From contig CT867987.1 of assembly GCA_000165425.1 (NCBI GenBank), positions 186,001-250,000 on the forward strand: a stretch of DNA of 64,000 nt, read 5' to 3'. This DNA is from Paramecium tetraurelia (lineage: Eukaryota). Below are positions 1-64,000 of the stretch, piece by piece. Positions within the stretch are counted from its first letter, which is position 1. Each line of letters begins with the position of its first letter. Under the pieces are notes generated by a model. That model was not told the DNA's origin and ran no database searches. It worked only from the letters and a program-made list of their open reading frames with translations. Position numbers and translations under genes: made by a program.

Positions 1-718
1 AATTGGATGCCAAGACATATTCTATTTTATTAGATTTTATTTCCTATATAATATAAACCTTAGGAATTAAACATTAGCCTAAATTGACATCAAAGTCAAC
101 TGTCACTTAATACATTCCTTATTTATCAATTAAAGAGTTTGCTTTATAAGCACTTTAGGTGGTTAAACCACTTAAAGTGTCAAAGCAAGAGTCGGGTATG
201 CACTAATAGTTTATCATTGAAAAATGATCAATACAGTTTGTACATTCAAAATTTGCATCGCATTCTTTACAATTTAAATGACAATCAGTTGTCAAAGCAA
301 ATTTTTATAATTTAGAATTTGTTCCTAAAATTTTAATATTTATTTTCTATTAATCTAAAACAGTTTTTATAATTATTTAATTATTTGGGTATGACTTCTA
401 CTCTTACTTACTATCATTTATTAAAATCTGAGGTGTTTGAGTACTTAAATTTTAAAAGGTGAAGATAAGGTTGTATGTTGATTACTTTGATATTTTTAAT
501 TTATCTTTTAGACATAACCCTGATTCTGGTATTTCATAACATTCAATCCAATTTTGATCATTATTTTTACAATTTGTTGGCACTATGAGTTGTTCACTTT
601 TACAATCCATCCATATTTACTCTTCCCATTATACTTTTGAAGATCCCAGATTCGGGTAAACTGTAATTGCTTGGGAGATGGTTAGAATAGCAAATATCAA
701 CTGGAGCAAGTAGTTCAT
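1..718 (-). CDS. Secreted or surface Cys-rich protein, runs off the left edge of the window
   Basis: Code-6 ORF from ATG at 718: MNYLLQLIFAILTISQA (signal-peptide-like), later a furin-like Cys cluster CHLNCKECDANFECTNCIDHF..CIPDSC. No TGA before base 1. Confidence 0.7.
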
Positions 719-797
719 TAATTAAATTAATTAGAATATAAATTGACTAATGAAATTTGAAGTTAAATAATACAGATAGAATAACAAATATTCTATT

Positions 798-1300
798 TCA
801 TTAAATGATCTCTTAATAAATTATCTAGTATTTTTAATAAGCAAATCCTATTATACAATCTATAACTTCAAAGGCTTGGTCTGCAATTTTTATCAGTTCC
901 TTCTTCAATATTTTGATAAAATTTGTAATTGAGTAAATACTAAATTAGACTAACCTATTGCTAGAATATAGGATTATCGAAATTACCTATTAGTTATATA
1001 AATGCCATAAGAATGAGACTATCTCTAGAATCTTGATTATATTAGAATCTTAAGGTGCATAGTCTTTCAAAGTAGGATTCTTTATGAGTAGTTGATAATC
1101 TACCTGCTATTTTAATATACTCTCGACATCCATTGATGAGCACCTATAAATATTATAAATAAAGTAATCTACGTTGAAATACAATCATTTGACTCAAATT
1201 GAACACAGTTTTATTTAATCATCCAAAGAGTGTATAGCAAGATTCTAAGCACAATTTAAATTCACTAAATGATGTTGCCAGACACCCTCTGACCTGCCAT
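798..1300 (-). CDS. Hypothetical protein, two small introns, start uncertain
   Basis: Frame is continuous in code 6 after removing GTGAATTTAAATTGTGCTTAG and GTAGATTACTTTATTTATAATATTTATAG. TGA at 798-800. No recognisable motif. Confidence 0.35.
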
Positions 1301-1421
1301 TTAAAAGAGATAGTCGAAATCTTTGTAAGAGTGCTAAGCATGTTCTTGAATAAATATAATAATCAATAATATTTGGTTTCTCCAAAATAAATATAATTTG
1401 TTCCCATTATTTTTAAAGAAG

Positions 1422-3170
1422 ATGGGATGTAGTAAATCTGTTTCGATTGTTAAACCTCTTGATTTCTAAGAAATAAGGGAAATCACCCAGAAAATGATTG
1501 AGGGTGAAAATGAGATTATCACCATACTTTTTCCTGTAACTGAGAGATCTTAAAAGCGAAAAAGCACTATCACAGTATTTTTATCTCCTCGAAAGTCTCA
1601 AAGTCGTCAAGATTTGTATTAGTCACCCGTTCGAATTTCTGCCAGATCGAATTCAAGAATTTTCAAAGAAGAGAAGATCACAGAAAACATCTTAACTTTC
1701 ACTGAAAGATCCACTTAAATCCAGTCCATTAGTCTTGCTTCTGAGTCTCCAACAAGAAGAGATAGAGACGGAGGTAGTAGTGTCCATAAGGCTGCATCCT
1801 CCTTTCATTCTAATGTTGAAGGCCAGAAAATAGACAAAGAACCTGATCTTCATCCGATCGTACAATAGCAGATACAAAAGCTAGGATCATTCAAATTTTT
1901 GTAAGATTAAAATTACTCGGATTGTATTAAGTTGCAGCCCCATAGATTTTCTAATGGGGATGTCTATTCAGGTTGTTGGAAAAATAACCTTAAGCATGGT
2001 AGAGGTAAATTATTCCTGGCTTCGGGTTCCTATTTTGAAGGATACTTTAAGGAAGGACAAATGATGGTAGGTAAATATTTTTTTAAGAATGGTAATATAT
2101 ATGAAGGGGAATTTTTTGAGGGAAAATTTAATGGTAAAGGTTTTTATCTTTGGACTGATGGCGAATATTATAATGGATAATGGAAATTGGATTAAAGAGA
2201 TGGCTAAGGGGCATTTCAATGTGCAGACGGCAGAAGATATGTTGGAGAATGGAAGAATGACAAAAAGAATGGACAAGGCGAATATATTAGTCCAGACGGA
2301 AATAAATATGAAGGTCAATGGAAAGATAATAGAAGGAATGGGTTTGGCACTGCCTATTTACCAGATGGGTCTTCATTTAAAGGCTAATGGTTGAATGATA
2401 AAAAATCTGGAAAAGGAGAATATCGCTATGCAAATGGTGATGTTTACTATGGAGATTGGTATGATAATTTAAAGCATGGCAAAGGCAAACTTACTTAAAA
2501 GGATGGCTGTTCTTATGATGGCTAATTTTTTAATGGTTAAATGGAAGGAGAAGGTACATATATTTGGAGCGATGGCAAAAAGTATGTTGGATCTTGGAGT
2601 CGTAACACAAGAAAAGGGTTTGGTATTATGACACTACAGGATGGAAAATATTATAAAGGAGAATGGGAAAATGATGAGAGGTATGGACAAGGAGAATTTC
2701 ATTGGGGACCAGACTAATATTACATTGGTTAATGGGTTGAAAATGTAAGGGAAGGTTCAGGATAATATGTTGAAGATGGTACCAAGTACATAGGCAATTG
2801 GGTAAGTGATAAAAAACATGGATAAGGAAAATAAGTATATTCACTTTACACTTATGAGGGTTCTTGGATCGCTAATTAGAGAGAGGGATAAGGAACTGCT
2901 ATCTTCAATAATGGATTGAAATATACAGGATAATGGATGAATGACTGTATCCATGGACAAGGAATAGTTGAATACAAGGATTATAAGTTTAATGGAGATT
3001 GGTCTAGAAACAGAATGGATGGCAATGGTGTTTTTACTTATAATTTCTGTATATATACTGGATAATACAGGAGTGGAGTAAGAGTAGGAGTTGGAACATT
3101 TAAAGATGGAGCTGGCAATGTTATTAAATAGGAATTTAGAAATGGAAATTTAGTTGATTTTTCCGAATGA
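1422..3170 (+). CDS. MORN-repeat protein with N-terminal MGC acylation motif (582 aa, intronless)
   Basis: ATG 1422 (MGCSKS), in frame with track ORF 1932. Many tandem Y-x-G-x-W/F-x-x-D/N-x-x-H/N-G-x-G repeats from about 1950 to 3140, read through TAA/TAG. TGA 3168-3170. Confidence 0.92.
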
Positions 3171-3240
3171 CTTCTATTATTATTATTTAAATATACATGT
3201 CTATATAGTAAGTGTCTTAACTATCAAAAATAGTATCTTC

Positions 3241-4005
3241 TCAATCAATTTGATCAATAATATTAACTTTGTATTATGTTTACTAATAATCTTGTAACAC
3301 TCATTTAAATCTAAAGTTGTAAAAACTTGAATTTAATATTGATAGAAAATCCTGACAATAAGATTGAATTACTTATCTAATCAATCTATCATCCTATATT
3401 GGTTATATTTCTGATTCAAAATGAACTTTCATATTCTTTTCAAAAGCTAATCGTAGTTTTTAACCTTATTATTTTTTTTTATATGTTTTATTGATTTGAA
3501 TTTGATTTAATGTTAATTCCTGATGAATATAATACAATATATATTATACTCAAAATCATATCAATGAGTTAATAAACCTTTGAAAATCATTTGAATGTTC
3601 CAAAGATTAAAGACAGTTTAAAAATTATGAGTGTCTAAATTAAAGGATTATCCAAAGTAGATTCTTTCTTTTGGCAAATTCAATCATTTTGATAAAAATC
3701 TAAAAAAACATTGAGTTTATTGCTTAAAAGTTTTAGATTAGAGTAGGAGTGGCAATCTCCTCTAAAAATCGTGATTTGGCTAAACTTATTATGTAATTTT
3801 CATCATCCTCAATTTATTTTTCGAGGTTCTTAAGTTCATATTGAATTTTTTATTAATATTCTGAACTAGAATTTTAGTTCAAAATATGTTGATCATTTAA
3901 ATTAATACCGTAATTATAATACTTTTTCCTTGCATCTTTTAATTGATCTTCAATTTTAGATTTTCTTATCTGTTGCTGGAAGTTGAATCTCATCTATTGT
4001 AACAT
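3241..4005 (-). CDS. Hypothetical helical protein with an IBB-like basic N-terminus; 3' end uncertain
   Basis: ATG 4005 gives MLQQMRFNFQQQIRKSKIEDQLKDARKKYY. Frame is open for about 150 codons; downstream exon structure not resolved. Confidence 0.4.
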
Positions 4006-4439
4006 TGGAATTATAAGTAATACACACTTTATGATTTAAATTAAATTAAATAATATTCACTTAATTTCACTTTAAAATAAATTTATTATTAATTCCATTT
4101 AAATTAATAACCAAAATATTTCATATCAGTCATCCCAAATCATAAGTAGTCAACAGATTATCTCTTATAAATTATTATAACATAAGTACTTCTCAAATTC
4201 ATTTAATTTAATTTATACTTAAATATTAAATCCAATAATTAAGAGATAAAGATATCAGCAAGATATCTTTCATTCCTTTATTGAACTTTAACCTATAATA
4301 TTTTCTAAAAAATTCTTAATTAATATAATACCAATATCGAAATTAAAAATTCAATTTTTCTATTCGATTTATTTTATCTTTTCATTACAAAAATATTAAA
4401 TATTAAATCAGATACATGTAGTGCTTATAAAATATATTA

Positions 4440-5198
4440 TCAATTTAGTTTAGGCTTCTTTGCAAATTGTATGGATTAATTGTATAACTCATAGATTTCT
4501 CTAACAGAGAGCATTAAATCATTTGATTTAATGATTGTTCCCAATTCCTAAAATATATCATAAAATTACTTCTTCTATATTGTCTAATTAAACCTTATAA
4601 TCAAGCTAATTAACATGCTCAATAAATTTCTAGAATTCTGGAATTTCTTTTACAGTTTTCATAGTTTCCTCCGTTTATTTTAATTCTTAAATCATCTCTT
4701 CTTTGATAATATTTAGATCATTGAAGCAATTATAAAAATTTTAAAAACACAACTCCAGGCCTGGATTTGATTTATTTGATTTTAAATGTAAGGCTATTTT
4801 AGGGATTGCTTGCTCAATAATTTCATTGAAGTAATGATTCAATTAATTTTAAGAGCTTTGTGGTTTTCCAAACAATAATTAAATTTAAGTGCTTCGTAAT
4901 ACTTCTTAACTTGACTCTTATAGTTATTTATATTATTCTAACTATTAATTTAGACCAGCTACCTTAATGATTTATGATAAAACTACTTTATTTTCTAGAA
5001 TATCCACATACATTTTTTTTCTTTTTCGACTATTTTTTGCTGATTCTCTATTTTTAACAAGTTTCATTCTTTCTCTCAATATGATTTCTTAATCAGTCAA
5101 AGCTAAAATTTATGATTTGAGATGCTACCTCTCTATCCTCTCTTTTTTGGCTTATAATCTATTGAATGATCAAGAAAGTCATAATAGTCATTATCCAT
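4440..5198 (-). CDS. bZIP transcription factor
   Basis: After a 26-nt intron (GTAGCATC..TTTTAG) the frame reads LRERMKLVKNRESAKNSRKRKKMYVDILENKV, the canonical bZIP basic region N-x7-R plus zipper start. Ends QFAKKPKLN-TGA at 4440. Confidence 0.88.
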
Positions 5199-5402
5199 GT
5201 TTTAATTTTATTTTTCTTTCAAAAATAGTGTTCTAATTGACGAATATATATTTGATGATGTTGCGTATTATTTTCACATTAAATTTTTATTTCATAATGA
5301 TAATTTGGCAATCTTGCTTTGTGCATTTATTATAATTATGAATTAATCAAGTATCATATTAATTTAAACTTTATGAGTTAATAACAGAATACAAAATATA
5401 AA

Positions 5403-8400
5403 TCATATTATAGGTTACTTTTCACCAGCAGCTGAAAAGATCATTTTTATATCTTCTCCTTGAATAGAGAAGGGCGAGGCACTTTTGAAGATTGGCAATT
5501 CTATATGCGATAAGTTTTAACTTTCGTTAGTATGATGATGCTTTTTGTTTTCGAAATTACAGTTGATGGTAGCTTCTTCACATGAGGCTTCAAACATATC
5601 TGGTTCCATAATATGATTTACATTATTGTTGTTGCTAATTAAAGAATAATGAGGAACACTTACTTCTGTTACAGTTCACTATCGATGGATATAGCATCAT
5701 CAGAGAATTGGTTTTGTTTGATAGCTAGCTTTCTAATAAGGATCTTACTGTAGGATTCCCAAGTTTTGAAGAGAATCAAGACAGTAAGATAATCGTGGAG
5801 AATATTAAAATTAGCCTTTAATTGAAGGGCTGAGCTTATGTTCGATCTTTCGATGTGCCTATTTTTCCTGTAGTACATCAAGCGCAGTTGCATTTCTTTG
5901 TTGAATTATTTAATTTATTTGATGGAATCAGGAGTACCCTCCTTAAAAACATCTGCATGGAATTTCACTCTGAACAACTCATAAATCAATTGGTTGTACT
6001 GAATGTAACCGTAGTGATCACTATCAATAATATTAAATGAATTACCATTTCAATTTAAATGAGGAGGCTATTTTAGCAACATCCCAAAGATTCTCCTCTT
6101 CCCCTCCTCCAAAAGGTTTACCAATGTCTAAGAGAAACTTGCATAAGAATTTATAATGCATCGTTTATCCTTAAGTATCCGAGGAGTATTTGCACCAAAT
6201 CGTTTTAATTTTATCGATATTTTCAACATATGATTAAATTGGTGAGGCTTATAATTAGAAAAAAGATTCAAATTATTCTACCAAACTTAATAAAAATAGT
6301 GTTAGAAGAACGTAAGTGGAAAAGAACATGAATAAGAAAAAGTATATTTAACTTGCAAATGATCCACAATATTTAGGATCTTCCCAACATAAAGGATTGT
6401 AATGCATAGTATCTGTCATGATAGTTCTCCAATCATCCCCTGATGCACATTTGAATAAAGTCATCATGGCACTGCCTGCTGTCATGAAATTAAGTTAGTC
6501 ATCCAACACTTATCCCTTATCTATTGTGCCAAATAATTGACACCCAAATAAAGCAAATACTAGCATGGTGATTATCAAAATAGAAAAGATCTTGCCTAAA
6601 TATGGCAAAGCAAATAGAATCACATTGATCAATCTTTGTAAATTGATGAATCCTTAGAATATTAATATTATTCTTAGACTTCTTAAAGAGAAGAATAAGC
6701 GAAGTAATTAAAATCCCTCATCATTAGGAGTGGATTTATAATATATCATAATCCAATCTACTGAATAATCTGCAACGAAATCTATGACTGCAATCACTAT
6801 CAAAAAGAAATAAAATCTTCTCCAAGAATTATCAAAAAATCTATTCACACCCAATGCCAAAAACAATAAGATAACCCAAATTAGATAAATTCCAGTTAAT
6901 GCATTATGAACATCATTTATCCTTCTAAAGTACTCATCACTCATATCTGATGTGAACATCAACAATATTATGAAATCCACCCATAAAAGTAAAAATAAAC
7001 ATTTTTAAGACGTTAGACTGCTTGTAATGTCAGAAGCCATCTTTCTTATTCCATTAGTGGGTGGAGTAGAAAATTATGGGAAGTCATTTATCAACATTTA
7101 TGATATTTCTTTAAATTCTTTTTATGATTAAGTGACTTCAGTATTTTCAATTTCCCTCTGATTTTTCTTTAGATTGGTATACAGTACTCCTGTGAAAAGA
7201 CTTAAGAAAAACATGGATCCTATGAAAACAAAAAGTAAGAAGAAGATGTAAGTGACTATATAAGAATTGAATCCTTGTGGACCTATAGAAGCCACTTAAC
7301 TATTCTCAGCAATTTAATAAATCTCACCCCAACCATCCAATGTGGCTGTCACAAACAAAGTAGGAATTGCTATTGTAATGTTATCAAAGTTATGCTTGTA
7401 ATTCACCCATATTTTCCCTTCCTCCTGACATGTCTGTTTATTAACTTCAAATGCCATCTTATCTTCACAATATCCAAATTATTACTCATAAAGTATAATG
7501 CCATACACTCCAAACATTATCCAAACTGATAATAAAGTAATTATAACGTTTAATATATCAAATAAGGATCTTCCGATGGCTTCTCTTAAATTTGTAAGCC
7601 AACTCAATCTATACATCAATTTCATTGGCCTAAAGTAACCTAAATAAAGGAGAATTTTTAAAATAGGCTTAAAATCCTCTGGATCCTTACCAAACGCTAT
7701 GATGTTTGATACTTGATAGATAAAATCAAACACTTAGAATGTTGAGACCAAGTAGGAGCCTTGATCCATATACAAACCTTTAGCAATAACATTAAATATC
7801 GTATCAGCCAATTGAATGATATTACATGAGAATTGAAGAGTGTCTGGATACGACTCACTATCTGTTTCATAATCGTTATAGGTTTTAAGGATGAAAGCTA
7901 TGATAGATAGATAAGTGACTATATCCATGATGTAGACATATATCATTGATGTTGTCAGATGAGTCAAGACTATGCGAAATAGATTGTCCTTCTCAAACAA
8001 AAACAAAGAGGATTCGCACTCTATACCTTCATATAATTTTGGTGTTTTTGATAGCAATTTCTTATTAATTTATTCTATAATTGTATATTAATTGTATATT
8101 TACTTATTGACTTAATTAGATTGTAGATTAAATTGGGTTTACTTTTATTGATCTCATCATTTGACAAATTCTTATTGGGCATTTGTTGATCTTAGTTTGT
8201 TTCAACTAACTGCATTTGTATTTCGTCTGAATTCTATGTAATATGCTATAATTATTCATTAATATTTTTCTGGATTTCATTTTGAATTTCTTCAACTGGT
8301 TAATCTAGATACTTCCCAAAACCATCCAATAGGACCGCCATAACTAAACCATAAGTTAGATAATTTAAGATAAGCACCAGAGAAAAGGAATAGATGATTG

Positions 8401-11400
8401 AAAAGGTAAAATCAATATCACTTCCAATCACATAAACACCATACCAATCATCGTTTGTCATAATGTTGAAGATTGTCATAAATGATTTAAAGATATTTTC
8501 ATAGGAATGTAATTATCCAAGGGAATCATTTTGATCAAATTTTCCTACAAACATTTCCATTCCTGTTAGAGCATACATAAATATCACTAAAAACATAAGG
8601 AATGTCAAATAAATGTATTAATCAAAAGTCATAGAAGCAATATGACCAATTGTAATAGCCATCTTATTGTATTTAAGACATCTATAGAATAACAAACATT
8701 TGGTTCCTCTTATTAATCGTAAATTTTACTCACTCAAATAATTTGTCATGTAATCACTTATGGTTAATTCGAAAAAGTTTATTATCACAATAACGGATTA
8801 TAAAATTAAATCAGGAGATCTCAGAAGATCTTTAAATCTAAAACCCAAAAACCTCATCATCAATTCAAAGCATAAAAATATTGTAGAGATATCTTCAACT
8901 GTGGATATGATATTGATATCTACAATTCCTTAGAGCGATAAAAATGTAAAATTGTTAAGTATTACTAAATCAAAGAAGAATTGACTAAATCTGCTAGTTA
9001 CAATTATAAATGCGTATTTTTATGACATTATGTAAATTCCTCTTATTCCATTGATCCAAATAATGATATCAACTTTATTAAGCATAGATAAAACTACATG
9101 AAAATACTACATTCTGAATTTAGTGACTTCAAGTACATCTTTGCCTGACCAATTATGTTTGGTAATTCTTCTGTGATTTTAATATTCTTTCATTCTCATA
9201 CTCTAATATTTGAATTTATTGGAGACTTAATCATGAACTATCATTGGGATTTTTTGATTAATTTTTAATTTGACTCCATCAAAATTTGTATAGTATCCCT
9301 AAATATGTATATAAGGTTTTCCGTTTCTAACAACGTAGAAGGTTTTGTATTTGGTTTCTAAAATTTAGGTAGCTTTCATCTTATTTAATGATTTTAGATT
9401 AATTTGGTCAAAATTAACAATTGAATCTGTGCTCTATTCAACTTTCTTTTAGTAAATACTCATAAAGGGAGACACCGATTTACTTTTAGTTGGGAAGGCT
9501 GACTTTCCAAATTGAGTTTTGCCATACAATTTATCCTTTTCAATCTTTATTTAATGATAGATCATTTAGAATTTGGTTGATCTAATCTTTTCAAGATTGA
9601 AGTTCTTCTCTTTTTGAATCTAATCTTATATATCTCTAAATATTAATAGAATTATAATTACATCAACTTAAGTAGAACATCATTTGATGAAGTAAAATTT
9701 TGCTTGACGTTCATATTCACTTATGGTTGTAATCTTGAAAATTTAATCGTTTTTAGTTTTTCAATAACCTTCATATCGAATTCAACCTCAGTATAATTTT
9801 TTACCTTGATTTTCTTAATTAAAGCATCTAGAATATCAAATTTTGGTAAAAGGAACCTTTTCCAAGTGAAACTGGTAATATATTCAATAAATGGTAGTTT
9901 AATGATTCCACTTTCCAATTATTTTTGTTTAGCTGACAATGTTCTTTCGGTTTGATATTATTTCATCTTAAAGCTGTTAGGATCTTCAATAGAATATTGT
10001 TTCAACGATTCTTCATTTAAATTAGTTCTGTATTTTTTGATTACTTTATAGATTTTAATTTCTCTCAAATGAGCAACATCTAGGATTTCTAACAGATTTC
10101 TTTCTGGATATTCTTCCTCTTCTTTCAATCTTTTCTAAATTTCATTCTCCTCTTCCCTTTTCTTGTTTTCTTCGGTTGCCTCGGAATAATGAACCTTCAA
10201 CACTGCAATAACTATGTTAAATCCAAAAAAACCTCCAATAAAAATAATTAATAAGTAATATAACCAAACCCAGGGATGAAATATTCTCATAGTAAAGAAC
10301 ATAACCCAACTCCAATCATCCATTGTAATTGTTCTTAGAATTTATCCTAAAGAACCTATCAAATTATTGAAAGAAGTTGGCATTTTGGGTGTGTAATCAC
10401 TATACATACAATGCATTCCAGAGGGACATTGAGCTTAATTGCATTGTATCCACCCTTCAGTTTCATCGCCATTTTCATATTGACATCTGTAATTGAATAA
10501 TCCTTGGAATAGAAAGATACCCATTGATGCAAAGATCAATGAAAACAGTATCACTATCATTAGTGCTTCTACCAAGAACTTAAATGATTATCTGAGTGCA
10601 GTCATCATCACATTTAATCCCTGGAAGATATTGGTCAAATACATTAATAATGTAACTAATCTCAGAGGAGATATGTCAATGATAATGATTTCGGGATAAT
10701 AGAGATTCATAGCAGTGAAAAATATCAGCACAAAATCATAAATGTTTTCCATATTTCTAAAAAAGGCATAATCATTAAAAAAGATTCCACTCGCTATAAT
10801 TCTTAATCCGATTTCAGAAATAAATAGTATCATAACTACTTCTTCTATATTATCAGTATCTGTTCTTCCGTTGGTTTTAACTACAATATACAATACCACA
10901 TTAAATAAGATAAGGAATGTCATCAGGATTTTAAATAAAAAATTGTTTACTATTTTTCTTGCCATTATCGGAATACTATATATTACATAAATAAAAGCCT
11001 TTCTCAAGTTTAACAGAGCCAAATTATCATTATATTTCTAAATAAACTGAATGTTTTACCTATAATTCATAATTTAATCTTTAAAATTCTGACAACTTGA
11101 CTAATCTAACGTAATAAGGATCTTTCATTGTGTTTCTTTCTATTAACTTTAAATGTCGACGAGTGATTTTATCATATTCAATATCATTAAAATATTCAGA
11201 TTACACTTCCTGTTGCTGATTGAATGCATTCAAAAGATTCAAAGCGATTCCTGGTTTTTCTGGGTCTGGCTCCGATCTTTGTTGCATATTCAGTTAATGA
11301 GAGGCTGAGGAGACAAATTTGGAATAGACATGAATAGACTTATGAAGTGTATGTCTTTGAATTCTATCCTCAATCATGTCCTCTCTTTCAATGCTTTATA

Positions 11401-11723
11401 GCGAATATTCGGACATTTTTGAATTATCCTAATTTATTTCATGGTTGCAGTCTTAAGGGATCGTCTCTCTATGAATTTGATCAACTATTATACTCATGAA
11501 ACTGGATTCGATTTAACTGATCAACAGAACTTTGACCCTATTTCTACATTCTGTCAACGCTCAAGCTTTTTGCTCTTTCAGGAGTTTCAGGACCTTTCTG
11601 ATGTTTTCTAACATACTACAAATAAAAAAACTTATCATTTAAGCCGTGACTACCAGAATTCTAAGTCACTTCCTTATTGATAATGCTCCTTTCAGTATAT
11701 TTGATTGACTCTACTTTTTTCAT
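5403..11723 (-). CDS. Four-domain (24-TM) voltage-gated-type cation channel alpha subunit, Cav/Nav/NALCN superfamily, about 2050 aa
   Basis: Four S1-S6 repeats with P-loops ITMDDW, MTNDDW, ATLDGW, ASGDDW, and S6 segments such as FIGGFFGFNIVIAVLK. Introns seen at 11469-11493, about 11038-11059, 8075-8103, 6021-6045 and about 5635-5663; frame arithmetic implies one more. TGA at 5403. Confidence 0.93.
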
Positions 11724-12175
11724 ACCAAAAAATATAAATAATGTGATTATAATATATCGGCTTATCATTTCCAAGAACATAAATTAAATCAGATCATATG
11801 TAATTATTTAACTTCAACCTCAACTTCATTGGTTTCAATGCATTTAACCTTCAGCATCTCGTATTTCTTTCCAATCCTCTTCTTATCTATGAAATTGAAT
11901 ACTTATTTAAAAAATCATTTGCAATAGAATTTCCAACACTCAGAATTAGGGGGCGATGTACTGCATCTATCTGTCAATTCATTTCTTATCCAATCTTCAT
12001 TTTTGATGAGTTTTACTTCCATATACTCAAAATCTCATTTTTTGCTTAAGGGATGGAGAGTGAAATGTCTTTTATTCTTAATCCCTGCAGCCAATCGAAA
12101 TTATCATTTCCAATTGATTAATGTTCTATAATCCTTTACACCTATATATTTCGATTCGTAAAAACATTAATTATA

Positions 12176-13841
12176 ATGGCAACAAAATATATATCAATTT
12201 TGGAAAACAGATATGGGATTATCAAAGTGATAGGAAAGGGTGAATTTGGAGAAGTTTATCTGGCTGAAAACCTCTAAACGGTAATTCTTACATAAATGAG
12301 TCTAGAAACAACAAGTAGCAATTAAGTAAGCATTGAAATCAGAGTTGGAAAAAGTCAAAAAAAGACAAGAGTTGTTTTAAACTGAAAAGAGAATCATGGA
12401 AATGGTCAATAATGACAATGTGATTAATTTGAAGGATCACATTGAAACTAAAGATAAGCATTATTTGGTTATGGAATATTGTAATGGTGGAGACTTGGAT
12501 TCCTATATCAAGCTACTAAGAGAGAAAAATAAGTAACCGCTTTCTGAACGATAAGCGAAAGAATTCCTAAAACAATTACTAAATGGTTTCAAGGGTTTAT
12601 AAGATTTGTTTGTCATCCATCGTGATCTCAAACTAAAAAACATTCTCGTCAATGATGGAGTCATTAAGATTGCTGACTTCGGTCTCAGCAAGGTTGGAGA
12701 GGTGGGAGTTACTCAGGTGGGAACACCCTACACAAAGGCTCCTGAAGTTTTCAAAGGCAGAGGCAGGATTCGATATGATAATAAAGCAGATATCTGGTCC
12801 TTGGGAGTTATTTTCTATCAGATGCTCTTTGATTTGCAATATCCTTTCGTGGGATAGAATGAGAAGGATTTGTTTGACAATATTGAAAAGGCCAAGGATT
12901 TAAACTTCGCACCTGCTAAATCCAATGTGAAGATTAGTGAAGACGCCAAGAGATTGCTTAGAAGGATGCTGACAAAGGATCCAAATCTACGAATAACTTG
13001 GGAACAATTGTATTAGGATCCTTATCTTGAATTTGGACAATAAAAGGATTTGGGACCCTTTGATTAATATTTCTAGAGCATCATGAATAAATTCAAAATG
13101 ATCAAAGAATTGTAATAAAAAATTTAAGAAACTCTGGGCAATAGTGAGAGTTTGAGAAAGGATTACAAAGTTATTAAAAATTTAAATTAATATTATGTTT
13201 AGTTTATGCTTGCTAAACGGGTAATTATTCTATCAAGGATATTGGAATAATTGTTATAAGAACTAAAAAATCAGTAAAAATAACAAAGCAAACCATTACA
13301 ATTAATAGTCAAAGAAGTATTTTATTTATACTATTTTAATTAGACAGAAGAAAATTACTATGTGTATTAGTTATATTATGAAAATACTAAATTCAATTTA
13401 GAGTCCTTTATTAATAGGAGGAAAAAAGAGTATAAAGATTTCGATGAAAAAGTACTCAATGAGATGTAAAACTCTAAATGTAATTGTTATATTTAAAATA
13501 GAAATGGATTGGTCATACTATACTAATATTGTGTTGAACTATTTTTATTGCTTATCCACTTAGGCTGAAATAATGGAAGGCTAAAATGAAACCAAAGCAC
13601 TCTAGTTCTACGATCACATGATTGACGTTCTAAAGTGTTTGGAAAGTGATGCAGCTTTTGAAGGAGACAAATTAAAATTCAAATCACAATCAGTAGATTT
13701 TTAATCTAAATATAGAACGATGAACTTGAATCCAAATAAAACAATGATCCAATGATGGGAGAATTTACCAAAGAATAATATATCGAAATTTAAAAAATAA
13801 ATGTAAAGGAATTGTTTCAAATCATGTTAAATGATAAATGA
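12176..13841 (+). CDS. Ser/Thr protein kinase, ULK/ATG1-like, with helical C-terminal domain
   Basis: IGKGEFGEVY, VAIK, MEYCNGGDL, IHRDLKLKNIL, IADFGLSK, GTPYTKAPE, DIWSLG. 25-nt intron at 12281-12305; further small introns in the tail. TGA 13839-13841. Confidence 0.88.
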
Positions 13842-13860
13842 TATATTATATTAATTTATA

Positions 13861-14187
13861 ATGGACAAACAAAAATTGAGGACAACTTGGCAATCAAGTG
13901 AATGGAGTTTCAGTAGGCAGAAAAAGTTATATGAATTATAACACAATTAATCTACTTTGAGATTTCAACAATAGCGAATCAAAACAGAACCCAAAGAGAC
14001 TTTAAAAAAATTTACAAATCCTACAAGTTTTCATGAATATGTACAATTAATCGAAAAAAAATATCGAATTCAAAACTTGAGTAAACCAAAAAGGAAAGTA
14101 GGAAATGGAAGAAGCCTAGTTCAAATTTGTTCCACAAAATCTCTAGTTCTATATGAATCGTTACCTAATCTTTTACAAATAAATTGA
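13861..14187 (+). CDS. Small basic hypothetical protein (108 aa)
   Basis: ATG-to-TGA code-6 ORF (MDKQKLRTTWQSSEWSFSRQKKLYE...) filling the gap between two genes. Confidence 0.55.
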
Positions 14188-14221
14188 TGAATAAATTAGA
14201 ATATTATAATTAACAATTTAA

Positions 14222-16249
14222 ATGCAAACTATTGAAGACAAGATCAAACTGTGTTTGACTGTTGGAAATCTTACAGAGGACATCAATCTAGAATTAACCA
14301 AAGAAGAGTAATCTATTGAAATGCAAGAAAAAATTAAAGATGATCCAGTTAAGATTGTCTACAAAGAGATCCAATTCAAGTAATAGGAATTGATGTAATC
14401 TACATGGTAAGTACTTGATAAAGTCTGGAATTGCCCCATTTTTAATTAGGCAGCCATTTCTAAAGAATTATATTAAAATCTTAGTGAATGCTATTACCTA
14501 TTGAATAAAATTCACCAGAACGCAATTGATTTGACTAAAAAGTTTAATGAGGTCCCTGATTTTCTCACTCGTTTTTTCTAAGCTATTAAAATTACATTTA
14601 TAGGCATTTTATAACTGGAATAAATTGGATTAATCACAAATGACAAGGATATTGAGAGTAAATAAATCAATCAATAATATAATATCAATTCGAATAGATA
14701 GAAATTAAATTAGAAGGCTATTTGCATACTAGTTGAATTTTTAATCACTCATATACTTTCGCATCTTGCAGTATTGTTTGAAACAATTGAAGTGAGAAGA
14801 GAAAAATACGAACTAAGATAATTGGTAATCTACTTATCTAAGTTACAAACATGCTTTGAATAATTGCCTTGTGCTGCTCAATTGGATATTGAAGACATCT
14901 TTTGTTATGATCGATCAGATCCCAGATGGTAAGGTCTAAATAGCATTATATCAGAAGTCGTTTTGGGTCCAAGAGAATAGATATCTGAATCATATGGAAA
15001 ATTGGCTGATGGAATTATGTTAGCTAATGCCATGATATCAAAGGGATCTGAATTTAGTAGTGAAGCTGCTCAACAAGTAATGTAAGGATTTGGGGCATTA
15101 TATTACCTGGTAGCCAAAAAAGAAGCTAAATTGAAGGCTAATCATTTCATGGCTGAACCAAACAAAAATCTCATATTTAAAGTATGGAATTTGGGAGAGA
15201 GTGGATTTCTTAGTAAATTATTACCTCTTCTCTTTCCTTAGATTACTTATAACAGAAAGATATATATTCCTTAACTTTTTAAACCCTTAGTCGAAGACAA
15301 CATACTTCAACAATATAAGGAAAACAAAATTAATCGCATTTAAAACGATTGTGGAGAATGTTTAAACACTAACCTACCTAATTGCCAAGAATTACTACTA
15401 AAAAATAAAGAGAAAGTAATTGTACGAGTTTTATGTCATTATAATCTATAAGAGATATAAACTTTAAGTTTGTTATAACAGACTCTTAAATTGATACAAG
15501 GTCAAAAGATATTTGATTAAATAGTCATCCATATACATGGAGGAGGGTTTGTAAGTATGTCATCAAGATCTCACCAAACTTATACTAGAAAATGGGCTAA
15601 AAATTTATAAGTGCCAATATTTTCTATCGACTATAGAAAGGCTCCAGAGAGTCCTTATCCTTATGGATTAGATGATTGTTGGCAAGCCTACATGTTTATA
15701 ATGAATTACATTGATAAGTATTTCAATATCAAACCCAAGAAAGTAGTCTTAGTTGGAGATAGTGCTGGTGGTAATTTAGTGGCCGCCTTAACCATCTATA
15801 TTATTAAAGCTGGAGCAAGAATCCCTGATGGTATCTTAATGGCTTACCCTGCATTGTGTTTGGACATTAAAAAGTTTACTCCCAGCTCTTTAATTTCTTT
15901 AAATGATCCTTTATTACACCACACCGTATTGAAATTATGCATATCATCATATGTTCCAGAAAAATTTGATGCATCTTTGGATCCATTGATGTCTCCATCG
16001 ATTGCTAGCGATGAGATCCTTGCTAGATTTCCTCCTACTAGAATGGTATTAGGTACTAATGATCCATTACATGATGAGAGTTTTAGATTTGCTGATAGGT
16101 TATTGAAATTAGGAAAAGATGTTAAAATCACTGAATATAAATGGATGCCTCATGGATTTCTATCATTCGATGTTGTTCAAGGAATGAAAGAAGCTGAATA
16201 AACAGTGCTTGATGCTTAAAAAATTATCTAAAATCTACTACAATATTGA
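14222..16249 (+). CDS. Hormone-sensitive-lipase-family alpha/beta hydrolase (675 aa)
   Basis: HIHGGGFVSMSSRSHQ oxyanion motif, IDYRKAPESPYP, GDSAGG nucleophile, DPLHD and HGF catalytic residues. ATG 14222 is in frame with track ORF 15611. TGA 16247-16249. Confidence 0.92.
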
Positions 16250-16665
16250 ACTTAAATTAATTAACAAATAATTGAGTATAAATAATTTAAATTATAATAA
16301 TAATTTTGAAGTGAAATCTTTCATCTTCTAATAGAAGTTGTAGATGTGGTTTGTAAATCAAGTTTATTTGCACTATGGCTATAGAATCTGTAAGATAATG
16401 TATTGTATTCAGAGGATCTATTATTTGCATATAATTATATTCTTCGTTATGTTTCTTAATTAACATATAATATAAAAATATATTGCAAAAAAAATGATGA
16501 AATTTATTTTAATTTCTTCTTCTGGTAGATTTCAAATCTTGACTAAGTACTTGATTTCCGAGTAGATTTTTATATTATACTATAATTAATAAATTGCCTT
16601 AAAAATCAGATTGGTTATTTATTTATTCATAATTTTTGATAATATTTATATTAATACTATGTTAA

Positions 16666-17712
16666 TCAAAGTCTTACGACCTAAATTTAATTTTAAGTTT
16701 ACATCATAGAGCTTGGATAGATTCTTAATCTAATTGGGTTCAAACTTTAGGTCGGGTAACTTGATTATTCTCTGGAAGATATTGATAGGAATATCAATTC
16801 TTAAATCATTATTATTGATATTGAATAATGTTGAATAGGCTTGTATTCTGATTAAGTAATCCACTTTGATTAATTATCCAGTTGTTGAAAGTTCCATCCG
16901 GTTGTGAAAATCAAAGAGCAGGATTGACTTTTTAATTGTTTAAACAATTCCTTAGATAACTCCTGGTAAACTCAATTTGGATATTTATTCTACAATAACT
17001 TTTGGTTCTTTAGCCATAATTGTGGTTCTCTTATTTAATGACATTACTATTTCTTAAATGTATTGCTTGCTTTCCCTCAGATCAATACTTATTTCTAAGT
17101 TAATTTAATCACCAAACGAAAATTCTTCTCCACTATATTTACACTCTAATTTAGATATCTAAAATTGTTTTAAATTATACTCCTTATGGCTTATTTAAAT
17201 ATCCACGTATGACATTACTATTCGAAATACTTTTAACAATATTCTGTCTAACAGCATTTTGGTTGATGATGACTGGCAGTTTCTTGAGAGTGATCCGATC
17301 TAATTTTAAAGTCTCAGCAATCAAAGATATGTTGTAATCAATCCTTAATTTGAAATCCTTTTCTCTTTACATAGAACCTATGAGATTATCAGGTAATGAA
17401 TAAGTGAATGGAATTGCAATCGTTTTTGTGATTTTCAATTTCTAATCCTCTGGGTTCCGTTCATCATTGATATCTAATAGCAACTTGAATTGAGAGTAGA
17501 ATATGTTAAAATTGTTTGATTCGACACATGCTAACCCTTTTTCCCAAGTTTCCTCGCCTTACAAATGAACATACAGTTTAGAGATCTCCTTCAAAGTATA
17601 TTCAGATTCCTCTATAATAACAATCCCTCTCATAGATGTATCATGTACCTTATATGGCTTGGTTTGGAAAATAGAATTTAGAGTTGAGTTGGATTTGGAT
17701 TTTATTTCCCAT
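16666..17712 (-). CDS. Arrestin-fold (alpha-arrestin/Vps26-like) protein
   Basis: MGNKIQIQLNSKFYFPNQAIQG/IVII..LYVHLQGEE..IPFTYSLPDNLIGS..RIDYNISL..IDIPINIF matches arrestin N/C domain motifs. Tiny introns near 17626-17647, 17159-17180 and 16681-16702. Confidence 0.72.
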
Positions 17713-17716
17713 TAAT

Positions 17717-18552
17717 ATGAATACAGAAATATCAAGAGCGGAACTATTATAATGGGTTAATGACACCTTGAAATTATAGCTCCAAAAGATTGAATAACTG
17801 GGAACTGGAGCAGTCTATTGTCAGTTGGTTGATGCGGTTCATCCGGGTAAAGGTAAGGATTCATCAGTTTATCATGCTTAGTTGCCATGAATAAGATAAA
17901 TTGGAAAGCCAAACAAGAATATGAATTCGTTAATAATTTCAAAGTTCTCTAATAAACATTTTCTAAACTAGGAATTCAAAAACCAATAGAGGTTGAGAAG
18001 CTAACGAAATGCAAATATTAGGATAATCTGGAGTTTCTATAATGGTTAAAGAAGTATATGGATTAGCATGTTGTACCAAAAGACTATGATCCTCAATCCA
18101 AAAGAGGGAATGCAGAATTGGATGATTAGGCGGCGATTATACCGAAAAGAAATCCAGAGAGATCAAGAACGAGCATAAGGAGAGACACATTCAATAGTCC
18201 CAATCAGCTCTAGTCTTCTTCAAGCATTCCCAAAACGAATTCTTTCGCTCATATGGAACCATACTAAAAGAAATAACCCTCAATGCAGGACCTACTTATA
18301 CAGATAGAGACACTAAAATAAGAAAAAGATTATTATTTCTAAAAATTCAAGGACTTGGACTTCTTTATTGAAGGGGCTTCTTAATTGACACAAGAACAAA
18401 TGTATAAGGGCATCAAGGATATCTTATATAGTACAGTTGATAAGTCTGTTATTGTTTTGCCAAATGGCGAACTGGAAGTTCAAGGATTACCACCTTCATC
18501 AGAAGAACAATCATCATCATAAGATGTTATGTAATAAGAAATAGATTTGTGA
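17717..18552 (+). CDS. EB1: EB1/RP (MAPRE family) microtubule plus-end-binding protein
   Basis: CH domain SRAELLQWVN..KIEQLGTGAVYCQL..NFKVLQ..KCKYQDNLEFLQWLK and EBH motif EKDYYFQKFKDLD..IKDILYS. One 29-nt intron near 17853-17881. TGA 18550-18552. Confidence 0.93.
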
Positions 18553-18564
18553 ATTAATTTTATA

Positions 18565-21500
18565 TCAGCTAATAGGCACAATTACATTTGCATTTATGTG
18601 CAAAGTCTACTTAGTACTTCTCGTAAAGCTTCTTTTGACAATTGGCAGAAGAAATGCATTTTATCTCATGATCTATCTTTTTTTATAAGCTTTAAACAGA
18701 GCCTTGGCCTTTTGTTATCCGATTGATTCGGAATTTTCATTTGGTTTGTCTACATCGTGATACTTTTTGAAGTAAATGTTTGGATATGACAGATATTTAA
18801 TGAGACTCTCCTATAAGATGGATTTCCTCTCGTCTTAACTCAACATTAATATCTATGTACTGTTATACATATCAACTCTAAATTGTTTAATTTTCAATTA
18901 ATCTAGATAGAGATCTGATCTCTTGATTATTTAAGATAGGTTATTTTGAACATTATATATGAGATACTCCTTTTGCACTTCAAAAGGCTTTACTAAGGCG
19001 TATTCTGAATGCTGTATCAAATTACATTTCATTCGAAGGAAATACAAATCTTCAAATTCGAACTTATTTAAGTATATTTTCAATTGCGGATTATCAAAAT
19101 AATTATCTACTATTTCCTTTATGTTTTTATTAAACTTTTGGCTTGCCTCAAGTTCATTCCTCTTTGTGAATATTTTAGAATAATGTTGCATTTTTATAAC
19201 TTTTTTGATAATTCTTTAAAACTTTAATTTGACTCCTTAGTTTTTAATTCGAATACTCTGTCTTGTATAATTTTTACGAACTATTTTATTCTACGGATCT
19301 AATTAAATAAGATAAAATACAAAAGGTTTAATGGTCATTCACTTTTGGTGGACTGATATTTGTTTAAGTGTTTGATTCTACATATTGTAATGACTCCTTT
19401 TCATTCGCAATCAAAGAATCTTTAGATTGCAAAACCGGTTTCTTAGATTGAGTAGGCTCAGAAGGATCTATTTGCTTTATATTATAAAATTGAATAATTG
19501 GCAAATCCTCTTGATTTTTCATCATTTATGCAATTTCTTACAAGAACCATTAATCAAATATTGCATTAAATTGATTTCTGATCCTTGACCTATTACGCAA
19601 ACCTGGGACTCTCTCCTATTGAGTATAAAATTAATGAGACTTTATGACTCTTTCCTTATCAATAACAAAGTGGACTATTGGGCAATTTTGGATATCATGA
19701 CCATAGCAACTACATGATTTACATTTGGTATTGGAGTCCCTCAGATGCATCATTATTTCATCTTTCATTTTACAAAATGATTCAAAATCTTAAGGATTGT
19801 CTTGTAATGTATTGATAAAATCACTTCTTGTTAAAACTAGTAATTTTACAAAAGATTGAGATTACAATTACAACTTTGATTATTACCCAGTTAATAATTC
19901 ATCTAATCCAAAATACTAACCTTAAGAAAATTTTATGATATCAGATCTATCTGTAAAATTAGTACAAATACTTAATGTACCATAATCAATAAAGCATAAA
20001 CAAGGTTCATTATAATGAGGCAATTCACATGTTATTATCTATTCAGGAGTAATAAGGACAGTCTTAAATAGTTTAATTAGTTTTTTTTTTGTCTCTAAAC
20101 TAAATGTTTAATTGAACAAGTCGCATTTTTCAATAATCGAGAAATTGGCCTCGTTTATCAATTTATTTCTCAGGTTTTCAGACAATGAAGTAATTAGCTT
20201 TTCTTCTTCTTCGTTCTCCTATTACATTTGTTGGCTCCAATATATTTTAATGTATTCCCTAATCCTATTTAATTTAAATGAATAGTGATACTGATATTGT
20301 AATTCAAAACTTATGTGCTTCCTATTCATATACTTATTAATTATTCGTATTTTGTCAGTGGTGTTCTCGGCAGACAAACTTATTGAATTCAAGATCTCTC
20401 CAACAGTATTCACACTAAATGATAACTATACGCATGTCGTAAACATAAATAAAATTGTACATATCTTCTCTAATGAATCTAACAATTAATAATGAAACTT
20501 CTATACTTAATGGAACTATGTCTCCATATCCAACACTAATCATTGTCACAGTTGAAAAATAGAAGGCCTCCAAATATTTGATTTCATACGAGGCGTCTGT
20601 TAAATTTCGGCTGTCCAACCAATTTACCATGCCTATGTCGTTGGCATATGAACCTATGAAATACCAAAGACAACTGTAGATGTGCAGAAAATATAAAATT
20701 GTGAATAGCAATTTGGCTAAATTCATAATTGATGAGTGAATTTTGCTAAGATGAATTGATTCTTCCACATTCCTTATGATTTTGGCAAAGTAGTGATATT
20801 GAGTTATGAAAATGATTAATGATAGATTGAGCCATCTGCTTTATAAGAAATAGTCGTTAAAATAGCCGCATAAGAGCACCAACAGGGAAATGCCATCTAT
20901 TATCAAACCCTATTTGAGATAGTTATTAAAAATTAGGTAGCGATCCACAATGGGCTGACCGTATTCGTAATATACTGTGTTCATCTTCATTAGGTAGTCC
21001 GATATTAAGAATACGTAAAAAGGGGTTGTCAACCAAATGGACTGCATATACATTAGGGATGTATTAAATGCTAATTAAAGGGGAATCATTATGAAAAAAT
21101 AAATTAGTACAAAGCATAAACAGAGGTCCCAAATGATTTTTGATATTGATTGAGGATATATGATGGGCATTACTCTTAATAGTTCTGTTATTGGATTATA
21201 ACATATGAAGCTCTGTTTGTTTTTCTTCTTTTTCCTAACTGAAAATGAATTGGACACCAAATTCTCAACTTCTCCACTAGCCTTATCTCCCACAATCTAG
21301 AAATGCACACTTTTAAAGAACAGCTTATGCCTTCTGCTCACTGATAATTTTGTCAGGAACCTCTTTACAAAATAGTAAACTCTAATTGTAAATTTCCTAT
21401 TTTCTTTTTAGGTCATTGCCTTTTTAATATTGAGTTCTTGATGGGCAGGGAATCCAGAGTATTCTTAAATTTAAGTTAACATGTTTTGGCTTAAACTTTC

Positions 21501-21623
21501 AGGAATACTTAGGACTTAAGGTTTCTATTCATAAAAATCATCATTGATTTAAGCAACATCATCAACGCTTATATCCAAATTAGGATCTTTGTAATCTTCT
21601 AAGTTATCATTCGAAGACAACAT
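18565..21623 (-). CDS. 6-TM K+ channel with CNBHD (KCNH/CNG-like ciliate family)
   Basis: KIIWDL S1, pore YFSTVTMISVGYGDI, C-linker NKYMNRKHISFELQ..IREYIK, CNBHD and a following CX2CX4HX4C motif. Small introns near 20480 and 20270. TGA at 18565 is in frame with track ORF 19191. Confidence 0.9.
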
Positions 21624-22412
21624 TAATTATGGTTTTTATTACATTAATAGTAGTTGAGATAATTAATAAAAAAAGTATTTCAATATATTTTCAACAATTT
21701 CAAGCTATGAAAAATTAAATTATTATCTCAAAAATCTAAAAGTCCATATGAATTTCATCAGATAATTTTAAAATTAGCTAAATTTTTTAAGTAGATTTAA
21801 AATATCAAAACTTTAATAACTAATAGTTTCCTTAAATGTACTAGTTACATTTTTTATTTATTTACAAGGCATCCAAAATCAGTGAAAGTAAGGATGTGAG
21901 TAATTTTGATTCATTAATTTAGATATAAGTATATTTAAATTATAATTTAGATGAGTATTTATTTTCGACAATTGTCTTAATAATGATTTGTTTGATATAT
22001 AAAATTAATTACCCTATAAATTGGAATTCTTAAAGTTTAGATTGATCAATGATATTAATATCTAAGATGTATTCCAATCTTGTTATGAATTATAAATTGG
22101 CATATTAAGAATTAATATCAGAACACTTTGTTAAACCATTTATCATCAAACGTATTAATCTATAAGATCAATCTATATAAGCTATATGGATATAGATACT
22201 TTAATAATTGATATATTATTAGATTGAGGGGAGCCTTCAATTGGGTAATTCAAAATGGCAAGTAATTAGGTTTAAAAATATTCCATCCTAAGAGAGATTA
22301 ACAGAAGAAATAAAATTTAGATTAATAAATTTAAGAAGATAGAGATATATAATAAAAAAGAAGAAAAACCTGAAAGAAATTCAATAATTATACTATATTT
22401 AATTGAAATATT

Positions 22413-24236
22413 TCATTATTTGAAAAATCTCAATAATGTGCATTAATTAGTGAAGTTTTTATTCAAACTTTTAGCTTCTCCAAAAAGAGTCTTGTGTGTT
22501 TTATTAACACTTGAATCATCATCAGTTTCAGTGAATTATGATTTTAATAGAGTTGTGTTAAACGTCGATGGCACTCTTTAATTTTCAATTATTTTCTGAG
22601 TTGATAGTGATCTCATCTCAGAAGAGACTGCACAACTTTGATCAGGCATGCTTTGATTGTTCTTTTTATGTTTTTTGCATGTTTTAGTAATTAAAGAACT
22701 AAAATTTTTCATAATATTTTCTTTGTTATTATCAGAACTTCTTTCTTAAGAAACCTTTTTTTGTTTTAACTAACAATGTATATTAGGTTAGGATGCTGTG
22801 TGAGTTTAAATAACATTCTTGGCTTTGCTATTGATTAATAAATTATTAATTTTTTCATCGATATTTGATGAACTTATTTAGGTTATTGAGGATGATCTGG
22901 TTTAAGTTTTTGATGTAATTGAAGAGAAGTAGAAATTTGAGAAAAAAGGAGTAAAGACATTTTCACTTTCTGAATTCAAAGATTTTTGAAGATCCCTCTA
23001 AAAATTATTCTCTCCTCTGGTTATTTCATTTTAATCAAAATTCATTTTCATAAGGTCTGGTTTGAATGGTGGTTCATAATGTCTATTAAGAATTTTGAAA
23101 AGAGATTTATCCTACAACCAAGGATGTTTTAGAATTTCATAAATTCCATAATCTTTTCCAAGTCTATTAAAAACATCCTTTTATAACAATTTGTACATAA
23201 GATCTCTGGATTCAACACTGCAATTTTTAGTTGGCAGAGTTAATTCATGTGAAAGTATATTTTTATAAATCTACTCTGGAGTATTTGAATAATATGGAGG
23301 CAAACCAGTCAATAGTTCATAAAGTAAGGCTCCCAAACAATAATGATCAATCTAATAGTTATGACCTGACTTTAGTAACATTTCAGGTGCCATATACTCT
23401 GGAGATCCACAAAATGAAAAAGCCATTAAATCATCTTTCATATTGGGTCTGGCTAATCCAAAATCAGCCAATTTGATGTTACCATCCTAATCTATTAGAA
23501 TATTCTCTGGTTTAATATCTCTATAGATTATTCCATTCTCGTGTAAATGATGAATAGCTAAGCAAACTTAACTAAAGTAAAATTTTGCTTATTATTCATC
23601 CATCCTTTTTACTCGTTTCAATTGTTGAAACAATTCGCCTCCTGGACAGTATTCTAAGGCAAAACAGACCCAATTCTTTGTTTCAAATACACTCAATAAT
23701 TTACATAGAAATGGATGTGAATCACTCTATTCTGCTAAAGCAACCATTATGTTTCTTTCATTCTATATGATTTAAAATTTATCATGTTCTTAAATGAATT
23801 ATTTTGATATCATTTTCAAAGCCATAAATTAACCATTTGATTTACATCTCACCAAGTAAACTCTTGAAAAGCCGCCCACACCTATGCATTGCAAGAAATA
23901 GAATGAGTCCAAAGATATTAGGGGTTGCTGTATAGCATGCAAGGGTTTTAATTAAATTGTCTAATTTGTAAGGAATCCTAAATCTTAATTCTACGTTAAG
24001 TAGAAATCCAAGGGTATGTTTTAATCAATTGTTTAAAATCCCACTACTAGTGGTGAATTTAACAAATTTTTTAAATAATTGACTAAATTATATGTACTTT
24101 GATTTAAAGTTGGAAATTAGATCGAATGTTATAATTCATTGTTTAAGTAAATTTTTACATTCACCACTCCTGACCTATTGATTTCTTTCTTTACATAATT
24201 GTTCATTAATGATTGAACCTTATATTTTTGATCCAT
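22413..24236 (-). CDS. AGC-group Ser/Thr kinase (SGK/S6K/Akt-like), intronless, 607 aa
   Basis: IGVGGFSRVYLV, MALK, LEYCPGGELF, IIYRDIKPENIL, LADFGLA, GFCGSPEYMAPE, and the AGC C-tail YEPPFKP. Confidence 0.9.
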
Positions 24237-24536
24237 AGCAATATTTGTCTGTTAATTAAATAATTTACTATTATTCACAATATTTAAAAAATGCAAACAA
24301 ATATTATAAAATGTATTAAAATTATAAATTATAGATCAAATAGTTCGCAAAAAATAAAAATCCTTGAGGCATTGTTTTTCCAATTAACCTACTGCTCTTT
24401 ATATTAAGTAACTGCAAGAAGTTATTAATAAATTAATTTTAATTGAGAAAATCGCAAAAAGAGAAGTTTCATCATTAATTAGATCAAATTTTAATAAAAA
24501 AGATTAGTGTAAAATGATAGATGACTATATTCATTA

Positions 24537-25382
24537 TCAATTCTGTATTAGTTTAATTTACTTCGATTTCATTTTCTAAATAATACTATTTTATATTTTT
24601 ACTGCTAATTCCTATTCAAATTCTTTGCTCATTTTCTCTTTTAATTTATCCGCTTCTAATCTCAATAATTATTTCTCTCTTTATTATTATTCTTTTAATT
24701 TCTGAAGTTTTTCAACTTTATTCAATTTGTCATCAAATTATTAAGCTTTAAATTCCCTTAACTATTACAACTTCTCTTAATGTTTCTGAACCAACTGCTA
24801 ATAAGTTTCAACTTTCAATTTTTCACTCTTTTTTCTTTCGCTATTTTATTTGGAAAGGTTCGATAGAACCTAAACTATTCTTCAAATTAATACATCCTCT
24901 GATTTTTTGAATCTTAGTTCTAGTGATTGGTTGATTTTATTAATCTTATTTTCCAAAATCGCTTCACTTTATTATTATACGCACTCAATCTGATGAGAAT
25001 GATTCGACAGTTTTCTGTGCAAAGAGGTCATAAACTCCTTGTGGTATCCATTCTCATACTTTTCCAAGCAATCTAGGGTCTTCTCTATTTTTTTCTTATA
25101 CCCCTAAATAATCTAGAATATCGCATATACATTTAACTTTTCTTTTTCTATTTGTTAACTTTGAAATAAGGTTCTCTCGAAATGATTTCTTCGTAACTAA
25201 GCTTTGAGTCTAGCTATTTCCTTTTGTCTTTCCTGTTCCTTTTGAATATTGCTATACTTCTCATTCTTTTATTTCAACTTCATCTCATTCTATAATTCTT
25301 TTTGCTTTTGAATTCTTTCATACTCTTGCAAATGTTATTTATCTTTTTCTAATTTCATTTTGTACCTCGTTAATGGATCCAT
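24537..25382 (-). CDS. Coiled-coil hypothetical protein (281 aa)
   Basis: Uninterrupted E/K/Q-rich code-6 ORF from MDPLTRYKMKLEKDK to TGA at 24537. Confidence 0.75.
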
Positions 25383-25401
25383 ATTATTAATTAATATAAA
25401 A

Positions 25402-26778
25402 ATGCAATGTAATTAAAAATGTTTTGCTTAACCAGGCCAAACCTTGATCGATCTAGCTATTATCAATAATTGCAATGTGTGGAGATTGAAGAAGGCAAAT
25501 AAGTTAGAACATTGCCATTTGATCCCAGGCTAGGAGGTGATAATGTAATATGATAATAAGCGTGTTTTATAACGCGATTTGCTCAAATCCATTAATATTT
25601 CAATACCCATTCTCTATATGTGGGATAGGGATCATATACAGGGTAATTTGTAGATCTGCTATGATTATCTGATTTTTACTGTTAATTCAAAGAAATTGAG
25701 TAAGGAGCATAAAGGCAAGGAAGATCATTTAAATTTTTCTATATATGTAAATGAGATTTACAAAATAATATTCAATCCAATAGCTGAGTTAATGTAAATA
25801 ATTATATGGGGTATTTGTGGTAACAGAGTGCCTGAAAACCAAAAGAAACTTCTCATTGAATTAAAAGCTATAAAAGGAGAAACTAAGGCAGTAAAGGCAT
25901 TTGTAAGGGAATTCTGGTAAATGAAAGGCAAGAGCAAAAGAATGATAACGATGGAGGCATTTACATATTTGATACAACAACTATAACATGAGCATGAATC
26001 TGTTACTGGAGACTCGTTCAATACGAGAGTGAAAAAAGGAGAGAGCAATATAGAGTGCCTGAGTAGCGTGTATAATTTCAATTATGTTGAAATAAACGAA
26101 AAGAATGGGTCAATGGAGGTTTGCAAGGCTAGGTAGCAATAATAACCAAAAGAATAAGCAAAGGTTAGTTTGAGTGAGGAGAGTCGAATAATCTCTATGA
26201 AGTAAGTGTTAGAAATAGCAGACGGTATGCCATCTTATTTGTAGACGAAGCCATGGTTCTTATTATTTTCTATCAATAGACATGGTAAGAGAGAGTTAAT
26301 ATGTAGGTAGTTCGTATCAGGAATTTTTGAGGAGAACAGAATATGCTGGGCCTCACGTGATTCTGATTAAGGATCAAGGCAAGAAGGTATTTGGAGGATT
26401 CTTGTTGAGTTCTTGGAGATTGTCTAAGAATGAGTTTTTCGGACAGGGAGAATCCTTTTTGTTTATCTGTCTATATAATCATACAAGGATATTCAAAGGA
26501 TCCCAGAAAAATAGGTGTTTTCAAATGGCTGATGAGACTGGGTTCAGTATTGGAGCAGGAGATAAGTAAGTGAATGACAATAGAATTTTAGATATGGTTT
26601 ATTTGTAAGCAGTTCGTTTAGTAAAGGGGAATCGAATCCGAGTGAAACTTTCGATAATGAGGTGTTGTCGAGCGAGGTTAATTTCCAGATCCAAGAGTTT
26701 GAGGTTTGGGGTTTGGATGAGGAAGCAGTGCATTAATTGAAGTTTCAAGACTAGAAAAGATCATTATTTACAAAATGA
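25402..26778 (+). CDS. OXR1/NCOA7-like LysM + TLDc domain protein
   Basis: N-terminal LysM-like QPGQTLIDLAIINNCNVWRLKKANKLEHCHLIPGQEVI. C-terminal TLDc WFLLFSINRHG..VILIKDQGKKVFGGFL..FFGQGESFLF..SETFDNEVL..FEVWG. Introns near 26285-26306 and 26566-26591. Confidence 0.85.
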
Positions 26779-26793
26779 ATATTAATAAGTTAA

Positions 26794-27174
26794 ATGAATA
26801 AATAATAATGTTGCTAATAATGTGACAGCAATGAAAATGTTTTGGTTTGTGTTAAGTGTTCTCAAGGGTTGTGTGATGAATGTTTCTAATAGTTTGGGGG
26901 TAAGGATTTTGAGGCATTGTGTCCAGTTTGTTAAATGCTTAGTCTATTTCGGCAATCATAGGTGGAGATCTGCGAGGCTTGTGCAGACATCCATGAGAGT
27001 GAATAAGAGGAGATGGAGTGCCTCTATAAATCAATGAACTTGATGAAGGAGAAGATGAATTAACTATTTTTGGTTGGATAACAGAGGTTGAAGAGAGTAG
27101 AATAATTGAAATAATAAATATAAATAAATGAAAATGAAATTAATATGTTGAAAGCGTAGGGCTAGATTTTATGA
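26794..27174 (+). CDS. Small RING-like Cys-rich zinc-finger protein with coiled-coil tail (126 aa)
   Basis: CQQC..CVKC..LCDEC..LCPVC, then CEAC and a helical tail. ATG-TGA ORF in code 6. Confidence 0.7.
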
Positions 27175-27243
27175 TAAATAGACATTTTATTGTCATTATA
27201 TATAGTAATAATTAAAATTTAAACTATTAAAACAGATACAAAT

Positions 27244-28338
27244 ATGGGTGTCTGTTGCACACACTCAAATGTAAAATTCGAAAACCTCATTCCCCCTCAA
27301 CTCATTAAAGAGGAAATTAAGTATGACCAATTCGCTCTTAAAATTTAAAAGCATTACAAAGGATATAAAGCTAGAAAATTATATCATAAAATGAAGATCA
27401 AAACAGAAGAATCTCCTGTTGTTCATCATCCCAAACCAGAAATTGCCTAAAAACTAAGTCAAACTCCCACAGATTACGCTTTGACTGTTTAAAAAGCCTT
27501 GTATAAGCTTGGCCCATTTCGTTACAATGATTTTATCAACTCGGATGATCCGAATAAAAGATCTACGAATTTCCAATTTACAGATGAAGACAAAAAGTTG
27601 CCATTTTTAGAACCGCATAGATTAATCGATGGAGCTATCTACATAGGCCAATGGAAGAATGGAATTAAGTGGGGTAAAGGTAAATAAATTTGGCCAGACG
27701 GTTCTGTTTATGAGGGATTTTGGTAAAACAATAAAGCATGTGGGATAGGAAGATTAATTCATTAAAATGGAGATGTTTATATTGGAGATTGGTTAAATGA
27801 TTAATGTCATGGTTTTGGCGTTTATACACATAGTGACGGCACCATTTATAAAGGAAATTGGGTGGAAGATAAACAAGAGGGAGACGGTACTGAAGAATAT
27901 CCAGATGGAACAATATACAAAGGTCAATTTCTAAATTCGATGAAGCATGGACAAGGAGAGTGCTTTTATTCCAATAAAAATTAGTATTTTTAATAAATTA
28001 CTATTAAGTTACAAAGGGGAATTTTAGTATAATTTTATTCACGGTTATAGGGAAGTTTGATGTGGAGTGATGGGAAGGAATACAAAGGAGCTTGGGAAAA
28101 TAATCAGATGCATGGGTATGGAGAATTTAAATGGTCGGATGGGAGATCATATAAGGGAGATTACAAACATGATTTGAAGGATGGAGAGGGCGAGTTTATT
28201 ATCGACGAAAACACCAGATATAAGGGGAGTTGGAAGAGTGGAAAGTAACATGGAGATGGAGTGCTGGTAGCGAAGGACTTTGCAAGAACAGGGGTTTGGT
28301 GTGAAGGGATTCGAATCCAATGGAAAGATAAGTTCTGA
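27244..28338 (+). CDS. MORN-repeat protein with MGxCC N-terminus and IQ motif; apparent 2-nt frameshift near 28046-28050
   Basis: MGVCC start, IQKHYKGYKARK IQ motif, tandem MORN repeats from about 27630 to 28310. TGA 28336-28338. Confidence 0.85.
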
Positions 28339-28465
28339 ATTTTCTTAATCATTTTAACTATTATTATACGCAATTGATGTGTGCTTCTGTAGAATTGTTT
28401 CCAATCCTACTTTGTGTAGAATAATAATATTACTTTTTAATTTTAATAATTAAATACAAGCTAAA

Positions 28466-30398
28466 ATGTCAGAAGAAATTCAATAATCAAATTCTGGTTA
28501 GTAGCTGATTACCAATTATTTTAATCAGAATCCTGAAAATTCTATGGATAGATTAAAATAAATGAAAAAAAGAAAAATTGAAAATGAAATTTCGAAAAAA
28601 AAAATGAATACAAAATCAAAAAGTGATGAAGAATCATCCAATGATAATTTTCCTCAAGCACCAGTAAATTTACCAAATTGCTAAAAGATCTATAAATATC
28701 TAAAAAATCCAAAAGAAATTTGTAATGAAGCGGGCAATGTAGGGAAGACTTAAATGTAAAAAAGTTTGGAGGAAAGCAAATAAAAAATGAGTACGAATGA
28801 TATAACCAATTATATGAAATCAAAAGAAGTTAAAATAGTGCAGTAACCCATTCAAAAACCTTAAGATGAGGAAGCTAATAAGTTGTAATAGAAATTATTA
28901 GAAAAGGAACAGATTGAGAAACAATTACGATAAGAGAAGTAATAATTAGAAAGTGAACGTTAAGAATTAATTTTATAACATAATGCTTTTAAAAAGCGTA
29001 CTCAAGATGTATTTGCAGAAGCATTAAAATAAGTGGAGGAATTAAAGCGGGAAAAAATGAGAGAATATTTAGAGAGGGAAAGATATCGATTAGGAGAGTT
29101 TGTTAGTTCTAGGAACAATGTAAGATTTGTGGAAGAATGGTAAGATGGTTATGAAATTAAATAAGTGAAAGAATCATTATAAAAGTTAGAAAATGAAAGA
29201 ACATCATTGGAGTAACAGAAAAATGAAATCAAAGATAAATAATCGACTAAAAACTAGAAGGACAAGCAAAATAAATTATTTGAATTAGATTTTGTAAATG
29301 GAGACTTAGATGCAAATTAAAAGAAACTAAGAATTCAATTCTAATTAAGCATATTAAAAAAGGAGGAAGAAGAGTTGAAATTAAAGCTAACTAAATTGGA
29401 AGAAGAGAAACAATAATTAGCATATAAAACAAGAAGGTTTATGGAAGAATAGAAGTAATTTTGATTCAAACTTTAGTTGTCGATATTATAGAGCAGATCC
29501 AAGATGGCCATTGATAGCTCAAAGATATTAAACTTTGGGATTATTGGGAAAGGGAGGATTCTCTGAAGTTTATAAAGCTTTTGATTTATAAGAATACAGA
29601 TTATGTGCATGCAAAATTCATTATTTAAATCCTTAATGGAATGAAAATGCAAAAAATAATTACATCAAGCATGCTTTGAGAGAAAATGATATTCATAAGA
29701 GATTGAAACATGTCAATATAGTATCATTATATGACACTTAAGAAATAGATTAAGACTCTTTTTGGTACATTTATGTATAATAAGAAAAAGCACTGTACTT
29801 GAATACTGTGATGGGACTGATTTAAATCAGCATTTGAAGAAATATAAAATTATTGCAGAGAAGGAAGCAAAATTGATTTTGAGACAGGTTTTAGCAGCCT
29901 TACATCACATGAGTTGCAGTCTAACTAAAATTATTCATTATGATTTGAAACCCCAAAACATTTTATTTCACAAAGGAGAAGTTAAACTTACAGATTTTGG
30001 ATTGTGTAAGGTTTTGGATTAGGACACTACTAGATAAGAATTAACATCTCAAGGTTTGGGAACTTATTGGTATTTGCCTCCAGAGTGTTTCATGGAATAA
30101 CCAAATATATAAATCAGTACAAAAGTAGATGTGTGGTCAATAGGAGTGATCCTATTTGAGATGGTATTTGGTAGAAAACCTTTTGGGGAAGGAATGTCTT
30201 AAGAACGAATTGCTCAAGTAAGAATAGATGTAACTTCTTTAGGAAAGAGTTATCTTAAATTCCTTTTAAGTTAAATTCCCTTAAAAGCCTAATGTATCTC
30301 AAGATTGCAAAGATTTTATTCTCAAATGTCTAACCTATAATATGGAGGCAAGATGGAATATCACTGAAGCTTTTTACTGCAATTATATATAAAGCTGA
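28466..30398 (+). CDS. TLK: Tousled-like kinase
   Basis: Coiled-coil N-region with RERYRLGEF, then LLGKGGFSEVYKAFD, ACKIH, YIKHALRE, IIHYDLKPQNIL, ELTSQGLGTYWYLPPECF and KVDVWSIGVI, all diagnostic of TLK. Three small introns. Confidence 0.93.
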
Positions 30399-31400
30399 AT
30401 AAAAACTAATTATTATATATAATATATTTTGTTATATTATTTAAACATCAATACTAGTTGAAATTTTTTATTTTAAAGTCTAACTATTAATTGTATTTAT
30501 TTTTGAGATAGTTCATAGTTTTATCATTAGTCATTAATTATATTCACTATTAGCTATCTATATATATATAGCACCTTATTTCTAACAAAATAATCTGTCA
30601 TCATTTTATTGTATCAAAAAGTGATTATATTAAGAATTAAAATATTCTTAATTTTCAGATTATAGATCTAGTTTTTGAATAAAGAGGTCAGAAAATGAGA
30701 TTTGGGTAATTTGTAAGCTATCTTTTGTAGTATGGTGGTCACATATTCAAACAACGAAGTTCATGTTAAGAAATATTTTTATTTTACTCTATTGATAATT
30801 GAAGAATTTTATATATCATTAATTAATGTAAAGAATATTTAGAATATTCTTTCTAATAAAGATTATTAACTTATTAATTTGCGATTTGACTTTAGCTAAT
30901 TTTTTAAAATATTTCCTTGTATTTAAACTGAAAGTGTGCACCTTCTGATTCTTTCAATCCTCCAATAATAAAACTTAAATTATTCTAAAATGAAATATTT
31001 AAGTATGTTCACATATTAGATTTATTCTAAACTGATATTTTTGCATGCCTACTGAGTAATATGCGAAATGATCTAATTGTACCATCTAGTATTTCTTATT
31101 TATTTGTGCACATCGTGGTAGGATTAACAAATCTCATAATTTATATTTGGATGTAAATATTAAAAATTCTTAATTAATTTTAGAAATGTTTAACAAGAAT
31201 ACATATATTTAAATGATGAGATATCTAATTAACAATTTGTTAGTGGGATCCATGTATTTTGATTTTATTTTGAAATAAATTTATACAAAGAACATGACAT
31301 ATGCTATTTCTAAATATATTTTTAGAATTTTAAGAAAGGACTTTGAATCTGTTTAGGTGGAATATTGATTTGATAAATGAATAACAAAATAATTAGCATC

Positions 31401-31880
31401 ATGAACTAGGAAAATCACTCATCATTTTCGAATGGCTCCAAATTATCATCATCAAGAAAGTCGGGAGGAGCAATAACATCAAATATCACACCTTCTACTT
31501 CGACATTATACTAATATTCAAGACCTAAATGGATAGAAACTAATATCTACTGTTAGGATTGTAAGGCGTAATTGTTCGTTCTTATGGTTACTGTATGTAT
31601 TTATTGGCCCATGACATTCTAGGAAAAGGGTGATCCTACGTGATTTGACTTTAATTAGTTGTAGAATAGTATGTTTGAAATTTTTTTGAGGAACAAGATC
31701 CCATTGTATTTGTTAATTTAATTAAAAATGTTATTTAAAAAAAAAAATGTCACACAGCATTTATGCTCCCTAAATCTTATTGATGCAACAATTAATTAAA
31801 TTTAATTAGGGTTTTATCCTATCAACTTTAGTGAGGATAATTGGCTCCTCATAGAATGTTATTCTTCTTATCCATGATCT
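31401..31880 (+). pseudogene. Probable decayed LITAF-like gene fragment
   Basis: ATG 31401 ORF reaches IYCQDCKAQLFVLMVT, then a 30-nt GT..AG intron, then EKGDPT-TGA (where LITAF proteins usually have Trp), later VTQHLC. The interruptions suggest decay. Confidence 0.3.
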
Positions 31881-32599
31881 CGGCAATTATTTATTAAACA
31901 TGACTGGCTAATTTTGTTAGTTTTTATATTTTATTTAGGTTTTGCTGCAAAAATTATATATAATTGGCATCTTGTTACTAAAACTCCTTGAATAACAAAC
32001 GTGATTTGTTGCTGAGGGTTTGTTCCTCATGCTATATCGACTGAGATCTTTATTCCTGGAGCGAATCATTCAATTTATAAATCAAATCAGATTCACTCTA
32101 ATCGTGTGAAGGTGAAAGAATCTGATCTTGGCTGTTATTATAAGGGAGAAACAATCCTTTTTATAACTCATATATTTAAACCTTGAAATCAGTTTTTCCT
32201 TTCAGAAAATTAGATTCCTCATAAAAATCTCTATTACGAAAATCTAATACAAAAATTCTGTTAACAATGTCTCATCTTCCATAATTTGTCTTCAGCTGAA
32301 TCATTTACTAATGGAGTTTGTAAAGATCTTTTTAAACTATATTTCTGATTTGTAACAAGATAAATATAGATCTATAAAATTAAGTATTACAATTAAAGTT
32401 TCTTGATATTTTATCATGTTAATTATATAACATATGATGTCTTATATGAGAATATCAAATATTTGTATTATAAGTAATCTCTGCTACTTTGAAAACAAAA
32501 GAGGTTTAAAATAAAAGTATTACTAAATAAACTTACGCTGGATTCATAAAAATTGATGAAATCTAGACTTAGTAATATGAAAATGACAATCAAATTAAG

Positions 32600-33480
32600 A
32601 GAGAAAGAGATTTAATACTTTATACTAATAGAGTAAAAGAGCATATTCAATTTGTAAATAGAGAACGCTATAACTATATAATAGAGATATATAATTTAAT
32701 AATGAGTTAATAAGAATATGATATTTCAGAAGAAAATTCTTCAGAATTTAAGAGGAGATTGACAATTAAAGATCAGAACCCCAATAATACCAACATTAGG
32801 AAGAACCTAAAAAGAAGGTTTTAAAAAGTTATAATAATGGAAAATATTGGATAGGGTAAATAATAACTTTGAATATCGAAAATACAATTGCAGAAACCGT
32901 AAAAATTCTTAAAAAGGAATTAATCATTCTTTAGAATGAGTTGGATCATTGTTCACTATTCATAATAAATCAAGGATCAATTGAATTATTCTTATCTAGA
33001 GGAATAGGTAGAATCCAATTATAAAGAATACTCATTATCAATGCTAAATAGTAATCATTCTGCTGGTGAATACTCAATTTTTTCAGGACTTGCTCCCATG
33101 GCAGGTGCTAGGGCATAGGAGGATAAAAACTAATAAAAATAAAAAGATAAAACTTGTTAATGTGTCTGAATTAATATCCAATTGATTAGGAAAAATACTT
33201 TGAAATCAATCATTAATTATTGAATAATAGATTTTCACGTTTGGAGCCTTTTATGATATAATTGCGGAATCGTGAATCACCTAGCATTAAAGTGCCATAG
33301 ATTGATTTATGTACCTGAAAGATAAGGAGTGATATTAAGACATCTAATTAGTAAACCTCATAAGAGAAATTTTATAGGAGAGGAAGAGAGAAAAATAAAT
33401 GTAGGTTAAAAATAGAGAAATTTAAACTTCGATTTAATTTACCGATTCTAAGAATGAAATTTAATCAGATTTGCTTAAAA
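32600..33480 (+). pseudogene. Decayed CNBHD-containing (K+-channel-tail-like) gene
   Basis: Fragments in shifting frames: SLFIINQGSIELF, AGEYSIFSGLAPMAGARA, YPIDQEKYFEI, and (TGA)YNCGIVNHLALKCHRLIYVPE. They are collinear with the CNBHD and knuckle region of the two intact K+ channels in this window. Confidence 0.65.
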
Positions 33481-33687
33481 CTTGAATAAAAGGACGATTA
33501 AATAGAATAAGAAAATTATATAAGGGAGTACTAAAATATTTACTCAGATATTGTTCAACTAGGTAGTATCCAGATTTCAATGTTGTTCCTGTTGTTAAAG
33601 GTAACAAAATATAAATATATGGATGTATATGGAGAAGTTAAAAGTTAAAAATGACTTAATTTGACATAAATAATAATATAATATAAA

Positions 33688-34096
33688 ATGCAAAAAATTC
33701 TGAATTTTAGGGAGTATTTTTTGAACCCGAAAGGAATTAAGATTGTACCTACTTCTAATTTCAAGAGAGCTACACCAGTTGAAGCATTATTTGATCAATC
33801 TGTGGTTTTGCATAGGGCAGAGAAACAATTGGAGAAAAATGTTGTAGCATTCAAATTATAACCATATAAATATTCATTGAATAAACCAGAAATAAAGCAA
33901 TACTTTACTCAATGTAATTCAAAATATTTAAAAGAAAGTGTATGGGTTGAATGTTGATAAAGTGAATACAATTAATTATATGGGAGCAATAAAGAGATCG
34001 CCAAAAGGAGGTCGTTATAGAGAGAAAGATTTCAAGAAGGTGTATTTGCAATTAAATGAGGAAATTGAGCCCTTCTTTTAGAAAATTGAGAAGTGA
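33688..34096 (+). CDS. MRPL23: Mitochondrial ribosomal protein uL23 (L23 family)
   Basis: NVVAFKL..LNKPEIKQYFTQLYGLNVDKVNTINYMG..DFKKVYLQL is the L23 family signature. One 25-nt intron at 33914-33938. Confidence 0.82.
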
Positions 34097-34164
34097 TTAT
34101 AAGCATACATACATTAAAAGTATTATACATGAACATTTAATTTAATAATTTGCATAAATAAAAC

Positions 34165-36560
34165 TCATTGAGGTTTGTATAACCACCCAGTTCTACAAAA
34201 AGCACCAGCCAAGACCAAAGATAAAATAGCCATCAATTTAATCAAAATATTTAATGATGGTCCTGAAGTATCCTTAAGAGGATCACCAACAGTATCACCT
34301 AAAAGATATGATTCAAATTAATACCAATAACAGCAGCTTTGTGTTCATCAGATCCCTTCTTCTTTACTTCTCCAGCTTCATTTCTATAGAATCCAGCTTC
34401 AATATATTTTTTGGCATTATCCCAGGCTCCTCCAGTATTAGAGGCTGAAATGGCCATCTAAACACCGCTAACTAAAGCTCCTGGCAATAGACCAGCAACA
34501 GCATAGGGTCCTAAGAACAGTCCGACAGCAGTTGGAGTGACAATGACCTATAATTTAAATAATTGAAAATGAGTACCAAGAGTCCAGGAGGAATCATTTC
34601 TTTTAATGAAGCCTTGGTTGAAATGGCAATACAGGCTCTGAAATCTGGTTCTTCTGTGCCTGCATAAATACCTGGATGTTCATGTAATTATCTACGAACT
34701 TCTTCAACCATTTGAAGTGCAGCCTTTCCGACTGATTTCATAGTGAAGGCAGAGAATGCATATGGCAACATGGCACCAACTAATAACATTGCGAAGATGA
34801 TAGGATCATCGATTTTGGCGCCTTCAGCAAATGGGTATTGATCTCCTACTTTGTAGGTTTATATTCTTGTTAAATATCCACCATAGAGTGATAAAGAGAC
34901 TAAGGCAGCTGATCCGATAGCGAATCCTTTTCCAATAGCTGCAGTAGTGTTACCTGCAGCATCCAAAGCATCAGTAGATTCTCTGACATTTTCACCCAAT
35001 TCACTCATTTCTGCAATACCTCCTGCATTGTCAGAGATGGGTCCATAAGCATCAATGGCCAATCCTATGGTAAGATTGGAAAGCATTCCTAGAGCAGCCA
35101 AGGCAACTCCATAGAAGGAAAGCATCTTCATAGACAACAAGGCAGTTATAGCTATAGCCACAATAGGGACAATGGTTGATAAGTATCCTAAGGCTAAACC
35201 ATAGATAATGTTGGTTGCTGCTCCAGTTCCACAAGACTTAGCTACTTCTCTGACGGGAGTATAAGAATGGGATGTCATGTATTCAGTGAAATACCCAATC
35301 AACAATCCAGACCATAATCCCATAAGAGAGCACAAGAAAGCATGCCAAGGTTTAAGTTCTTGCAATTAAATAGAGCCATCTGCAGCAACCATCACATAGT
35401 CAGCAGGTAAACACCAATAAGCAATACCTATAATAATTGGAGATAATGCAACTGTCGATAACAACAATTGGAATTTCAGAGTGGATTCAATCTTATTAAT
35501 GTGATTCACTTTTGAAATATAAACAGCATAAGCTGATACCAAAATACAAATTCCGATACCAAATGCTGAAACCATCAATGGATACATCAATTAACTGATA
35601 TCAATGACATAACTATCCCCTTATGCAACTCTTAATTGGGTAGATGAAACGACCAAAGCTGCACAAGTAGATTCTGCAAATGAACCAAATAAGTCAGCTC
35701 CCATACCAGCAATATCACCAACGTTATCTCCCACATTGTCAGCTATAGTGGCTGGATTCTTTAAATTATGTATGAATCAATATACCTTTGGACTGTCTTC
35801 TGGTAAGTTCTTCTCGACTTTACCTACGAGATCTGCTCCCACATCGGCTGCCTTGGTGTAAATGCCACCACCAACTCTGCCGAACAATGCAAATGTTGAT
35901 CCTCCCAATCCATAGGCTGCTACGTAATCGAACATTGTGACCAAATCCTCAAAATTGTTGTCTTCACTCTTCACTATTATTGCATTATAGATTATTATTA
36001 TTAATGTTAAAATTGAAAGCGATATTGACACCAATAAAAATCCCATTACGCAACCACCTCTATATGCCATCTTTTATAGCTTTAATACTTCACTTACTTA
36101 AAATGCATTCGCTAATGATGTGATTGCTGAAAATGCAGTCCTATAATTAGCTGCTGTTGCTATGGCCATTCCCAAATATCCACAAAGCATTGAAGTTGCT
36201 GCTCCCAATACAAATGCCAGTGAAGACCATGGTGAAATAAACTATCGGATATATGTACTTCTCATACTATCAATAAAACAGCCATGATCGCTAAAAACAC
36301 ACTGCAATCTGTGTATTCTTCTCTTAAAAAGGCTTGAGCTCCCTTTTTTAAATATTGTCAAAGTTTACATCTTATATGTGTTCTCCTATCTCTAACAGAG
36401 TCTCTATTTTCTCTTATTCTGCACCCTATAACAATTCTGTCAATCCCTCATGTTTGTGATGAATCTCCACTTTATGAACTGCCATCCAATTGAAGATAGC
36501 CCAAACTATACCACAGGCACATGCTATGAAAATGAACACTAGGGCTGTCACAAATTCCAT
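34165..36560 (-). CDS. Membrane H+-translocating pyrophosphatase (V-PPase), K+-dependent type
   Basis: [113 protein letters not shown]. Several tiny introns. Confidence 0.97.
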
Positions 36561-36716
36561 TATATTTAAATTTAATAAAAAATCTTAATTTCATTTGTTT
36601 AATATATATTTTTAGATTTAAGTATGTATTTAATCACAAAAAGTGCGTAAACAGTTATCAAATAATGGACTATAATTAATTAATATAAATAATTTTATTA
36701 AATTGCATCCAAAAAT

Positions 36717-39129
36717 ATGATGAAGAAAGGGGAAATAGAGCATGACGAGTATAAAAGACCACCTAACCTATTGAAAGCCAAAAAACATGGGATTGCCAAA
36801 AGGTTTGCAGCTCCAATGCCTTTTACTGATTTTGATAAGGGGAGTGTATGTCCATGTTGCGGATATCCATACAAAAACTAAATCCTTCCACTCTGCGTTT
36901 CTATATCTGAATTCAGTTTCATCGGATCAGGGATAGTTCTGTACTTCGATTTTGTGATTTACTCACAAATTATTTTACTAATCTACATGTTAGTGTAATA
37001 CAATATATAGATCAATAGTAGGAGTGTACACATTTTATGATAATAGTTAAGGGTTCAGATGCTAGATTGAAAACAAAGGGACAGCTTCAGGATGCGAAGA
37101 AGATATCTACAATAAGTTTTCAAGATCTAATGTGTATAAGTAATGAGCATCTAAATAATTAAGAGAGTTAGATGTTGTGGCTAGTTACTTAAATTTTGCA
37201 GCAATCATTTTATTGATAATTTCTAATTTGATCTACCGTAGACATATTAATAAAATTTGTTTGGAGATTGATGATGCAGAAATTGAGGCATCTGATTACT
37301 CAATTATGATCTATAATGCTCCAAAAAATTGTAAAAAAGAAGACATTAGATCTTACTTTTTGTAAGAGGAAGGCATGGAGGAGTTGGAATTGAGAAAGAT
37401 TTGTATGGCTTATGAAGTGAAGCCTTTTTTGTAATTAAAAATAGAATTGGAGGAACAATAAGCAGAATTATCGCATGTTTTGGATTTGGAACGATAAAAG
37501 AAGAAGTCTTCTAAATCAAAAGCTGAAATCCTTTTGAAAATTAAGGATATTCATGAAAAATTTGATTATGTAGAGAAGTACAAGGAAATTATTTTCAGAT
37601 TTACTGGAGTTATCTTTTTATCCTTCAATTATGAAAAGCATGCTGATTAAGTTTGCGATCAATTTCAATAGACCAAATTTTAATTGTTATTAGAGCAACT
37701 CAATTTGAAGAAATACTAGAATCGAAAGTTCCTTGGAAATTCAGTGATAGTTAGAAAGGCACCTTTGCCTGGTGATGTGCTATGGGAAAATCTGGGCATC
37801 GAAATCAAAGAACAATATAAACGAATAGTAACTACAAATGTTGTAACAGCAGCTCTATTGGCTGTAGGATTTGCCATGATATTTGGACTATCTTATATGT
37901 AAGAATACATCAACGCTTAAGTGAATTACGATCCTACTACGACTGCTGTGATTATCAATTTTCTAGGGTTCTTGGCCTCACTCATCATTTCCTTTATAAA
38001 CAGTGTTTTATCATCTACCATTATAAAATTAATCATCAGAGAATAGCATTCAACTAAAACTGAATATGACATTAGTATAGCTAAGAAGATAGGTTTGGCT
38101 GAGTTTATCAATGTAGCAATCCTAACTCTTTTGGTTAACATCTTGATCAAAGGGTAAAACGAAACAACGATAAATACTATGTATCAAAAAGGAGGTTTGA
38201 ATTCAGATGTGATGTGGATCTTTATGACAGATTCCTTTATGCCTTGGTTTCTGTTCATCGTTGACTTCGAACATATAAAGAAGTTATACATACGTCGACA
38301 GATCAAACAATTGGGGTCCAGTTGTAAACTAACACAAAAGGAAGCTAATGAGTACATTCATCATCTTAAAGAAGAGCATTTGAGGGTCCCATGATTAATT
38401 TGGCCGAGAAGTATCCTGCAATAGCTAAGACTTTATTGATGGCTCTTTTCTACGCTCCTTTGTTGCCAGCATGTTCATTTTTTGCACTTGCGAGTATTAT
38501 GGGAATCTACTGGATTGAGAAGATCTTACTATTGAGAAGAGATTCAAAACCCTTGCCTACAGGCAGTGATATGGCCTAAGCCATGGTTGAATTCTATATA
38601 GATCTAGTGATTCTTATCTACAGTGTAATGATTGCTTATTAAAGATTTAGTTAGGCAATTGTGTTTGGGAATACACTATATTTAAGACAATGCATTGGTC
38701 AACATGGATTTCTTTTATTATTTGTTCCATCTTTTATTTGCTTCCCAAAGAACGAGTCCTAGAATTCATTTTGAAGATAGGAATAGATAATGCCACCGAA
38801 GAGTCATATGATGCGAGGAGTCCCACGTTCTTGGATGATTATGATAGAAGAAATCCAGTTACTGCAGAGGAAGCCAAAAGAATTTGGATAGAAAATTAAC
38901 AACAACAAAATTCTGAAATGAATCAAATTAATTAGCTGTACTATTTTTATATATTTAGGTTAGTATGTCTGCCAAGCAACTTGACATTTCAATCTATCGT
39001 TATCATTATAACATTATGCAATAATAATCCAGGTAGCAGATTTTGATGACTAATCACAAGTCATTTTCGAAAGTTCATCCAGAGTTCAAGACAGAAAATA
39101 ATTATAATCTGAAAAAGCTATAATATTGA
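36717..39129 (+). CDS. CSC1/OSCA/TMEM63-like membrane channel
   Basis: GSGIVLYFDF first TM, ASDYSIMIYNAPK and FTGVIFLSF (cytosolic RRM-like domain), APLPGDVLWENL, multiple TMs, FYAPLLP..YWIEKILLLRR. The 3' end depends on the acceptor chosen (39046 or 39129). Confidence 0.8.
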
Positions 39130-39137
39130 TTAAATTA

Positions 39138-42100
39138 ATGAATACTATAATAATTAAACGAAAATTATGTACTTTATATGAGATCATCAGGGAATAGAAA
39201 TAATAGACCTACTTAAATCCTGACTTTGTTTGGCTCATGTACACAGGAACCAGATTTAGTCTCATATTGAGATTGGATCAATTTAATGAGAAAGAGTATC
39301 AAGTATTTAATTCCAATAACGATTAGGACCAAGAATTGATCCTTGTCAAAAATATTATTAATTGGTCTCATTTATTAACTCCGATAAGTTAGATCCAACT
39401 AATCACCATTAAAAGTGTACTTGCTATTATTATAGCTGCTTTTCACATACTTTCTATCTTTATGATAGTGTTCGAGATTAAATAATCGAATTTCTTAAAC
39501 CAATACCAAAATATATTTTACACATATTTTCAAATTTTAATACTTTATCCCTCCTTCATACATATTTATCAAATTTAAGATCACAACCCTAATAATATTT
39601 TAGCCTGGTGTTGTACAATACCACTATTGATAAATTATATGATATTTTCGTATTTTTAACGAAATTACTTATTACCAATTCAAAACCCTTTTACAAAAAG
39701 ATATAGGATATAAAATTACTTACAGAATTTTATTGAAATCACAGTTCTTATTGCCATACCTTATTTCGAGGAAATCGTTCAAACCACTGTAATGATGCTC
39801 TTATTTCTACTTCAATTGATAGATGCCTTATTCAACTAGCCTTATTCAATGCAAATAAACCTTAATTATTGTTTTTGCTCTTCTATCTTGTTATTTGGTT
39901 CAGCAATAAAGTGTTTATCCGTCAGTTTTAGTTAAAAAGAATATCTATTTTACAGTTTTATGCTTGTCCCTCTTTTCGGTTTGCTAATGAAAAGAGTTTT
40001 GATTCTTACATACTCTACTAACCTAGAATAGAATAAGCTCTCCAAACAATTAATATTTCAAATTGCAGATGAATTCTACTCTATGAATCCCATAACATAA
40101 AACAAGATATTATTCATCCTTAAAAACAAATACAAAATTATGGCAAATAAACAGGCAACAGAAAAATGGCAAAATCATTACATCTTTATACTGTTATTAA
40201 GATTATATGACACTTATTCTTAATAATAGAAAACTAGTGAAGAGGAATTACAATTATATATAATATTCTTCATATTTTAGACACAAGAAAAACTGAACTT
40301 GTCTTATATCCAATTGAAACAACATCAGATGTAATCATCCCATTAGTCTGTATATTTTTAAATCATCAAAATATATTGCTCTAATTTAATACTACACAAA
40401 ATAAATTAAGATTTAAAATCTTCTTAGGGGAGATTAGATATATCATCAGTAAAATAAAGTCACTCATTAGTTGAGAAATCCATGCCTTTAATAATAGAAA
40501 TACTAATTTTAAAGAATAAGTTTTTGGACTCCTTATCTATTGGCTATGATAGAATAGGGCAATTGTCTTAGAAATGCATCAACTTAAGTGGTAAGATAGT
40601 TGAATTGAAAAATCTTGTATTTGAAGATATGGAAATAGATATTCTTGTAATTTAAAAGCAAATAATTAAATTAAATATTCTTGATTTACGCTTACTATCT
40701 TTAGTTTTTGGATCTGTGTTGAATGATTATCATATAACATTTCAAATTGAACAAAGGATAGAGGATTTACTCAACCAAGAACGTAATGTGTTATCTCGAG
40801 ACATTTAGAATACATCTTTATTGAATGATGATGTTATCATTTTGCAGATAAGCATGATGAAAACTCAAGGATTGATATTAAATAAGGACAAGACTAAAAT
40901 TTTGAAATATTTTAAATTTCCAAATGACGAATCCTTTAAATCGATTTCTCAATTGAATCAGCTCCTACCAGAATATTTGGTAGCCAAACATGATAGATTC
41001 TTAAAGGAATTTCTGACTACAGGAGAGTCAAAGTTATTTAATACAAGTCATGATGTATTTCCATCCTATTACTCAGGTTTCTCATTTTTGGTCACCTTAT
41101 AATTGATACCCTCCTATGATGAAATGGATGATTATATCTTATCAGCTATTCTTAAGAAGAGTTATGAAAATAGTGATTTTATAATATTTGATGAGTCTGG
41201 TAAAATATTGGGATTGTCAGATTAAATGCTTTAATTATTAGTTTACAGTGATTCCGACTTCAGTAAGTCTTTATTAAATTCCTATATTTACTTTTGGTTC
41301 AAAGATTTGCTAATGATAATTAATTAATAAATGGAATCTATGCTGGATTATACTTAATAATTTACATTATATTCATAGGCAGCTTAGATTCAACCCATTA
41401 CAAATTTGTAAGAATTAATATAATGTCATGATTTATATTATAAACAGCAATTCCTTAAAAGCAATAGGACAGAATAAGATTAATAAAATGAATAAAAGCA
41501 AACGTTGAAGGTATCATGTTATTAGATAAATTATGTTATTGAGATGTATGATTTCATAAATGAGAATATATCAAAATTTACTTAAAATTAAATTGGATTC
41601 TAAGTGACATTTAATTTGCAATTCTAAAAAATGTAAGGATAACATCCTCTTTTTATTTTACAAGTCACTGAATTCGTTGAAAAACAATTAAAATTTATTA
41701 ATCCTAAAAGCATAGGAACAATCAGCCCATATAGCTCAATTAGTAAAATAAGATCCCCTCCATAACAAAGTGATCTCAATTCTTTGAGTAACGAAGACAT
41801 GGATGAATTACATCAAGAATTAGTGATCAACCAAACAATTATCAATAAATTAATACTAAGATAAGAGAGGGAAGATGCTAGAGTCTTCATTTAGAATGGC
41901 CAGGACGGAGAACATTTTTAAGCCATGATGGAGAAAGAAAACAGGGAAAGCAACTTGATATCTCCAAGGTCTCATAGAGAAATCTTAATGCAAAAAGGAC
42001 TTATTGAGGATGACTCTGAAGATATCAAAGGAAATGAATCTAATGTCATCAAGAGTAGTTCATAAAGAGAGAACATACAATTGGGTAATAAATAGGCTGA

Positions 42101-44128
42101 ATTCCAAATAGAAAATTAGTCAAGATCTAGTGCAACTTCAGACAGAACTTAAAATTCGGTCTATCATTTAATCAGAAATTTATAGTACAAAATTACATAT
42201 TAAACAGGTATAGTTAAAGCTATTTGCAATACTATTTGTCTTTCTGCATTTCTAATAATTTTGGTTGGCGTTTAATTAAATGTTGAAAGGAACAATTCAG
42301 ATGAATTATAATATAGAATCCCTCTGGTCAGATTGCCTTAAAGATTTAATAGATTATATTGTACATTTACAGCAATAGGCTAATTATAGTTGCAGAATAA
42401 ATTATTGAATGTATCATATGGAGAATATTATGAATATCGAATTCGAAATGAAAGTGCTCAAAAAAGAAATGAAATTTAAAGTTTAATATCAGATCTCAAG
42501 GATTAATTCTCCCATTTGTAATTGCCTCCATTAACAATCAGAATCATCAATGAATACATTTATCAATTGGACAATACGACTATGCTTTAATTTGATATTA
42601 TTGCTAATGAATATACTTCTCAGATTAACCAATATCTTCAAATGTAAGACTAGACTTTAGAAGATGTTTTCAAGATCGCAACACTATTAGAATTCCTTAA
42701 AGGAAATATAATTGCCTAATTAAAGATAACTATTAATGTGGTAGATGAAATTGAGCGAGAATTCTTTGATTTTATTGATTATTCTTCAATAGAATAATTG
42801 GTCTTTTTAACTGTTATGTTATTGATCATACTTATTTTCCTCATTATTCAATTACATCAGTGGCAACAACCATACAAATATATGCAAGTTGTATTATTGT
42901 TAATCAGTAAAATATCCGATAAAGACATCGAATTAACAATTTCCAAGACTTTATACTTACTTGATAGAATAATAAGTAATCCTTATCAAACTAAAAGTAT
43001 CAATTATTTTAGAGATTGTTTTTGGTATTCTAAGAAAATTTACAGTTTTTAGAGTGTAAGAAAATCATCCGAGTATTCAAAAAATAATTAAAATGGGAAG
43101 AATGTGTAATAAAAACAGAAAAAGTCATCTAGAATTTAAGATACATCCCTAAGTATTTTGAACATCAAGATAATTTTACTTTTAATTTGGTTGTGCTTAT
43201 CAGGATTTGCATTTTCCGCATATATCATTATGAATTAAAACATGAATGCCAGCCTACCAGAATTGAGATTAACTATGGAATTTGTGAAATTCAAATAAGA
43301 TCTTGATGGTATTATGATCATATGCTTTTTGCTTAAAAATTAATAGAGCTTAATAGAGTAAACACTTTAGGCTTTTGCTTTTAATCCGGAGTTGAATACT
43401 AGAGATAAATACTTTTAAACATAATATCAAGAATTAATAGAAGAGTTTAATCCTTTACTTGTAGAGATGGATGAAATTTATTCACGTATTTATGGTGATA
43501 TTGTTGCATCAACTAAAATTAGTGATGACAATAAGAATCTCTTGCTGAATCTCTATGAAAAAGACCTGTGTCAAATTATTCCATCTATTCTTCCATTTTG
43601 TGCATATGAAAATGGGGTTTTTTTATATTTTCCAACTTACCCTTCTACTTCATCATTATTTAATAACTAATAAACCTATAAGTATGGTATTAATGGAATC
43701 TATTAATAGTAACATATTAAAATATCTTTAGAATAATCTCCATTCTCAATACCCATTACAATTTAGAAAAAAACGGAATCATAGACACGAATTTGACAGA
43801 AGCTAATCTTTTTTTAGAGAACTCTGAATTTATCCAAATCATCCTTCCGTATTTCTTTGATTTAAGCTATGCAATACTTGAGTTCTATTATACGATCATC
43901 TACTCAACTTTGGATATCTTGGAAAGCGATTATGAAATGATTTTCGAATTTTATATGGCCGCAGGTATAGGTTGTCTAATAATCTTGTATTCTGTCACTC
44001 TAATAAGAGCTATAACACTCCAGAGAAAGGTTAGATTGGTTCTTTAAGCAATAATACTTATCCCATAAGAGTCATTAATTGATTAAGCCATAATTATGAC
44101 AATAAGAAAAATTGATAGAACTTTATGA
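39138..44128 (+). CDS. Giant multi-TM PAS-domain protein (TmcB/TmcC-like), copy A, about 1655 aa
   Basis: N-terminal multi-TM block, helical region, PAS-like NQLLPEYLVAKHDRFLKEFLTTGES, FIIFDESGKILGLS, Ser-rich linker, then four further TMs around two large loops. Track ORFs 40821, 42798 and 43467 share one frame; a 23-nt intron near 43709-43731 links to ORF 43793. Confidence 0.8.
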
Positions 44129-44233
44129 TGTTTATTTATACAAAAAACTTAAACTTTTTTTTTTAATAATAGATATTTCATTATTATTTCTAGATAACAC
44201 AAAATTACAAATAATAACAGAAATATTATTTTA

Positions 44234-46617
44234 TCATTATTTTTTAAATAATTATGAGTATCTAATAGGACTTTTCATTTAAATTGAATTTAACTTTTTT
44301 TTTAAATTTGCCAATTCTACCATGGATGTAACGTTTTTGGTTGATTATCCCTTAGTACTAAGGTATTAAGTTGATCCTGCCAAATCTGTAATTACATCCC
44401 TTAGTTAAGGGCTTTACGGATGGATATTAGGTTTCATTTATGCAGATACAGAGATTGGTCTCCTCTTTCTAAGTTAACTCTAAGCCGTTTCCTGTTATTT
44501 TTGATTTTCATCCATGATAACTTTAATGGCCTATTGAGATAGTGAAAAATGGAATTACATTCAAATTAGTTTAGATCATTTTTCTGAGTATTTAATCCTC
44601 TTTTGGCTACTCTTTCTCTCCTTCCTTCTTATCACTTATTAAGTGATACAATTTCATTAATTAGGATTCCTCCTCTAAATGCTATAGTTTTTTCTTGATT
44701 TATTTAAATCCTAATGTATTACTGTGTTTTAAGAAGATCTTTCTTAAGGGAGTTTGTTTTTTTTATTTTGGTTTTTGCATTTACTCAAATAGCTTTTATT
44801 TCTATTTCTTTCTTTTCAAATGTTCTTATGCCTCCAAATAACCTGAAATTAATTAAAATTCTGTTTTAATTTGATTGTTTAATTACTTTAAGGAATCAGC
44901 CTCCTTAGGTTCAGTAATAGCATTTCTACTAAATTACTTTTTAAACATAAGTACAGCTTTTCCCAACTCATAATCCTATTATTGTCTTTGGTTTTCACTT
45001 ATTTCATCTTCACAAGTCCTTTGGATATCAGATAACATAAAAAATGGTTTCTCTTATTTCAATTAATTCACGATAACACCAGCTAACTCTTAGTCGAGTT
45101 TTGGATAATCTGATTACTCAGTCTTGCAATATTGTGAAAAATCTGTAGGTCTTGTTTTTCTGGAAAATGAAGACAACGAATTTTATTTCAATAATTTTGT
45201 TTCACTTTCAACCTGTATGAATTTTCTCGAATATTATTATTCAACACCATCCTAAGTTGTAAATGACTAATATTATTTGGAAAGTTGTTGGGTAGTGGTT
45301 TCTCTTTCAGTTCTACTACCTTTTGGAACTGAGTAAAGTAAATAGGGTTGAGAAGACTAAGGAGATTTCAAATTTAATTTGAAAAATTGTTAGCGATGAA
45401 GCTTTTAGTGGTGAAATTTTAAAAAGAACTTTTCATTTAATAATTAAATGTAGTCTTCTTTGATTTGAGCAGATATAGCCTTCATTTCAGCTTAGTTATT
45501 GTCACAAAAAGATGAAAAAATAATATGTCGTATCTCACATTCCGCTAGGATGACTTCAAAATATTTTTAGATGTCTTATGCTCGACTAAAAATCAAAATA
45601 TGCAATTGATGTTCATCCTCTAGTCTCAATACTTCACTACATAACCATTATGATAAATGTATGCATTCTTTCATTTGTGAATATTCAGACAAATACTCAT
45701 AACATAAGGATTCTAGATATAGAATTAAAATGATTTTCATTATGTATTGTTGTACTGGTTTTAAATCATTGTCATCAATCACATTTGGAGTATTATTCTT
45801 TTTTAGAATTGTAAATATCAAATCCTATAAAATTTTTAAAGCCAGATCATATTGTTACAAAGAGAGTCTGAATTCTCGTAACTGAAGGTACGATTGACCT
45901 GAGTTTTAATAATGTTCAATTTAAACCTTCATGATCTCAAGATTTTTTCGTTTATGGAATTCTTTAATTGATAAAATATGGTCAACTTTAAACATCATTC
46001 TCAAACTATTCGGTATTTCATTCGTAGATTTAAATATCTTAGCATAAATTATCAATTGCTTTAATAATAACACCCAGCATTCATTTATATAAAACTTTAC
46101 TATTAATTTAAAGATTCATTAATACTTTTATCCTTTTCTTTCAACCGATTCAATTGAGTAGCCTTTATTAAATTGCCTGGTATACATATCGTCTGTCTAA
46201 TTCTTTATCTCAATCTGCTGAGTCCAATCCTTTATTCAAGCTAGGCAGAGTTCAACTCCTCATATTACACTATTCCCTTCTCATTTTTCAATTTTCTTTA
46301 CACATTAATATATAAAACAGCTATGTATAAATTGCTTCTATCAAGCAATAAATCCACTTTTGATATGTTATCTCTTTGTATGTATTCTATTAATAAATTT
46401 TATGATGCTTTCAACAGTCTTCTGCTAATCTAAATATTTAATGAAGCATCATCATTTTAAGAATAACTCATAAAATGCTTATCTAACAATAAAATAACTT
46501 TCCTATTGCCATTCTTTTATGTTAATTTTAAAATACCTTCTTCAACATGGATGTTGCATCATTTAAGATATTTTGAATCGAGTATTATTTCTTGACTGTG
46601 GGACTAACAAAATCCAT
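44234..46617 (-). CDS. Hypothetical protein, helical-repeat (TPR-like) N-half and low-complexity C-half
   Basis: Long code-6 frame from MDFVSPTVKK with 23-nt and 26-nt introns; ends SPIRYSQLFKKQ-TGA at 44234. Confidence 0.6.
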
Positions 46618-48869
46618 TTATATTTAATAATAATTTATAATATTCAACGTCGTAATATGTTTCTGTTAATATATATTGGTTTTGTCCATGCTTTGCATTG
46701 TGAGATGCTTCAGTTCTGACATGCAATTTTCATAGAAGCATCGATCATTAGAAATCCTTTGACATTTTCTGCAATACTGAGTCCTAAGAGTTATTGGAGA
46801 TATTAATATTTTTATAAGATATAAAGCACATCGAAAACTTAATTATAAGCATTAGAGACATTTAAATCTGTATTCTAACCCAAAAGTCTAGTAAAATCTA
46901 AATCAAAATTACTCTTGATCTACAAATCAAACCTCAATCCCAGAGATTGTTTTTAATTAAAAATTAATTTTAGATTTTTATACCTAAACACGTCATTATC
47001 TAAACAATGGGATCTGAAAGTAGTTTCTTCTTACTCTTTTAATAGATACGTATATCTCTCTTTGCTATTTAATATTTAGAGAAATAATTGTTATTATTAA
47101 TTACATTACAGTTATATCTTTGCTAATAAAGTTTTAACAATTGATACTTAAATATTCACAAATATCTAAGAGTTATAAAATTTGCAGAGGAGATTAACAA
47201 CTTTAGAATTAATTCCAATCAAAATATATAATTAGTCAATCATGCTAAAATGTTATTGTTATTCAATTCATTAAAATATTATTAATTGAATAAAACATGA
47301 ATCTAAGCATTTCTAATTTAAGCAATTATCTTAAGGTAAGATGTTTCAATAATAATTATCTAGTATATCTATAAGTACTTCTGAATTGATTGACTAATTG
47401 TTTCAATCTTTCTATATCTCTTATTAGATAATATAATTCTAAGCAAGTATTAGAATTCAATCCCTAACACTTTTCAAGTATAACCTAATGCCTATCTATT
47501 TTGACGAATCCCAGGTCTTTTTAAGTAAATTTCTGTGCCTCTCGATTCACCATTTTAGTTTATAAATAAACGAAAATTTCACTGTGAATTTCCTAAAGCT
47601 AGAAATTTTAGATTTTCTGTAGATTTCTAGCTTTTATACCAACATATTAAATTCACTATACAATATCTTAACTAAAACAGCCAATATTTCTAGAACGACA
47701 ATGAGGCTTCTTTATTTTAAAGTTGTTTATGATCAATATAATTCATCAACTGGTGGAGGATTCATTAATTCATTTATTCTCAGCCCACTAAATCTGTTTT
47801 GTCGGTGTACTTTCTAATTCATAATTTCTTAATAAATTTATATATTCATATTATATTATTCATAGTATCATTAAAATTTCTGATCAAATTAAAAATAGAT
47901 TGTTGCAGAATTTATTTTTAGAATTGCATAAATCCAACAAGTCAAAATTTCAAGTTTTCGAAATTTGAAATTAATTTGTTAATTAAACTCTTGAAATCGT
48001 TCAAACAGAAGTAAAATCATAAAAAGTAATGAACTTTAATTTACACAATCGATACTTAATTTAGTAATAAAGATGGTTTGCTTAACTTACAGCCAACCTT
48101 ATCTATCTTAAAGACAAGTAAATGATATGTAATCAGGATAAAGGTTTAATAATAGAAAAAAACCTATATGATTAATGAAACTATAATGAAAGTTAATACA
48201 AAATATTTTTCATTCTATGATCATAGTAGGAGTATTATTGATCATCCTTGTCTCAAAAAAAGATTAGGACACTCTGTGATGTAGTAACTTAGATGCATAC
48301 TCATTCAGTATTAGAGATTATGTTGACTCAGTTAAACATAAAATTGATAACATTTTTTTTTAAGTTTCTAATTTTTTCCTCCTCCAATACTCTTATTCTT
48401 TCTGAAGGGGATCTGTTTTTGTTCGGATTCCCAAATTATTGAGGTATTTTACTATTTCTATTTCAGTCTTCTTTTCTTCAGTATTGGTATATATTTCCAT
48501 AGAGTCATTCAAATCTCTATAATCCATTTAATTGGAAAGCTTTAAAATATCAAAAATTTAATCAGTTTTAAGAATTTTTGATTTCATCACAACAATATCA
48601 AAGGCAATTTAAAAAAAATATTTATGAATTATATAAAAGTTCCTCCCCTAAATACTAAATTTAATTTAAGATATTCTCAAATGCATACTAGAATATTCTG
48701 AATAATCAACTAATTCCTCAAAACTTCTTCCCTATTGTCTAAGTCGCATGAGGCAATATCATATGATGATATCAGTTATTGAAAAGATAGAAATTAATAT
48801 TGAATTAACTTGTTTTTTAATTATATTTATAAAAAGGATACTTTTAAATGATTAAAAAGAATAAATAAA

Positions 48870-50496
48870 TCAAATGCATCTTGATTGATACATGCAACAA
48901 TGTTCTTTAAAGGATGGAACCAAATTATTTTACTAATTCAACTTTTCAATTTTGTCATTCAACAAATTCTCATCATCATCATTTGAATCTACAAAAGTCT
49001 CTGAATTGACTTATTAATTATACTTTATCTGCTCAAAAAGAGAATTTGGATCTTACAATTATTTTACATAGGAGCTATTTTCATCTGAAAAATTGTTGAT
49101 AGTTTTCTTAATATCACACTCGCTATCCTTTATTTCAATTATTGTTCGTAAACTTGGAAATGCAATTTGATTAGGTATTAATTTCTAGACTTTCTTCTCT
49201 TTGTTGTTTATTAACCAAACATGTTTCAAAGCATCATTGAGACTTATTCTAAGGTTAGGATTTGGTTAAATCATTTGTTTGATCAAATCCAATTGATTAA
49301 TACTAAATAATTATGGATAATCATAAGACTCTTTCTATTTTATTATTAATTTCTCTTATTATACAATTAGTTACATTAAAGAAGTTGACTGCTCTAAAAA
49401 ATAATCTTAGTTGAATGCTTTTGTAAAATTGAAAAATGTGATTAAGCCTAAAACCATTCCTAATTAATAAATATCCGTTTATATTGATGGATTTATTCCT
49501 TGTTTGATTTCAGGGGCTATTAAATATCCTGGAGTAGATTAGAGGTACTTGAAAAGTGTACTTTAGTCATAAAACTAAAGTCATAATTTATTTTACTTTA
49601 TAATGCGAATTAATCAAATAGGTTCCAAATTAAATTTTCAAATTACTATAATAAAGGATGTTTTCAAAAGAGATTTTACCATGAAACAATTCTTCTTCTG
49701 ATAAAGACTTCAGGGCAAGCAGAATTGATATACAGATTGTGGCTATTTGATTTTAAGTTAAATATTATTTTTTAGATTAATTATAAAATTAATCAAGTGA
49801 ATTACCTTTAAAATATTTGCAAACTATAAATAGCATTTGTTTTTCTTCAAAAACGCCTAGTGTTTCAATATAATTATTTATAGAAGAATTTCTTAATATT
49901 TTTAAATAATTGTCAAGTAACTCTGCTTAGTCATAATTTTAAATGCTAGCTAAATTAATCACCTGTGAAGACATTAACTTCTTTTGCTTTTTGTGCTGTA
50001 TTTGATAAAAGTTTTAACATATCAATTCTACTACTTTAAATTTTTTATTGAAATTATTTCTCTTGCAAAATTTCTTTATGCAGTTATTCCATTATTTGAG
50101 AGATAGTGGATGAGAGAATATTAATACTAACTATCCAGTTTGATTAATAAGCTTTAAGAAATATGCTCTAAAATGGGACGATTAATATCTTTTCTTTTCG
50201 ATAAAACAATCATTTAAAACAAGGCAAAATTGATCATCATAAATCAATAAGCCTCTAAACTGTGAAATCTTCTTTTGTCCAAACCACTTATCTGCCCAAA
50301 TCGTTGCCACTCCTTCATGCTCTGGAACATGAATATTAAGGGACAATGTGTCCTTAGGAATCATTCTGATGTTCGATTTCATTTCTAGCATTTAAGAGTT
50401 TTTCATAATCCATTCAAGACTTGTTTAATTCTCCAAAGCAGCTAATCTGTCTAGCCTTTCACTTGAAGCTCTTGGCCGAATATTATTTTTAATCAT
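48870..50496 (-). CDS. PH-like + kinase-fold protein, probable pseudokinase
   Basis: C-lobe motifs STPGYLIAPE, TDIYQLG, DLIKQMIQPNPNLRISLNDALKHVW are present. The catalytic loop reads LFHGKISFENIL and the DFG position reads INSH. Small introns near 49780-49805 and 49575-49596. Confidence 0.72.
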
Positions 50497-51400
50497 TTAA
50501 TAAATAATCAAATTTTGTGTTTTAACATTTGATAAGTTTTTCAAATAATAGATATTTAAATAAGCTTCAAATAATTAAAATAACTCCCCGAGTAATTGAT
50601 AAATATACATCATAATTTGAATTTAAATACTCAAAAATTTTTAAGGGAATTAGTGAAAAAATCTAAAACAGTAAATATTTTTTTGAACTATTAAAATCGG
50701 ATAAATTTTTTCAATAATTTTTCAATGAAATTCCAAATTCTTAAAGTAATTTATGATTATGAATCAGAAGAAATAATCAAAAATGAAGGTAAATCTGATA
50801 ATTAGTTTAATAATATTTAGTTTATATTCGAAAATTATAATTTATACGAATAATTATATTTTCTCATCAAATTTTTTATATTCATTTTTTAAGACAATAT
50901 TCTCTCATCTTCATTATTTTTACTAATTGATAGAAATATGATGTTTAAATCTAAATTAATCAGTTTGTTTTTACTATTATTGATAATTTATATAAAACTT
51001 GTAAAAAAATTTAATCAAAACAAGTTTTCACTTTTTGAATATATTCAGGTTTGATAATATTATGATTTACTGAAGTCCTTTATGTATAAATTCCATTAGA
51101 AATATCATATAAATTTATATTTTGAAGCATCCCTTTTTTAATAAATCTTTGGTGTAAAAGCTATAATAGATAATTTTAGTAAAATTCTATCATCATAAAT
51201 TTTTAGAAAGTGAGAAATATGAGTAACAATTCTTATTCAATCTAAACTATTATTTATAAATAGTTGATTTGAATAATATCTTGAATATTCGATATCGCAA
51301 TGAAATTGTGGAATCTCTTTAATTAAGGAAAAAATTTTCGAATACAATTGTTAACTGGTATAAATAATATTATATATTTATATGTATTTGGGTATAATTA

Positions 51401-54296
51401 TCAATACTTCTCCTCTTCAGTATTCAAACGAATTCTTTATTGGTCCGATTAAAGTAATTTAAACTTTGAAACAAACTCTGATGGGTAAAGTATATAATTG
51501 ATGTACTTTTAAATTAAAGTTTTTAATAATGGATTTCCTGGCTTGTTTGCTTTGCTAATTTACCTATTAAGATTATATTGAGGAAAATAGTCATGGTAGC
51601 ATTTAATGGTTTCAAATTCCATTAAGCCTTTTTTCTAATATTTTTATTTATTAACCTATTTCAAATATAGTAATTCAATTGCTTATTTATCTTCAGGACT
51701 CATGTTTTTTATTTAATTTAAATTATCATACCTAGCCCTTAACTCTTCATCAAAATTAATATCATAATTTGTACTAATCAACTCTTACAAATAGTTTTAT
51801 TTATACGCATTATTATTCAAACTTAATTGATAAATATTCATCATATTTACTGCTTATGACTATCTTCTAGATGTTAAGCTATTTTGTCTTTAGAGTCCTA
51901 TACTCTCTAATTAGATATCTAATTATTATTTTTTGTTAGATTGATTAAGACCAACTTTTTTGTTGTTATTTATACTTCTTTTAATTTGATCAATGTTATT
52001 CCCTGGTATATAAGAAATTGCTAATACTGATTCTCTCTTGAACTGTTATTTTTAATTTAAAGTTGTTGAAACTCTCAGATTATCCATTTTTTAATCTTGT
52101 TATTCAATCACATCATCTTAAATATTGCTTAAAGTATTTTATTCATTTAACTTATCATTAATCTTAATATTATTAATATTGATAGCTTATTGAGGTATGT
52201 AATATTTTTTTATAAATTGTGACTTTGTTTCATTAAACTCCTAATTATCTAGTTCAGGAAGAACAATTCTAGATAATTTATAATACCTTCTTTCAAATTC
52301 ACGTCTTGTTTACTTTTTCGGATATTGGCATCTTTTAATCAAAAGATCTTTCTAAGGTACATAGTGAAGCATTTAACAATTGATAATTTCGTGTCCTGTT
52401 TAAAAGCAAGAATCACATTACTTTTAGATATAGGAGGATTTAAAGTTGAATAACAAATCATCTTTGATGGCACAGAATTTTTCATAATCATTAGGAAAAT
52501 CTTTTAAATCTTATAAGAAATCTTATCTGGATAGGATCTATAATTTAGTAAATCCAATACTTTTTAGTCTTTGGTTTTTACTTTGAAATCCTAAAAATAA
52601 GTTCTCCAAACCAATAACATCATCTTTTTTTGCTTTTTAAATAACCAACCCAGATTCAATTAGTAAATTGATTTCTCCTTCATCAACAAAGTAGCATGAG
52701 ATTTTATTATCTAATTCAATTATTTATTCTGGTTACAATTAAATAGATTAGACCTTTTTGAGCAGACTTTATTGTAATTAATGACTAAAATTCAATTATA
52801 ATAATGGAACTTTAGCAAAGATTCTGCTGTTAGCCTAAATAATGAGTTATTCCCTTAAATTTTCAGATAATTAAGATATTATTACTTTCTCTTCTTCTGT
52901 GTCTTATCCTTATAATGATTCCCAATAGTGATTTAAATACTATCTAATTTAGTTTTGTATATTATAAGGAACCCTCTTTTTGTTCATGTAACTATTGATA
53001 GTTCTTAATTTATTTCTGGTTTCTTCTCCATAATCAGATATCTTTTCAATGATAGACCCCACAGTATTAATTGAGTAAGGAAGTTAAATACTTGAGATAA
53101 GGATCAGAAAAATACAGATTGATTTCTCTAACCCACTTTTAGGAGTGATATCACCATATCCAACTGTAAACATTGTAACGCAAACATAATAAAATGATTA
53201 CAAATATTCATCTGTCCAGTCTATTATTGGTAGATCCTTGAGAGTGTCCAGCCATGTGAATTCATAATTCTCTCTGCTATAATTTCCAACCTTGATAAAT
53301 ACTTAAAATTAGTACCCAAAACCACAGACAGGAGAATAAGTGAATGACATAAAATAATAACAGTAAAAATTTGAGCAATTCTAAACAACTGGATACTTTT
53401 TTAGATAAATTTAATGCTAATTCATATTGGCTTGTTTTGTAATGCACATTAATTTAATGAGACAGCACACTTAATAAAATTAAGTACACAGGATTCTCAG
53501 TCACATTTATCATAATATCTGTTGATTTGCAAATTATGAATAATATTATCAAAATGATTGTTGAAATCCACTCTAATCCAAGAGATTTTGTGATTTAATG
53601 TTTAAAGATTTATATTCGATTGGTAATTAATGATCCTGCATTATAATAAGCAGTATTAAGACCAATTATAAAATCAACAACTAATATGATGAGCATAATG
53701 ATTGTTGACGAATAGTATCTATTGTAAAGCAATGATCTACTTGTCCATGCTAATTCTAAAGGGATTAGATACAAAAAGTATAATTTGGATGAAATTGCAA
53801 GTATATCCCATAATACAATTTTCGTACTCTCTGGATATAACAAAGGCAATGCTTTAATATGCTGTGTTAAATTATCCACAAAGGGCTTAAAAATTCTCAA
53901 AAGTTTCTTTGTTAGCAACTTATCAATAAAGATTTTACAGGATGTTTATCTTTGAAATAAACTAACATTTTCAATGGCTTTATCATTCAAAAGGCTTAAA
54001 TGAAAATTAGTAAGATTTTTCAGATTGTTTTTACGAGCAAGTAATTTTTCAAAAATCTTTTTGGCATTATTATTTTCTGCCTAAAGACTTTTCAATACTA
54101 ATCGTTCTTAATAATCCACAGAAATTTGTTTTCCCACAAAATTCAGCAATCTTTATCCTAAACTCTTCGTTCGAGAGGGTAAAAAACTGCTTTTCCTGGC
54201 TGCCGATGTTCTCAAATGCTGGTCCATTTCTCTTTGAGTTTCCAGACGCTCATTATTTGAGGTTGGCAATTTCTAATTTTTCTAATGATTACTCAT
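51401..54296 (-). CDS. 6-TM K+ channel with CNBHD (second family member)
   Basis: KIVLWDIL S1, pore FYYVCVTMFTVGYGDI, C-linker INSYMNKKRVPYNIQNQIRQYL, CNBHD and CDSCFQTGHEIINC knuckle. One 25-nt intron near 53291-53315. TGA at 51401. Confidence 0.9.
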
Positions 54297-54338
54297 GATA
54301 ATTTTAATAAAATAGAATGATAAAACAAATTAAAAAAG

Positions 54339-56152
54339 TCAAGAATGATTTTGTTAATTCTTATAGTTATTTAAATATAGTTATTGATTTTATTTAGCTA
54401 CTTTTCTGATCAATTATTAAATGTTTTGCTATTATTAATTATTAAGAATATTATTCTAAAAGGAGCCTGACTAGATATTGTTATAATTAGTTTTCATCAA
54501 ACTATTGTAATCTAGGTTGCTATTTTTGAAAAGCTATTCAACATTGGGTCTTCTTTCAGTTAGGCAATTATAATCTTGCTGATAATCCTTTTAAAATAGG
54601 GCTCGGTTATCTGAGACCTGTTTTCTGTGAGTGGAGGATTAGAATGGCTATATTTCTTTGAAAACATGATTAGTCAATTAAGTTCTGTGGTGATCATTTT
54701 GTAGAGTGATAATTCTTTCTTGATTGGATCCTTGGCGAATGTGGATATTTTGGGATGCTGTCTTTCTGGAAATCTCTTTGTTTCTGTTGGTTGGTTGACT
54801 TTTTAGATTATGAAATTAGGGTGGTTGATGCTGGGTTTTGGTTTTAAGAAGTTTGCAATTATCTAGTTTCATTTTCTGAATTTGTGGACTATAATTGAAG
54901 TGATTAGAGCTTCCAGTTGTTGGACGATGTGTTAAAGCTCCAGTTTTCCATTTGTAGTCTGATTCAATAATTTGATCTTCAATAAGTAATTTGGATATGA
55001 AATTATTGCCGTTAAGTTTGAATTATGATTGCTGTGTTTTAAGTATTTATTAAGTATTATTTTAATTGAAATTTAATTGATTTGTAGGTGAACTTGATTT
55101 ATAGGGTTCTTTGTTGACTCTTAATTTCGATCTATTTTTTAATGACTCACTTAATTTGGAATCAATTTTAATAATGTTTTCTTCAGTGTGTAGGTTAGTT
55201 TTAGACTATCTTTGATCGATTGTAGATTGGGTGGAAGGATAGTCAAAGTTTTGAGTTTTCAAAAATGATTAAATGTCAGTTGATTTTTGTTTATTGGTTA
55301 GTCTCTGTTTGATGATAGAATGAATGAGCTTTTCCTGGGGTTAGCTCAGTTTGGTTTATTGTTTCTAAAGGGGTAATTATTATTTTGATTATTATTAATT
55401 GATAAAGTCTAAGAAATGATTTAATTTGATTTCTTCATTCTTGTTGTTGTTTGTGGGAATGAAGAGAGATGATTGGTCAGGACAATTGGCTATTTGTTTA
55501 CATATTTCATTTAAGGTTTAGGAGACATCAAATTTAATTCGAGTGGGTTTATCAATTTGCTAAGAACATGAAGATGAAAATTACTTATTGTAATTAATCG
55601 AGACAGCTTAGTTCTTTGAGTATTTGAATATTTTTGATATTGGATTCAGGCACATCTTATTCCTTATTTGGTTGACTTAGTTGTGAATTCAGAGGAGAGG
55701 GTCTTTCTCCTATGATTCCTTTTGGTGGTCTGTGAGGATTGTTTCTGTTTTCTTGATCGATAATTTTGGCAATTCTATAGTATTCAATCTTGCGCTTCTT
55801 GTCGTAGTATTTATTTAAGATAGTCGCGACTGGTTCTTGAAACATTCTTGCGATATCATGATGAAACTATATTAATGATACAATTGTACTTTATAATATT
55901 CGGCAAGCAGTTGTATCTTAACAGGATATTCAGATAGGTGATAGATACGTTTTAGATATTCATCCTTTATAATTATGAGAGTGATACTTGTTCATCATAA
56001 TAATTCCAATCTTTGAATCTGACAGTTGACTTCGTAATGGCTTCGTTGAGAATTTCATTAATGTCTCTGGTGAAGTAGTAGTTCTAAGATTGACAGTATT
56101 TGTTGAACAGTTTGGAGTTTATGTTTTACTTTGTTTGATTAAGGATGCTCAT
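54339..56152 (-). CDS. Hypothetical protein with structured N-terminal domain and long Q/N/S/K low-complexity tail
   Basis: MSILNQTK..QNYYFTRDINEIL..FKDW..DEYLKRIY..EYYKFHHDIARMF. Three tiny introns (23, 23, 25 nt) restore the frame to TGA at 54339. Confidence 0.75.
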
Positions 56153-57796
56153 AATGAATAATAAATTATATGATAAAATTATGTGAAGAGATTGTTAATC
56201 AAATTCCAAAAAAGTAAATGTACAAATTCTAGTCATTTACGACCTTACCCATGCTAGGGAAAAGCAATCACTCGAATTTTAAGAAGTAACAATATGTCAT
56301 GGATCTATTAATATAATATTGTTTCCATTGCAAACTGCTGAAGTGAAAGAAGATTATAATGACAGGAGAAGACCTCTATCGTTCTAATTTGCTATTTGAA
56401 AACTCAATTGATATCATCTTAGGTATAAAAATAGATATTGCTTAATTAATTGAGAAGAAAGTGTGCCACATAGCATATATATATCAAAAGAGAGGTTTAC
56501 AACTCCATTAACACATTGATAATGTGATAATTGCCAAAATTATGTGATCAATAGTACTTACAAGTTGACTTGAAGAATAGATTCTTAATACTAATTATAT
56601 TAAGCGATGTCTCATTGAAATTGCCTTATCAGCTGTTTTCATTATTAATAATATATTAATTGACTTCTCTGATTAGCTAATTGATCACTAACAATAAGAA
56701 ATTAAAGAGTAAGAAAATAAAATTATTTAGAGATCAAGAACTAATAAAGATTATTGAAATTACTTTCCAAATTGATTCTAACCTATAAGTGACTAGAGGG
56801 TCTGAAAATTCCACAATGATTCAAATTGTTATCAAATTTATCAACGCAAAGCCGTCATGCAACCCTTTATAAATTTATTAAATCAAGAATATAAGCTTTG
56901 AGTACTTTCTATAACTAAACTGTCTTCTATAAATTGGAAAGAACATATCAAGTTATTTAAATTTATGGTTTCCATACTTTATAAACTTAGCCCAATCTTA
57001 GATTTTTTAAATATTTAAACCCAACAACTTTACAAGATATGAGAAAATTAAATCAAGTTTTCAGAACCAATAGTAGCATAAACTAGATGTAATTTGAAAT
57101 AAATAATTAGTTATTTAAATAGAAGTATGAATTTTCTTATTATTTTTAAGTATCAGTAAAGGATAAAGTTTGAATTGAAACATAGTAACCAATCAGATAG
57201 AAAATGTGGAATGTGAATAATTGTAGTCACTTGTAGAGTGTTTTAAAAAATATATTTTACATAAGGTATTTTCCATTAATTAAATCAAAATTGAGTTATT
57301 TATTTAGTAAAACTCAGTGTGAAAATGCTTTAATTTTCATTTAATAATAATTGCAACAGCAAATATGATTGTGAACATATGAAAAACAATCAAAAATATA
57401 AACTAGACAGGAAATGTTCTTTTGGGAATAATTGGAATAAAATAATAATGAATTTATATTAATTTCTTAATTATTGGTTGTGAAGGAGTTATAAATTTAG
57501 ACTTGAATAGAACAAGAATAAACTAGGTTAACTGATTCTGTAGTTATGGTAGACGAGACATTCTTGTCTAAATGTTTACGCAAAGACTACTTTTGTTGGT
57601 TTATACCATAGTAATATCAATAAAACTTTTATTTACATACTATATTTATTTTTAATTATTGGATGCCATTTTGAAAAGATTAAACAAGTCTGTAAGAGTG
57701 CTAAGGGATAATAAGATCAATGTTCTTTCGAATTTCGTTGATACAATTAATAGTCTAATTTAAAATTTATGATTTTGATAAAATAATTAATAATTA

Positions 57797-60700
57797 ATGT
57801 ACTGCTTATTTCTCATTGAATATTTCAAGCAGAGATCAAGAGACTTTATTGAATTTATGAATGAAAGTTAAACAGAAATAAATAGCACGTTGATTATGAT
57901 CATCTTTTCATTTCAGAGGGTAAGTTTACTATTCGATTTTGATAAATTTGCCAATAAACCATACATTGATTTTAAATTGCAAATTATGTAACACTTCTTC
58001 AATTGGTTTACACTCTAAACTCCTATCTAACTAATTGGTAATTCAAGCCTAAACCAAATTTTATCATACATAATTTGTGTTTATTTATGGATGATCTTAG
58101 TAATAATATTTACAAAGTTAAAATTAAGATATACATTACAAAGCTTCTTTACTTATTACTAATTATTAGTGCTTATGCCTATAATCAAGCACTTAAGCAA
58201 TTAATTACAAAATGAGTAAGACCTCATTTTAAATATCCTAAACTTCATAGCTATCTTCATATGCTACATTCTCTATTTCCTAGTGAATAGGAACTACTTT
58301 TTACCTCAGAAAAATGTATTTCTAAGAAGATACTCCTATTTCAATGCCATGTTGATAATTAGTGATGTTGCATTAATGATCATAAAGTCAATAGTAAGTG
58401 AACTTATTTGCTCCATCTTCTTAGTACTAATGTTTTTCCTATTTCTGATCGACTCTATCATAATTCAACCTTACTGTCAAGAAATCAATTCAAAATATGT
58501 AAGTGCAACTTCTTTGATGTTTTTTATCTCTCTATTAAAACTAGTATCGTTTGAAATAGGCTAAACTGAAACATTTTACTTTGTTTTGTTACTTTCAACA
58601 TCATCAGTTATGATAATCACATAATTGTATAAGCAATAAATTAGCAACCAAATATATAATTCAAACATTAGTCAAGAAAAGATGTTGGCAATCATCGATA
58701 TTTTAAGTTAAACTAAAACAAACCCAATATATTTGCATTCCATATTATGTCATGTTAAAAATAAGTATGGAATTTGGATTGAATGTGAGAGTTTCTTTTT
58801 AAAAATCCAATAAACTATACTGAGCTTAATGAATTTAGTGATTGAGCAAATAAAAACAAAGGATATCCTTGTTACAGAGAACTTGCAACTTTATAAAATA
58901 ATGTACATCATCAATGCGTGCAAGAAAACACAGTTAGGGTACATAGAGTTGAAACAGTACATGACTAATTCATAGAGATAATCTTTTTATTTCTAAGTCA
59001 TCTCTAATATATTGCAAGAGAAAATGGCAGAAAAAAAGAAGTAACTTCAGTTTGGAGATCAAGAGAAGAAATTGTAATTATCTGATATTCGTAAAGCTGA
59101 ATTGTTGTATGAAGACAACTTGAGTTTAATGATTTCAATATTGGATACTAAGATAAAATTTTGGATTGATTTAGATAAGGGATATTAGAGAATTGAAGAT
59201 TTTGCTCTCAGTACTTTTAATTTAAGTGAGAAGATCTGGAAATTGAGGGATGCATTGTTTAATTGGTTTGCCATTTAACCAATGAAATTGCAAACTCGAT
59301 TAGTACACTTCAACATATTAGAGTTAAAATTATTATCTATCTTATATTCAGCCATCTTGAACGATTATCATGCAACTTTGGACATAGAATAACGAATTGA
59401 TGAGATTATGTCATTTGAAAGGAATGTACAAACTGAGAATATAAATAACTTAACACTCTTCAATAATGATTTGGTCATGGTTGCTACAAGTTTTGCAAGA
59501 TAAAGAAGTTTAATCTTAAATAGGAATAGAGGCTAATTGGCTCAGTTCTTTGGATTTAAGGATGAGAAGGATTTCTAGAATATACTCTATATAGAATAGT
59601 TAATGCCAACCTACATCTAATAGATTCATGATAAAATTGTATTTAGATACATGAAGAAAGGATATTCATTATTGATTGAACACTCAAAGGAAGTTTATTT
59701 GAAAATGAAAAATAACTTCATTTAAGCTGCTAATATCAGTTTGCTGCATATGTTTGAAAACGATTCTGATTACATAATCACAGGAGCATTATAGAAAGTC
59801 AAATAGAGTTATGACTTAATGATTTTTGATCGGCGTGGTAAGATATTAGGCGTAAGTTAATAGCTCTTTAGCATTCTAGGTCAAGGATTCACTTTGGACT
59901 AATTATTAAGTAGAGGATTTGTGTATTTTTGGTTCTAGACTATATTCCAATAAATTAATGAGGATAAGGAATTGTTATTGCAATAGACTGAACTATAAGC
60001 AAGGGGAACACCTAAATCATATGTGTTATCTCCCATTAATAATTTCAATCAATTGTGTTAAGATCATGATTTTAGCAGAGCCAACAGCACTGTTAAGAAT
60101 CAAGAATCATAGAATTATTTCACAGAAAATAATGAAACTGAATAATAGCATTATTACACTTAAGCTAACATCAATTCGATTCACTTTCTTAGAGAATAAA
60201 ATGTATCATTTATTAATGATTTTTTATCAAAGTTCAGTTAGGATAAATACATTGATTAAGATGCTCAATTTTCAATTAAATATTAGTTGTACTTTTCAGT
60301 ATTAGGTGGTGATATCCTTCCTCAATTTGTATTGTAAATTAATGATATTGAAAAACTTAATAAAAAGAAGTCTATCAACCATCCCTCTACTAGTTATTAT
60401 AGTACAATAAAGAAAACACTTCCAAGTGATCCCTTTAACGAATCTGAATTCTAATTAGATCATGATGCTATTGACAATGCTATCAGTTTCAATCCCCCAA
60501 TTATAAACAAGATCAATAAAATACAAAATCAAGATTTGGATGAAAATTAGAAAAAATAATCATATATGAATGAAAGTCAATAATAATAACAATTGATATC
60601 TCCACGAGGAAATAAAGAAATCCTAATTAATGTAGGGTACGACGAAGAAGATGAAGAAGAACAAAAATAGGCTTATGAAATTGCTAAGAGCAGCTCTCAA

Positions 60701-62801
60701 TAAAAATAAAATAAATAGAATGTTGAAGAGGTAATATAACAATACAAAGAAATGGAATTGGAATTTAAAGACAATGCTAAGTAGTCCTAATCTAGTGCCA
60801 CATCTGATAGGACTTAGATGTCTGTATTCAATATCCTCAGAAACCTACAATATACTTAACGCTATTAAACTACTCTTATTAAAGTCTTTATCAATACAAT
60901 GCTACTCTTTCTGGTTCTGCTCTTTTTAGTGATTCTTGAGTTGATTATTGCAAGAAGTAACACGAACAATCTTCAATATCAAATTCCTCTTGTCAGATTA
61001 CCAGATAAATTTAATAGATTGTATTGCACATTTACTGTTCTAGGATAAATTGATTTAGAAATGAGATTGCTTGGCTTTTAATATGGGGATTATTATGTCT
61101 ATAGGATTTAACAAGAAAGCAATAGTCTAAGAGTGGAACTATTAGATTTGATTGTTTAAATAGAGCAAGAGTTCTCAATTCTAGATTAACAAGGAAAGTT
61201 GAACAAGGCTGAAATTAAAATAGTTAATGAATTTGTGTATTAAGTTTAAAATATTTCCTTTTTGTAATTTAATTAAATGGTCAATGAATATACTGAAGCA
61301 TTAGATAAACTACTTGATGAGAATGATGAGTTGTCTGTAATTAATTAATAAATACGACTACTATTTTTGAAGGCAAATCTCAATAATTTAATTGATTTTG
61401 TAAGCAATGTAGTAGAAAATATCGTGAGCGAATTCTTCTCTAATATTGATAATTATGAGTTTTTATATCTTGTTTTTCTATTTGTTCAACTATTGATAAT
61501 CATTGTAGCTGTGTTACTTTAATTCAAATTATGGGTAGAACCATATGTCTATAAACAGAATATACTTCTAATGATTTGTAGAGTACAAGAGAAAGATATA
61601 GAACTATTGTTATTGAAGTACAAGACATTTAAGGATGTCTTGTTAAATGATATTAGTAAGTGGAAATAGATCAATTATTTTAAAGAGTTCTTTGTTTGCA
61701 GAATATCGCAATTAAGAAGAAATCAAAAACTTACTCATTCACATCAAGTTGAAAAAAAACAATTAAAATTATAATAAAGAGCCAAGTTGAATTAACGAAT
61801 TTAGGAGACTCAGTATTCCATATTGCATATCTATTTGATGTTGTTCTTTCTTTGGTTTATATTAACAGCATATGTGTTATCATCCTATCTATTTTAGGAT
61901 ATAAACATCACGGATTCGTTTCCTGAATTGAATTTATGTATGCAATTTGTGAGATTTAAATAAAGATTTGACAGTTGTTTAATCATTAGTTAGTTGATAA
62001 AAAATTAGTTATTACTAAGTGAATATCAGAGGAAGAGTGGTATTTATTTCAAAAACCCAGAATACAATAAAACGGATGGATTTTTTCAGGAGAATAATTA
62101 GGTGCTTTTAAAACAATTCAAAACTAGCCAAGACTTATAGAAGGAATAATATAATTCAATTTATGATAATATAGTGGCATCGACTAAAATTAGCGATTAT
62201 AATAAGCACTTATTGTTAGGGTTATTTTAAGATGATCTTTGTGATTATATAGGTGACTAGTTGCCGTTTTGTTTTTATTAGAATGGGAAATTTCAATACT
62301 TTCCAGATTTCCCATTGCCATTAGATATAAATAACAATCGAGAGCATCTCAAATAAGGGTTTAATGGATTGTACTAAGAGTAAAATTAAATATAAATATT
62401 GTAGAATTTAAGCTCTTTTTTCGAGTAAATTTGTAAAGGAATTAAATGGGGAATTGGAGACAGATGTAGATGAAATTGTTAATTTTTTGGAGACTGCTGA
62501 AAATCTTTAATTATTGATGCCATATTTTTTTGATCTTAATAAAGCGATAGTAGAATTTTACGTAACGATAATATCTACATCTGTTGATATTTTAGAAACA
62601 GATTATTAAAAATATTTAATCTATTATATTATTTTTGGAATAGCAGCATCAGCAATGTTATTTTCAGTTGTAATTTTTGCAACAAGGAAACTATAAAGAT
62701 AAATTAGAGCAATTAGATAAGCATTAGTATTGTTACCGCATGAAAGTTTATTGGATGTATAAGTATATAATGCAATAAAGAGATTCGAGTAAAAGATGTG
62801 A
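57797..62801 (+). CDS. Giant multi-TM PAS-domain protein (TmcB/TmcC-like), copy B, about 1659 aa
   Basis: Same architecture as copy A. PAS-like IEQLMPTYIQQIHDKIVFRYMKKGYS, LMIFDRRGKILGVS, shared motifs IPLVRLPxxFNRLYCTFT and IVASTKISD. One 25-nt intron at about 62380-62404. Confidence 0.8.
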
Positions 62802-62845
62802 CAAATAATTTTGAAATTAAAAACAAATATTATGAACTAGAATAT

Positions 62846-64000
62846 TCAAATTTAATATGAGTAAAATGCTTCGAGCTCCTTTTGAATTTCTTCAAAATTG
62901 TTCATATGATAAGTTTCCTCATCTTCAAAATCATTTTCATCAAGTACATAGGGATAGGGTTGATCGTCTTATAAAATTGGAGGCTAAGCAGCCATTGATC
63001 TTTTTTTTTTAAATAAATTTTCATTCCTCTCTTTTTACATTTTCTTGTGAAAGTCTTAGACCTTCTAATGGGTAATTGAAATAGCATACCATTTAGAGTA
63101 ATTGTTTGGTATCTTCTTAATATTTCTTATCGGTTTGAATTTCCTCAATTTATATATTTGAGTTTGAGTTTAGAGATAATAATTGCATGAATTAAATATT
63201 ATTAAACAGAAATAAGATAAGTATCACAAATAATCCCTGCAATTCATTAATCATATCTGGATAATAAGCGAAAACTAAATACAATTAAGAATTACTCTCT
63301 ATGAAACTAACTGAGTTTGCTATACTTTTGCCACAAAGATCGATCTCCCAGATATTCATTTACTTGATAGCTGATTAGATCCGTGTCGAAGTCCAAATTA
63401 TCTGAATTTTTCCTAGAAGATGAGTAGAATGGATTTACAGAAAGACACTGTTGACTACCTAATAACATTTCAAAGTAGACTACCTTAAAAGGAAGCCAAT
63501 GTGGGTTTTTTATTCTCTTCTCTTCCATTAAGATTGTTTCTACTTGAGAATTGCGGAGGTGGAGCCAATAATTGATTAGTACTATACAATAAGCAAACAT
63601 GGCTTTACTTTTATTGATTCAAAATGCCTGACAATTATTTCTCAATTGATTTCTTCATTTCTATGCTGTTATGAGGGACCAAAGAATCATAATGTGTAGA
63701 AGATCTAATCTCACTCCAATCATAGAATCCATCAAGATTTAATTTTAAAGATTCAGCTGCTTTTTTTAGCTCAAATGTAATCATCTTGTAATTTGGCTCA
63801 CTCTAAAACTGTAATTTACGTATATAACTAATGTAATTAGAAATGGAATACTCAAATATCTTTTGAAATTCTTTAGGCTAATCTCTAAATATTTCCTACT
63901 GTAAGAGTATTTTCATCTCACCAACCTTTTTCGTTCTTTCATCATCAGTAACATTTTACATATTTTGCCAAGGCAGCTATCTTGATATTAATTAAGATTT
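62846..64000 (-). CDS. Hypothetical protein, start lies beyond the right edge of the window
   Basis: Code-6 frame includes track ORF 63307..63600 and an acidic tail DENDFEDEETYHMNNFEEIQKELEAFYSYQI-TGA at 62846. Confidence 0.6.

Follow-up and report, generated by a model that had tools for sequence, protein, structure and literature searches.

Gene model and transcription

The window analysed here, a stretch of 64,000 nucleotides of Paramecium tetraurelia DNA, carries on its minus strand a gene of seven exons (11723-5406) that, translated with code 6, encodes a protein of 2054 amino acids. This product is XP_001424033.1 (GSPATT00027664001), and all 2054 residues of the database protein were reproduced by exon-by-exon mapping onto the window; tblastn also supports the gene model. 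The reading frame runs through 2054 codons without interruption and is divided by six canonical short introns:

11723-11494, 11468-11060, 11037-9662, 9635-8104, 8074-6046, 6020-5664, 5634-5406, minus strand: coding sequence of the channel gene (exact exon mapping)
11469..11493, minus strand: intron 1, 25 nt, GTA..TAG
11038-11059, minus strand: intron, 22 nt
9636-9661, minus strand: intron, 26 nt
8075-8103, minus strand: intron, 29 nt
6021-6045, minus strand: intron, 25 nt
5635-5663, minus strand: intron, 29 nt
5405-5403, minus strand: stop codon TGA, directly after the last exon

Three oligo-dT RNA runs placed 59, 143 and 87 reads on the gene, with nearly all of the depth in the orientation expected of a minus-strand RNA and a low coverage, mostly less than five reads deep. 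The reads of the three runs listed no splice joints at this gene, and its introns are therefore taken from the agreement with the database protein. Overall, the gene is conserved and intact, with transcription at a low level.

Four-repeat architecture and fold

The protein is built of four ion channel repeats, separated between I and II by a linker of about 380-400 residues. The Pfam domain PF00520 was detected in each piece of the open reading frame, with two stretches in the piece that holds repeats III and IV:

10168..10941, minus strand: repeat I, Ion_trans, residues 246-503 (PF00520, E 1.1e-24)
8312..8992, minus strand: repeat II, Ion_trans, residues 887-1113 (PF00520, E 1.6e-18)
7158..7943, minus strand: repeat III, Ion_trans, residues 1227-1488 (PF00520, E 1.4e-56 for III and IV together)
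6255..7016, minus strand: repeat IV, S1-S6, residues 1536-1789 (second Ion_trans stretch and helices of the AlphaFold model)

The best solved relatives of the whole protein were Cav1.2 (E 1.5e-75) and other Cav chains, followed by Nav (E about 1e-58) and then NALCN (E 3.5e-31), while the CatSper chains scored 1.6e-10 at best (CatSper4; CatSper1, 6.3e-10). Modelled with AlphaFold2 (pLDDT 83.3, pTM 0.80), repeats III-IV matched NavPaS, Nav1.7, Cav1.2, Cav2.2 and NALCN with TM of about 0.7, and the best 50 Foldseek matches of this model were all Nav, Cav or NALCN chains (TMq 0.63-0.74). With its four Ion_trans repeats, this similarity and a P1-turn-P2 pore loop followed by Trp, the channel belongs to the four-domain superfamily (Cav/Nav/NALCN/Cch1).

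Four aspartates at the selectivity filter

Each of the four P-loops carries an Asp at the filter locus, and a second acidic ring is formed by three Asp at the following position (454, 1068 and 1730), which is Gly in repeat III:

10312..10326, minus strand: P-loop I, T-M-D-D-W, filter Asp453 (GAT 10320-10318), +1 Asp454 (translation, exon mapping, alignment)
8444..8458, minus strand: P-loop II, T-N-D-D-W, filter Asp1067 (GAT 8452-8450), +1 Asp1068 (translation, mapping, alignment)
7329..7343, minus strand: P-loop III, T-L-D-G-W, filter Asp1429 (GAT 7337-7335), +1 Gly (translation, mapping, alignment, model)
6429..6443, minus strand: P-loop IV, S-G-D-D-W, filter Asp1729 (GAT 6437-6435), +1 Asp1730 (translation, mapping, alignment, model)

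These motifs and filter codons, together with the additional Asp in repeats I, II and IV, had been given by the sequence-only reading, and under code 6 translation and exon mapping they proved exact to the base. The register of the pore was examined by phmmer alignment of each 100-residue pore stretch to solved chains. The Asp of repeat I pairs with the filter Glu of Cav3.1 repeat I (ITLEGW), that of repeat II with the filter Glu of Cav3.1 repeat II (LTQEDW), that of repeat III with the filter Glu of Cav1.3 repeat III (STFEGW), and that of repeat IV with the filter Glu of both Cav2.3 (TGEAW) and NALCN (TGEDW). As a control of the columns, a MAFFT alignment of 90 proteins showed EEEE in 12 of the 13 rows named as Cav by their source (in the remaining one, repeat II is gapped), DEKA in seven of eight rows named as Nav (the exception being type 7, with DENA), NEEE in all three named Cch1 rows and EEKE in one unnamed row. 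The AlphaFold2 model of repeats III-IV agrees with this register: both of its Asp (model positions 273 and 573) lie in the four-residue turn between the P1 and P2 helices (259-270/275-284 and 559-570/575-581). In all four P-loops, an Asp thus stands where Cav channels have their filter Glu.

Conservation among Paramecium relatives

The filter was compared among 41 Paramecium proteins from five species, with 26-89% identity over the full length. D/D/D/D was found in 35 of the 41, and 33 of these 35 also have the +1 pattern D,D,G,D. Since each filter column is kept in 38-40 of the 41 rows, compared with 49% of rows for the average residue, the retention of D/D/D/D is more than chance. Broken filters or truncations occur in a few members: one protein with DDRD, two with a gap in repeat II and two in which repeat IV is missing. 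Representatives of the closest relatives in sister species are 80-89% identical to the channel over its full length, and its 90% cluster includes members from three other species.

Voltage sensors and C-terminus

The S4 segments do not carry R/K at every third position in all four repeats; the counts are 1, 5, 4 and 3. These segments and the C-terminal motifs are located as follows:

10621..10671, minus strand: S4 of repeat I, R/K-poor, one Arg only, first Arg kept (alignment; string equals the Paramt23 row of Table S2)
8672..8719, minus strand: S4 of repeat II, five R/K, mid-segment break in spacing (alignment; Table S2)
7608..7658, minus strand: S4 of repeat III, four R/K, Leu/Gly at the second and third canonical positions (alignment; Table S2)
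6651..6707, minus strand: S4 of repeat IV, three Arg (alignment; Table S2)
5987..6047, minus strand: EF-hand-like stretch after IVS6, split by intron 6021-6045 (aligns with Cav/Nav C-termini)
5750..5782, minus strand: IQ-like motif V-L-I-L-F-K-T-W-E-S-Y, Ile-Leu replacing Ile-Gln (matched by alignment to the IQ region in L-type and P/Q-type Cav; given in Table S3 as the Paramt23 IQ motif)

Because the NALCN and Cch1 rows of the same alignment are likewise depleted in S4 charges, this depletion does not exclude membership of the superfamily. With a single Arg in repeat I, two central charges lost in repeat III, and five and three charges kept in repeats II and IV, gating may be atypical, and the channel probably responds to voltage weakly or in an unconventional way. 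Pfam gave no EF-hand match in the channel. The IQ-like motif behind the EF-hand-like stretch would make a Ca2+/calmodulin feedback plausible.

Relationship to known channels

With animal Cav1, Cav2 and Cav3 the channel shares the fold, the register of the P-loops, the Trp after the filter and the Asp at +1 of repeat II. Unlike them, it has an all-aspartate filter, an extra +1 Asp in repeats I and IV and reduced S4 charges in repeats I and III, and the identity is only about 20-24%.

The TxDxW motif is the named signature of CatSper, and the filter had been described as CatSper-like in the sequence-only reading. The likeness holds for the filter motif: as in CatSper1-4, all pore loops have Asp at the filter followed by Asp or Gly, the CatSper states being those of passages of PMC10120453 that are not fully consistent among themselves on CatSper2, 3 and 4. 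It does not extend to sequence and fold, which are Cav/Nav-like. In CatSper, one-domain subunits assemble into a heterotetramer together with many auxiliary proteins, whereas here a single reading frame holds the four repeats of one chain, and with the score for Cav1.2 (E 1.5e-75) set against that of the best CatSper (1.6e-10), an identity as CatSper was rejected.

NALCN and the fungal Cch1 resemble the channel in their four domains and weakened voltage sensors, and the pore of repeat IV aligns well with NALCN. Their filters are of the EEKE type and NEEE, however, and the whole-protein score of NALCN lies far below that of Cav; this identity was likewise discarded, as the filter is DDDD and neither a Lys-containing (EEKE/EKEE) nor an NEEE set is present.

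In Paramecium itself, the four-domain channels CaV1a, CaV1b and CaV1c have been located in cilia (Lodh et al., 2016, as reported in papers citing it), with the gene identifiers GSPATP00010323001 and GSPATG00033414001/33415001 and E/E/E/E filters. The present channel comes from the same organism and resembles these in its four-domain architecture and in the calmodulin-type motifs found at the C-terminus of both, but it is the product of a different gene and has D/D/D/D where they have E/E/E/E. No Paramecium E/E/E/E channels were among the homologue matches of the present analysis. A Cav1/Cav2-type identity, CaV1a-c included, was therefore rejected on the filter and on the gene identifiers, and the channel is not one of the ciliary Cav already characterized.

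A class catalogued in 2018

The sequence-only reading had left it open whether this class of channels was already catalogued. In fact, XP_001424033.1 is row 73, 'Paramt23', in Table S1 of Pozdnyakov, Matantseva and Skarlato (2018; Sci Rep 8:3539), and the S4 strings and IQ motif printed for Paramt23 in their Tables S2 and S3 are identical to those of the protein encoded in the window. The authors' subclade Ic is described by a dominant D/D/D/D filter, at least one R/K-poor S4, an IQ motif and a pre-IQ that was not identified; the subclade is graded there as 'likely voltage-insensitive' and its filter as 'uncommon', and the sections covered here claim no selectivity for it (Pozdnyakov et al., 2018). 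By a by-eye reading of the 2018 S4 table, the S4 pattern of our channel is common to 20 of the 34 P. tetraurelia four-domain channels listed there. D/D/D/D has also been mentioned in non-animal four-domain channels by Fux et al. (2018), citing Verret (2010). Our channel has the listed accession, D/D/D/D, an R/K-poor S4 and the IQ motif; all traits of the class fit and no difference was found, and from these traits we infer that it belongs to the Paramecium-expanded subclade Ic. A single-polypeptide four-domain D/D/D/D channel of a distinct ciliate class, as first proposed, is thus supported. The class is not new: the channel was published in 2018 together with its filter class, IQ motif and weak S4 segments, and for this reason the finding carries little weight as a discovery. 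What the present analysis adds is the exact gene model, the alignment of the filter to solved structures, the fold model, a tally of how often the filter and +1 residues are kept in five Paramecium species, and the RNA evidence. Six identifiers of the gene gave no match in the main texts of papers.

Proposed function and alternatives

We consider it likely that the gene encodes the pore-forming (alpha1-type) subunit of a pseudo-tetrameric cation channel of subclade Ic that would be Ca2+-selective, atypically gated and distinct from the channels of the ciliary action potential. The two carboxylate rings would create a high-field-strength site with tight binding of Ca2+, and hence a pore predicted to select Ca2+, in which Ca2+ would block monovalent flux and pass by multi-ion knock-off as in Cav channels. 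A +1 Asp is also present in CatSper1 and in Asp-substituted bacterial Nav pores, and passages of PMC10120453 relate it to Ca2+ selectivity with either Glu or Asp in the filter; the Ca2+ selectivity predicted earlier is a fair reading of the +1 Asp. Rings of Asp are no guarantee of Ca2+ selectivity, and a diatom one-domain channel with a filter Asp is described as non-selective (PMC10120453, passages). As for location, the channel would not be that of the ciliary action potential, and the somatic plasma membrane may be the best guess. This group of channels could serve as a natural system for learning how selectivity in an asymmetric pore of four domains depends on an Asp ring combined with a +1 Asp.

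The group could also be linked to Paramecium Ca2+ conductances to which the literature covered here assigns no gene. The hyperpolarisation-activated Ca2+ current of Paramecium is described as somatic, with Ca2+-dependent inactivation, as a current in which Ca2+ is not replaceable by Ba2+, Sr2+, Mg2+, Mn2+ or Co2+, and as unaffected by mutations that abolish the ciliary Ca2+ current; the parts of the literature on Paramecium Ca2+ conductances covered here, this current included, name no gene for it. That D/D/D/D, S4-depleted channels including this one carry the hyperpolarisation-activated current is a speculative idea to which we give a small chance. If so, the double Asp ring could account for the extreme selectivity, the IQ-like motif for Ca2+ feedback and the rearranged sensors for an unusual gating polarity.

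Among the alternatives to a Ca2+-selective, atypically gated subclade Ic channel, the one that survives best, possible and still rather unlikely, is a Ca2+-permeable channel insensitive to voltage, of the leak type or gated by other means, similar to NALCN or Cch1 and perhaps of an internal membrane, in which the degenerate S4 segments would have ceased to sense voltage. The one Arg in the S4 of repeat I and the two charges lost in that of repeat III would fit it, as would the 'likely voltage-insensitive' grading of the subclade (Pozdnyakov et al., 2018), and the pore stretch of repeat IV scores on NALCN (E 3.4e-14) as well as on most Cav chains. Repeats II and IV, however, keep five and three R/K, in principle sufficient for voltage sensing, the filter is neither EEKE/EKEE nor NEEE, and NALCN (E 3.5e-31) falls far behind Cav over the whole protein.

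It is less probable again that the pore is not selective for Ca2+ and serves as a pathway for cations in general or for another divalent such as Mg2+. Asp side chains are shorter than Glu and alter selectivity, a one-domain channel with a filter Asp and a small +1 residue is non-selective (passages of PMC10120453), and Mg2+ and Na+ currents exist in Paramecium (PMC6627415). Here, however, the +1 residue is Asp in three repeats and Gly in the fourth, both tied to Ca2+ selectivity in the same passages of PMC10120453, and the Mg2+ behaviour of Paramecium has been linked, in the literature covered, to Pkd2/XntA.

A role in ciliary Ca2+ entry, with the channel as a one-chain equivalent of flagellar CatSper, had been proposed at the outset and now appears quite improbable. 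The D-x-W of the four pore loops does resemble the CatSper subunits, with their +1 Asp or Gly (PMC10120453, passages), and ciliates are described as dependent on ciliary Ca2+ entry. Yet the channels described as ciliary in papers citing Lodh et al. (2016), CaV1a-c, have other gene identifiers and E/E/E/E filters, no CatSper chain comes near Cav in sequence similarity to the protein, and the proposal found no support.

Finally, a functionless duplicate decaying after the whole-genome duplications is hardly credible: some family members are indeed broken (DDRD in one, a gap in repeat II in two and a missing repeat IV in two of the 41), but this gene keeps an uninterrupted frame of 2054 codons with six canonical short introns, full-length identity of 80-89% to sister-species representatives, a 90% cluster that spans three other species and an intact D/D/D/D filter, and it is transcribed.

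Gene model and identity

The window is ciliate nuclear DNA with a GC content of about 25-38%, in which long frames open up only if TAA and TAG are translated as Gln. On the minus strand, four long frames lying between 5441 and 11124 each matched Pfam Ion_trans, the third one with two stretches, and a database search with the frame covering repeats III and IV (the III-IV frame) retrieved P0006, a P. tetraurelia protein of 2054 aa recorded as XP_001424033.1 / CAK56635.1 / GSPATT00027664001, whose record carries only the names 'unnamed protein product' or 'Ion transport domain-containing protein'. Its identity to the window was 98-100% by tblastn, except at alignment ends running into introns, and exon-by-exon mapping recovered all 2054 residues from seven exons, ending in a TGA stop codon and separated by introns of 22-29 nt with the ends GTA..TAG:

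11723-11494, minus strand, exon 1
11468-11060, minus strand, exon 2
11037-9662, minus strand, exon 3
9635-8104, minus strand, exon 4
8074-6046, minus strand, exon 5
6020-5664, minus strand, exon 6
5634-5406, minus strand, exon 7

Since the RNA reads at the gene (58-nt reads, low depth) gave no splice joints, support for the intron positions comes from P0006, which the exons match exactly. A tandem second channel copy in the window was considered and dropped, the tblastn match being the gene itself only. The linker between repeats I and II (residues about 504-886, window about 10167-8993) is unusually long, with ~380-400 residues, and shows low conservation in the family consensus.

Four aspartates at the selectivity filter

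The sequence-only reading had proposed a four-domain channel with Asp at all four filter positions, and the Ion_trans repeats, the exon mapping and the filter alignments showed both the architecture and the filter to be right. Its codon coordinates proved exact when P0006 was mapped exon by exon:

10320-10318, minus strand, GAT, filter Asp453 in T-M-D-D-W (repeat I)
8452-8450, minus strand, GAT, filter Asp1067 in T-N-D-D-W (repeat II)
7337-7335, minus strand, GAT, filter Asp1429 in T-L-D-G-W (repeat III)
6437-6435, minus strand, GAT, filter Asp1729 in S-G-D-D-W (repeat IV)

Three independent lines of evidence, namely alignment, pairing with solved chains and a fold model, place these residues at the filter locus. 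When P0006 was aligned by MAFFT with the 89 further matches of the III-IV frame search, the filter columns showed EEEE in 12 of the 13 rows named Cav by their source (the 13th is gapped), DEKA in seven of eight named Nav rows (type 7 has DENA) and NEEE in all three named Cch1 rows, so that the alignment recovers the textbook filters. When 100-residue pore stretches of P0006 were compared with chains of solved structures, the Asp of repeats I and II paired with the filter Glu of the same repeats of Cav3.1, that of repeat III with the filter Glu of Cav1.3 repeat III, and that of repeat IV with the filter Glu of repeat IV in Cav2.3 and NALCN. The III-IV piece was modelled with AlphaFold2 from a 50-row alignment (pLDDT 83.3, pTM 0.80); the model has NavPaS, Nav1.7, Cav1.2, Cav2.2, Cav2.3 and NALCN as its closest structures, and in it the repeat III pore forms a helix (259-270), a four-residue turn holding the Asp at 273, and a second helix (275-284), while the repeat IV pore forms helices 559-570 and 575-581 with the Asp at 573 inside the turn. 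All four Asp occupy the constriction position, and three more Asp stand at +1, the residue directly after each filter residue.

Conservation and distribution

We found 41 close relatives, all from named Paramecium species (tetraurelia, primaurelia, pentaurelia, octaurelia and sonneborni), with 26-89% full-length identity to P0006. Asp is kept at all four columns in 35 of them, and the single filter columns retain it in 38-40 of the 41 rows, against 49% of rows for the average residue.

Filter states in the 41 close relatives of P0006
DDDD: 35 rows; +1 residues D,D,G,D in 33 and D,D,G,N in 2
DDD-: 2 rows; record without repeat IV
D-DD: 2 rows; one-residue gap in the repeat II column
DDRD: 1 row
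NDDN: 1 row

The MAFFT alignment also contains the variants E/S/L/L (P0062 and P0066) and N/D/D/N (P0046). An every-protein HMMER search with repeats III-IV gave 5570 matches at E <= 0.001; among the 149 proteins aligned from the best 150 of these, none had Asp in all four filter columns and 72 had EEEE, and six fragments had Asp in every column that they cover, one of them a P. primaurelia piece of the P0006 family and another apparently a mis-aligned Cav3-type repeat. A profile built from 19 family members was searched against 2478 candidates preselected by shared 5-residue words and returned 45 matches at E <= 1e-20, of which 37 were named Paramecium proteins from five aurelia-group species with at least 1991 bits and six were fungal, the best match after the 37 being an unnamed protein with 277 bits. 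Because this search needs shared words, absence outside Paramecium is weak evidence. D/D/D/D thus appears to be rare outside the P0006 family among the matches listed, few of which carry organism names.

Previous description of the channel class

The sequence-only reading left open whether the class had been catalogued, a point overtaken by the literature. The key paper on it is that of Pozdnyakov, Matantseva and Skarlato (Sci Rep 2018, PMC5824947), which divides the ciliate clade WSC I into three subclades and enters XP_001424033.1 in its Table S1 as 'Paramt23', a row whose S4 strings and IQ motif match the window's protein exactly. Fux et al. (2018; PMC6259924), with reference to Verret et al. 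(2010), also include DDDD in their list of filter sites for non-animal four-domain channels. Compared by eye in Table S2 of PMC5824947, the S4 pattern of P0006 is common to 20 of 34 P. tetraurelia rows and occurs in none of the 5 Ichthyophthirius, 13 Oxytricha, 10 Stylonychia and 8 Tetrahymena rows. Paramt23, 24 and 27 have identical S4 and IQ strings in those tables, which suggests that they are probably duplicates from whole-genome duplications. Six identifiers of the gene gave no mention in the main texts of papers, and statements on ciliates or DDDD did not occur in the text of a preprint on NALCN/Cch1 evolution. The channel class is already catalogued but uncharacterised.

Selectivity and gating

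The four filter Asp and the three +1 Asp would form a strongly acidic site of high field strength. In a 2023 analysis (PMC10120453), channels with a +1 'beacon' Asp are described as always Ca2+-selective, with either Glu or Asp at the filter, and Gly at +1 as accompanying Ca2+ selectivity in one-domain channels. Since these +1 states are linked to Ca2+ selectivity there, our best guess, held with moderate confidence, is that the P0006 pore is Ca2+-selective. The Ca2+ selectivity proposed from the sequence is thus reasonable as far as the +1 Asp are concerned, although a diatom channel with filter Asp is non-selective.

Gating was judged from an alignment with Cav, Nav, NALCN and Cch1 and from charge counts:

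S4 of repeat I: R+K = 1, the first Arg alone retained
S4 of repeat II: R+K = 5, charge run broken mid-way
S4 of repeat III: R+K = 4, two central charge positions occupied by Leu and Gly
S4 of repeat IV: R+K = 3, all Arg

From these counts we would expect voltage dependence to be weak or unconventional rather than absent. IVS6 is followed by an EF-hand-like stretch and by an IQ-like motif in which Ile-Leu replaces Ile-Gln, features that make calmodulin feedback plausible. The most far-reaching interpretation compatible with the evidence would be that the D/D/D/D class carries Paramecium's orphan hyperpolarisation-activated current, which is described as extremely Ca2+-selective and somatic; we regard it as improbable.

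Ciliary location

A ciliary Ca2+ entry role, as proposed from the sequence, found no support. Reviews describe three alpha subunits in cilia, found through genomics and LC-MS/MS to be unique to the ciliary membrane. PMC5824947 states E/E/E/E as the filter of the characterised ciliary channels from Lodh et al. (2016). A preprint that used these channels identifies them as GSPATP00010323001 and GSPATG00033414001/33415001, ids different from the 27664001 of the window's gene. The window's protein thus differs from the characterised ciliary Cavs in both id and filter, which makes a ciliary pool of this D/D/D/D protein less likely.

Expression

The channel gene is transcribed at low level. Three oligo-dT runs labelled as the same species gave 59, 143 and 87 reads on 5000-12200; nearly all of the depth came from pairs with a plus-strand first mate, the pattern expected of a minus-strand RNA in the usual stranded libraries. 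Depth over the gene was mostly below 5, with a peak near the 3' end; reads at 5000-5240 probably come from the neighbouring bZIP-like gene. In run X5, from an RNA library that carries the label of a different organism, one contig lay on repeat I (9701-10312) with 14 differences, 10 of them within 10219-10263 and mostly three bases apart, a spacing suggestive of an orthologue or paralogue that has changed at third codon positions; four further X5 contigs matched without differences.

Surroundings of the channel gene

Other frames of the window include:

1350-3170, plus strand, frame for a MORN-repeat protein (E 7.5e-75), close to the channel gene on its downstream side
4558-5169, minus strand, short bZIP-like frame, just downstream of the channel gene
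12300-13568, plus strand, protein kinase
14081-16249, plus strand, alpha/beta hydrolase
19154-21878, minus strand, K+-channel-type frame (Ion_trans/Ion_trans_2, GYGD pore motif), adjoining a frame with a cyclic-nucleotide-binding domain
34313-35776, minus strand, H+-translocating pyrophosphatase frame (PF03030, E 7.8e-129)
38985-43796, plus strand, open frame of 1603 aa without Pfam match
51401-53500, minus strand, K+-channel-type frame (Ion_trans_2, E 1e-13; GYGD)
57779-62473, plus strand, open frame of 1564 aa without Pfam match

An operon-like context was dropped, the adjoining genes being unrelated eukaryotic genes. Both K+-channel-type frames probably belong to Paramecium's large set of cyclic-nucleotide-type K+ channel genes. 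The translations of the two very long frames share stretches and have several hydrophobic segments, and these frames look mutually paralogous. The pyrophosphatase frame sits in the most GC-rich 2 kb of the window (0.38 vs about 0.28 elsewhere).
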